DNA of 40,751 nucleotides from Macrostomum lignano (taxonomy: Eukaryota). This document shows, piece after piece, positions 1 to 40,751 of the stretch. The stretch is from contig NIVC01004605.1 in assembly GCA_002269645.1 (NCBI GenBank), positions 1 to 40,751 of the forward strand, in the 5' to 3' direction. The position numbers and the translations under genes were made by a program. Below the pieces are notes generated by a model, which was not told the origin of the DNA, ran no database searches, and saw only the letters and a list, made by a program, of their open reading frames with translations. Within the stretch, counting starts at the first letter, position 1. Every line of letters begins with the position of its first letter.

Positions 1-990
1 AGCCACCATGTCAAACATTAAAGAGCCACCATGTTGAACATTAGAGAACCACAATGTCAAACACAAGAGAGCCACCATGTCGAACATTAAAGAGTCACCA
101 TGTAAAACATAAAAGAGCCACCATGTCGAACTTTAAAGAGCCACCATGTCAAACGTAAAAGAGTCACCATGTCGAACTTTAAAGAGCCACCATGTCAAAC
201 GTAAAAGAACCACCATGTCGAACATAAAAGAGCCGACATGTAGAACATAAAAAAGCCACCACGTCAAACATGAACGAAACACCATGTCAAACATTAAAGA
301 GCCACCATGTCAAACATAAAAGAGCCACCATGTCGAACATTAAAGGGCCACCATGTCGAACATAAAAGAGCCACCATGTCAAACATTAAAGGACCACCAT
401 GTCAAACATTAAAGAGGCACCATGTCAAAAATTAACAGCCACCATGTCTAACATTAAAGAGCCACCATGTCAAACATTGAAGAGCTACCATGTCAAACAT
501 TAAAGAGCCACTTTGTCGAGCTTTAAAGAGCTACCATGTCAAACATAAAGGAGCCGACATGTAGAACATTAAAAAGCCACCACGTCAAACATTAACGAGC
601 CACCATGTCAAACATAAAAGAGCCACCATGTCGAACATTAAAGAGCCAAAAGTGTAAAACATAAAGGAGCCACCATGTCGAACACTAAAGAGCCACCACG
701 TCGAACATCAAAGAGCCACCATGTCGAATATTAAAGAGCCACCATGTCAAACAATAAAGAGCCATCATGAAGAACATTATAGAGTCAGAATGTCGAACAT
801 TAAGGAGCCACCATGTGGAACATTAAAGAGCTACCATGTCAAACATTAAAGAGCCAGCATGCCAAACATTAAAGAACCACTTTGTCGAACATTAAAGAGC
901 CACCATGTGGAACATTAAAGAGCTACCATGTCAAACATTAAAGAGCCACCATGTCGAAACATTATTGAGCCACCATGCCAAACATAAAAA
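1..990. repeat. 23-bp tandem minisatellite (consensus AGAGCCACCATGTCAAACATTAA), ~43 degenerate copies, runs off the window start
   Basis: AGCCACCATG recurs at a 23-nt period (positions 1, 24, 70 ...) with scattered substitutions; no unique spacers. Confidence 0.95.
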
Positions 991-1064
991 GAAGTGTCAT
1001 ACCAAAAAAAAAATGGAACCACTATAAAGCTAAGGAAATTGTTGCACTAGCTACTTGTTCTCTG

Positions 1065-1330
1065 GTGGATGCTTGCTATTTAAGGATGGATACTTGCTAC
1101 TTGCAATTGGGGGGATGCTTGCTACCGGGTTAACTTGCTATTGGGAGATGCTTGCTCTTGGGGGTGGAGGGAACTTGCTATCTGAGAGGGGGTTGCTAGA
1201 TATCTATAAGGTCTCTTTGTATCCCAGGTTATGCTTGCTATCTGGGGTTGCATGTGGTCTGGGGGATGCTTGCTATCTGGGGGATGCTTGCAGTCTGGGG
1301 GATGCTTGCTATTTGGGGATCGATGCTTGA
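1065..1330. repeat. Degenerate short tandem repeat (GGGGATGCTTGCTATCTG-like, ~17-19 bp units)
   Basis: ATGCTTGCTA / ACTTGCTA core repeated about ten times, most regularly at 1261-1330. Confidence 0.75.
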
Positions 1331-2475
1331 GTGCTGTCTTGGAATGTTTTTAGAGGGAATGTCTGTTGTTTTTTATGAAGGCTTTATTTCCCTGTCCATT
1401 TGTTATTCGTAAAATGCTTAGGAGACTAGACAATATGGGGACTTCAAGGGGGTGGAAGGAATCGATCGCTCGAAAGCTACTTAAAGCTGTTATTTTTGGT
1501 AAGGCAAAGTTGGGGTTGGGGATTGACGGTGAGGGTGGGTGTTGGGAAGAGAGGGCTGGTGGATGAGGAGAGAGGGCGGAGGCTCAGGAGCAGGGTTTAT
1601 TTTGTGCGCTCCTAAAAAGGAATTGGGAAGACTTTTGAATGCTATGGGGGTAGAGAGAGCGCGCGTGGGGGAAAGAGATTTTCACTTTAACTGAGCCCAG
1701 GCGAGGAAGAATTCAGTGTTGAGCGAAGGCCAGAATGCAAAAGATTTCGGCCTCGCGTAAGGCCAGAATGCCAAAATGAAAAGGAATACAGTCAAATACA
1801 AATACATGAAAGCGATTTTGGCCTTTCAGTTTTTTTGGCTGCATACTATTAATTATAAGTCCTGTAACTCAAGTGAGAATACCGCTACTTTTCACCCTTA
1901 GATTATGTTGATTTTTTTGCTGTCCTAGGGAGGGGGGTGGTAGACTGATGCTATCCCCCTTAGATGAGTGGTTGTAAGTATTGCCACTACTGACAACTAC
2001 TGAGTTTCGGTTTGAGATTTTTAACGCAATTGTCTAATGATTTCTGCAAAGTTATAGTAGCTGTCGTAATCTTTTACATAGGTTACTCCATACTTATGAA
2101 ACCAGTGTCTTTGGAGAGCTAGATTAATATTAGGGACATTGATATCAACGCCGGGCCAATATTTTCTCATGTACTCGCTGCATTCAAGTTTGCATTGGTA
2201 CTTGGATTTGTACAATGGATGAGGCTGAGTATAATAGGAACCTGGAGAGACAACTGGAAACATTTCTATTAAGAATTTAATTTTTTTCAAAGGGTAAGGA
2301 CCCTGTGCTGATAATTTAAAGTCTTAGGGATTTGGTTTCGCGTTGCAAATTGAATGTGTGGAGAAGAATGCAGATTCTTTTCTGATTGTTTCGAATATGC
2401 TATGGGTGGATGTCAGTGGATTATAATGGGATTATGTTCGCAGTTTTCGGAACAAGTAGGACACCTGTTATGCCC

Positions 2476-2607
2476 TGATTCTGTCGGGGATAATACGGAT
2501 GGATTGAATGGGATTATGGAGGACGTTTTGTGAGCGAGTGCGACTCTCTCTTTTTTTCTGATTCTGTCGGGGATAATATGGATGGATTTAATGGGATTAT
2601 GGAGGAG
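2476..2607. repeat. ~49-bp direct repeat pair
   Basis: CTGATTCTGTCGGGGATAATA(C/T)GGATGGATT(G/T)AATGGGATTATGGAGGA occurs at ~2476 and ~2558. Confidence 0.8.
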
Positions 2608-2840
2608 GTGAAAAATTTTGTCCTAAAAGTCCCCTCATGCATTCTATATAATATCTATAACAGCAAACTCGTGAAAAACGTTCACAATAAGTGCCATACT
2701 CTACTTACACCAGTAGTGGCGTTGTAATATTATTCCAGACATGCATGTAGTCAGTAGCAAGCTAGATTACTCATCACACAGTGTCTTTTTTCACACAGGA
2801 TGAGGTTTTTTAGTAATTTAATTAGTGCCAAGGAGTTCAT

Positions 2841-3158
2841 GTGCACTTTAAGCGACATTGTCACACAACCGGCGAGAGGCATTACTACCCCTTCCGCCGA
2901 CACCCCTGAGCAGGCACACAAGCACGCGGATATACATGTACGTACATGTACGCAGTCATATGCACAGGCACACACTCACACAGGAGGGTACAGCGGCCTT
3001 AACTTTATTTATCGTTAGGCATGTACACTTCACTGTGCCTTGGGGTTGGCCGATCAATTTAGTTGATTGAACGAACAGAGCCAAGCCGAAATTTTAATTT
3101 AGCCCCCAAATTATTTAATGTGACTGCACTTGGAATCGAGCCTGGGCCGCCGGCACAT
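2841..3158 (-). mobile_element. SINE family B copy (tRNA-like head truncated)
   Basis: Colinear with 11938-12246 from GTGCACTTTAAGCGACATTGTCACACA through TGACTGCACTTGGAATCGAG; lacks the outer part of the head. Confidence 0.8.
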
Positions 3159-4104
3159 TTGTACGGTTGCAGTTAAGGAATTCTGGTCAGCAATTTTTGA
3201 GTGAACTTGGCGCCAAACATTATAACGAAACTTGCACCATTCGATCAGAAATTGACGGTAGTAACATATACAAACTTTTTCGAAAAACATATGCTTTCTT
3301 GCAAAGGTCAAGCAAATTTTTTGACTGTAAAACTAATTTGTGATTATTGTGTAGAGCCAAAACGGACTGACTTAATTCTGATTCTGAAAAGGATTGTATC
3401 ACAACCGTGACTCCGACTTGAATTGCGTCACAGTGCGGAAAACAGTGCAGAATAGCAGCATAGCATAGTGCACGACTGATTTAGATTGCTTAACCATATT
3501 GTTAACTTTAATAGACTGCTACTGACTGACTGAGAGGTTGATTATGTCAAAACTGCTTCCTGTGACTTTTGCTCTAGCCGACTTAGTATGAATGTAGATT
3601 TATTACGTGCTACAATTCATGTCTTAAAATGCAGCAACGTGGTTTCAAATTTTGAAAATTTTGAAAATGCTGAGATGCTGAGATAAGCAAAGCTCATGGA
3701 TGGTGGGAGAGTTGTTGAGATGTCAATTTCTCTAGGAAATCGTTGAGATTCTGAGGTAAGAAGGATGGAGTGACGCAAAGGGGCGGTTGCAATAGGGTGA
3801 TCATGGGTATAGTACAGGCTGCATGCAACCAATATCCACGAAAAACTCTTTACCTTAAAAAAATCACCGGGCGTGCACTTGCTTTCCTTACGTCACTTTA
3901 GCGTAAGAGCAGGTAGGGCTGAGGACAGCCAGCAAGGCAGGATTTGGTGAGCTCAAATCTATAAATAGCCCTTTGCCGAAGATTGAAAACCACACTCGTA
4001 CAAGACATGATTAAAAATTATTTGTTTGTATTTCGGTCATATAGAATTTACTCAGCCGCTTTGAAACGCAACACAGCGGGCTTGTTGCAATTTCACGCAA
4101 TCTA

Positions 4105-5606
4105 CAGGTGGTCCAGGAAGGTCTCCCAGATTACAAACAGAGTTTTCTCTGCACTGGATTGATGAATTGGGCTGAAACTTGACCTGCTTAAACTTTATTC
4201 TGAATATGATTTTTTGTCTAAAAATCTTAGCAATTGCTAAAAAAATCACGAAGTTACAGCAGTTTTTCTAAAAAACACCGTTTTCACTTACTACTGATGA
4301 GCACATTTCATTCCAGACTTACACGACTTACACGCCAGTTGAAAGATTTAAAATGGCATCCTGGCTGGATGAATTGAAGAGTCCGCTGTTGTTCCAGCGG
4401 CGATGGCGTCGTGAGTTCAATTTGGCTGCCAAACAACGCCCTCCAGATGCTAAGACCATCAAAGATGCACTTAAGGTGGCCTGTGAGTTTTGTTTGGCTC
4501 GACGACCAATTTCTGGGCGTCCACGGACTGCTCGTTCTGCTGAGAATGTGGAACAAGTTGTTCAACACTTCAAGGAGCGACCACAACAGTCAGTACGTCG
4601 TGCGAGTCGGGAGCTGAAAGTTAGCCATCAGTCCATCCTTCGTGTGCTGGATAAGAGTGGCTTTCACCCCTATCGCATGCGCCGTCAACAGGCAATGAAT
4701 GAGGCCGGCAATGAGGCGCGAGTGCTATTCGCAACTGATATGCTGGAGATGTTTGACAGTGATCCTGAAATGTTAACCAACATCATTTTCTCTGATGAGG
4801 CTCATTTCTCCCTGCATGGCCACAATAACACCTGGAACTCGCGGTATTGGGCCATTGAAAACCCAGATTTCTCTATCCAGATGCCCCTTCACAGACCACG
4901 CGTCTCATGCTGGGCTGGAATTTGGTCCCACGGCATTGTTGGACCTTTCTTCTGTGAGGATGCGCAGGGTGCAAATGTTACGGTGAATTCTGAGCGGTAC
5001 GTGGAAATGCTGGATCCAAAGTTTCTGCCTGTGGTTCAGAATTACGAGGCATTTGTTGCTGGTGACTTGTGGCTGATGCAGGATGGTGCTCCAGCCCACA
5101 TCGTGCTTAATGTGCGTGAATGGATTCAGCACAACTTTGAGGAGCGCGAAATCGGACGCTATGAGACAATTCATTGGCTTGCACCCAGTCCTGATCTCAA
5201 CCCTAAGGACTTCTTTGTCTGGGGATGGGTGAAGGACAACGTCTACCGACAGCCAGTGGACAGCCTGGATGAGCTAAGGCACGGAAAACGCAGCTAATGC
5301 ATGATATGCCAGTGGATTTTGGTGTCAACAGCCTTAATAGCTTTAAGAAGCGCCTGCAGACTTGTATCGATAACAAAGGTCATCATGTGGAGCACTGACT
5401 AACAGTTGCATAGCAGATTGTGCTAAAACCCTACTGATTTAACAAAAAACTGCTGTAACTTCATGATTTTTTAGCAATTGCTAAGATTTTTAGACAAAAA
5501 ATATTTTCAGAATAAAGTTTAAGCATGTCAAGTTTCAGCCCAATCCATCAATCCAGTGCAGAGAAAACTCTGCTTCTAGTCCGGGAGACCTTTCTGGACC
5601 TCCCTG
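4105..5606 (+). mobile_element. Tc1/mariner superfamily DNA transposon, DD41D (rosa/Visitor) type, ~1.5 kb, ~165-bp TIRs, TA target-site duplication
   Basis: Left TIR 4105-~4268 (CAGGTGGTCCAGGAAGGTCTCCC...) is the reverse complement of right TIR ~5444-5606 (...GGGAGACCTTTCTGGACCTCCCTG); TA at 4103-4104 and 5607-5608; internal transposase ORF. Confidence 0.93.
4353..5398 (+). pseudogene. DD41D transposase with one frameshift near the C-terminus
   Basis: N-terminal HTH region, GRPRTAR linker, IIFSDEAHF, QDGAPAH and SPDLNPKDFFVWG with 41 residues between the 2nd and 3rd Asp. The ORF stops at 5297, but another frame continues ...FKKRLQTCIDNKGHHVEH* to 5398, the typical family C-terminus. Confidence 0.9.
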
Positions 5607-6019
5607 TATTTTGCTAAGCTGAAGTGAGATTCTTATCGTGTGATGGGTTGGGTTTCCGGTCCAAAAATATCAATGCGTTCATTCTACCCTCACGTTTGAC
5701 TATTTAGGTGGCTAGCTGGTAGTGCAGTTCATACGAGCCATTTATCTGCAACAGCTAGGTAGAGCTAGGGGCAGCAGTGTATACTTTGCACGGATGCATT
5801 TGCAAGAGGCCATAAACAAACTTACGAGTTTAAATATAAGCTGTTAGTCAAAGCTTCACAGTGTCGCAGACACAAAATTAGTCAACAGCTCTTGAATTTT
5901 TAATAATTCACTCTAACGTGCCAAGTAAGTTTTTACTGCCTGCCTGCTGTGTCTATTTTGTTTTCGTTTTAAATAACTAAAACAAGTTTTTCAAATGCAA
6001 ACGCTAATACGAAGGTTAT

Positions 6020-6090
6020 CTCTATCTGTCTCTCTCTTTCTCTCCTCTTTTTTCTCTGTCTTTTTCTTTCTTTCTCTCTCACTGAATCTA

Positions 6091-6145
<55 letters not shown>

Positions 6146-6215
6146 ATCTCTCCGTCTGTCTCTCCCTCTCTCTCCTCTCTTTGTCCTTGTCTCTTTCCCT
6201 CTCTCTCTTCTTTTT
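6020..6215. repeat. Polypyrimidine tract with pure (CT)n microsatellite core (~6097-6142)
   Basis: Directly visible CT dinucleotide run with degenerate flanks. Confidence 0.95.
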
Positions 6216-6296
6216 AGTTCGCTTTCAAAGTTATTTGGCGGTCTGTGCATCGGGAGCTGCGGATAACGGTGGTAGGGGAGACGGGGAGACAAGGAA

Positions 6297-6482
6297 TATG
6301 AGGAGACATGGAGATGGAGGCTCAAAAGTAATTTGTGACAAAAAGAAATAAGTAAAGAAACAGTACAGCTCGTAATTAAACCAAAAAGGGAAATACTAAA
6401 TTGCGACCATGCCAAACCTTTTTTTGCTTTTGTCTTTTTGTCACAAATTACTTTTGAGCCTCCATCTCCATGTCTCCTCATA
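6297..6482. mobile_element. MITE-like element: perfect ~49-bp inverted repeats around an ~86-bp spacer, TA at both outer ends
   Basis: 6298-6346 ATGAGGAGACATGGAGATGGAGGCTCAAAAGTAATTTGTGACAAAAAGA is the exact reverse complement of 6433-6481. Confidence 0.65.
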
Positions 6483-7387
6483 ACTCAAAATAAGTTTTGA
6501 GACTTTGCCGCAACAGTTCGTTCTTTATTCAATGTTAAACTGAACATTGTATACCAAAACTCTGTCACAGAAACTCTTGTTTGAGTTTGAGATTTGTCTG
6601 AGAGCTCATTCTAACTCTGGTGAGACTGGTATGAATTCAGTTCCCCGTTACACTATTTAGGGTTGCTATCAGGGGTGAGATTTTCACTGAATGCTTGAAA
6701 TGGTCTCTCCTCCTCCCTCCACTTCTGTCCGCCCCTCCTATCCTCGTGCTCTCCCTCCTTCCCTTTCCTCTCTTCCTTCTCCTTTCTCATTTTAAGGAAG
6801 AGACCTGCACCAGTGATTTCGGGGAGGTGAAAAGGCGTCAACTTTTCATTTTATAAAAGCAAAATCTGAAGCAATTGTTCGCACTTTGCTGCTTCTATCC
6901 AACCAAAATACACTACTGTCAAGTTTTACCGCGAATAGTAGCATCTTGTCTTGAACAGATTGTTTCGATCCCGTAGCCACATTTTCCCCACTAAGGCTTG
7001 AATTACTGGCTCAATTGACGTGGAAAATGATTTATCCCCTTTTGGACCCGCGTAATATGCAGCTTAAACTGGGCACCCGATGATATCAGTAGCGAATGAA
7101 CTCAAGGTCTTACTGGCCGCATCGGCCGCCGCCAAAGAATCCGCCGCCAAGTGGAGCACTGTACTGCTGTTGCTGCTGCTGCTGGTGGGGTCTTGTAGCC
7201 TATGGTTCATTTATCTTGCCGGGCAACGCTTTTGCCCCCATTCTGGAGTGTCTCTTTATTTGTGTGGCTATTTTAAATACACCCGTTGCAAGCCCTCTCT
7301 CCCTTGCTAAGTTTGGCGAAGCAACCACGAAATTATCGTTTACACTTTCAAATTTCCAGCTAAGCCGCCACCGTTCGGCCTGTCTTA

Positions 7388-10300
7388 ATGAGCGAGGTCA
7401 CCGACGTGAAAAAAATTATACGCTTAAGACCGTCAAGTAGGTCTTTTTTGAATGATGAATGTAGTTTAAATTCCCATAGAAGAGTTTTTACCTGTCGAAC
7501 TTTTAGCTCATTCTTCTGAACTTTACGAAAGGAAGGTTAACACTACCAAACTGTTGTCTTTATTATTGCTTTCAGCTCTTCTTGAAAGTAGTTCTGCCGA
7601 TGATTTCAAATTTGAAGATGAACTATGTAAGTTTTACAATCAAGTTTTGCTAAAATTTTTCCTTGCAAACGAACTAAAATACGCGATGTACAGATTTTAC
7701 ACTGTTGAGACTGGTAGTTTCAAGTAGAATCCTGTAGCTATTTCTGCTTTGCTCAGAGCGGCGACCCTTACTACTAGAGTTATAGAACTGAACTAAGCTA
7801 CAATAGCAAAGAAAACATGCTGGTCTCTTGAATAGCCAACTATGAAAAACCCTATGCCAAATAATGATATTTAAGGTTCCCGAAGATTGGCTCTGTTCTT
7901 CGACGCTCGCAATGAGTCAGTGACAGATGAGTACGCCGACTTTCTAAAAGAGTGCAGTTTTAACGTAAAGAGGAGCCTGGAACAGCAGTATGAAAGCAAA
8001 CTGGGCTCGTGTCTATCCGACTCCGTGAACAATTCCGAGGTCCAGCAGCTAATTGTAGTCGTGATAGCTGGCAATGCTTTCATGAAGGACGTCCTAGATT
8101 TCATGACAATGGGTACATTTCCCAACTGCCAAAACAGATGTTTATTATTTTGTCGCGCTGGTGAAGAAAGCCTGGATGACACGAAACTTGCAAACGAATT
8201 TTCGAATGCGAATTTTAAATACAAGTGTACAACTATCGCTTACATCGTGGCTAAGGAAACTAAAAGCGTACAGGGCTTCTATAGAAGCTTCCTGGATGAC
8301 TGCAGGTGCAGTTGGGAGACTAAAAGTATATTTTCTATCCTGGAGACGGCATTGAAGCTACCACTCGCTTACGAGTCCCTTTCTCTGTATCATAGAGAAG
8401 GAAAGCTCGGTGGAGATTTCCTGCGCGACATATTCAAATTTATCAGGGAACCCAAGAGCAACCTTGATGAAGTTGATGCCTTACCAGCAGCATCAGAGCA
8501 GACTGCTCAAGACAAACCGACTGATTGGATGCGCGAGAATGCCTCAATAATCTATCCGAATCGGCGCAATCTGAAAAAGCCTCGAGCGTTGGTCATCATC
8601 AAATATGACCGAGGAGACTCTCTATACTCTGCTCTGCAAGTTGACCGCAGCAGAGTTATGCGTATGCTAAAAAATCTTGGCTACATTGTAACGGACGTGC
8701 AAACCCGCTCCAATGACGCCTTGAAAAGAAGGATCGAGCTTTTTTCAGAAGATACTGAACACGGTGACTCCTGCATCCTTGTCGTGCTGTCCCAGACGCA
8801 GCAGCAGCTGAGCAGCTCTACTGTCATGAATTTGTACAAAAGCTTGGCTATTGGCGAAAAGCTCGAGGCCAAGCCCCGACTCTTTATTCTGCACGAGTGG
8901 GATGTCACAACACTGCAGACAGACTCTGTTACTGATGGTTTCAGCAGCAATACTTATGAGATCATTGAAGATGCTGTGGACGGTTTGCAGGCCTATTTTC
9001 GCAATCATGATTCAACCATCAAGGTTCATCCACACAGCGGCATGGTGTTCGGTCGATCAGTTAGTAGCGATGTGACAAGAGCAGAGGGCAGCGCTTTTAT
9101 TCAGACACTGTGCGAAACTTTCAGACAGTATGGTCACACAGAGGACGTGGCCTCTATGATTACCATAATTAATGAGCACAAACGACTAGATGAATCTGTG
9201 CCCAAGTGGTTTATTCAGACTGGCAAGCTCTTTTATCTCATGGGAACAGACGGAATCCAGGGTAAGAGAACTTTTTTTAGCTCAATGCATGTATACTTTT
9301 CAATTCGAACTTTGGCAAAAGTGATTTCAGTTTTGGCAACACGATAAATTATGACTGTCACTGTTACTGTCAAAGTGACTTAAAATTCTTTGTGATCAAT
9401 ATCATTGTAGTTCTGTAGCTCAGACTGCTTGTGCCACCGCCAACATTTTTTGGTGTTAGTGTGCGACACTGGTGGTGTAAATTTTGACCTAACGGTTCCT
9501 TCTAGTTGCCTTTAAACAATACAATCTTGAATGACAAATCTGTGATTGACTGCTTTGGCCGTGTTTACATTTATGTCGAGGTACTTCACTAGTCGTCTTC
9601 AGTCTCTCCTTGTTGTTGTCAAAATTGGTCACTTTTGCCAAAGTCGAAATTGAAAAGTTACAACTATGCAGAAATCATTATTGCATAATCATTTGCACTA
9701 TTTTGCTTTTAGCTACCGGTCAGGAGGTTTCGCAACAAAGTCTACAGAAGAAATCTAAAGAGCCTAAACAAAGTCTAGAGAAGAAATCTAAAGAACCTGA
9801 AAGCGCCAGAATTGGTAAGTGGCATATTAAATTATCGAGAAACACCTCTTACGACGTAGAGATCCGATTCATGCGTTATAGCCATATAAAGCTATGCGCA
9901 ACATCTTTGCAAGACTACTCACTTCTAATTATATCTGTTCCGTTTTGCTGCGATGCCCAAACATTTTTATCCTATGAAGAATTATTTCATCTAAAAACCT
10001 TCTGATAAGTACATGTATTTCAGAGAGATACGCTTGAGTTATAAACATTATTAGATTCATGTATTAAAGAACAACTTTGCTTGCATGAGTCAATAAAACT
10101 CGCTAATCTCAGCAAAGCTCAGCCGTACTTGCACTTTTTAATTTCAGATCGAACAGGATTTGCGATGATTCTCACCGAAGGACAGTTTGATGGGGCCAGA
10201 AACTATCAGATGTTTCTGGAGTATGCAGCCTTCAAAGTGCTCTTCGATTACACGGATGGCAATTCGAGCTCAATCAAGACAGCCATCATGCTTCCAAAAG

Positions 10301-11607
10301 AAACTGAAGGAAATGTTGTCCTTTATCTAGTTGTACGCACACATCGCAACGACAACGTCTTGCAAGAAATAGTCGATGAACTTTCTAAACAGCAATCGTC
10401 TCAAAAGTGCAGCAGTAGCATTTTGCTTATCTTCTGCGAAGTGTCCGAGTCTGAAGAGAATTTCGCGAACACTCAGATGCCCGAGGAGCTACCCGAGAAG
10501 TTTAGCCTTGTCAGAGTTGCGGAGTCGGTGCGGCGTGATTGAATTTCTGGACTCCCTGCTGGAATCTCCCAGGAAGAACATCTCTCTCAATGGCAGCCTT
10601 GTGGTTGGTAGAGATTTTTCCTGCCACTCCTGCCATCACGGCATAATGCACTGCAAAGTCAATGACGAAAACCCAGGCTGGAGGAAGAGAATCACTTGGC
10701 TTGAAAACTTTTATATAGAAGAGAGTTCATCGCACCCAAATCTGTCTTCAATTGACGTTAGTGACGACACGCAGACGAGACCAGCAATAAGAGGTTCTCT
10801 CCGATTAGAGAGTTTCAGAAGCGAATGGAATGCACCTGGATTAGACACTCAAGAGTGCAAGGCTGTAGCCCTCATCGTTCAAACGTTGTCTTCCAGAAAA
10901 AGGAACTATCTACTCGGTTCGGAAGTCAGTACGACTGCCAGCGAATGGCTGACACTTTGCTCAGGCTTGGCTACTCAGTGAGCATCAGGTCGAATCTCAC
11001 CAAAGTAGAAATTGAAAGCGAATTAGACATGTTTTGCAGTGACGCACGACACGGCAGCTCAGTCGTAGTTGCTTTTATGTCTCACGGATGTCTCGGTGAA
11101 GTAGTTGGTTTCGACGGCGAATCAGCGAAGGAAAGTAAAATTCTAAAACGAATTTCCAAAGGAAACCGCACAAGTGAAAAGCAGCAATTGGTCATCTTCC
11201 AGAACTGTCTAGACCCTGGTCGATTGCCTAAATCAGAGCTGTCGTTTTTTCCTGGCATGATCGTCGCTCACTCGACTTCGCCGAATGAAAGCAGCTATCG
11301 AATGACAGACAGAGGCAGTCGGTTCATCCAGTGTCTGTGCACTGTTCTCGACCTGTTCGCCGACACGTGCGACATTGCGTCAATGGTTCCTATCGTTAAT
11401 TATGTGGTGCAAAACGCTACTTTTTATATGGGCATCAGCCAGCTGCCCTGGTGGTCTGTGCAGACAAGCAAGAAATTTTGGATTCGAGTCAATGAGCCTC
11501 CTCAAAGCAGTCGTGAATCGCGCCATCAAGCCAATTCAGCTAGGAACCAAACAACGAATGACTGCAGGGTTCAGGTGACGGAACTTCTTCAAAAAATGCG
11601 GTTGTAA
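7388..11607 (+). CDS. Multi-caspase-fold protein gene 1 (degenerate caspase-like + pseudo-caspase + degenerate caspase-like + caspase); last exon has two frameshifts (pseudogene or assembly error)
   Basis: Proposed exons 7388-7436 (ATG, MSEVTDVKKIIRLRPS), 7576-7626, 7876-9261, 9713-9814, 10148-11607; all introns GT-AG and phase 1, giving a continuous frame. Terminal domain has FMSHG (His 11083-11085) and IFQNC (Cys 11206-11208). The exon 3 caspase domain has VLSQT / ILHEW instead. Frameshifts at ~10530 and ~10881 inferred by comparison with gene 2. First exon less certain. Confidence 0.82.
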
Positions 11608-11937
11608 TAATCTACGCAGAGGCAGTTTATCAATTTGACTATTGTGGTGACTGAATAGGTTTAATTGCTTATATTGTAGCTACCAGTGGCAATATTTTAA
11701 TTCTTACATTTTTTCTTAGCGGTTCAAAATCTGATGAATTTCTGTGAGAGCGGTATATATGATTTTAACATTCAAACCATAAAAAATTTACTATTGACAA
11801 CTGTTGGGACAATTAAAGATAACGCCTGTTTATAGGCGTTTGTAAATTTGTTTTACTTTGAAGACTTTTTACACAAATATTAAATTAATAAACTGCTAGT
11901 TAGCTTCTTGGTTAGAGGCAGGGGGCTGTTTACCCTG

Positions 11938-12246
11938 GTGCACTTTAAGCGACATTGTCACACAATCAGCGAGAGGCATTACTGCCCATTCCGCCGGCTC
12001 CCCTAAGCAGGCACACAAGCAAGCGCGCGGATATGTATACAGTCATTCGTAAAGGCACACACGCACACAGGGGTGTACAGTGGCTTTAACAATTTTTATC
12101 GCTAGGCATGTACACTTTACTGTGTCTTGAGGTTGGCCCTTAAGGCCGTTACTTGCATGAGCAGAGCCAAGCTGACTGCACTTGGAATCGAGTATGGACC
12201 GCTGGCACATCAGAACGCCGCGTTAGACCACAAGGCTACGGCCCCC
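11938..12246 (-). mobile_element. SINE family B copy with complete tRNA-like head
   Basis: Minus strand begins GGGGGCCGTAGCCTTGTGGTCTAACG (A-box-like) ... ACTCGATTCC (B-box-like), followed by a body shared with 2841-3158, 13445-13650 and 24005-24160. Confidence 0.82.
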
Positions 12247-13373
12247 GTAATAAATTACTACGTAGTATAATAACATAATTATTACAAAAGGAGCGTGTTT
12301 CCGTAAGTGCTTCGATGGAACAAATTTGTTTTTATTGTTTTAATGAAAGACGTTAGACTGACCATTCTAAACAGTTTAAGCCAGTCTAAGTTAAAAACAG
12401 CAGCAGAAATGCTCTCGCTATAACTAACCGTTGCCGAATTTTTAATTGAGAAAAATGTTATCCTAGTGTATGTTTTCATTATTAAAACTAATTATAAATG
12501 ATTACAAAGTTTTCCTGATTTTTAATGTTTTATTGAAAGAAGTATAATTAGCATTGGAGTACGAGTTGTATTTAATGTAATCGATCTTTTGAATTTGAAT
12601 GTATCAAAATCGCAAACTGCGACTGGCCCTCGATAGTAGTGCATCACTGCATTAGATTTTCCTCCAGCTCTGATTATTTTATTTATAGTAAACATAAAAC
12701 TAACAGGCTCGTAAACTGCTGATTCCTAATTCAATTGTATATTTAAATGTGAACGATTATCCAATCAAGTACAACAACTAAGTTCAAATAAATCAAAGGA
12801 AACTAAGAGTTTTCCGCTTGTCACCGAATGTCTGCTTTTTTTTATTTTGACCAACGTTTAGTATAACTTAGCTAGTTAATATATAGGTGTATCTACAAGT
12901 GTATAGGAGTACGAGTGCATATAGTAGTATAGAAAGTATATATACATGGTTACTAGCTTAGCTAGCTTAGAATTAGTTTTACATTACAAAAAAGCTTTAT
13001 GGGATATTTTAACTTTCCATCCAACAATCCAAATTTCCCCCTTTCAGATGAATTACAAAAAAATTGTTATATAACTAAGCCTTATCTGGTATTCGAAGAA
13101 ACGATCCAACTCAGTATCGATGGCTGATTTTCCTGACACATTTGAGACCGAAAGCCCAGCTACTAGTAAGTGCAAACCTACAATAAAATTATTTAGCAAA
13201 TAAATTCGAACAAACATAGGCTGATTGATTCCTCTGAGTAATTTTTCCCACATTTAAATTTTCAGTATTGCACGAACTTTCAACAGTTTCAGGTCTGTTA
13301 GATGTTTAAAACAAATTTATTACTTATTTAAAATCATTCTCCAATACTTTTAACAAGCTGCTTATGCTTCATA

Positions 13374-16300
13374 ATGGCAGAAACTACAGAAGCAAGTCGT
13401 GCTACTCGCAGTGCATTTGGTAAGATGCGCGCATAGGGGGGTTTGGGGGGGGCAGAGCTGCTCAGCGGTGAACGCGTCGGATCAATATTGGCCAAGAAGG
13501 GTTTGTCATGCGATTCAAACCCCGATGACCAGTACTCAACACACAGAGAGTGTACATGTTGGACGATTAGACAGTCAAGGGCCGCTGTACACCCTGTGGG
13601 AGCATGTGTGTATGAATGTGTATTGGCGCGCTTGCATTTGCTCAGGAGTCAGAAAAGTTTTTAGGGCCTTCGGCGAGGGGTGCCACGAATATCCTACTAA
13701 ATATTATAAAAAGTATCTAATTGTTTGTTTTTAAATATATTTGTTTATAGATTAATTTTTGTTCTAAATTGCAACAAAAACTTACAGGCATCATTCAAGA
13801 TGTACAGGCAGTATCGAAGCTTCCCAGCTGGCAGGGAACATTCGGTGAGCATTTCTCAAGGAAACTTTAAGTAGAATATTTTTAATTGTCCTTTGCACTT
13901 CAACTATAACATACAGTTTTGCAAAACTTTTACAATTGTAGCTCATCAAAGGCTACTGCTAGTATTCGCTGATAAGATCACAGCAGAAATGGACAGATAC
14001 ATTGAATTTATGAGCTCATGTTGCGGCTTTTACAATGAGAAGCTCGCCCTGAACAGTCACCTTGCCGAATCCGAGACCCTGTCTCGAGCACCAGTCAGGC
14101 AGATTGTCTGCCTAGTAATTTTCTCCGCTTCGCAGCCACAGCGCTACATGAAGGACTACCTAGATTTTCTGAACCAATTTGACGAATCCGTGGATCAGCT
14201 ACTGCTGTACTGCAACTTGTCCGAGACAGAGACCCAAATCGATCAGGATCTGCGAAATCAATTCTGCAGCAGTGCTTTTCCTTATCGAAAGTCTAGCATT
14301 GCTTACACTTTCGGAACTTCCTATGGAGTCGGACGATTTTTTGATAAATTTAAGAACGATTGCAACTTGAAATGGAATCGTACTGTTGGCCTTTGTGACG
14401 TCCTGCTGGAATCACTTAATATAGACCAGTCGTCTGAACTTTACATTAAAAAGCCTAGAAGCGAAAAGTGCTTCTTCCCACGCGAAATATTTTACCCTTG
14501 CAGCTCACAAGAACTGATCAAAATAGCCGGCATTGAGTCCTTCACCAACCGAGTTGACCCGGATACTCTGGCGTTATACGGTGATTTTATATATCTGAAC
14601 AGCCGCATACAAAAGCCGCAGGCCTTGATCGTTCTAAACATCAAACTAGAGAGCGGCAAGACAAACAAGTCAATGCACGCAGACTGGAGGCGCCTTCTTT
14701 GGCTGTTTGATAAGCTCCAGTTCGAGGTCAAAGATGTTCAAACAGACGCGTCAAGCTGCAGTCAGCTTGAAGAATGCGTGAAGACTTTTGCTGATTCTGA
14801 GTTGCACGGTGACTCCTGCTGCCTGGTTGTGCTCTCCGAAGGCTGGCTAGAAAGCAGCTGCATTGACAGCATCAGTAAGAGCATGGCCTTCGGAAAGCTT
14901 ATCAAGGGTAAGCCGAGGCTGATCATCATTCAGGAGTACCAACCGAAGTCCTCACAAGCATCGGATGCTGCGCCGAAGTCGCTCCCCCAATTTCTGCCTG
15001 ACGCAGTGGAAGCGATGCGATTGCAGTTCAGAAACGACAAGCCTGAGGTCAGAGTCCATCCGCTAAGCGGAACCGTATGGTGTCAGTCCGAAGCGTCGGA
15101 CACCGAAAGCGACAATGCGACACTGCTGATTGAAATCATCTGCGAGACTTTCATCAATCACTCAGCCATCGAGGATTTGGTTTCGATGATTTCAATCATC
15201 AACGAGAGACTGCAGGACGCCCCACCCACTTGGTGTGTGCAGACTGCCAAACTTTTCTATGTTGGAAATACTGAGTTCACAGGGAGCGGAAGCGCTAGTA
15301 AGTTTATTTATGTCTTTAAAAAATGAAGGAGATTGTTTATTTCAAGTTTACTGTCAAAATAAATTTTCAATTTCAGGCAAGGCTCAATCCGAAAATACCC
15401 CTGAAAATCCTGCACCTGCAACCGATCCGTTAGCGACTTTGCAGACATTGCAAGGCTTAGCAGCAGAGTCGGACAGGCTGCGTCCCATTCTCGATCAAAA
15501 CAGTAAGTATGAACTAAAAATTTGAGACAAAGATCGATTTGGAGGTCCCAAAATTTTTGAAGCTATAAACTTAATGAATTTCAGATCGCCCTGGAGTAGC
15601 ACTGATTCTCACTGAAGGCTTGTTCGACAAAGTCCGAGATTATCAAATGTTTCTGGATTTTGCCGGCTTTCAAGTAATCTCGGAACGAATCGACGGTATT
15701 GGCGCTTCTTTGAGAGAAATTGTGACTTCATCGGCCGCTCAAAGCCCTCTAGCAGTTGTGCTGATCGTCAAGAAGCACCAGGTCGGAGCCGGCGTAGATG
15801 ATTTAATTGCGTGCATGTCGGAGACTGCAACCAAGCACGGAAACAGTTCCCTACTCATCTACTTTGAGATACTAGGTGCTGATGAGCCGCCTTCTGAGAT
15901 TCGCTTACCGAATGAACTGCCAGAGAAGTTCAGCATAGTTTGCTACCAGGGCACTCGAGACCGAATCGATCTCTGCCTCGACGTATTTCTAAAAACACCG
16001 AGAAAGAAACTTAAAAACAGTCCAATTGTGGGTTATAACTTTGAGAAGCTACCTTACAAGAAAAAAGAGCCAAAAATGATGTACCGATCCAGCGATAAAA
16101 ATCCTGGCTGGAAGCTGGCGCTCAAATGGCCAGAGAGCCAAAATATCAGGGGTGACGACATCATGAAACAGGACCTATTCCGCACAGCCAGTATGCGAGA
16201 GAAATGGTTCCCAAAGAAACCAATTCCACAGAATGTCACTATGCAGAGCAGGGCTCTAATCGTTCAGAATGTTGTCTTCAAATCCGGCGAGATCAGATTT

Positions 16301-17014
16301 GGCACCCAGAACGACTGTCAGAGGCTGACGGACTGCCTTACAGGCCTGGGGTTTCGAGTGTCAATCAGAACGAACCTCACGGCAGCTGAAATCTTGCAAA
16401 CTGTGCAGCTCTTTGCTGGTGCCAACGACCACGGCCGCTCCTGCGCCTTGGCAATCATGTCCCACGGATATCTGGGAAAAATTTTGGGATGCGACGAAAG
16501 GACTGTGAAAGAAGCAGATATTCTTGATCAGCTGAGCAAAGGCAGTGGGCTTCAGGGTAGATCAAAGTTTGTTGTGTTTCAAGCGTGCAGGCCATTGGAA
16601 GAACAGCATTCCAGCAGCTCAGCAGAGCGATTGATTAGACCCTATCCCGACATGGTGATTGCTCACTGCACCTCCCCAGAGGAGTTCGGTTATCGAAACC
16701 GCTTCGAGGGCAGCTGGTTCGTGCAGAGCCTGTGCTCCGTGCTGAATGAATGCGGAGCCGATGCGGACATCCTATCAGTGATAACTGCGGTGAACTGCAT
16801 GGTCCTGACCTGCTTCAATCGGTCCGACTGTAAAGAGCAGCGGACTCAGCAGCCGTGGTGGCTGCTGCAAACGAGAGGCGCTTTTGTGCTCGGCAGCGGC
16901 ACACCAATGAAAGAGATCGGCGACACCAATCGTAGTGCAGCTGCACCTGCTGGGAGCCGAAAGTGTCGGGCAAGCGTTTGGAAAAAGTTGGAGGCATTCT
17001 TCGCGAGGTGGTGA
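13374..17014 (+). CDS. Multi-caspase-fold protein gene 2, intact, ~1004 aa (four caspase-fold units, only the C-terminal one with a catalytic dyad)
   Basis: Exons 13374-13419 (ATG, MAETTEASRATRSAF), 13788-13844, 13942-15297, 15377-15502, 15585-17014 sum to 3015 nt (1005 codons); all introns GT-AG, phase 1. Terminal domain has AIMSHG (His 16463-16465), VFQACR (Cys 16586-16588), IRFGTQND and YRNRFEGSWFV. Exon 3 domain has VVLSEG / IIQEY (no His, no Cys). Confidence 0.9.
13445..13650 (+). mobile_element. Diverged SINE family B-related copy in intron 1 of caspase gene 2
   Basis: Head with GCTCAGCGGT (A-box-like) and GATTCAAACCC (B-box-like); body ACACAG..AGTGTACATG..GCTGTACACCC..GCGCGCTTGC..TGCTCAGG matches the reverse complement of 11938-12130. 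Confidence 0.65.
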
Positions 17015-17492
17015 ATTCATACTTCTTGTGTTTTTATTGAGAAACTTTGCTTACTTGCTTCTAAACTCCTGATTAGATAGTGTAATCTAATTTTTTCTCT
17101 GGCCTTATTATTTTTAGCGTTAAATCTAACTGCTAATGCTTTGTTTGAGTCTTATTAATATGAAGATCGCAGAAATTATGAAAAAATGTCTGACATTGAG
17201 GGTTGCTACAAGTCCGATTGGTTGTCATAACCAAACTAAAGTGCCACTGTAGTGGACTATATGCTGCACCGCAAATTCTAAAAACATTAGACGTTTTAAC
17301 TCAAATTAAAAAAGTGGTCACTATTTTTGCTTGAGTTCCTCAAATAGCTCGTAGAAATGTCGATTTCGCCTCAAGAGCTGATGCACCTGTTAGATTATAT
17401 TATTGTTATGGCTGTTGCAGTTGCCGAGGTATTTCTGTCAGTAAATAGCTGTTAGGTTCAATATGGCCATATTTTGCATTATTTGATACTCG

Positions 17493-17743
17493 TAACCGAC
17501 TGCTCAGCCGCAGCTATTGCGCGGCGCATCTGAAGGCTGCGTACGGCTGTTCAGTCCAAGAACTGGGGGGTCACCACACACCCTCAATTACCCCAGCGAA
17601 TGCTGGTAGCAGGGTGACCTGAAGCACTGCAGAGTTTAGTGTCTTGCTCAAGAACACAAATTGTTTTGTATAGGTCGAGAATCGAACCCCCGACCTTTCA
17701 GTCGCGAGTCCGACGCTCTAGCCACTAGCTAGGTCACAACCCC
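17493..17743 (-). mobile_element. tRNA-derived SINE family A (CORE-like central domain)
   Basis: Minus strand: GGGGTTGTGACCTAGCTAGTGGCTAGAGCG...GGTTCGATTC (A/B boxes), then TGTGTTCTTGAGCAAGACACT...GCTTCAGGTCACCC resembling the CORE-SINE domain; homologous to 35641-35912. Confidence 0.85.
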
Positions 17744-18434
17744 TCATTATATTTTGTATTATTTGAGACATTGAGCCAGTTGGAACAATCTCTAAGCGAA
17801 ACTGACCTTTTATGTGTGCGTGAAATGCAACGAAAAAGTGACCTAATTTTTTGGGATCGTAAGCTAATTGTATCGATCTAATACAACAGGTGATATGCAA
17901 CAACTTCTTAAAATGATTATTTTAAAGCCTAATAAAACTGAAAGCATGACAAGACTAACAAGAAAACTGTAAACTGTAAACAAGTGAACTGAAGCACTGT
18001 AACTTCCTGTATTTCATTGGCTCGCATTTGAGCGAGAACTTAAAACATTGTCAGATACTTTCGAATTTTTTAAATGCTACGAGAGTACGATTTAGTAGTC
18101 TGACTAATACTCTCTTATCTCGCGATGGCGAATAACTATTTTTATTGTCTTTAAAAATTCTAAATAGACTGGTACCTACATATTTACAGGCTACATGTTG
18201 TATCAGATACACTTCAGTGTAAACACTATAGTCTCTAATTCTCAGTGCTGTGTCATTGCAATGTTTCGCAAATTTGCGGCTTCTTTGCCAACGAGTATCT
18301 AATTGCTCACGGACAGGCTGTCGGATATTTGTTTAAGTTGCCTAGCTCGTAAATACAATGGCTCAAAAAACGCAAGAAAAAGTACGACCTCATCTTCAAA
18401 AATGGCGGCACTTGTACTTTTAATTCCATCTATA

Positions 18435-18520
18435 AGATAGATAGATATATAGATAGATAGATAGATAGATAGATATATAGATAGATAGATATATAGATAG
18501 ATAGATAGATAGATAGATAT

Positions 18521-18557
<37 letters not shown>

Positions 18558-18576
18558 CAGATAGATAGATAGATAG
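18435..18576. repeat. (GATA)n microsatellite, imperfect
   Basis: GATA units interrupted by GATATA and GACA variants. Confidence 0.95.
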
Positions 18577-18888
18577 TAGATAGCGAGAAAGAGCGAGCGA
18601 AGCGAGCTCTTTCGAGCTTGCTTGCCGCAGCCAATCAAGCTGAAAGCACGCACACAAGATCACCGGAAACGATTAAGGCAGCTGGAAAGCCAATGGGCGC
18701 GGTAAGCGCTTTTATCCAGAGGAACTACCTACTGGAACCAGCCATGCCGAACGAAAATCAGACTACTCAAGTAGTGCAAAAGAGTACGTGCAACTACCGA
18801 GAAATCTAATTTTCGTAACCGCTCCGGTGCAGGTCCTGGCTATAGATAGTAGATAGCGAGAAAGAGCGAGCGAAGCGAGTAATCGTAA

Positions 18889-19394
<506 letters not shown>

Positions 19395-19810
19395 GCACTC
19401 TCATATTTCCAAAAAAAGCTAAAAAAAGTTTTCACCGTGTTTCGCAGAACTGATGAAATCGTAAATTCGGGATAGTCCGTTTATATTAAGTTTGATAGTT
19501 AAATAAAAACGGGATAGCAACGTGTCCCTAGATAAAGAAATGATAATCGACGGGGTTTCTAATATATAATGACGGCTGACTTGGAGAGTAAAAAAGGTTA
19601 TTGTTACACACTTTTTAACAACTAGGCTCGTATTACACTAAATCTGAGAGCCGATTTTCGTTCAAATAAACAACATGCTTTGAATTTGAACTCAAGAAGA
19701 TTCTATCGTAATGTAGAACAGTTTAGAGAAGACGGCAATATAGGATCTTGAAGCAGCAAATATTTGATACTGAGCATAAATAGCTTTACTGCATTCAACC
19801 AGTTTTTCTT

Positions 19811-21480
19811 CTATAAGTGATTCTCCGACACCTCTCCGGAGAGAGGAATTCGGCTTGACTTGGGCTGCTGTTGTTCCACCCGATCCGCCATCGCTTCTGC
19901 CGGCCCTTCAAATAGACTCTGCGTACTAACGAGGAAAAACTTCTTATGCGTCTGCACTGTCCAGCATGGCAGTTGTAGTGACAGAACTTCTCCATTCAGT
20001 TCAGGCTGTTTAAATCCGCGAACCATGGCGAAGTTGATCCTGGTGAGCATGGAGACCAGATCCTCTTTATGGGCGAACTCGTAAAAGGTTGCGCACAGGG
20101 CTAAAATGAAGCGACTGCCGTAACTACTTCGAAAAGCGAAGTCCCCAGGCGATGTCGAATGGGCCACGATCAGCCCGCTCTGCTCAGGCGGCGGCTCAGA
20201 TCCGCTGGCAGGATTGCCTTGGTGAATGCCCACCTGGATGGCCATCTCCGTCATCATCGCGCAGACTCTCTCCGAGTTCGCCGCCAGTTTTCCGGCGACG
20301 GCCTCGCTCAAATCGATCCGACAGGCTTGAATGAGAACCAGTCTGGGCTTGGCCCTGACACCGGCGCCTCTGGACATCAGTTGGAGTATTTCAAACTCTT
20401 CAACGATGCCCAATTTTTCCCCTCTTCTGTAGTCTGTGCCGCAGATAATGCCGAGGCTACCGTGCGACATGATAGCCAGGACGCAAGCGTCTCCATGGCT
20501 GTCATCATTGGCAAAGTTTCTCACCGCCTCCCGCATCTGCTCAGCTGTCAGGTTAACCATTTCTGTCACACTGAACTGCATAAGAGTCAGCACGTGACGC
20601 AGGTTCTTAAAATCCATGTAGCTCTCGGGTCGATTCGAGGTTGGAAGCACGAAACTTACGTTATGAATTATCAGAGCTTTTTTAGTAGCACGATTTCCAA
20701 TGTAGTAAACCAGATCGTCAATCGGATTGGGATCAGTCTTCAGTCTCTCGGCTGTTTCGGCGTCCAGCTGCTTCAGGTGCGATCCGTCGCCAATAATTCT
20801 AGCGAACTCCTCCCTGTCCTTCAGCATTTTCACCGGCAGCCGTGGCTGGATGAACTCGCCAGTCAAGCCATTCTGCGTCTTCAACCTGAACTTATCGAAA
20901 ACTTCGCTCTCGATTTCGTACTGAATCAACTCGCCGAGACCTCTGCTGTGCCATTTTTTCTTTTTTAGATCAGCGAGCAGCTGCAGGAAGGTCCTCACTT
21001 CATCTCGCATCTTCACGGTGATGCTCATGAGCACCATGTTGCGCAGATTCCTTCGACACTCGTCTGGCCTCATCAGCTTAACGCAGTCGGCTTTCTCTTC
21101 GGAGTACGTGTTGGAGATTCTGCAGAATATAAGCAGCTTCTGTGTTGAGTCATTTGCAGCCAAAAGCAGTTTGACAATTTCGTCAAGGTCGGCGGGTTCG
21201 TCAGACTCAAGCAGTACGACCACAACCAGCTGTTTGGCGTCCTTCGCTACGCCCTCGATTTCATTTTTTATGTCGTTAAAATCGGTCGATGGTACATAGT
21301 TGACAATGAATCCGCAGCGGTCCAAGAAGCGCTCATAGTCGCGAACTTCTAAGCAGCAGTTGACTTCCTGATTGTATGTCTGGCTGAATATAACAGCCCT
21401 GCATTGTCCACTGAATGAAGGCAGCTGGACGGGTTTCGGCGTTGGCGTTGTTTGCGGACTCGGTAGCAAAATTGGTTCGA
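19811..21480 (-). CDS. Caspase gene 3: N-terminal degenerate caspase-like domain + caspase domain (one large terminal exon; upstream exon(s) not identified)
   Basis: 552-codon ORF; splice acceptor TTTCAG ends at 21481 (phase 1). Motifs KKALIIHNVSF, NRPESYMD, CVLAIMSHG (His 20464-20462), KPRLVLIQACR (Cys 20323-20321), LIVAHSTSPG..FR..GSRFI, QLPCWTVQTHKKFF. Confidence 0.9.
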
Positions 21481-23347
21481 CTGAAATTTAAACACATTAA
21501 GAATTTTTTTTTCAAAACTACTGATGAACTTACATGAACATATTACTTATAGTGTATGTGCAACAGCTCAGTTTTTGGTCTGTGGACCGGCTACTTCAAA
21601 CTACATGTAGTACCATTATATAGCATATAGTAGCATATGTACGAGTATATTGCAATAGTTATGTGATCGCAGATACCATTTTATATCTGCTGTACGCTCG
21701 TATACTGCTACCTGTACCAGCATTAGAAGTGCTTTGTCAGTGCCCCAGCAGCCCACACTGCACCAGGCCGATACTGCGCGACCCAACGCCAAAGTAGGCA
21801 ATCTCTCTACCCGGAGCGTCCTAATTCCCGGAGACCACTCGCTATATAATACCAATAGTAACAGTGGGCTGAGGGCCTGGGGCTTTGAAATCTTCACTTA
21901 CGCTACAAATTCGTACCTTAATGTAAGTAAACCTCGACATACTGCTAAAAAACAAGGGGTATTGCAAAATTTTCGCAAAATGTGTCTACTGCAAACGACG
22001 GAAAATATCGAAATTCTGAGCTGAGAAATTCTAGCTAAAACTCCTTGCACATCTGCTCTATTTTAAATGATGAGACTGTAAAGCAAAGGACTGAGTTTGG
22101 TGCCACTGTCACTCAGGTAAGAGTCATTCGAATTTCGCTTAAAAGTATTTCAAATAGCTAGTCTAAAGATTCATTGACAACCTCAAAGATATTAAAAAAT
22201 TAATATCTGTTAATATAAATTTAGAACGGCTTCGACATAAATAAAAACGAAAGCGTACCTTCGCCTTCGGTTTCGTTTGGAATATTTGTGGGAGCAGTCG
22301 ATCGTTTAGGGGCATCGCAAGCCTCGGCCATGGTGGGTAGCATCGGATGCTATATAGCTTGTTTTGTGGCTTCTGCTTGAAAACACAGCAACAAGAATGC
22401 ATAGCTACAGTGTATAGCTGCTTTTTATAGAACTTACAGTTAGAGGCTACATGTATAGAGCCCATTTATGGTGCCAAACGTAAATTGTGACGTCTGTTTC
22501 TATAATTAAACAGTTCTGGAAAAGAGATTTGCTAGATAGATACGCTTTATATGGCCTAAGGGCCCAGATATTCTGCAGTTTAATACAGACTGCTTTGCAT
22601 GATATGGAAGATACGAATTCAAGAAATATACGAGCGTACGATGCAATTTACGCAACTGTAATACACTACCGCTACAGTTTGACCAGTGCAATTTGCATTC
22701 GTTGCGGATGTGTTAGTTAAAGCATTGATAAATAAATCCGAAGATATAGCTACACAAATTAACTTCAGGGGCACATTGTAGCTGTACCTGTTATTAGCCA
22801 TTCTAAAAGAAAAGAGTCGAGATACAGCTTCTGCATGATCCCTTTGGTTTAATTTGTTTAATCAAATTCCTTAGCCTAATTAAGAAGCTAACGTTATGGA
22901 GCTAATTTTTGGGTGCCTTAATACTTAATTTGTTAAAAATTTAACTCAATGAAAGTACAAGTTAAGGAATATTTCACTTAGATAGAAATATAACTGCTAA
23001 TTTGATAAATAAATTGCTAAGAGTTCTAGGACATATTGACAGAATCGTTATCTAGTTGATAACAATTTCTAGAAGCGAAAAATGTTTAAGTAGTTATTGT
23101 GACTTCAGCACCGATACATAAGCGAGTACATGTAAGGCTTTTTGTCCAAGTTTGATTCACAATTGACTCAAAGTTATCAAAGTGACGTACTTGAATGCAA
23201 ACTTTCACAATCGGATTTCTTTATTTGATAAAATTGTCTCTTAGCAAAATTCAAATCATAGCGTTTTCAATTTTTAGAACATAGTCAGCTTGTCCAGCTG
23301 TCTTACAGTTTTCATTCATTCTCTTTCGCATTTTTCATTCTCTTCTG

Positions 23348-23998
23348 TTTGAAGATTGGGGGCCGGTGATTTTGCAGATTGAGAGCCGGTGGTTTTGAAG
23401 ATTGAGAGCCGGTGTTTTTGCAGATTGAGAGCCGGTGGTTTTGAAGATTGAGAGCCGGTGTTTTTGCAGATTGAGAGCCGGTGGTTTTGGAGATCGGGGG
23501 CCGGTGATTTTGGAGATTGAGAGCCGGTGGTTTTGGAGATTGGGGGCCGGTGATTTTAGAGATTGGGGGCCGGTGGTTTTGGAGATTGGGGGCCGGTGGT
23601 TTTGGAGATTGGGGGCCGGTGGTTTTGGAGATTGGGGGCCGGTGGTTTTGGAGATTGGGGGCCGGTGATTTTGAAGATTGGGTGCCGGTGATTTTGGAGA
23701 TTGGGGGCCGGTGATTTTGGAGATTGGGGGCCGGTGGTTTTGGAGATTGGGGGCCGGTGGTTTTGGAGATTGGGGGCCGGTGGTTTTGGAGATTGGGGGC
23801 CGGTGATTTTGAAGATTGGGTGCCGGTGATTTTGGAGATTGGGGGCCGGTGGTTTTGGAGATTGGGGGCCGGTGATTTTGGAGATTGGGGGCCGGTGGTT
23901 TTCGAGATTGGGCGCTGGTGGTTTTGAGATTGGAGGCTGGTGGTTTTGGAGATTGGGGCTGGTGGTTTTGGAGATTGGGGCTGGTGGTTTTGGAGATT
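23348..23998. repeat. 23-bp G-rich minisatellite (TTTTGGAGATTGGGGGCCGGTGG), ~28 copies
   Basis: Regular 23-nt period with GGGGGCCGG / GAGAGCCGG variants grouped in blocks. Confidence 0.95.
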
Positions 23999-24004
23999 TG
24001 TTGT

Positions 24005-24160
24005 TTCACTACAGGATTTGAATTCGGCAGCACATGCCCAAGTGTACATGCCGAATGATAAATAAGTTGTGTGAGTGTGTGTATGACTGCGTACGTATCC
24101 GCGCGCTTGTGTGCCTGCTCAGGGGAGTCGGCGAAATGGGCAGTAATTCCATCCGACATT
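24005..24160 (+). mobile_element. Partial SINE family B copy abutting the minisatellite
   Basis: AAGTGTACATGCC...GTATCCGCGCGCTTGTGTGCCTGCTCAGGGGAGTCGGCGAAATGGGCAGTAAT matches the reverse complement of the 2841/11938 copies. Confidence 0.75.
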
Positions 24161-24380
24161 AGCCAGTGAATGTTGTGAACTGTTCACGGAAAGAAAAGAT
24201 ATTAGAAAACTACGATATCACTACGCACTTTCTAGACATGGGATTATAGCGCTGAAGAATATCACAAAGAGAACGAGCCAGTGCCATTTTTTAAAAAGCA
24301 GTTTGTTCAGCGACAACTGATAAATATGGAGTTTACTTCAATCATTGAGACCTCATTGGATTTTTAAAACGCACTCCGAA

Positions 24381-25211
24381 CTACGAACGAATGTAGAACT
24401 CTCCAGGTGTTTTGTACAGAGCCGGATGAGGAATCAGCGGATACCTCAGCAGGTGGCAGGCAAGTCGCAGCGCATTAAACAGCACAGCCTCGCACTGACC
24501 AGCTTTGCACCTGGAAGTGCACTCGAGGCTGCTCATGGCGTGGTGAGTCCAGTAGAGCGGGCTGGTGTAGTTCGTGGCTGTAGTAATTGCGATGTAGTTC
24601 CTGGGTGACTCAGCAAAGCTGATGCACTTTGGGCTGCCTGGAAAAAATTGTTTTAAAAAAGGAACTATACGAATAGTTTTGATTTTCGATCTGTTTAGAA
24701 AAATCGTAGCTAACTACATTGTACCTGAGTACGTCAAGGCGTAAATAGAGTTTCTATCGCGCCCGCCGCACACCTGAGAGCGATCCCCCAGGCAGGACAT
24801 GTTGCACTCTTCTTTGCTGGCTGCAAACCCGTACCTGCCGTACGTATTGGAACAAGAGCAACAGCAGGCGTGCTGTACGCCAAAGTAGCTAAAGCCTCCA
24901 AGAGAGCAGACTGACGCACACAACTTCAGAGTCATATTCCTGTCAAAAACCACAGCCTGCTGGTAAAACATGCTGTGTCCGCCAAAATAGTGCACACCGA
25001 ACAGCGCATTCAGGTCTCTGGCCCCGGGCTTGTCTGAGTCCACGAAGCATCCAATATAGCTGTTGGTTGCCGGCCTTGCCTCAGCAGTTTGGCAGGATGT
25101 CAGCACTAGCAGGATGAGCAGAGAAGCTGAAGGCAGCAAGGCAAGAAGACGAAATGAACATCTTCCATCTTGCTGCTGTTGGATTGGCACAACTGTTTTA
25201 GTAGCCATCAT
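24381..25211 (-). CDS. Secreted WSC-domain + PAN/Apple-like domain protein, paralog 1 (~247 aa)
   Basis: Exons 25211-24725 and 24637-24381 (phase-1 GT-AG intron; stop 24383-24381). Hydrophobic signal LLALLPSASLLILLVL; WSC pattern SYIGCF..RDL..MTLKLCASVC..YFGVQ..CSC..C..C.G...CGG; second exon LECTSRC..CEAVLF..CHLL. Confidence 0.88.
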
Positions 25212-25712
25212 TCTTCTTTCCACTGTTTAAATTTTTCATCCGTCTTAAGCGTTGGATTATATATTGAAATTTCCTGCCAATTTGTAGCAATTCACAAATG
25301 TCACTCAAACTGAAGCGTCTCGATCTACAGGTTAATTGGCAGGTTGTGAACAAGTTTTTGGAGAGGAACAAATTGCAATTAAAAATGTCCATCGTCCGAC
25401 CTTGGTTCAATATTTACCCAGCAACTGGTATTATTTTCAAAATAAGAATACAAAGATGCTACGCAGATCAAATGATTTTCGATTTTAGTTTTGTCAATCA
25501 ATTCGATATAATTGATTGCTATCTGTCCTACTGTAAGTAACCCTTTTAGAGCGGTAGCATTTGAAAGGAAAATGTGCCTTAAGCCTTGGTTATAACCTTG
25601 CGTTAAAATTGAAATGAACTATAGCAAATCGAATATGTCATACGTATTTGTTTTTAAATCAACTAATTAGTTGAAACATACAATTCCATACACTTCCTTT
25701 CTGATTAAAAAG

Positions 25713-26225
25713 GGGATGTGAACTTAAGCTCCAGAATGGAGCTCAAATGAGGCCAGCAGACCAAACCGACTGGAATCGATAAGTTGTCGGCCCAGATGAC
25801 TACAATGACTTTTGCGGGTCGTCTCCTAAGGTGGGGGGGGCGACCCCTTCGCTACCCGCCAGCCCGAGTGGCACTGATGGCACCTTATGGTCTTGGGCAA
25901 TTAGACCGTAAAAAATTCACGGCCTAAACCAAAAACTGAAATGTGAGGGCCATTGACTCGCTTCTTGGTTTCCAAAATAATCACTATTCCTTAACATGGC
26001 TTAAGGGCTGCATAACACTGCGCGTTTTTTGAGATAAACTCTAGAGCCTTAAGTTCACATAAAATCCCCATTTATCCCATTTCTTCCCCAGGACCCTGCA
26101 GTAGAATAGACTCGGGTGGGATGTGTCAGCGTTTGTAGTCATCTGGGCCGACAAGTTATCGATTCCAGTCGGTTTGGTCTGCTGGCCTCATTCGAGCTCC
26201 ATTCTGGAGCTTAAGTTCACATCCC
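25713..26225. mobile_element. MITE-like non-autonomous element, ~513 bp, 93-bp TIRs
   Basis: 25713-25805 (GGGATGTGAACTTAAGCTCC...GACTACAA) and 26133-26225 are reverse complements with 2 mismatches; no ORF inside; TSD not clear. Confidence 0.8.
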
Positions 26226-27673
26226 TTGTTTTTGCTTGTTGTTTTTGCAGGGCCAAAGAGACTAAAACAGCTTAAACTACGCATCATCTTAAAAGTACTT
26301 TCTAGGTAACGATCCACAGGGCCCTCGATGGCAATATATGTAGCTTCTCCAACGTTGGAATGGTCTGAGGCTTACTTAAACAGCTTATAGCGACCTTGAA
26401 GACTGTCGTGTGACAGGGAAAAAACATGTTTACGATGCTCAAATTGTATTTGCTATTCATAAATTTTGAGTCGGCCTCCTCATCTTCTTCAGCTTAAAAA
26501 TCATTTCTGGTGGTTGTAACTATATCGCAAGGCGGCACACCTGACTATTGTTAAAAAGTTCACTCACGTGTGTCTCTTCCCAAGGACGAAAGCGTTTCTC
26601 AACAGCAAGACTCCCTTGTCTGTTTTACTCTCATTGTGCAGCCGTGTCTGGCATAGCTTGTAGAGGCCAGTAAAGTCCAGTAAAATTTTTTTTGGCAAAT
26701 AAACAAGTAGCTACGAGTATGCCCCTGCTGTGCAAGTATCAATTTATTCAAATGTACGAAGTATTGCTATTGGCAAATTTTAGAAACAGTTTTGCCCTCG
26801 TAATTCTTTTAGCTTCATGACGGCAAGATTTAGCCAAAAAAACTTGCACTTCACTTTCAAACAAGACTCCTATATTTGACAATCTATAGATATATTCTTC
26901 CAGATGCAAGCAAAATCATGCATTCCCATGGATGGTGGCAGTCGGTGTGGTATGAGTTCAACTTTGCCTGCTGCTAAATTCTCAACTCTTTACGAGTACT
27001 ATGCTATGATAATGACATGAAAATGCTTTTGTATGCCATTGCAGACTACATCAAGACTGGCATCCAGACTTGGGGGGGGGTGAGGTGCTCATTGCATCTT
27101 GCAATGAGGCAAAGGATGAGAGGTAAAACGACAGACAAGAAACAGCTTGGTCTAGGAGCTTGTAAAATGAAACTGACGGAGGGACAATTTTTGCGGCAGG
27201 AGCAGAAAAATACCTTAAACAAAGAAACAATAGATATTCAGCAGAGAGCTGAGGTGAAAAAAATAGGAGAGAATTGACTACTGTAGTAGAGCTGCTGTCT
27301 GGGCAAAGAAGGTCGAGGATTAACAAGTAGGTAAGTGGCGCACTACTTTTAAAACAAAGTTAGGCACATCGTAATGTGGAAAGCAATATGTCAATCTTTA
27401 GAAATCATTTCAGAATTTCGAATGACTTCATGTATTGAGCTCGTGGATTCGCGTATTGACCAACCCAATTTTTTGGATCGACCATAAATAAAAAACACAT
27501 GAAACACAATTTTCTCTATCTTGCATTATCAGCAATATAGGAACCGAATTCCGCAAAAGTACCAACTGTCAAATTCAGCTTTAACTGCCAGTTGCCTCGG
27601 CGTAAGAGCACATCATGATTTATTTTTTATCAAAAATATCGAATAATATTATAATTCTCGTATGTTTGTTTCT

Positions 27674-28505
27674 TCACACTCGAACGTAGAACTCTCCGGT
27701 CGTGTTGTACAGATCCGGATAAGGAATCAGCGGATACCTCAACAGGTGACAGGCCCGTCGACGCTCATCAAACAGCACAGCCTCGCACTGGCCAGCTTTG
27801 CACCTGGCGGTGCAATCCAGGCTGCTCATCACGTGGTCAGTCCAGTAGAGCGGGTCGGTGTAGGATGTGGGTGCCCTAATGGCGATGTAGTTCCTTGGAG
27901 CCTTTTTAAAACCGATGCACTTAGGACTTTCTGAAAATGATTTTTTTTTCAGAATAATCAAGTTAACAATACTTCATAAGATTTTAATAAGGCTCTTAGA
28001 ATCGTATCATTGGCTGAGTAGAAATGAACCCACCTGGATATGTCAGGGCGTAAACTGAGTTCCTTCCAAAGCCGCCACATATTTGTGAGTGATTTCCTTT
28101 GCATGTCGTGTTGCACCGGCTTTCGCTAGCAGCCATTCCGTACCGGCCGTAGGAATTCGAACAGAAACAGTGGCAATAGTATTGCAAGCCAAAATACTTG
28201 AAGACTCCAAGTGAGCAGATTGCGCTGCACTTCTCGATGGTCATGCTTGAACAGTTGTAGGCCGTGCCATAGTATGCGCTCATGGAATGTCCTCCGCTAC
28301 CGAAGTACGAAACACGGAACAGGCCGTCGAGGTCTCTGGCTCCATAGGTTCCCGAATCAAGGTAGCATCCTAAATAGCTGAAATTGGCCGGGCGTCCCTC
28401 GGCAGCAGGCGGTGACGTCATCAGGACAGCAACGGCGGCAAGTGACAGAATAGAAGCGAAACACGCTGTACAGGAGTCTCTGATCAGCTTTTTAGTCGTC
28501 GGCAT
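27674..28505 (-). CDS. Secreted WSC-domain + PAN/Apple-like domain protein, paralog 2 (~242 aa)
   Basis: Exons 28505-28034 and 27930-27674 (phase-1 intron at the same position as paralog 1; second exon also 257 nt). Signal FASILSLAAVAVLM; SYLGCY..RDL..MTIEKCSAIC..YFGLQY.CHCFC..C..C.G...CGG. Confidence 0.88.
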
Positions 28506-29580
28506 AGCGATGCACGTTTTCAAACGTCAGCTTGGCAATGAGTTTGGACTTTACCTCAAGAAATTGGATTTTTTTGTCGCTTTTTTATGCTGCTGTACTC
28601 GGTGCAGTAGCTCTCTCCAGGAATCATTTTCCTGATTGGCTCAGATCCAAGGACTTCCAGACAATTCCTTTAACTGCTAGTGGTCGTCGCTTATACGTTA
28701 GAGCCTGCAGCTATAGGTGTCAAAGTCTGGCAAAGTCTTTGCCAAAAGCACAGCAAAGCCATGCATCTTTCTTTCAAAAAGAGACAAACTTGCGCTCTCT
28801 CTGATGTTTTCCGCATCGCATTTTCAGTGCGACTTTGAGAAACCAAAAAGTATGTATGAAAAAAATTGGCTCATTAGCTAATATTAGATATACTCAGTAG
28901 TATGTCTCTCAAGTAGCATAATTGACACAAAATCAAGCAACTTTTTTGTTTTTATTAAGCTTTGAAATTTGCTTTTGCAGCTTTTTATTAGATGACGGCA
29001 TAAGTAGCCATGAGAAAAAATTGAATTTGATAGCAATGATGAGGACGCACTTTTTTCCAAATCCCGCGCTAGCACACGGGCTCTAAATTTACTAGCCTAC
29101 TAACAGTGGGCGATGGGCATTTTTATCCTTTTTCTGTAAATTGTCATAGAATCTATACTAGATATAATGTCTGGCCATACTAGTAGTCATAATAACATAG
29201 GCATTGCTTTTTGGGTCATAAATCATCGCTTTCGAAGCTGGTCTGACAGCCACCTGCGCCTCACTCAGTGTTGAGACGGGCGCCAGATGGTCTGAGAGGA
29301 TGCGGGCGGTAGCTTTTTTCTCATCGTTTTGACAGGCCATCAAGATTTATGAGGTCAGAGCCTATTGTTCGGATTCACTCAAGCGTGTGACAGCTTTGAC
29401 AGCTATGCGTTTTACCCCTAAAAGTACTTTGGGATTAGCGATTAGCAATTCCTCTTCATTATCTTCACTTTCTATTTAATAAGAGCTTTCTAATGTATAT
29501 TTTTTCATTAATTTCTGTCAATCCTACGCGAAAAGTCATAAATCATTTTGTTGCGATTTTGAGTGATTTATGGCCGCACC

Positions 29581-29952
29581 TGTCATCTTTTTACGACCCT
29601 GTGGGAACTGATAGGATCTCTCGGTCACGTGATTCTGGGTAGCAACAAGCTTAGCCAATCAGAAAATTCGACGCTCATTTTAACAAAACGGCTCAGCCAA
29701 TCAGAATCGACGTGTTCTGTTATAACAAACGGCGGTCCAGTTGGCGGCTATTTAAACCGGTGTTTTTGGCCCGCTCGGACCTCAACCTCCTGGGAACTTG
29801 GCCTAGCTAGAGACCTCCCGGAGCCTGACCGTCGTCTCTTGATCCCCGGATTGCGACTCCCCCCGTCATCATCAAGGACGAGTCCCCCGGTCATCAGCAG
29901 CGAACATCAAGTGAAGAGCATCACCTGCTAGCTGACAGTGAAGATCTTGACA
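29581..29952 (+). mobile_element. Possible solo LTR (TGTCA...TGACA) with two CCAAT boxes and a TATA-like box
   Basis: TGTCA at 29581 and TGACA at 29948-29952, flanks GCACC/GCATC (4/5 match); AGCCAATCAGA twice (~29653, ~29695); CTATTTAAA ~29748. Right boundary uncertain. Confidence 0.35.
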
Positions 29953-31785
29953 GCATCATCCCGAGTCTACAGCTGCAGAGCATCAAGCCGATTCGGTCAC
30001 TGTGGATTACCTGGTCTCCGGCTGTTGAGTTTCTGATTGGTTGGGTGAGAGGCTACCTAGACTTGCTTGATTGGGTGATTCCCTATCTGTCCCCTGTTTC
30101 AGTAGCTGAATTAGGCGCACACTTTTGCTCATTTTGTTCAGTGGTGCTGTTACTGAGGCAAAATCATTCAATAATACTGCCAGTAGTCTGAAACTCCAAT
30201 TCGATCCGAAGTGTGAAGTGATCTAAGGAGAAGGTTAAATCTGACAGTTATTTTTATCGGTTTTAGTTCTTTGTTCGCCGATGGCTCAGATGAGTAGCTA
30301 AGCTAGTAGGCGCCGGTCACAGTGGACCAATGGCAAGGCGGTTCTCAGTCGATCAATCAATCAAATCAGTGAGCAAAACTGCCAGAAGTGCAGAATCGGC
30401 GCCAGAGATGTACTTTGTGCACTCTAGGTTAGCCAAGCGGCTCGGGTAATGAATCATGCGAGGTCTCTGAAGTTCGAGTTAGCCTATCATCAGCGCTATG
30501 AGAGGCTAGTTGGCGCGTTGAAGGCTAAAAGTACATATCTTCGTATTTAGCAATGTAATAGTACATGTAGCTACCCCATAGACTCGCCACCGCAAGAATC
30601 CCCTGCACAAGTCCCCTCTGTACCTGCATGGCCAACGCGATCTAGTCCCAGCAGTGTCCCTTATCATCGGCTATGACTTCGAGATTGACAGCAAAAAGAC
30701 ACTAGTTGGCAGGTAAGTGCAAAGCCCCTTCTAGTCGGAAGCCCGATTTCGAGAGTCCCGGTGTGGTGAGCCAGGGCGCACGGGCTGGTGGCAGCAAGTT
30801 AGTTGATCTGCGGATTAGCTAATTTCTACTTTCAAAATTCTCCCTGCTCGTCTCTCGCTGTCCCTCTCTTAGCTATAGGACCTAGACTGCTCGCCACACG
30901 ATCAAGCTACCATGGGGCTGACCATCTGACAGGAGTGGGGGGCCAGGTCTCTAATTGATTTATTTCTGAGCCTGAGGCCCGAAGGCTTCCCTAACAAGGA
31001 GCCCGAAGGTCGAAACCCATCAGCAATATAAAACTTCAATTTTTCGTAAACTTACTTTTCATTTAATTCAGCATCTGGATAAAAAATAGTGTGCATAATA
31101 AATATTTCATGCAAGCTATGTTTAAACTGCTAACTGAATTTGTACTGTGGCTAAACTATAAAAACGAGCGTAGCTAATATACATGTAAGCATATGAATTA
31201 GCTATAAATCAAGGTCGCACGATCAACGGCGATAAAAAAGGAAAATAAAGCATTTTTTTGCGGTTTTTTTACAGAAAGTTCGTAGATACTCCTAGAAACA
31301 AACGTATAGCTAGCCAAAACTGCTCCAGTGCCACAACTTATTTGTTTACTAAATTAATTATCAGATTACTTTCAATATTAAGTGTGAACTTATAAATTTG
31401 TTATGTTTCATATAGTAGAAACAGTAAATTATTCCTAGCAACGTTAATTCTGCTTTATAACCATAATCTGATAGAAGCTGTGGAACTGGAGTCCGAAAAG
31501 TACAATAGATTAACGAGAATCGTTAACTAAATATCAAGAAAAAGCATCAAAACAAAAAAGTTGAAACTGAAAAACAATCAGTATGAAATAATAAGTTTGT
31601 GACACTAAATCTAAAAAAATCAATAAAATCCATGTTAACTAAAGAAAGTGCCGTCAAAAAAAACAAAATTTCAGTTATTAATTTTGTTATCGTCATTGAG
31701 CTTGAATATATAAGCACCAGCACCAGAGGGGTAAAACAAAATTTTAAAAAATCGCACAGCAGGTTATAGAAAAAAATCGATGTAT

Positions 31786-32034
31786 ACTCAGCAACATCGA
31801 AAAGTCGCCATCACACAAGATTTCGTCTGTGGTCGCCCCTGTTGAGAGCGCAGGTGAAGTCTCTCAATCTTTGCGAGTGACGCAACTTACGCGCGTAGCT
31901 ACCCCACGCGGCAGACTTGAGTTGAGGAATGAAGTGGTGGAGCGGTGTGCGACGGTTGGACGGATGAAAGCTACCATGATCAAGAGAAATTGCTCACTGG
32001 CGCATAGAGTGGCGACTTTTCAATGTTGCTGAGT
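31786..32034. mobile_element. Small MITE-like element (~250 bp) with 25-bp TIRs
   Basis: ACTCAGCAACATCGAAAAGTCGCCA (31786-31810) vs TGGCGACTTTTCAATGTTGCTGAGT (32010-32034): one mismatch; GC-rich interior within AT-rich flanks. Confidence 0.65.
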
Positions 32035-32115
32035 GCATCTAATTGTTATAAAAATTCAAAGTTTCTTGTGTATAAAATAAATTATTTTGTGACATTTCTC
32101 GATCAATGTTTTTAT

Positions 32116-35100
32116 TTAGCTATCGCGGTCTCTTTGTTGCATAATCACTTCGTGAGCCAGCTGCACGGCGATGAAGATATCTTTATCGCCTCCTTTGTCT
32201 GGGTGATTTTTCAACTGGGCGGCTCTGTAGGCTTCCTGCAGTTCTTCATCAGAGCAGTACTTGTTCACATTTAATAGCTGGTAAGCAGCTTCAGTAACAA
32301 TTTCTTCCAACTGAGCCAACTGCTTCATTTTCAGTGCCTCTGATTCTGCTTGGTCTTCTTCGAAAAACATGCTCCAAAATTTGTCGCCCAAGTAGTGGTC
32401 AGCAAGGACGGAAAAAATAACGATGCCAGCTTCTACGAGTAGCACACATGGGCCACCGATCACCATCAAAGCTAGAATCGTTCCTGCAACAATTTCAAAA
32501 AAACATTATTGCCAAATTTTAAATAGAATTTTAATCTAACACAAATTCCCAAAGGAAGCTCAAGAGTACATGTAGCGTCAAACTATAAGAGATATGCTCG
32601 ATAGTATACTCATGCCCCCAATAAGTTGACCCCGGGCTTGTACGATTTGCACCCTAAAATACTCCTTCACACTCAGATTAAATGAGACTGAGTCTACATG
32701 TCCACATGCCTGACGACTATAGAAAGCCAGACCTGCATGTATGAGTACGTGTCTGCGTACATAATTGTGTGCTCAGGGTGCAGCCTGCGGAATGAACATA
32801 ACTACTTATCGCATCACTGACTGTGGCTCGACTGCAGTCTCGCTAACTAGCCAAACGAGACTAGCCAAACACATCAGTTTTTAAAGCCAGACAGTCTCAC
32901 CTCCAGTAGTGGCTGCCACAGTGCCGCCGAGTCTGGCCAGTTGCTTGTTCCTCTCCGCTTTGCTCAGTAGACTGCGACGGTAAGCCATTAGAATTTGATA
33001 CGCAGAGTAGGTGGTTGTTCCGACAAGCATTGCTGGGCCCAAAAATCTTCCGAACCCGGTTAAGGCCTTGCCAATCGTGGTGTAGCCAACGCTTTTGCAG
33101 ATTTGTCCCAAAACATTAGGGGATGTGACAACAGCTCTGATGACGCCGCCTCTGACAGCGCCGAACCCCGCGCTTCTGGCTATCCTGATGGCGCACTCGG
33201 AGCTGCTGATCTCCCCCGCGAGGTACCGGCGGACTTCCTCGTCGCAGGAGATCACGCCGGACAAAACTGCATCTACGAAAGCGCCAATAGCAGCTTCTAG
33301 ACCAATCTTTTTGATAGCGAAGTCCAGACTCTTGGTTCGGACTGAAGGATTCCTTAATCTGGCTTCTAGCCAGCTCTTGGCTTTGTTTTCAAGATTGGCA
33401 ACCTCCTTTTCCAATTGATTTCGCCTGGCTTTTTGCTTTTCAAATTCATTGTTTTTTGCTTGAAGATGCCGCGACAGACCCTTTTCAAAAGCCTCCCGTC
33501 TCTGCTGCTTGGTAAAGTTACTCTTTAGCTTTTCGATATCACTTTGCAATTTGGAAATGTCTTTGTTGCACTGGGATAGTTTTTCCCTATCACTGTCTCT
33601 TAGGCTATTCATTGTTGACTCCAGTTCCTTGTCCTGAACAGACTTCTGATGTTCTGCTGAATATTCGTCTTGAGTCCTTAGTTTTTCGCGTTTATTCTTC
33701 AACTTTTCAAGACGCTCTTCAGCATTTCTTAGCTCCGTCGGCTTATCAATTAGTTCATATATTTTGTCGTCCAGCATCTTTTGGTATTCGGCAATGTTGC
33801 CTTCATCCGGAACAAAAACTTGCCGCGCGCTGCCATCATGTTTGACGATGGCTTCGTGCTCTTGCAGGGACTTGATTCGAGCCTCGAGTTCAGCAACTTC
33901 TTGAATACCTTTTCTGAGCCCGTCGACTTCTTTCTGCAGAGCGTCAATCTTTTTTATTTCGGCTAACTTCGGTTTTATCTCAGCAAACACTGAGCTCATG
34001 GTCTTGTCCTGAAGGAAATCCCGAAATGTTTCCCTGTTCTGATCGAGGAACGCCCGAATGTTATCAACAGTGTCGGTCTCGATTTCAAAGCCAATCCGGA
34101 TTCTTGATTCTGCAGCACCTTCAGTGGCATCTGCGATGCCTTTGGGGCCAATCACGGTCACATTGTCCAGCTGCAGAGCTTCTGGGTAACCTTTAGCTTG
34201 TCCAAACTCGCGCTTTGATAGATTGCGGTTCCACTTGGCCCGCCAGTTGTTGATCGTGTCCACAAGGTTTTCAGGTGTGTCCGTGTACTTGAACTGCACG
34301 GCAAAGTACTCGCCAGTGTGGGTGTTTTGAAAGACTGCGTCCGTGTACTCGGGCGTCTTCAATTCGACATGATTCTTTATGGTGATCTTCCCGTTCCCAT
34401 CGCCGGCGTGCAGCACTATGGGAGCGCCGCGCCTCTGCACCTCCGCCATCACCTTCGCTATTTGAAGCTCCTCGAAAGTGATGCCTAGAAGTTCATTCGG
34501 ATAATAGTTTGGCTTGAGACTTTCTAGACAATTTGGCTTCTTCTTTAGCATTTCCGTTGCTGCCTTGACACCGCCATTGCGAAGTTCTTTCACAAACTGC
34601 GCCCACGGTTCGTCTGTCTCAAGTGAGCGGGTTGCATTTCGAGCTGCGTTGGATTGATATCCGATGTTTTTAGCGGCCAATTGAGCACCCTCTTTTTCGG
34701 ACTTTGCCTGCGTGAAGTTTTTGTATGCTTTTTTAAAGTCCTCCACCTCCTGTAAGCTTATGTCTTTCAACGCTTGGTCTCTCGATTTAACCCTGCCCGG
34801 ATCGCACTGAATCCGCAGCTTAATTTTATGAGTAAATGTCGCATCGGCTCTCTTGTCACAGGCGCCGCTAAACACAAGATTTACAATTTTCGTCCAAGTT
34901 TTCAGCTTGACTTCCTTCGCAACCGAATACTCAATTGTTCCCATTGTGGTAGCGGTGAGTTTGCCTTTAGCAATGAACACTGGCAGTTTAAGCTCCCGAT
35001 CGGTGCCATTTAAACTGTATTTAGCCTTGTAGAGTTCCATGACCACCTCACAGCTGACAGACTCTGGTGAGCACAGATGGAGCTTCGCCGAGATCGGTTC

Positions 35101-35601
35101 AACAGACAAGCTGACTGTTGAGGGCAAACAGTTCAGTTCTGACGCCTTGCAATCGACAGTAACGGCGTCATTAGTTTGAATCAGTTTAGGAAGCAGTGAG
35201 TTCATCGACAGCCTGTCGGAGATCTCTTCGTCAAACTGGAGTCCAATCTCGGTGAAGTAGCCGCTTATCCAGTAGCGATCCAGCTCTGGAAAGTCGCACA
35301 GCCAGTGCCTCATTTTTCCTAGCACGTCAGAATTGTCGCCACCTTCAAGAACTTCGCAATCGGTATTTCGTAGGCCACTCGAAATCAAAGTAAATTTCTT
35401 TTTAGAGTTTTTATCTATCGCTTTCGTTAAAAGCTCACTCGCTTCTGCAGTTTGAAAGGCGAATTTATCTCTCAGTTCACCCAGTATTTGTTTATGCACC
35501 TTCTCAATGTCTCTTTCTGGCAGTCGGCAGGGGACCTCCATTGCTTTGGCCATTGCCTGCTTGTAGATGTCTAAGCCATTCTCCACCGTTGTTGAAGACA
35601 T
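32116..35601 (-). CDS. Large multidomain protein (~1022 aa): helical N-terminus, putative PD-(D/E)xK nuclease-fold domain, coiled coil, Gly-rich hydrophobic helices, C-terminal J-domain
   Basis: Exon 35601-32901 (donor GGAG|GTGAGA, phase 1) joins in frame to exon 32483-32116 (acceptor TTGCAG). J-domain AYQLLNV...LQEAYR..QLKNHPDKGGDKDIFIAVQLAHEVI (HPD 32205-32197). Acceptor TTTCAG lies 3 nt upstream of the ATG, so more 5' coding exons are possible. Confidence 0.85.
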
Positions 35602-35640
35602 TGTCTGAAAGTTTTAGGAGGGTGTAGGTGTCAGTTAGGG

Positions 35641-35912
35641 GGGGGGGGTTATGGCCGGTTGGTTAGAGCGTCGGACTCAAGACTGAAAGGTCAGGGGGTT
35701 CGATTCTCGACCTACTTGGAATAGTTTGTGCCCTTGAGCAAAACACTTTAAAGTAAAGTATATTGCTTCAGTTCACCCAGCTATAAAATGGGTGCCAGCA
35801 TTAGCTGGGGTAATTGAGAGTGAGTGTGGCCGACCCCCAGTCCTTGGACTGAACAGCCGTACGCAGCCTTCAGATGCGCCGCGCAATAGCTGCGGCTGAG
35901 CTGTCGGTTGCA
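35641..35912 (+). mobile_element. tRNA-derived SINE family A (CORE-like), second copy
   Basis: TGGCCGGTTGGTTAGAGCG...GGTTCGATTC head; TGTGCCCTTGAGCAAAACACT...GCTTCAGTTCACCCAGCTATAAAATGGG CORE-like domain; tail shared with 17493-17743. Confidence 0.85.
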
Positions 35913-36667
35913 CATCTGGCCCAATTGGGGCATGTGTGATCAAATATTAATTATTAAATTTCAGTCAAATAGAATAGTAAATATATAGAAAATTACCTTA
36001 ACGTACTGTTTTGAGCGATTGAGGTGATAATTTCAAGGTTTTTAGTTTTTAATTTTTAGTATATGGACTAGCTAGTAGAGAATTCAACCGTAGGATTCAG
36101 CAAGGTAAAGGTAGCAATAAATTTCAGAGGGGGGCAAGGCTGAGAAAGTAGAGTGGGTGAAAAAAAATTGTCGCGTTATAGCTACACCGAAAAAATAAGA
36201 GTGTTCACTATTTAATTTATAATTGTACAAGCTATTCGTGAATAGCCGCTTTGAAGTAATGAGCATTTCTTTAACTGTTACTGCTGCCAAAAGAACAATA
36301 CAGGAATGTACATGTACATTGTACGTGCATTTCTCGCTAAACTGAAGTTCTCTTTTAGTGTGTACACGGTGCTTACAAAAGCAGCCAACCGATTCGTGCC
36401 GTTCAACAAAACCAAAGTGCGAGCGTACTATAATTCCCTTTCTAAATACTGGAAAAGCGCTAGGGCTGAAATTATATTTTTTTCAGTTAAATTTTCTAAG
36501 AATAGCACTGCTGCTGCGCCTTTGTTGACTCCAAAGACTACTGCGTTTTTAGGAAGCAGGTTTTACCAAAAAAAATACGAGCGTTCGCATTGCGAGTCTA
36601 CGAAGGATGTCTCAAAAGTCGGTGGCACATTCTTCACACAGCCTTTTCTAACCGCGATCAGAAATAT

Positions 36668-37467
36668 TTAGTGTGTACTCGTAGCAGTTGAAGAGATTAC
36701 CTGCCCGTTAAAATGACTTTCTATTTATTTCTGTATCTGCTGGCATTCTTGAGATGTGGGCATTTTTCTGCCCCACCCCCTGTGCTACTGCTACAAATTG
36801 CCATAAACCAAAGCTTTGTACCTGATGCACGGAACAACAAAACATCCGTCCGCAACTCTAAAGCTGAAGAAAGAACAGTCAAAGTTAATCATCAACGTTT
36901 GTCCAAAGGCTAATTATCCACATAGTCACTACTGTGCTGCACAACAACAAAATACGCTGTCAGGATGGCAAAAGTCAGCGTCACAGGGCGCGCTTCATGG
37001 CTTGGGCGCGAACAAAGGCCGCGCCACCGGCAGTGTCCGGGGCGCCGGCGTCAGCCAGCAGACAGTCGACATAACGCCGAGTTCGCGCTTGACCTCGCCG
37101 GTAGGGTGCCTGCAGCGTGAGCAGCAGCACCTCCTGCACCGGCTGTGGGCAGTACGACTCGGCGCGGATGAGATGGCCTGCGAGCTGGAGTCGCCGACGG
37201 CGCAGTAGATCGCTTGGACGTGGCAGGCCAGCGCGGCGATAGAGTGCCGCGTTGGTGACTCGCTCGACGCCGATGTTGAAGGCGGCGCGCAGCAGGCCAG
37301 CGTGCGCCGCATCGACTTGCTGTTCGAGTGAGTCCGTCAGCGTCCAGGTCTCGGCGTTGTACAGCACACATTTCAGCATCGTATCTCAAGAATGCCAGCA
37401 GATATAGAAATAAATAGAAAGTCATTTTAACAGGCAGATAATTCTCTTTTCAACTGCTTCACACTAA
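36668..37467. repeat. ~85-bp inverted duplication bracketing the LINE fragment
   Basis: 36683-36755 (AGCAGTTGAA...TTAAAATGACTTTCTATTTATTTCTGTATCTGCTGGCATTCTTGAGAT) recurs inverted at 37383-37467. Confidence 0.85.
36940..37380 (-). mobile_element. 5'-truncated non-LTR retrotransposon (RTE-like clade), C-terminal ORF2 fragment + short 3' UTR
   Basis: VLYNAETWTLT, RRRLQLAGHLIR and RRGQARTRRYVDCL resemble the post-RT region of RTE-type ORF2; markedly GC-rich; ends in a short (TTG)n tail at ~36940-36950. Confidence 0.82.
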
Positions 37468-38364
37468 CATTAACTAACTAAAACCTGTAACTCAGTAACT
37501 AACCTGTCGAATGTAGATCGACCTTTCTCCTGACATAGCAAATAATGGCTTATAATAATAAATGTACATAGTTAGAGTTAGAGCTCATCTTTATATAGTC
37601 TAGTAGATTGTCAGAATTATAACTCTCTTTGGCTGAATTCTCTCGATTCGGTAATTAAGGGGTCGGCAAACTCACAAAAGCTCGTAGATGATGAATTCAG
37701 CTCATGGCTGAAGGCCAGATGAGAGGAAAGGCATGAGAATACATGTAGATGAGTGATAAGAGAGGAGCTGAAGCAAGAGATGGGATGAGAGAAGAGAAAA
37801 GGAAGAGAAGGGCTGAGAGGAGAGAAGAGTGAGGAGATACTGAGGTAAGTAGAAGAGACACAATTGACAAACATTGAGCCGAGCTATTGCTATTGTGAAG
37901 TTTCCAAGGACCCAAGGGCCAGAGTTTCTAGCCTAAATCATGTACATCCCGCAAGTGCAATGTTGCTTTTGAACTTCTCTTTTTCAAGTGTACAATGAAC
38001 AATGACCAATAACTATGTACAACGCCGGCACTTTTGTTATGCCTTGTGCGAAACCCTTGCAACATTTCTGGTCCAAAAAAGTTACAAAAAGAGAACGAAA
38101 TGTTTTTAGTAGCAACAAAAGATGCCAAATAGGCAACGATTTGTTTTGTTTATTTATTTGTATTGGCGAATAAAGATTAATAATATACAGGGACTGTTGT
38201 ATGTAAATACTAACGAATAAGTAATTTAATTTAATCACGCCATGATTATTATACACAGAACGAAATCACTGTCAGGTCATTTAGAAAGTTTTTATCGCCT
38301 ATTTTTTTGGCTTTGACTGCTCATAATTTTGGCCGTGTTTCACTTTATTCGTTGCAGCTGGGGG

Positions 38365-38621
38365 CGACTAATTTTTTGAGTAAATACTACTGTAATAGGG
38401 CAGATATGCTTTTACACTACTGTCAGTAGTTGTAGCCAGAGAAAATATTCATGATGGGGCTAGATCGTGAATTTGGGACTTCGACTAATTTTTTGAGTAA
38501 ATACTACTGTAATAGGGCAGATATGCTTTTACACTACTGTCAGTAGTTGTAGCCAGAGAAAATATTCATGATGGGGCTAGATCGTGAATTTGGGACTACG
38601 ACTCATTTTTTGAGTAAATAC
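38365..38621. repeat. 117-bp tandem duplication (~2.2 copies)
   Basis: CGACT(A/C)ATTTTTTGAGTAAATAC starts at 38365, 38482 and 38599; the first two copies are nearly identical. Confidence 0.9.
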
Positions 38622-38792
38622 CACATAAACGCAATAACTTCTCCGATGAACTAACTGATAAATTGCCGTATTGATTAAGAACAAGCCAATAAAAATTTGC
38701 AAAAAATAAAAGCCCTTAGACGTTCAAGAAACTTGCACAAAAATGGAAATTAAAAATGCAGCAATGAGTAAATTAAATTTTAGAATTCCAAC

Positions 38793-39656
38793 TCAATCAG
38801 AGAACTCATCCGAGTGATCCATTTGATGCTGATGAGTGCCGGCCGTTCGCGAGTCCAAATTGAGCACGGATCGCATAGCAACCGCGCCTTCGTGAGCTTT
38901 ACGATTTTTGCTGTCCAATCTGATTGCGATCTCGTAGTGCACCAGCGCCTCCTGCTGCTGGCCGCATCGGGAGTGACAGTCGCCAAGCAGGCGGTGCAGC
39001 TCCGCTGTGGTCTCACCAGCTGGCTCCTGCGACAGGTACATACACATTTGGGATAATTGGGATACTTAAGCGCTGGAGTACAGTTACTAGGAAGATTCTG
39101 GAGGGCCTCAACTTTGATTGGGAGATCATTTAGAATACTAACTGCTAGGGAGTATAGAGGTTGGATTATCCTGTGATGGGGAGGATGGATGCTGGATTAT
39201 CCGGTGATGGGGAGGATGGATGCTGGATTATCCGGTGATGGGGAGGATGGATGCTGGATTATCCGGTGATGGGGAGGATGGATGCTGGATTATCCGGTGA
39301 TGGGGAGGATGGATGCTGGATTATCCTGTGATGGGGAGGATGGACGCTGATTATCCTGTGATGGGAGGATTGATGCTGGATTATCCTGTGATGGGGAGGA
39401 TGGATGCTGGATTATCTTCACTGTGATGGGGAGATAGGACATCTACTTACCTGCTCAATCTTCTGCACGAGCAGAGCCTTGGCCTCTGGGTAGCGCTTCT
39501 TCTCCATGTACAACTCAGCCAGCACAGAGACGCACTCAGGCAGGCAGCCGCGACCGTTGAACATGGCGAAGGCGTCGGCGAGGATCTCGATGGCTTTGTC
39601 CTTGTTCTCGTAGGATGTGGCGAGGCCGTAGATGCCCAGAGTTCGAGGGTTTCGGC
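38793..39656 (-). CDS. ANAPC7: Anaphase-promoting complex subunit 7-like TPR protein, last two coding exons (gene continues beyond the window end)
   Basis: Exons 39656-39451 and 39026-38793 joined by a phase-0 GT-AG intron. LAELYMEKKRYPEAKALL and LHRLLGDCHSRCGQQQEALVHYEIAIRLDSKNRKAHEG match, from memory, the C-terminal TPRs of APC7 (LHRILGD...EA...Y..AL.LDP...K..EG). Confidence 0.72.
39163..39433. repeat. 31-bp intronic minisatellite (GGATTATCCGGTGATGGGGAGGATGGATGCT), ~9 copies
   Basis: GGATTATCC recurs at a 31-nt period; lies inside intron 39027-39450. Confidence 0.93.
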
Positions 39657-39724
39657 CTGGCAATCATTTTGGATGTTAAGTTTTTCTTACCTACTGTAAG
39701 TAATTTTAGGTTAAACTTTCCTTG

Positions 39725-40751
39725 AATGGCGATTCTTGATGATGGTTGATTGAGTGGCGATTCTTGATGATGGTTGATTGAGTGGCGATTCTTGATGATG
39801 GTTGGTTGAGTCACTTGAGTGGCGATTCTTGATGATGATTGATTGAGTGGCGATTCTTGATGATGGTTGATTGAGTGGCGATTCTTGATGATGATTGATT
39901 GAGTGGCGATTCTTGATGATGATTGATTGAGTGGCGATTCTTGATGATGGTTGATTGAGTGGCGATTCTTGATGATGATTGATTGAGTGGCGATTCTTGA
40001 TGATGATTGATTGAGTGGCGATTCTTGATGATGGTTGGTTGAGTGGCGATTCTTGATGATGGTTGGTTGAGTGGCGATTCTTGATGATGGTTGATTGAGT
40101 GGCGATTCTTGATGATGGTTGGTTGAGTGGCGATTCTTGATGATGGTTGATTGAGTGGCGATTCTTGATGATGATTGATTGAGTGGCGATTCTTGATGAT
40201 GATTGATTGAGTGGCGATTCTTGATGGTGGTTGATTGAGTGGCGATTCTTGATGATGGTTGATTGAGTGGCGATTCTTGATGATGATTGATTGAGTGGCG
40301 ATTCTTGATGATGATTGATTGAGTGGCGATTCTTGATGTGGTTGATTGAGTGGCGATTCTTGATGATGGTTGATTGAGTGGCGATTCTTGATGATGGTTG
40401 ATTGAGTGGCGATTCTTGATGATGATTGATTGAGTGGCGATTCTTGATGATGATTGATTGAGTGGCGATTCTTGATGGTGGTTGATTGAGTGGCGATTCT
40501 TGATGATGGTTGATTGAGTGGCGATTCTTGATGATGGTTGATTGAGTGGCGATTCTTGATGATGTGATGAGTGGCGATTCTTGATGATGGTTGATTTGAG
40601 TGGCGATTCTTGATGATGATTGATTGAGTGGCGATTCTTGATGATGATTGATTGAGTGGCGATTCTTGATGATGATTGATTCAGTGGCGATTCTTGATGA
40701 TGGTTGATTGAGTGGCGATTCTTGATGATGATTGATTGAGTGGCGATTCTT
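39725..40751. repeat. 28-bp minisatellite (GAGTGGCGATTCTTGATGATGGTTGATT), >=36 copies, runs off the window end
   Basis: Regular 28-nt period with GATGG/GATGA variants; upstream of the 39656 acceptor, so probably intronic. Confidence 0.96.

Follow-up and report, generated by a model that had tools for sequence, protein, structure and literature searches.

Genes at the locus

The analysed window, a 40,751-nt stretch of Macrostomum lignano DNA that is 99.7% identical to GenBank NIVC01001024.1 and represents the same locus, contains two tandem genes on the forward strand with GT-AG introns (Table 1). The products of gene 1 and gene 2, each of ~1,015 aa, share the order [X][pseudo-caspase]-linker-[X][active caspase], with the four units designated A1, A2, B1 and B2. 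All large-exon junctions are in phase 1, at positions that match between the two genes. Together with the single-module gene 3, five modules could be aligned end to end, each consisting of an X domain (~150 aa), a spacer (~70–100 aa) and a caspase domain. This module alignment, along with the residue pattern and the transcript-based annotation, bears out the proposal of an earlier note on this DNA that the two genes encode four-unit chains with a single active site. The proteins are already in the databases, labelled hypothetical or 'caspase p20 domain-containing'. Sequence comparison places them in a flatworm caspase family so far known only from M. lignano, the nearest full-length relatives all being proteins of this species.

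Gene 3 is located just outside the stretch described in the earlier note and had been overlooked by its reader. It is 96.5% identical to PAA82799.1 (P0004).

Table 1 Coordinates of genes, exons and encoded units in the window
Feature	Position	Strand	Evidence or remark
Gene 1 exon 1	7388..7436	+	Start codon, MSEVTDVKKIIRLRPS; GT donor, phase 1; equals N-terminus of BOX15_Mlig033010g1 (P0166)
Gene 1 exon 2	7576..7626	+	TLLESSSADDFKFEDEL; AG/GT sites, phase 1; exact match to P0166
Gene 1 large exon A	7876..9261	+	ORF; Pfam C14 4e-11; alignments
Gene 1 A1 (X domain)	about 7878-8342	+	In large exon A; followed by spacer, then A2
Gene 1 A2 (pseudo-caspase)	about 8562-9260	+	Dyad positions are SQT (8793) and HEW (8898)
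Gene 1 linker exon	9713..9814	+	34 aa, Lys/Ser/Glu-rich; AG/GT sites, phase 1 to 1; position as in gene 2
Gene 1 large exon B	10148..11607	+	Three-frame reading; Pfam C14 1e-27
Gene 1 B1 (X)	about 10150-10555	+	In large exon B; followed by spacer, then B2
Gene 1 B2 (active caspase)	about 10858-11495	+	His codon 11083, Cys codon 11206
Gene 2 5' region	13120..13846	+	Three mini-exons; tblastn with N-terminus of PAA75222.1 (P0003)
Gene 2 mini-exon 1	about 13120-13164	+	MADFPDTFETESPAT...
Gene 2 mini-exon 2	about 13380-13430	+	tblastn
Gene 2 mini-exon 3	13787-13846	+	IIQDVQAVSKLPSWQGTF; donor 13846/13847, phase 1
Gene 2 large exon A	13942..15297	+	95% identical to P0003 residues 48-500
Gene 2 A1 (X)	13944-14393	+	In large exon A
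Gene 2 A2 (pseudo-caspase)	14589-15296	+	Dyad positions are SEG (14838) and QEY (14937)
Gene 2 linker exon	15377..15502	+	42 aa; AG/GTAAGT sites, phase 1 to 1; also in P0003
Gene 2 large exon B	15585..17014	+	Pfam C14 7e-35; PDB CED-3, caspase-7; AF2 and Foldseek
Gene 2 B1 (X)	15587-16006	+	In large exon B; followed by spacer, then B2
Gene 2 B2 (active caspase)	16217-16882	+	His codon 16463-16465, Cys codon 16586-16588
Gene 3 (X + active caspase)	19811..22343	-	Single-module paralogue; Pfam C14 5e-34
Gene 3 main exon	19811-21457	-	His 20462-20464, Cys 20321-20323
Gene 3 5' exon	about 22260-22343	-	Part of gene 3

The five-exon model proposed earlier for both genes, with a ~35-aa N-terminus encoded by two mini-exons, holds for gene 1, whose GenBank counterpart BOX15_Mlig033010g1 reproduces the N-terminus from both mini-exons exactly. 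It does not hold for gene 2, which has six exons because its N-terminus of ~47 aa is provided by three mini-exons from ~13120. Pfam searches gave no match to a CARD, DED or Death domain in any ORF of the window or in the full-length proteins P0003, P0004, P0006 and P0007, in agreement with the earlier reading that a CARD/DED prodomain is lacking.

The frame of gene 1 exon B is broken in the window by three 1-nt deletions, two at ~10519–10520 and one at 10880, and the literal translation ends at a stop at 10540. At least two of the three lie in homopolymer runs; the alignments leave the exact place of the second G deletion (~10519) ambiguous. The deletions are not present in the same locus of Mlig_3_7 or in two paralogous loci (together L001, L002 and L003). 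Conversely, gene 2 of Mlig_3_7 shows nine single-base deletions, none of which occurs in the window. The deletions in gene 1 exon B are probably assembly errors.

An active and an inactive caspase unit in one chain

B2 is a bona fide caspase. The Pfam Peptidase_C14 matches of B2 in both genes, and that of gene 3, exceed the cutoff of 21.4 bits (E-values in Table 1). The closest solved structures are CED-3 (1.5e-22) and caspase-7 (9e-20), and the AF2 model matched caspases in Foldseek with E about 1e-12 (CED-3, 3e-12). The catalytic dyad lies in MSHG and FQACR in gene 2, with FQNCL in gene 1 and IQACR in gene 3, and the Asp-pocket residues Arg179, Gln283 and Arg341 (caspase-1 numbering) are all present in B2 of genes 1 and 2 and in gene 3. 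The previous description of B2 as a caspase with SHG and Q-x-C (here Q-A/N-C) is thus upheld by motifs, Pfam, PDB and Foldseek alike. Judging from these residues, B2 is probably a competent, Asp-specific cysteine protease.

A2, described earlier as a full caspase-like unit without His or Cys, is confirmed as such by the family profile and the residues at its dyad positions. In both genes it lacks the catalytic His and Cys as well as Arg179, Gln283 and Arg341, with loss of the Arg341 loop. The family HMM matches A2 at 3.6e-102 over model positions 2–277. The gene 1 unit is also matched by Pfam C14 (4e-11); that of gene 2 falls below the Pfam threshold as a lone ORF and is homologous to caspase domains by the family profile. 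Two C14 stretches apiece were found by Pfam in P0003, P0006, P0007 and P0154. A motif specific to A2, (V/I)(R/K)VHP(L/H)SG, is common to gene 1, gene 2, P0006 and P0007. Furthermore, a C-terminal strand, W-x-(V/I)-Q-T-x-K-x-F, is kept in every caspase-type unit, the dead A2 among them, and, by analogy with known caspases, would be the β6 strand of the dimer interface. Its presence in both A2 and B2 fits a pairing of A2 with B2 within one chain, after the model of cFLIP and procaspase-8. Such a pseudo-dimer is plausible.

Identity of the X domains

A1 and B1 had been read as degenerate caspase units. The colinear hhalign alignment and the caspases heading the Foldseek matches weakly favour this assignment, but all signals are sub-threshold and no match of the X domains to Pfam C14 was found at E ≤ 10. 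Comparison of the X profile with 18 classical caspases in hhalign gave P values of 4.2e-4 and 6.7e-4 (probabilities 27–34%), and the score of 32 is ~10 SD above that of 100 column shuffles (11.9 ± 1.9, maximum 17.7). The alignment is colinear from β1 to α4, with the conserved Cys of X (LLIFC) at the QAC position. HMMER gave Sf-caspase-1, in register, as the best natural PDB sequence match, with a de novo designed Rossmann protein scoring above caspases. In Foldseek, procaspase-1 and caspase-7 are on top for the X-only AF2 model (pLDDT 79), with E about 3e-3 and the highest query TM-scores (0.53–0.56); no match reached E ≤ 1e-3, and the scores of TIR and CheY-like folds are only slightly worse. 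Given these sub-threshold signals and the closeness of the Rossmann design and of the TIR and CheY-like folds, generic β-α-β periodicity may contribute to the similarity. The α5-β6 elements are absent from the X model or of low confidence; the AF2 model of the module is of only moderate confidence (pLDDT 62). Because the X units appear to lack these interface elements, the dimer-like packing of A1:A2 and B1:B2 envisaged in the earlier note is unlikely as stated. On sequence and model comparison, the likeliest origin of the X domains is an older caspase-domain duplication, of which they would be remnants cut off after β5/α4.

A TIR-type signalling domain is a less likely identity for X. The proteins would then be TIR-caspase fusions of an animal, reminiscent of type IV Thoeris in bacteria, with TIR-style oligomerisation or nucleotide signalling activating the caspase. 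In TIR folds, strands 4 and 5 are separated by a helix; caspases have none between β4 and β5, nor does the X model. The TIR domains of TIR-STING, SARM1 and RRS1 are Foldseek matches 3–6 to this model (E = 4–5e-3), but their query TM-scores (0.35–0.43) are below those of the caspases. With the threshold relaxed to E ≤ 10, none of the X domains was matched by a TIR model of Pfam or PADLOC, no TIR was among the PDB sequences recovered by HMMER with the X profile, and hhalign of X with the MyD88 TIR (sequence verified against 7l6w) gave P = 0.14, out of register. A fragment of a gene 2 paralogue, A0A1I8GM93 (P0001), is named 'TIR domain-containing protein' in UniProt, a name that probably stems from a PROSITE profile. 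Precedents for such a pairing do exist, as annelid caspases with a TIR prodomain have been reported (PMC11463336) and a bacterial TIR protein is coupled to a caspase-like effector (bioRxiv 10.1101/2024.10.24.620036). On balance, we consider a TIR identity of X unlikely.

Exon joining and duplication history

Conserved, phase-compatible splice sites and transcript-based annotation support the joining of exons A and B on one predicted chain. PAA75222.1 (1,017 aa), from a paralogous locus with 95.7% identity, backs the exon joins of gene 2, and the annotation it belongs to is derived from RNA-seq transcripts (PMC5730564). The same four-unit layout is present in the paralogues P0007, P0154 and P0006 elsewhere. 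GenBank annotates only a 318-aa product on L001 for the paralogue of gene 1, PAA75221.1 (B2 preceded by the last part of the B spacer), although exons A and B are both open in this paralogue, and shorter products may therefore exist. Alternatively to a hard-wired chain, the long product might be processed or be accompanied by other isoforms, with the A half, the B half or B2 alone acting as separate proteins through linker cleavage, internal trans-splicing or internal starts, and the A half serving in trans as a cFLIP-type decoy. Such processing could draw on the wide spliced-leader trans-splicing and polycistronic precursors of M. lignano (PMC5730564), and in the low-complexity linkers Asp residues lie just upstream of B1, for example in ARID/R (gene 1) and PILD/Q (gene 2). 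However, a transcript-based pipeline cutting at observed trans-splice sites left the 1,017-aa ORF of gene 2 whole, the linker exon of each gene preserves the reading frame and has conserved phases, and exon B begins without a start codon. We regard this alternative as unlikely.

Gene 1 and gene 2 share 31–43% identity per unit, and each A unit is nearer to the A unit of the other gene than to the B unit of its own gene. On this sequence evidence, the A/B module duplication predates the split between gene 1 and gene 2, and the layout has consequently been kept through divergence to that level, with all four units still open in at least three paralogue lineages. The pN/pS values of the non-catalytic units A1, A2 and B1 are 0.63–0.78, singly not distinguishable from 1, compared to 0.27 for B2; only when pooled (0.68) do the non-catalytic units depart from neutrality (P = 0.035). 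Recent constraint on them is weak. That the multi-unit proteins are decaying duplicates or assembly/annotation artefacts with no function beyond the B2 caspase is very improbable: it could appeal to the gene 1 frame breaks, the single-unit pN/pS values, the highly duplicated M. lignano genome, the many 1-nt indels between its two assemblies and the many two-caspase database entries (with two active domains, some being annotated as separate genes in related species, which suggests merged tandem genes), but it is opposed by the nature and distribution of the single-base deletions, the persistence of four open units, the conserved A2-specific motifs and the pooled pN/pS.

Proposed arrangement

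The residue patterns, alignments and models point to a building block of the family made of a small α/β X domain followed by a spacer and a caspase domain, with gene 3 representing one such module and genes 1 and 2 an ancient head-to-tail doubling of it within a gene. The N-terminal copy, A2, has lost every catalytic and Asp-pocket residue, and the C-terminal B2 has probably stayed competent. The C-terminal strand of A2 may pair with B2 of the same chain, so that the heterodimer would be assembled from the outset and hold one active site; in it, A2 would set the activity level or the substrate range rather than being dead weight. The X domains may act as a pro-domain or regulatory part replacing CARD or DED. 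Taken as a whole, with the doubled module, the dead A2, the live B2, their pairing and X as a caspase relic, this proposal stands at roughly even chances. A more far-reaching version, in which all four units derive from caspase domains through two nested rounds, the first turning a caspase into X plus caspase and the second doubling that module, is rather doubtful; the chain would then be a covalent mimic of a dimer with one active site, carrying two vestigial folds as regulators.

Comparison with known systems

Fusion of a pseudo-enzyme to an active relative is a recurring way of tuning proteases, and caspase-8/cFLIP is the textbook case in trans. The flatworm family would hard-wire the dead partner, apparently by doubling an already composite module, and keeps this layout across deep paralogue divergence. 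The X domain would be a new domain of ~150 aa, not recognised by current libraries.

A survey of lophotrochozoan caspases lists a kinase-prodomain protein as the only unusual caspase of M. lignano (PMC11463336). The present family shows that published surveys of this group missed part of the M. lignano repertoire. The annelid TIR-prodomain caspases of that survey (PMC11463336) and type IV Thoeris (10.1101/2024.10.24.620036) resemble the flatworm proteins in having a small flavodoxin-like α/β domain, as X, beside a caspase protease. In contrast to the annelid proteins, X is matched by no TIR model, and Thoeris employs two distinct proteins, one with the TIR and one with the protease, which communicate through a nucleotide signal. 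The mechanistic model for A2:B2 is cFLIP-L with procaspase-8, where a dead caspase-like domain and a live partner form a single-active-site enzyme of altered activity (PMC4715348). These are separate gene products joined via DED, whereas the flatworm partners would be covalently linked and have no DED.

The view that no caspase of such architecture had been described is too strong, as fused inactive and active caspases are known from corals and mammals. Coral caspase-X (Acropora millepora AmCaspase Xa-d), reported as coral-restricted, has an N-terminal caspase domain devoid of His and Cys and, after it, a typical active domain, lacks CARD or DED and has been read as an intramolecular cFLIP/procaspase-8 analogue; without the inactive domain it caused more killing in HeLa cells (PMC4715348). 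The flatworm proteins likewise combine a dead N-terminal and a live C-terminal caspase domain in a single chain without CARD/DED, but caspase-X comprises two units with no X before each caspase domain, compared to four units with X in the flatworm. An independent origin is likely, given that all of the closest full-length relatives come from M. lignano. In mammalian caspase-16, described as unique among known caspases in this feature, the pro-domain derives from duplicated caspase-domain exons that have lost the catalytic site, with a caspase-like fold predicted, and the C-terminal domain is catalytic (PMC12198278). It parallels both X plus caspase within one flatworm module and A2 plus B2 across modules, but involves only one duplication, in a mammalian lineage, whereas the flatworm proteins would have two nested levels, and the nested four-unit protease/pseudo-protease arrangement is not known to have been described for any caspase. 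The wiring of a dead to a live caspase in genes 1 and 2 is thus unusual but not unprecedented. It would be the third independent example after corals and mammals, in a family that is tractable because transgenesis exists in M. lignano (PMC5730564).

Gene structure of the four-unit caspases

An earlier note had proposed that genes 1 and 2, two tandem plus-strand genes of the window, each consist of five exons encoding four caspase-fold units, A1-A2 and B1-B2 in the large exons A and B, with one catalytic unit per chain. The five-exon model stands for gene 1, whose two mini-exons exactly match the GenBank protein BOX15_Mlig033010g1 (P0166), but not for gene 2, which has three 5' mini-exons. The large-exon junctions are all GT-AG and phase 1, at equivalent positions in both genes. 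The 1,017-aa PAA75222.1 (P0003), from a paralogous locus, is the counterpart of the full gene 2 chain. The GenBank annotation of that protein was derived from RNA-seq transcripts and drew on trans-splice and poly(A) signals (PMC5730564), and the A-B exon join therefore has transcript support, which comes from a 95.7% identical copy and not from the exact window sequence. Identical layouts occur in paralogues at other genomic sites (P0007 and P0154, the latter in essence gene 1 itself). P0001 (UniProt A0A1I8GM93), an older prediction for the gene 2 paralogue, has frame-shifting exon joins and was not counted as splicing evidence.

Features of the window
Feature	Position	Strand	Remarks
Gene 1 exon 1	7388-7436	+	
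Gene 1 exon 2	7576-7626	+	
Gene 1 large exon A	7876-9261	+	
Gene 1 linker exon	9713-9814	+	
Gene 1 large exon B	10148-11607	+	
Gene 2 three 5' mini-exons	~13120-13164, ~13380-13430, 13787-13846	+	
Gene 2 large exon A	13942-15297	+	
Gene 2 linker exon	15377-15502	+	
Gene 2 large exon B	15585-17014	+	
Gene 3	19811-22343	minus	X + active caspase, single module; 96.5% identical to PAA82799.1
314-aa ORF	4353-5297	+	Tc3-type transposase HTH, weak match only (1.2e-5; Pfam cutoff not reached)
Satellite-like tandem arrays	1-989, 23348-23998, 39148-39416, 39722-40751		periods 23, 23, 31 and 28 bp, respectively
Microsatellites between genes 2 and 3	18435-18583, 18889-19394		long (AGAT)n; perfect (ATAG)126
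Two ORFs with WSC carbohydrate-binding domains	24714-25223, 27996-28523	minus	5e-13, 5e-15
906-aa uninterrupted ORF	32881-35601	minus	no family match; best NPV_P10 at 0.013

Gene 3 lies convergent to gene 2, just beyond the region 7388-17014 of the earlier note. A two-codon start exon considered for it (MFIGQC...) proved wrong, and PAA82799.1 (P0004) points to a 5' exon near 22260-22343. Elsewhere in the window, the 314-aa ORF, which precedes the caspase cluster, is likely to be what is left of a Tc1/mariner element, and the WSC ORFs probably belong, as exons, to one or two further genes with no relation to the caspases. The array at 23348-23998 is the source of two long spurious minus-strand ORFs with proline-rich repeats, and the two microsatellites yield spurious 'SIYL' repeat ORFs.

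Locus copies and frame breaks in gene 1

The same locus is present in GenBank at the end of NIVC01001024.1 (L003, Mlig_3_7; GCA_002269645.1), which aligns with window 1-16688 at 99.8%, while L001, on NIVC01000896.1, is a paralogous locus with 90-96% identity. Exon B of gene 1 changes frame twice in the window, which the earlier note had overlooked, and its literal translation therefore ends at 10540. Three single-base deletions are responsible, two of G at ~10519-10520 and one of A at 10880, and at least two of the three fall in homopolymer runs; the placement of the second G deletion varies slightly between alignments. All three are missing from L003 and from the paralogous loci L001 and L002, and we read them as probable assembly errors, not pseudogenisation. 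Conversely, L003 carries nine single-base deletions within gene 2 (region 13996-16030), where the window is intact. Most differences between the two versions are single-base indels (~25, in both directions), and each version seems to carry errors of long-read assembly.

The window is DNA of the flatworm Macrostomum lignano, and close database relatives of its proteins are M. lignano entries only. Word-indexed protein searches matched only P0001, P0166 and one metagenomic caspase, and a literature search by locus tags and accessions found no paper on these loci.

One predicted active site in a doubled module

Alignment of five large-exon products (A and B of genes 1 and 2, plus the 552-aa minus-strand ORF 19811-21469) revealed a repeated module in which a domain X (~150 aa; A1 and B1 in genes 1 and 2) is joined to a caspase domain by a 70-100-aa spacer. 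The four-unit architecture of genes 1 and 2 is real. As the earlier note had held, catalysis is confined to a single unit: five catalytic and pocket residues (Arg179, His237, Gln283, Cys285 and Arg341, caspase-1 numbering) are all found in B2 and none in A2 in both genes, showing for each chain one predicted competent active site, in B2, with an Asp-type pocket.

Caspase units and their catalytic and pocket residues
Unit	Pfam C14	Residues	Remarks
B2, gene 1	1e-27	5/5	
B2, gene 2	7e-35	5/5	nearest solved structures CED-3, caspase-7
A2, gene 1	4e-11	0/5	SQT, HEW at dyad positions
A2, gene 2	sub-threshold as lone ORF	0/5	SEG, QEY at dyad positions
Gene 3 caspase	5e-34	5/5	

A family HMM recognised A2 as a full-length caspase homologue (~1e-102), with A2-specific motifs kept across paralogues and a C-terminal W-x-(V/I)-Q-T-x-K-x-F strand common to A2 and the active caspase domains. 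The AF2 model of the gene 2 B module superposes on caspases (Foldseek E ~1e-12); this whole-module search returned caspases only and is hence uninformative on X. The reported lack of a death-fold prodomain was borne out, with no CARD, DED or Death domain found. A D-(E/K)-N-P-G-W ... W motif is kept in the B1-B2 spacers of gene 1 (~10640-10700) and gene 2 (~16040-16100), with NDEIPKW as a variant in P0007.

Other M. lignano loci carry further layouts: A1-A2-B2 with B1 missing (P0006), X plus a caspase domain without the dyad (P0025), and a pseudo-caspase separated from an active caspase by an X-like stretch (judged by eye) and then a Cys-rich one (P0156).

Identity of the X domain

The claim that A1 and B1 are degenerate caspase units was weakly supported by profile comparison and by the ranking of structural matches, and found no backing in C14 searches or in a significant Foldseek hit. 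X matched neither C14 nor TIR in the curated libraries Pfam and PADLOC. An X profile searched with HMMER against PDB sequences gave first a de novo designed Rossmann protein (E = 1.4e-3) and second Sf-caspase-1 in the right register (E = 0.46), with TIR absent from the matches. In profile-profile comparison, nine X domains aligned with 18 classical caspases at P = 4.2e-4 and with the family's own caspase domains at P = 6.7e-4; the X-caspase score was 32, against 11.9 +/- 1.9 (maximum 17.7) in 100 column shuffles and ~11-13 in reversed controls. Aligned globally, X and caspase run colinear from beta1 to alpha4, with a conserved X cysteine (LLIFC) at the catalytic QAC position. A jackhmmer search started with X and confined to the hit pool strayed into caspase p20 regions; as this pool is small and consists of caspases, the result is no more than suggestive.

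The AF2 model of X alone (pLDDT 79, pTM 0.77) has the order beta1-alpha1-beta2-alpha2-beta3-alpha3-beta4, a 19-residue helix-free crossover and beta5-alpha4. This order, together with the helix-free beta4-beta5 connection, we take to be that of a caspase without alpha5 and beta6. Foldseek with this model gave nothing at E <= 1e-3; its top two matches were procaspase-1 and caspase-7 (TMq 0.54-0.56), with caspase-3 at 0.53, closely followed by TIR-STING, SARM1 and RRS1 TIR (0.35-0.42) and CheY-like receivers (0.45).

Alternatively, X may be a TIR-like or generic flavodoxin-like domain. TIR was first suspected because UniProt names P0001 a 'TIR domain-containing protein', but the TIR profiles tried did not reproduce that name; Pfam, PADLOC and PDB sequence searches lent it no support, nor did the verified MyD88 TIR control (P = 0.14; CheY, P = 0.24), and TIR is treated as a rival reading. 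In our view X is most likely, at somewhat better than even confidence, a truncated, very degenerate caspase-derived domain.

Divergence and constraint

Identity between genes 1 and 2 is 31% for A1, 37% for A2, 35% for B1 and 43% for B2. The A units of the two genes are nearer each other than either is to its own B unit, and the four-unit layout is therefore older than the gene duplication; several lineages have kept it open. For the window locus compared with its paralogue L001, a short distance, pN/pS was 0.27 for B2 (P 1e-5, here and below one-sided against neutrality), 0.64 for A2 (P 0.10), 0.63 for B1 (P 0.16) and 0.78 for A1 (P 0.28), with 0.68 for A1, A2 and B1 pooled (P 0.035). On this timescale, the non-catalytic units are at best weakly constrained. 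Non-functional decay of the multi-unit proteins is an alternative to a working assembly.

Proposed assembly

A2 may pair with B2 of the same chain via the conserved C-terminal strands to give a pre-assembled single-site heterodimer in the style of procaspase-8/cFLIP-L, with the X domains standing in for death-fold pro-domains as putative regulatory or recruitment elements. The interface strand seems to be missing from X, which makes dimer-like packing of A1:A2 and B1:B2, as envisaged in the earlier note, less likely.

Alternatively, separate halves may be released by processing or alternative transcripts. This is favoured by PAA75221.1, a 318-aa protein (B spacer end plus B2) that is the sole GenBank product of the gene 1 paralogue; it is encoded at L001 7318-8274, the paralogue of window ~10650-11607, and its first residue is a Met within the spacer that precedes B2, with exons A and B both open at L001. 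Either a short isoform comprising just the active caspase or an incomplete transcript may lie behind it. The interpretation of genes 1 and 2 as single-chain protease and regulator is reasonable but unproven.

Comparison with known caspases

The suggestion that such proteins are without precedent was overstated, given that fused inactive and active caspases have been published. Coral caspase-X is such a fusion, with functional data and a cFLIP analogy in its interpretation (PMC4715348), as proposed here for the flatworm A2:B2, and in mammalian caspase-16 a duplicated caspase domain, now inactivated, forms the pro-domain (PMC12198278). Within its best 150 hits, an exhaustive search gave 18 proteins with two near-complete caspase domains, mostly both active in those outside M. 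lignano, and X + caspase modules from M. lignano only; some of the two-caspase database proteins are probably merged tandem genes. In a 2024 lophotrochozoan caspase survey, the sole unusual M. lignano caspase reported has a kinase prodomain (PMC11463336). The idea of a fused dead and live caspase is thus already known, and what is new here is the doubled composite module with its unrecognised X domain, of relevance mainly to caspase and pseudo-enzyme evolution.

Follow-up and report, generated by a model that had tools for sequence, protein, structure and literature searches.

In a 40,751-nucleotide stretch of Macrostomum lignano DNA (contig NIVC01004605.1, hereafter the window), gene 3 encodes a caspase whose catalytic domain is preceded by a segment of ~180 amino acids, the N-unit, that is predicted by structural modeling to be a complete, catalytically dead caspase-hemoglobinase fold. 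The N-unit exists and recurs in the family, remains an open reading frame and always adjoins a caspase fold. As an explanation of the whole, we favor a dead caspase fold that originated by duplication and regulates in cis the live domain, a reading that we consider probable. The first-pass annotation, made from the letters of the window, had noticed the likeness of this segment to a degenerate caspase fold; its observation is confirmed and the interpretation placed on it is largely supported.

Gene 3 and its catalytic domain

Gene 3 lies on the minus strand and its complete coding sequence (584 amino acids) is carried by two exons. Exon 1 (22343-22259, 85 nt) starts with the ATG at 22343, comprises 28 codons plus one nucleotide and is followed by a GT donor read from the sequence (22258-22257). 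The intron is in phase 1 and ends with the AG acceptor at 21482-21481, and exon 2 (21480-19811) runs to the stop codon at 19811-19813. Exon 2 is 97% identical to the annotated M. lignano proteins P0001/P0002 (BOX15_Mlig030447g1 / Mlig012807g1), whose N-termini map onto exon 1 by tblastn. The end coordinate 21480 of the first-pass annotation is the true start of exon 2. A plus-strand open reading frame antisense to the gene (20159-20968) has no family match and is taken as spurious.

The gene is a one-module form, as had been claimed, with an N-unit and a catalytic caspase domain (N-C). The N-unit (20870..21406, minus strand, ORF aa 22-200), a predicted caspase-fold pseudo-enzyme domain, is joined by a linker predicted with low confidence to be disordered or helical (20681..20869, minus strand, aa 201-263) to the catalytic domain (19928..20680, minus strand, aa 264-514). 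Residues 187-260 have a pLDDT below 50 in the full-length AF2 model.

The catalytic domain matches Pfam PF00656 over aa 263-511 (E=5e-34; 118 bits, curated cut-off 21.4) and caspase structures in Foldseek (E about 1e-12). We aligned it with CED-3 and caspase-3 using phmmer. His336 in AIMSHG (20450-20467, minus strand) falls opposite ILSHG of CED-3, and Cys383 in QACRI (20315-20329, minus strand) is part of LIQACRI, opposite FVQACRG. The residues of the S1 pocket are also found: the Arg179 equivalent in SNRPES (opposite PTRNGT of CED-3), the Gln283 equivalent as the Gln of QAC, and the Arg341 equivalent in FAFRSS.YGSRFI, opposite VSWRNSARGSWFI in the alignment to CED-3. Judged by its sequence, the domain is a canonical C14A caspase with His, Cys and the S1 Arg/Gln/Arg, and specificity for Asp is predicted. 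The residue that follows the QACR motif is Ile, not Gly.

Predicted fold and likely origin of the N-unit

The N-unit was modeled alone by AF2 from a multiple sequence alignment of nine N-units, with the caspase domains left out. The model (pLDDT 73.6, pTM 0.78) shows the DSSP order b1-a1-b2-a2-b3-a3-b4-loop-b5-a4-a5-b6, which matches the order of elements in the C-domain of the same gene 3 protein. In gene 3 the AF2 elements are b1 (RAVIF), a1 (EVRDYERFLDR), b2 (IVNYV), a2 (DIKNEIEGVA), b3 (QLVVVVLLE), a3 (LDEIVKLLL), b4 (QKLLIFCRI), b5 (NMVLMSIT), a4 (RTFLQLLADL), a5 (LGELIQYEI) and a short b6 at aa 197-200. The full-length gene 3 model has them in the same order up to a5 and lacks b6. The segments that had been proposed to follow caspase secondary-structure order are all in ORF 19811..21469, and each falls on an element in two independent AF2 runs.

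The Foldseek search that the first-pass annotation had called for, with a missing caspase match or an unrelated domain as the outcome speaking against it, placed caspases in all of the first 13 ranks when the N-unit model was compared with the PDB (E 4e-6 to 1.1e-3). The neighbours are Sf-caspase-1, drICE and caspases-6, -11, -9, -1, -4, -3 and -8, and the MALT1 paracaspase comes after these 13. The query-normalised TM-scores to caspases are 0.54-0.63 over 190-231 aligned columns (198 residues) with an rmsd of 5-8 Å; a TM-score of about 0.6 is moderate, and the model derives from a shallow alignment of nine sequences. A predicted sheet order of 2-1-3-4-5-6 with an antiparallel b6 is implied only indirectly, through the TM-scores to caspases. 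No TIR domain is among the best 50 matches of the model, and no death-fold structure or other signalling domain was matched in the PDB. Identification of the N-unit as a TIR, death-fold or kinase prodomain finds no support in Pfam or Foldseek.

The strand that would carry the His of the dyad lacks it, as had been noted: gene 3 reads LLESDEP after b3, and the His is also missing in the a-type N-units (IAGNAF, IFSASQ). The b-type N-units have a His 2-4 residues past b3. A Cys at the end of b4 is retained in seven of eight N-units (LLIFC / LLLYC; LLIFC116RI in gene 3), outside a Gln-Ala context.

Sequence searches give little sign of this relationship. No N-unit has a caspase match in Pfam at E <= 10, where scattered noise is found (Herpes_VP19C, Rad10, Ribonuc_red_sm). 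No caspase was retrieved by hmmsearch against the PDB with five and nine N-units, which returned SarA and cystalysin noise and then designed Rossmann 2x3 proteins; the latter confirm the alternation of alpha and beta elements and nothing more. Pairwise Smith-Waterman comparisons between N-units and caspase domains are uninformative (z-scores mostly -1 to 3). With hhalign, the N-units align to the caspase domains of their own family with a score of 31.0 (P 6e-4), and to the active caspase domains only with a score of 33.5 (P 2e-4, 105 columns), at a probability of 28-45% for family caspase domains. The two N-unit subfamilies compared with each other give an equal score (33.4). Reversed controls score 16-18 and block-shuffled controls average 14.2 (sd 3.2); a single one of the 200 shuffles scores at least 31. 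Profiles of single subfamilies, which are too shallow at three sequences each, give P 0.008-0.6 against caspase profiles. At default settings the alignment spans a1..b4, and low mact extends it to b1..b6, in the same register as the segment correspondences that had been proposed.

A series of decay is seen within the family, from the active C domains (Pfam E about 1e-34) through the pseudo-caspase (psiC) domain of gene 1 (4e-11) to that of gene 2, which is undetected. The most likely origin of the N-unit, as far as models and profiles suggest, is an old internal duplication of the caspase domain whose sequence decayed beyond recognition. We infer this descent, as opposed to the same fold acquired otherwise, from the predicted structure together with a weak profile signal.

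Recurrence and constraint of the N-unit

Genes 1 and 2 are on the plus strand. Gene 1 begins with an a-type N-unit (7881..8453), identical to the annotated partial protein P0003, and continues with a psiC domain (8580..9242, exon end at 9261) in which SQTQ replaces SHG and HEWD replaces QACxG, and which still matches PF00656 (E as given above). A linker exon of 102 nt (9713..9814), bounded on both sides by phase-1 splice sites that were read from the sequence, leads to the second-module exon (10148..11607), which encodes a b-type N-unit (10150-10533, then continuing in a different frame) and a caspase domain (10882-11490) with the His in FMSHG and the Cys in QNC. This module contains two frame shifts in the window, at about 10515-10535 and 10880-10885. 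The linkers between N-unit and caspase contain Asp-containing motifs, for example LDEVD in gene 1.

Gene 2 has the same layout, with an a-type N-unit (13944..14498), a psiC domain (14616..15266, exon end at 15297), a linker exon of 126 nt (15377..15502, phase 1 at both ends) and a second-module exon (15585..17014) in which a b-type N-unit (15587-16105) is followed by the catalytic caspase domain (16247-16894; AIMSHG, FQACRP; PF00656, E=7e-35). Its psiC domain reads SEGW / QEYQ at the dyad sites, with neither His nor Cys, and has no match in the Pfam scan; it is clearly homologous to the psiC domain of gene 1 (Smith-Waterman score 347). The small linker exon of both genes is flanked by matched phase-1 GTAAG/TTTCAG (or TTTTAG) sites, and the junctions in gene 2 are identical in the annotated 1017-aa protein P0004 (...GSGSASKAQSEN...ILDQNNRPGVALIL...). 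Genes 1 and 2 are spliced genes with the architecture N-psiC-linker-N-C, in which His and Cys are kept in the last domain only. They had been described as two-module forms, and so they are; of the two modules the second would be active, while the first carries a caspase without His and Cys. This first "caspase" is itself dead by its sequence, which makes the predicted chains psi-psi-psi-active.

The N-unit segments quoted earlier for genes 1 and 2 are all present (n=4), and the five N-units share 16-30% identity with the gene 3 unit. Word-indexed homologue searches missed the 97%-identical P0001/P0002, and their negatives therefore carry no weight; there, the five-unit alignment finds one partial protein and the N-unit alone finds none. 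We instead used an exhaustive HMMER search with a profile of the five N-units, as the first-pass annotation had proposed, against 1.84 billion representative proteins. It recovers seven clusters only (E 1e-115 to 4.5e-06), each of them from M. lignano, and the N-unit is directly upstream of a caspase-fold domain in all seven. The recurrence is not due to chance.

The two N-unit subtypes differ in their partners: the a-type accompanies psiC domains and the b-type accompanies active C domains. In all complete chains of the family that were seen, one or more dead caspase folds precede the active C domain. The paralogue P0008 is N-psiC-C, and its genomic gap between psiC and C (about 300 nt) is too short for a hidden N-unit. 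The basic family module had been proposed to be pseudo-caspase plus caspase; given this paralogue, the module is not strictly N plus C.

Three genomic copies that are ~97% identical all retain the open reading frame. The dN/dS of the N-unit is 0.18-0.59, below 1 in all three comparisons, values that rest on 2-11 substitutions. Between the window copy and genomic copy L002, 11 non-synonymous differences are found in the N-unit and none in the catalytic domain. Family paralogues are co-located in clusters, in this window and at locus L003.

Proposed regulation and known systems

Under the explanation that we favor, the family unit would be a single chain in which a dead caspase fold comes ahead of another caspase fold. 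The dead domain would pack onto the live domain of the same chain via the b6/a5 edge that is used in caspase dimerisation, and the resulting built-in pseudo-heterodimer would set the activity of the catalytic domain, through restraint or pre-organisation, independently of any CARD/DED recruitment platform. We infer such intramolecular pseudo-dimer regulation by analogy with cFLIP(L)/procaspase-8 and coral caspase-X. Packing between the N-unit and the C-domain is not confident in the full-length AF2 model (pLDDT 56, pTM 0.48, linker pLDDT below 50), with which Foldseek sees the catalytic domain only. No DED, CARD or Death match was found in the six window proteins (Pfam, E <= 1).

The caspase likeness of the N-unit might instead be analogy, or idealisation by AF2 from a shallow alignment, in a three-layer alpha/beta domain of generic type (flavodoxin- or Rossmann-like) that arose independently and came to serve as a lineage-specific prodomain. 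Five parallel strands in the order 2-1-3-4-5 are common to caspase and flavodoxin-like folds, the N-unit has no sequence-level caspase signal, and its sole PDB sequence matches are the designed Rossmann 2x3 folds. Foldseek also lists flavodoxin-like proteins, at rank 17 and below (E >= 4.6e-3), but their TM-scores are 0.28-0.45, well below those of the caspases, and the E-values of the 13 caspases are two to three orders of magnitude better. The model further shows the a4-a5-b6 tail specific to caspases, and its long b4-b5 insert falls where caspases have the inter-subunit linker. Together with an hhalign alignment that is co-linear and in register with the family caspases and beats 199 of 200 shuffles, and with the decay series inside the family, this makes an independent domain unlikely in our judgement.

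A caspase-folded N-unit could also act in trans, as a cFLIP-like decoy or adaptor for other members or by driving oligomerisation of the multi-domain chains. In every solved caspase dimer, as in cFLIP/caspase-8, the caspase folds pair in trans via b6. The co-location of the paralogues, the doubtful N-C packing and the four-fold chains, not all of which folds could be satisfied by one intramolecular pair, point in the same direction. Set against these are the strict cis adjacency of dead and live fold in every family member, flexible linkers of 45-70 residues that suit an intramolecular pair, and a coral precedent that was modelled in cis; a role in trans is conceivable, if somewhat unlikely. 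We regard as very improbable that the N-unit has no function of its own and is cleaved off or ignored, as a mere decaying relic or a long prodomain that can be removed. It does evolve more rapidly than the catalytic domain (11 non-synonymous differences versus 0) and is followed by linkers with Asp-containing motifs, yet a foldable open reading frame and a conserved hydrophobic pattern are retained across paralogues of 16-30% identity, two N-unit subtypes co-evolve, dN/dS is consistently below 1 and the AF2 model is confident and compact.

In a broader scenario, which we consider quite doubtful, Macrostomum would have evolved self-contained caspase activation independently of corals, with up to four folds per chain (psi-psi-psi-active) forming cis pseudo-heterodimers, no need for death-fold platforms, a possible replacement of FADD/DED, and switches freed at linker Asp sites (LDEVD). 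The FADD/DED extrinsic machinery is reported to be lost in flatworms (PMC11463336).

Related arrangements are found at several distances. In cFLIP(L), a pseudo-caspase without catalytic residues pairs with live procaspase-8 and sets its activity. However, cFLIP is a polypeptide of its own, has two DEDs and is recruited at the DISC, whereas in Macrostomum the folds are fused and no death-fold domain was detected. Separase and the CRISPR-associated Csx29/TPR-CHAT, of clan CD, have, in one chain, a dead caspase-like domain beside an active one that it supports or regulates; they belong to far-removed families of the clan rather than to C14A caspases, and their partners and regulation differ (securin; Cas7-11/RNA). 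Caspases of the mussel Mytilus coruscus include tandem lineage-specific expansions in which some genes hold two CASc domains and active sites are often degenerate (PMC10967218). Both mussel domains are seen by sequence tools and a cryptic N-unit has not been described, in contrast to the cryptic N-unit of Macrostomum; its profile found no mollusc protein among the 1.84 billion representative proteins.

If our reading is true, a fusion of pseudo-caspase and caspase, of the kind seen in corals and, in concept, in cFLIP/caspase-8, arose again in a flatworm and can decay until only structure prediction reveals it, and caspase surveys based on sequence domains would undercount such pseudo-enzyme partners. 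A 2024 survey of lophotrochozoans reported a kinase-prodomain caspase as the sole unusual type for M. lignano. The same arrangement may be hidden in "prodomain-less" or "long unknown prodomain" caspases of other invertebrates. As a regeneration model amenable to transgenesis and RNAi, M. lignano would allow the regulatory role of a cis pseudo-caspase to be tested directly.

The closest known system is coral caspase-X (Acropora millepora AmCaspase Xa-Xd and relatives in A. digitifera), which combines an inactive CASc* with an active CASc domain (PMC4715348). It was modelled as a b6-b6 intramolecular pair, removal of the N-terminal part raised cytotoxicity, and the inactive domain was proposed to restrain the active one in cis, like cFLIP/procaspase-8 (PMC4715348). 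As in Macrostomum, a His-less N-terminal caspase domain precedes a canonical active one without CARD or DED, and one predicted coral member has four caspase domains, as do genes 1 and 2. Among the 1.84 billion representative proteins, the N-unit profile matched none from corals; there is thus no evidence of orthology and the likeness is architectural only. On these sequence comparisons, the pseudo-caspase arrangement likely arose independently in Macrostomum. The inactive coral domain is recognisable as CASc by sequence and has about 250 amino acids, whereas the N-unit, with about 180, escapes Pfam and PDB HMMs alike. In further distinction from coral caspase-X, b4 ends with a retained Cys in most N-units, and the Macrostomum chains mix two grades of dead domain (N and psiC). 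The N-C arrangement of Macrostomum is a new, more degenerate version of the coral-type combination of inactive and active caspase.

The N-unit of gene 3 and its predicted fold

The gene-3 ORF at 19811..21469 (minus strand, 552 amino acids) is 97% identical to the annotated Macrostomum lignano proteins BOX15_Mlig030447g1 (P0001) and Mlig012807g1 (P0002), and the window is thus genomic DNA of this free-living flatworm. The upstream sequence contains an 85-nt exon 1 (ATG at 22343, donor GT at 22258, minus strand) and a phase-1 intron ending in TTTCAG at 21481. Exon 2 therefore starts exactly at 21480, the end coordinate given in the first-pass annotation, and the complete product has 584 amino acids. 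The sole region of the ORF recognised by Pfam is Peptidase_C14 (amino acids 263-511, E=5e-34). Alignment of this domain to CED-3 and caspase-3 places the catalytic His (AIMSHG) and Cys (QACRI) and all three S1-pocket residues, and its predicted model is similar to solved caspase structures (E about 1e-12). Gene 3 is present in three genomic copies that are ~97% identical and all have an intact ORF. Across these copies the domain preceding the caspase domain (~180 amino acids, hereafter the N-unit) has a dN/dS of 0.18-0.59 and the catalytic domain changes more slowly, both based on small substitution counts.

The ~200 residues preceding the caspase domain have no match in a Pfam scan and no meaningful match in a PDB sequence search. 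The first-pass annotation described this region as a degenerate caspase fold, and all the peptides that it quoted are found in the translation. We modelled the N-unit alone (ORF amino acids 15-212) from an alignment of nine N-units and zero caspase domains, which kept the catalytic domain from influencing the model. The model (pLDDT 73.6, pTM 0.78) has the order β1-α1-β2-α2-β3-α3-β4, followed by a long loop that includes a short helix and by β5-α4-α5-β6. The full-length gene-3 model independently recovers these elements as far as α5, and its own catalytic domain has the same order. Each segment listed in the first-pass annotation coincides with its assigned element in the predicted models. Foldseek against the PDB places only caspases at ranks 1-13 (Spodoptera caspase-1, caspases-6, -11, -9, -1, -4, -3 and -8, and drICE; E 4e-6 to 1e-3, query-normalised TM 0.54-0.63, 190-231 columns), followed by the MALT1 paracaspase. 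Flavodoxin-like proteins (NQO1/2, flavodiiron, KefF) first appear at rank 17 (TM 0.28-0.45), and no TIR or death-fold structures are among the PDB matches listed. Because caspases are the best structural neighbours, the caspase-fold reading withstands the comparison, as a prediction based on a shallow alignment.

Recurrence of the N-unit and architecture of the family

The four additional N-units proposed for genes 1 and 2 (plus strand) are all present, and the units of the window align to that of gene 3 with 16-30% identity. A HMMER search of 1.84 billion representative proteins with a profile built from these five units recovered seven clusters alone, each of them an M. lignano cluster with the N-unit directly upstream of a caspase-fold domain (E 1e-115 to 4.5e-06). 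Pfam detects the caspase domain in six of them; in the fragmentary model of the seventh, P0006, the gene-2 pseudo-caspase sequence is still present. The N-unit is thus a real domain, restricted to this lineage and existing solely together with caspase folds. A word-indexed protein search with the N-unit alone missed the 97%-identical P0001 and P0002, and negatives of this type of search with short or divergent queries are untrustworthy.

Genes 1 and 2 are one spliced gene each and have the two-module form anticipated from the sequence. An exon encoding an N-unit and a pseudo-caspase ends in a GTAAG(T/A) donor, followed by a linker exon (9713-9814 in gene 1 and 15377-15502 in gene 2, plus strand, from the splice sites) and by an exon encoding an N-unit and an active caspase that starts after a TTTCAG acceptor, all joined in phase 1. 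The junctions of the annotated protein P0004 (1017 amino acids) are exactly those read here. Neither His nor Cys is kept in the first caspase-like domain, where gene 1 has SQTQ/HEWD and gene 2 has SEGW/QEYQ; the chains are thus dead-dead-dead-active. One type of N-unit (a-type) accompanies the pseudo-caspase and another (b-type) the active domain; the gene-3 N-unit is closer to the a-type, its caspase domain to those partnered with the b-type. A second genomic cluster, on another M. lignano contig (L003, 1-8534), has two further paralogues, P0007 (pseudo-caspase, N-unit, caspase) directly upstream of P0008 (N-unit, pseudo-caspase, caspase). The gap between the last two domains of P0008 is a ~300-nt intron, too short to hide an N-unit, and P0008 thus truly lacks a second one. 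All complete chains seen have one or more dead caspase folds ahead of the active domain.

The second-module exon of gene 1 (plus strand) has two frame changes, at 10500-10545 and 10875-10890. The first, from frame 0 to 1 near GTTGCGGAGTCGG, results in a frame-0 stop at 10540; the second returns to frame 0 at CAAAC (CAAAAC expected), an A-run short by one base. The other annotated copy, P0005, is open through the first site. The shifts are due either to an indel error in the assembly or to decay of the allele.

An ORF of 314 amino acids immediately ahead of gene 1 (4353-5297, plus strand) weakly matches HTH_Tnp_Tc3_2 (26 bits, below the Pfam cut-off of 31.5) and probably represents the remains of a Tc1/mariner-type transposase. 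The stretch separating genes 2 and 3, which are convergent, holds long perfect tetranucleotide microsatellites, (AGAT)n and (ATAG)126 (18435-18583 and 18889-19394), which generate spurious 'SIYLSIYL' ORFs. A 23-nt tandem repeat (23348-23998, minus strand; 28 copies, 92% match) gives rise to Pro-rich 'ORFs' that overlap one another (PPISKTTGPQSPK...); as its period is no multiple of three, it is probably a non-coding satellite. Two paralogous small ORFs (24714-25223 and 27996-28523, minus strand) have a hydrophobic N-terminal stretch and a carbohydrate-binding WSC domain (Pfam E 5e-13 and 5e-15). Finally, a 906-amino acid ORF rich in Lys/Glu repeats, without a Pfam match and probably coiled-coil, lies upstream of a same-strand ORF with a DnaJ domain (E 4e-10); the two (32881-35601 and 32116-32469, minus strand) may be exons of a single gene.

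Sequence signal and putative catalytic relics

Pairwise alignments of N-units with caspase domains are uninformative. With hhalign, nine N-units align to ten family caspase-fold domains with a score of 31.0 (P 6e-4, 78 columns) and to the five active domains only with 33.5 (P 2e-4, 105 columns), compared with 16-18 for reversed profiles and a mean of 14.2 (sd 3.2) for 200 block-shuffled profiles, one of which scored at least 31. The alignment reproduces exactly the α1/β2/α2/β3/α3/β4 pairing proposed earlier (e.g., KLLIF--CRIS with RLVLIQACRID), and at low mact the two domains are co-linear over their whole length, from β1 to β6. The two N-unit subfamilies, certainly homologous to each other, score 33.4, equal to the score between N-units and caspase domains. 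This sequence evidence is weak but consistent, and the N-unit is probably homologous to caspases.

A caspase origin is plausible given the decay series visible within the family. The Pfam E-value is about 1e-34 for active domains and 4e-11 for the pseudo-caspase of gene 1 (within gene 1a, 7875-9344), whereas that of gene 2 (within gene 2a, 13875-15323), clearly homologous to it, is missed at E <= 1, illustrating how quickly dead caspase domains drop under Pfam detection.

The His after β3 is absent in the gene-3 and a-type N-units. In all three b-type units a His lies 2-4 residues past β3 (VVRTH, IVKKH, VVRHRH; 10330-10350 in gene 1b, 15770-15790 in gene 2b), near the caspase catalytic-His position. 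In 7 of 8 N-units, β4 still has a Cys at its C-terminal end (LLIFC, LLLYC), which aligns with the catalytic Cys if a two-residue gap is allowed. These residues may be relics of the catalytic dyad, which is suggestive only, given the small sample of related sequences.

Possible regulation and comparison with known systems

The N-unit is predicted to be a compact caspase-fold pseudo-enzyme, fused to a canonical caspase via a 45-70-residue low-confidence linker; no death-fold domain was detected in the window proteins. Caspase folds pair via β6/α5, and cFLIP(L), a pseudo-caspase paralogue of caspase-8, controls procaspase-8 through this type of pairing. By analogy, the N-unit and the catalytic domain would most likely form a cis pair, in which the former sets the activity of the latter. 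In the full-length gene-3 model (pTM 0.48) the linker is disordered, and pairing in trans between the clustered paralogues is a live alternative to the cis pairing that we favour. Three linkers contain Asp motifs that are possible candidate autoprocessing sites: LDEVD-A, the textbook caspase-3/7 cleavage motif, in gene 1, where it separates N-unit and pseudo-caspase (8463-8477, plus strand), VDPD-T (gene 2a) and PIDD-L (gene 3).

In the text of a 2024 lophotrochozoan survey, the one caspase of M. lignano reported as unusual is of the kinase-prodomain type, and no further unexpected caspase prodomain is reported for flatworms (PMC11463336); the N-unit thus appears previously unrecognised. The family is of genuine interest to the study of how caspases evolve and of pseudo-enzymes, but it is not a new principle.

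Separase and Csx29 are dead-plus-live pairs of clan CD. The direct precedent for the flatworm arrangement is coral caspase-X, in which an inactive CASc* and an active CASc domain in one protein were modelled as a cis β6-β6 pair, cytotoxicity increases after deletion of the N-terminal part, and the predicted members include one with four caspase domains (PMC4715348). Tandem caspase domains are also known in mussels (PMC10967218). The N-unit profile matched no coral or mollusc protein among the 1.84 billion representatives, and the likeness to caspase-X is thus architectural and probably convergent.

Follow-up and report, generated by a model that had tools for sequence, protein, structure and literature searches.

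The window analysed here is the whole 40,751-nt stretch of Macrostomum lignano contig NIVC01004605.1. On its minus strand lies a gene with two coding exons, whose spliced product, reconstructed from the open reading frame, is 1,022 aa long and 100% identical to the annotated M. lignano protein BOX15_Mlig024987g1. The encoded protein consists, in order, of an N-terminal helix and beta-sheet domain, a PD-(D/E)xK-like domain, a charged helical spacer, a duplicated hydrophobic module and a C-terminal J domain. The exons and domains are placed as follows.

32901-35601, minus strand: coding exon 1 (2,701 nt), encoding aa 1-900 and base 1 of codon G901, with the ATG at 35601
32484-32900, minus strand: intron (417 nt; GT...AG; phase 1), within codon G901
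32900 (GT donor) and 32485-32484 (AG acceptor), minus strand: splice sites of the intron
32116-32483, minus strand: coding exon 2 (368 nt), encoding aa 901-1022 and the TAA stop
34702-35601, minus strand: N-terminal domain (aa 1-300), modelled by AF2 as helices followed by an elongated antiparallel beta-sheet
33997-34509, minus strand: PD-(D/E)xK-like (restriction-endonuclease-like) domain (aa 365-535), from alignment, AF2 and Foldseek
33352-33984, minus strand: charged helical spacer (aa 540-750), 38-48% K/R/D/E, with 3 Pro and 5 Gly in 211 residues
32380-33339, minus strand: predicted membrane module (aa 755-935; span includes the intron), with an internal tandem duplication
32125-32292, minus strand: J domain (aa 965-1020), with HPD at 994-996 (32197-32205)

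An AATAAA signal (32116-32111) overlaps the stop codon of this J-protein gene, and an in-frame TAA lies 12 nt 5' of the ATG. Extra upstream exons were considered and ruled out on the strength of this in-frame stop and of the family alignment, in which homologue N-termini align with the query start Met. A tttcag acceptor sits 3 nt 5' of the ATG and, judging by the sequence, may mark a 5'-UTR intron or a trans-splice site; a tRNA-like stretch 5' of the ATG gave no match with ARAGORN or Rfam. The strings quoted for this region in the initial annotation (G373-ITFEE378, Y419-TDAVF424, F433-AVQFKY439 and HPDKGG at 994-999) were all found in place, as were its three Gly/Ala-rich hydrophobic stretches. 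The observation as a whole was thus confirmed, and its interpretation was supported only in part. We conclude that this is an intact, conserved M. lignano gene encoding a multidomain protein.

Exhaustive HMMER searching of 1.84 billion representatives returned 25 proteins at E ≤ 1e-3 including the query (24 further), 4 of them at E ≤ 1e-30, and the architecture is shared. Only this exhaustive search brought up the family; word-indexed searches with the full protein, the hydrophobic module or the family alignment found no relative and recovered at most the query itself. The named relatives come from Lottia, Clytia, Dendronephthya and the eel Gymnothorax, and all are uncharacterised proteins. 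These sequences define a previously undescribed animal protein family.

The C-terminal J domain with HPDKGG, reported in the initial annotation, is real: it scored 37.0 bits against Pfam PF00226 DnaJ (aa 967-1020; E 3.8e-9), above the gathering cutoff of 27.8. J domains in the PDB, Tim14 among them, align to the flatworm C-terminus at E 1.8e-4 and weaker, and HPDK is present in 11 of the 11 aligned C-terminal family sequences. It is the sole domain of the protein with significant sequence support. In Tim14/Pam18 and DNAJB12/14 a J domain with HPD likewise adjoins a membrane anchor, presumably recruiting Hsp70 to the membrane surface. Those membrane-anchored J-proteins each have one TM helix and lack an enzymatic domain; the flatworm protein, by contrast, carries its J domain C-terminal to a duplicated Gly-rich module and fused to approximately 750 residues of other domains. 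To our knowledge, Sacsin is the only well-known animal protein that combines a J domain with a nuclease-fold (HEPN) domain. The two proteins differ in nuclease fold (HEPN in Sacsin, PD-(D/E)xK-like here) and in domain order; Sacsin is without a membrane module and unrelated in sequence.

The nuclease-like domain had been proposed around E378, D421, Q436 and K438. In the family alignment F376, E377, G400, D401, G402, D421, Q436 and K438 are invariant in 21 of 21 sequences. Homologues therefore keep D421, Q436 and K438, as the initial annotation had required, and E377 takes the place of E378, a position that varies (E/N/H/K/Q/G). The G400-D401-G402 motif is an additional invariant element that had gone unremarked. 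Identity between homologues and query across this domain is only 24-39%, so that the invariance of D421, Q436 and K438 is more than chance. The relevant codons and predicted elements are:

34471-34473, minus strand: codon E377, invariant acidic residue of the first core helix, beside F376
34396-34404, minus strand: codons G400-D401-G402, invariant loop after core strand 1
34339-34341, minus strand: codon D421, invariant Asp just before core strand 2 (the 'PD' position)
34288-34296, minus strand: codons Q436-F437-K438, with QxK invariant, at the end of core strand 3 (the '(D/E)xK' position)
aa 365-535, predicted elements (AF2): helix 368-391, strand 395-399, (405-408, 412-415), strand 422-426, strand 432-437, helix 443-461, strand 482-484

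One relative (P0020) is without the nuclease-like domain, which is thus not obligatory in every family member. All 21 domain sequences, when scanned against Pfam, NCBIfam and PADLOC, gave noise only (HslU at E 0.02, Mrr_cat_2 at E 0.12), and a profile search of PDB sequences with the domain returned nothing above noise.

AF2 models built from an alignment of 21 sequences only gave a pLDDT of 88.5 and pTM of 0.82 for aa 355-545, and a pLDDT of 84.4 for aa 1-545. The predicted core runs alpha-beta-beta-beta-alpha-beta, with a beta-hairpin inserted after strand 1. In the model D421 immediately precedes strand 422-426, QxK is at the end of strand 432-437 and E377 lies in helix 1. In the canonical PD-(D/E)xK site an Asp stands at the start of core strand 2 and strand 3 carries (D/E/Q)xK, and the predicted positions of D421 and QxK agree with this description (PMC3424549). 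Foldseek against the PDB placed PD-(D/E)xK nucleases in the top 14 rows and in 26 of the 50 top rows; the 26 rows represent 12 nucleases (Can2, PfoI, PaqCI, XisH-like 2okf, NucS, DrdV, MunI, Card1, EcoO109I, BamHI, BsoBI and Bax1), the best match having E 0.03, TM 0.32 and probability 0.66. In BFVD almost every functionally named match was a nuclease of the PD-(D/E)xK superfamily, including a 'PD-(D/E)XK endonuclease-like' protein (E 3.4e-3) and a 'type IV Mrr domain' protein (probability 0.87). No single match in either library reached E ≤ 1e-3 (best 0.03 in the PDB and 1.5e-3 in BFVD). The suggestion that aa 370-520 adopt a PD-(D/E)xK-type alpha/beta fold is borne out by the confident model of aa 365-535, its PD-(D/E)xK core order and the invariance of the predicted catalytic residues; the comparison with restriction-endonuclease folds points the same way, the neighbours in two libraries being overwhelmingly PD-(D/E)xK nucleases, none individually significant.

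PD-QxK is the catalytic motif of Mrr (PMC11037411), and the flatworm domain shares the motif order of the Mrr/MspJI-type catalytic domain (Mrr_cat): F-E in helix 1, a G-D-G-G-type loop after strand 1, Asp at strand 2 and Q-x-K on strand 3. From D to Q the distance is 15 residues in the flatworm and approximately 14 in E. coli Mrr (GGID...VQAK, counted on the sequence), and one of the best structural neighbours is the viral Mrr-domain protein. The flatworm domain differs from Mrr by an insertion of approximately 15 residues, a beta-hairpin between the GDG loop and the Asp strand, and belongs to a eukaryotic, multidomain protein without a DNA-modification reader or NTPase partner. The query has no Pfam match to Mrr_cat (PF04471 / PF13156), and 1 of the 21 members matched Mrr_cat_2 at noise level. 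Aligning the domain alignment by hhalign with E. coli Mrr, and with a 54-sequence Mrr profile of low diversity built from relatives in bacterial genomes, gave a probability of at most 0.2; a specific Mrr_cat relationship is therefore not claimed. The top PDB neighbours are the CRISPR type III ancillary effectors Can2 (8q3z_A, over 171 aligned columns) and Card1 (6xl1_A), which are likewise effector nucleases joined to a regulatory module. In contrast to these, the flatworm protein lacks a CARF sensor and has the motif QxK, and the likeness is at 8-10% identity and TM 0.26-0.32.

Downstream of this domain, the region described in the initial annotation as a coiled coil of about 200 aa is highly charged, helical and poor in Pro and Gly; its 3.5-residue periodicity is not above that of shuffled controls, and aa 540-750 are a possible coiled coil. 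The hydrophobic helices noted beyond it are real and conserved across the family, although strong hydrophobicity is confined to residues ~891-934 (Kyte-Doolittle peak 2.3), the other segments being moderate. An hhalign comparison shows an internal duplication of the module (probability 79%, E 1.6e-5); each repeat unit combines three helices, one hydrophobic, one amphipathic ('Y..G(E/D)IT..E') and one hydrophobic and rich in Gly. The module closes with a hydrophobic hairpin of approximately 44 residues that has GGP at its centre; a conserved D(H/Y)(F/Y)LGDK comes next and then, in most members, F/L-W.

The N-terminal domain is conserved in the family, with HNPxxV and WxKxxSLGINxxFD motifs, the latter degenerate in M. 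lignano; its AF2 model has strands at ~181-197, 200-233 and 250-266. No signal peptide was apparent by eye in the N-terminal sequence. A GBP-type GTPase helical domain was considered for the N-terminus and rejected, as Pfam finds nothing there. Foldseek with the whole model ranks monalysin, Cry51Aa, parasporin-2, Cyt1A, epsilon toxin and gasdermin B/E first, all at probability ≤0.14 and TM ≤0.1. An elongated antiparallel sheet with very long strands is a feature that the N-domain model has in common with aerolysin/ETX-MTX2-type toxins and gasdermins. These matches are non-significant and N-domain profiles against Pfam and the PDB were empty, so this is mere resemblance and the domain was not assigned to the aerolysin-like beta-PFTs or gasdermins.

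On balance, from sequence and structural models, we consider it probable that this member of the new animal family is a membrane-anchored, probably active nuclease with its own Hsp70 recruiter. The terminal hydrophobic hairpin, possibly with the three weaker hydrophobic helices, would hold the protein in an intracellular membrane, and the N-terminal part and the J domain would then both face the cytosol. The central GGP is consistent with a hairpin turn, and no signal peptide is read at the N-terminus. The PD-(D/E)xK-like domain would be a metal-dependent nuclease of the D...QxK type, as in Mrr, with a second acidic ligand supplied by E377 and/or D401. The charged helix would keep the nuclease off the membrane and may oligomerise it. 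Approximately 30 residues past the membrane-proximal D(H/Y)(F/Y)LGDK, the J domain would stimulate the ATPase of Hsp70/Hsc70, with the chaperone being loaded either on the protein itself (to help it insert, or to build or take apart oligomers) or on clients close by. The most likely role, and the weakest step of the proposal, would be to degrade nucleic acid at a membrane surface in stress or defence.

It is unlikely that residues 365-535 only resemble a restriction-endonuclease core and that the protein is a membrane-anchored J-protein adaptor bringing Hsp70 to an organelle surface, its invariant polar residues serving in ligand, nucleotide or nucleic-acid binding or in a protein-protein interface. 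Such an adaptor would fit the lack of Foldseek matches at E ≤ 1e-3 and of any sequence profile matching a nuclease family, as well as the restriction of significant sequence support to the J domain, and cores resembling the PD-(D/E)xK fold are also found in unrelated proteins, as a survey of the superfamily cautions (PMC3424549). Against this, the invariant residues are those of the catalytic template and sit where expected, with Asp before beta2, QxK on beta3 and Glu in alpha1, and 14 of the 14 top PDB neighbours and almost all named viral ones are true superfamily nucleases rather than assorted alpha/beta folds. We regard as highly unlikely a regulated cell-death or antiviral executioner whose N-domain and/or glycine-rich helices permeabilise membranes, like beta-pore-forming toxins, gasdermins or glycine-zipper channels, while the nuclease destroys nucleic acid, with activation set by caspase cleavage in the disordered linker or by Hsp70. 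The pore formers and gasdermins heading the Foldseek list speak for it only at the low scores given above, and the N-domain profiles are empty. An array of at least 4 caspase-domain genes lies ~11 kb from the J-protein gene in the window, but this linkage is not conserved at the Lottia, Clytia, Dendronephthya and Gymnothorax loci; LETD330 falls in a low-confidence linker of the AF2 model and IETD510 is also present, but the 2 caspase-type motifs seen compare with ~1.6 expected by chance, and the idea of a caspase site was rejected on both grounds. A tandem paralogue in Clytia, the patchy phyletic spread and the scarcity of introns are all typical of immune genes. The broader form of this idea, an ancient animal innate-immunity or cell-death executioner lost in most model lineages, in which a membrane-resident protein joins a membrane-perturbing beta-sheet N-domain and/or glycine-zipper helices to a restriction-type nuclease and Hsp70 restrains or activates it via the J domain, we hold to be decidedly unlikely.

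The initial annotation had also seen a toxin-like protein unusual for an animal and of possible horizontal or retro-origin. Neither its being unusual for an animal nor such an origin is supported. That a toxin-like gene was gained recently, by retroposition or from bacteria, as an account of the single 2.7-kb exon, is extremely improbable. The family is patchily distributed among animals and intron-poor (Dendronephthya has 0 introns, Lottia has one exon for aa 12-945, and Clytia, Macrostomum and Gymnothorax have 1 intron each), and nucleases of the D...QxK type are known above all from the restriction and defence proteins of prokaryotes (PMC11037411). Set against these points, the taxonomic check of animal versus bacterial best matches found no prokaryotic relative among the 1.84 billion representatives, every identifiable relative being an animal protein; the named ones span Cnidaria, Mollusca and Chordata (a teleost), four phyla with the flatworm, and further relatives have a eukaryote-type architecture and come from contigs in which the gene is split as if by introns. 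The phase-1 intron of the flatworm gene and the one intron of the Gymnothorax gene agree in aligned codon and in phase, an argument for vertical descent rather than for a horizontal or retro-origin. Long exons such as that of 2,701 nt are normal in this window, where neighbouring genes likewise have long single exons (the caspase-like ORFs run uninterrupted for 464-552 aa). With relatives in corals, hydrozoans, limpets, flatworms and an eel, this is an old animal gene and not a recently acquired bacterial toxin gene. The nuclease domain by itself may conceivably have entered the animal stem lineage through an ancient transfer.

Animals have few PD-(D/E)xK nucleases beyond those of DNA repair and RNA processing. 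As far as our searches show, this is the first PD-(D/E)xK-like domain to be described in an animal membrane protein with a J domain; neither such a fusion nor the family accessions are mentioned in the 2012 superfamily survey (PMC3424549) or the other literature searched. The family adds three conserved modules without a Pfam assignment, namely the N-domain, the nuclease-like domain and the duplicated 'GEIT' hydrophobic repeat, and it serves as a caution that an intron-poor, bacteria-like-looking animal gene proved to be vertically inherited. Were the executioner reading true, animals would have in this protein an equivalent of those prokaryotic defence effectors in which membrane and nuclease activities are paired. 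If the nuclease-like domain is active, it would represent a new route to a membrane-surface nuclease under Hsp70 control in animal cells, bearing on the clearance of organelle or foreign nucleic acid, on stress responses and on regulated cell death. The presence of the family in tractable organisms (Macrostomum, with RNAi and transgenesis, and Clytia) makes this hypothesis directly testable.

The target gene (minus strand, 35601-32116) has two exons, separated by an intron that interrupts codon G901 behind its first base and is therefore phase 1. An in-frame TAA stands 12 nt upstream of the ATG, and the stop codon shares bases with an AATAAA signal. The tttcag before the ATG is a candidate acceptor for a 5'-UTR intron or for spliced-leader trans-splicing, a process known in M. 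lignano. The spliced product of 1,022 aa is 100% identical to M. lignano BOX15_Mlig024987g1, for which the source labels read just 'hypothetical' or 'J domain-containing protein'. NCBI lists the identical sequence three times for M. lignano, each time with its own accession and contig; its 90% cluster includes two more M. lignano entries of 912 and 1,022 aa. All motif strings cited in the initial annotation were found in the translation where that annotation had placed them.

Features of the window
35601-32901, minus strand: target exon 1 from the ATG, 2,701 nt, GT donor at 32900 (ORF reading)
32483-32116, minus strand: target exon 2, TAA-terminated, AG acceptor at 32485-32484
35602-35607, minus strand: tttcag acceptor ending 3 nt 5' of the target start codon (sequence reading)
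34612-34623: caspase-8-type tetrapeptide LETD, aa 327-330, within the disordered linker that precedes the nuclease-like domain
34072-34083: caspase-8-type tetrapeptide IETD, aa 507-510
7887-9347, plus strand: caspase-like ORF of the array described below
10081-11607, plus strand: caspase-like ORF of the same array
13893-15326, plus strand: caspase-like ORF resembling 7887-9347, Pfam match absent
15620-17014, plus strand: caspase-like ORF of the same array
19811-21469, minus strand: caspase-like ORF of the same array
24714-25223 and 27996-28523, minus strand: two small paralogous genes, signal-peptide-like N-termini, WSC carbohydrate-binding domain (Pfam WSC, E 5e-13 and 5e-15)
4353-5297, plus strand: mariner/Tc1-like transposase ORF, 314 aa, Pfam HTH_Tnp_Tc3_2 E 1e-5, under the gathering score
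1-989, 23348-23998 and 39722-40751: tandem arrays of 23 nt x 43, 23 nt x 28 and 28 nt x 37 copies
18435-18583, 18889-19394, 38365-38621 and 39148-39416: further repeat stretches

The proposed C-terminal J domain was borne out: Pfam DnaJ matched aa 967-1020 (E 3.8e-9; score 37 bits, Pfam cutoff 27.8), the HPD tripeptide lies at aa 994-996, and the region aligned with the J domains of dnj-12, Sis1 and DNAJA1 in the PDB (E ~1e-4). Outside it, the target had no match in Pfam, NCBIfam or PDB sequences, and the J domain is thus the sole part recognisable by sequence.

Word-indexed searches returned the query alone. An exhaustive phmmer search with aa 1-540 against 1.84 billion representatives (cutoff E<=1e-3) recovered 25 proteins, the query and 24 others, eight of them at <=1e-10 and four at <=1e-30; none was prokaryotic. 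The named relatives, all 'uncharacterized', come from Lottia gigantea (V4CCF3, 945 aa, with a fragmentary second locus), Gymnothorax javanicus (KAJ8273946, 911 aa), Dendronephthya gigantea (XP_028396446, 959 aa) and Clytia hemisphaerica (XP_066922514, 998 aa). The other matches are metagenome or transcriptome sequences of the same architecture; where their DNA could be read, the gene was split into successive ORFs, like an intron-bearing eukaryotic gene. Full-length members share the order N-domain, conserved domain, charged helical region, hydrophobic module and J domain, of which Pfam recognised DnaJ alone. In the 372-aa family protein P0020, the C-terminal half of the N-domain runs straight into the hydrophobic module and J domain, and both the nuclease-like domain and the charged spacer are missing; the modules are therefore separable, and P0020 itself could be a fragmentary sequence or an isoform. 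An annotated Clytia isoform of 660 aa lacks the N-domain. Our literature search found no paper citing any family accession.

The initial annotation had proposed a nuclease-like fold with a D...QxK site. Across alignments of 21 sequences (24-39% identity to the query over aa ~365-535), F376, E377, G400, D401, G402, D421, Q436 and K438 are invariant, and G373, G404, T416, P417 and P486 almost so. Three of the four residues proposed as conserved thus held, whereas E378 did not, the adjoining E377 being invariant instead. Two AlphaFold2 models were built on family alignments, one of aa 1-545 (pLDDT 84.4) and one of aa 355-545 (pLDDT 88.5, pTM 0.82), both of them confident. The modelled domain opens with a helix (368-391) and a strand (395-399); an inserted hairpin (405-408, 412-415) comes next, then two strands (422-426, 432-437), a helix (443-461), a strand (482-484) and further helices. 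D421 directly precedes the second core strand and Q436-x-K438 ends the third, the positions held by Asp and (D/E)xK in the canonical PD-(D/E)xK site (PMC3424549); QxK in place of ExK is the catalytic variant found in Mrr (PMC11037411).

Foldseek searches of PDB and BFVD with the domain model gave no match significant on its own. The best PDB match was Can2 (8q3z_A; E 0.03, probability 0.66, TM 0.32) and the best in BFVD reached E 1.5e-3. Nevertheless, one superfamily, PD-(D/E)xK, dominates both lists. Its nucleases fill all of the 14 best PDB rows and 26 of the 50 best, representing 12 different proteins (Can2, PfoI, PaqCI, XisH-like 2okf, NucS, DrdV, MunI, Card1, EcoO109I, BamHI, BsoBI and Bax1). 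Named BFVD neighbours are PD-(D/E)XK endonuclease-like, a type IV Mrr domain protein (probability 0.87), RecE, alkaline exonucleases, RecB-family, VRR-NUC, T7-type endonuclease I and DUF2726. Because look-alike cores exist and caution has been raised over them (PMC3424549), we weighed the fold match jointly with the invariant catalytic-type residues. Sequence-profile tests of the domain were negative throughout, as often happens in this superfamily, whose sequences are notoriously divergent (PMC3424549). The nuclease-like fold is retained, but membership of Mrr_cat itself lacks support.

AlphaFold2 models the N-domain (aa 1-300) as a set of helices leading into an elongated antiparallel sheet whose strands are very long. 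It had no match in Pfam or PDB sequences. Its 'HNPxxV' and 'WxKxxSLGINxxFD' motifs are kept across the family, the latter decayed in M. lignano. Beta-pore-forming toxins and gasdermins top the whole-model Foldseek list at probability <=0.14, and we treat this modelled resemblance as a lead, not a finding. The stretch previously read as a ~200-aa coiled coil (aa 540-750) is indeed highly charged (38-48% of residues) and almost free of Pro/Gly, but its heptad-type periodicity showed no excess over shuffled controls; it is best described as a charged helical spacer, possibly a coiled coil. The predicted membrane helices hold: the module at aa 755-935 comprises four to five hydrophobic helices that recur throughout the family, and its last hydrophobic stretch, 44 residues with a central G-G-P and a Kyte-Doolittle peak of 2.3, fits a helical hairpin with a putative membrane role. 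The two module halves are mutually homologous (hhalign probability 79%, E 1.6e-5), each with a 'Y..G(E/D)IT..E' helix. A conserved D(H/Y)(F/Y)LGDK motif follows the hairpin, with F/L-W next in most members, and the J domain starts ~30 residues beyond.

The initial annotation had called such a protein unusual for an animal and, from its one large exon, had suggested a horizontal or retro-origin. Introns are indeed few in the family: the Dendronephthya gene has none, Lottia encodes aa 12-945 in one exon, Gymnothorax and Macrostomum have one intron each, and the two Clytia exons meet exactly at the boundary of the N-domain and the rest. However, a long exon is not special here, since the neighbouring caspase-like ORFs are uninterrupted for 464-552 aa. 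The Gymnothorax intron is also phase 1, inside codon 802, and the family alignment places this codon opposite M. lignano codon 901; given a one-residue indel 7 residues downstream, the two positions agree to within one codon. This intron shared by flatworm and teleost, a distribution confined to animals and the lack of any prokaryotic relative in the search speak against the suggestion and point to vertical descent from an early animal ancestor, followed by many losses. An ancient gain of the nuclease-like domain in the animal stem lineage is conceivable.

The caspase-like genes of the array carry long N-terminal extensions and SHG...QACR motifs. Pfam Peptidase_C14 matched four of the five caspase-like ORFs tested (E 4e-11 to 7e-35), and the array lies ~11 kb from the target gene. 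Long microsatellites, (AGAT)n and (ATAG)n, also occur in the window and give rise to 'SIYL' repeat ORFs, and the 23-nt x 28 array yields Pro-rich repeat ORFs at 23312-24159. An ORF 1.4 kb upstream of the target (36981-37379, minus strand) resembles by eye the 'ETWTL...' region at the C-terminus of reverse transcriptases from non-LTR retrotransposons, with no Pfam match at E<=0.01. At 35650-35730 (plus-strand sense), 50-130 nt upstream of the target ATG, tRNA-like boxes (GGTTCGATTCTCGACC) were seen, unrecognised by ARAGORN and Rfam even at E<=1; this stretch may be a SINE remnant.

A role in defence, stress or death is suggested only by circumstantial features and is the weakest step of our proposal. 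Pointing to it are the patchy distribution, the intron-poor gene structure, the prokaryotic defence associations of D...QxK nucleases and a tandem paralogue in Clytia (CACVBU010000702.1, 10352-12865, ~30% identical, ~4-6 kb upstream of the Clytia gene). The adjacent caspase array points the same way, but this linkage is not kept in the loci of four other species, and caspase-type motifs occur in the target at chance frequency (2 seen against ~1.6 expected). In Dendronephthya (RSEI01001075.1), the intronless homologue (10001-12880) is nested antisense inside a large Ig-domain gene (span 6465-21356).

Overall, the initial observation stands with small corrections and its interpretation is borne out in part: the nuclease-like fold, the membrane helices and the J domain hold, the horizontal origin does not, and a toxin role is kept as a candidate. 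The architecture, its conservation, the identity of the J domain and the phyletic pattern are established. We rate the family, on the modelled fold, as a new family within the PD-(D/E)xK superfamily, unassigned in Pfam and with an architecture undescribed before. The terminal hairpin would anchor the protein in an intracellular membrane, and both the nuclease-like part and the J domain would face the cytosol. The conserved domain is predicted to be a catalytically active, metal-dependent D...QxK-type nuclease, and the J domain would load Hsp70 either onto its own protein or onto clients nearby.
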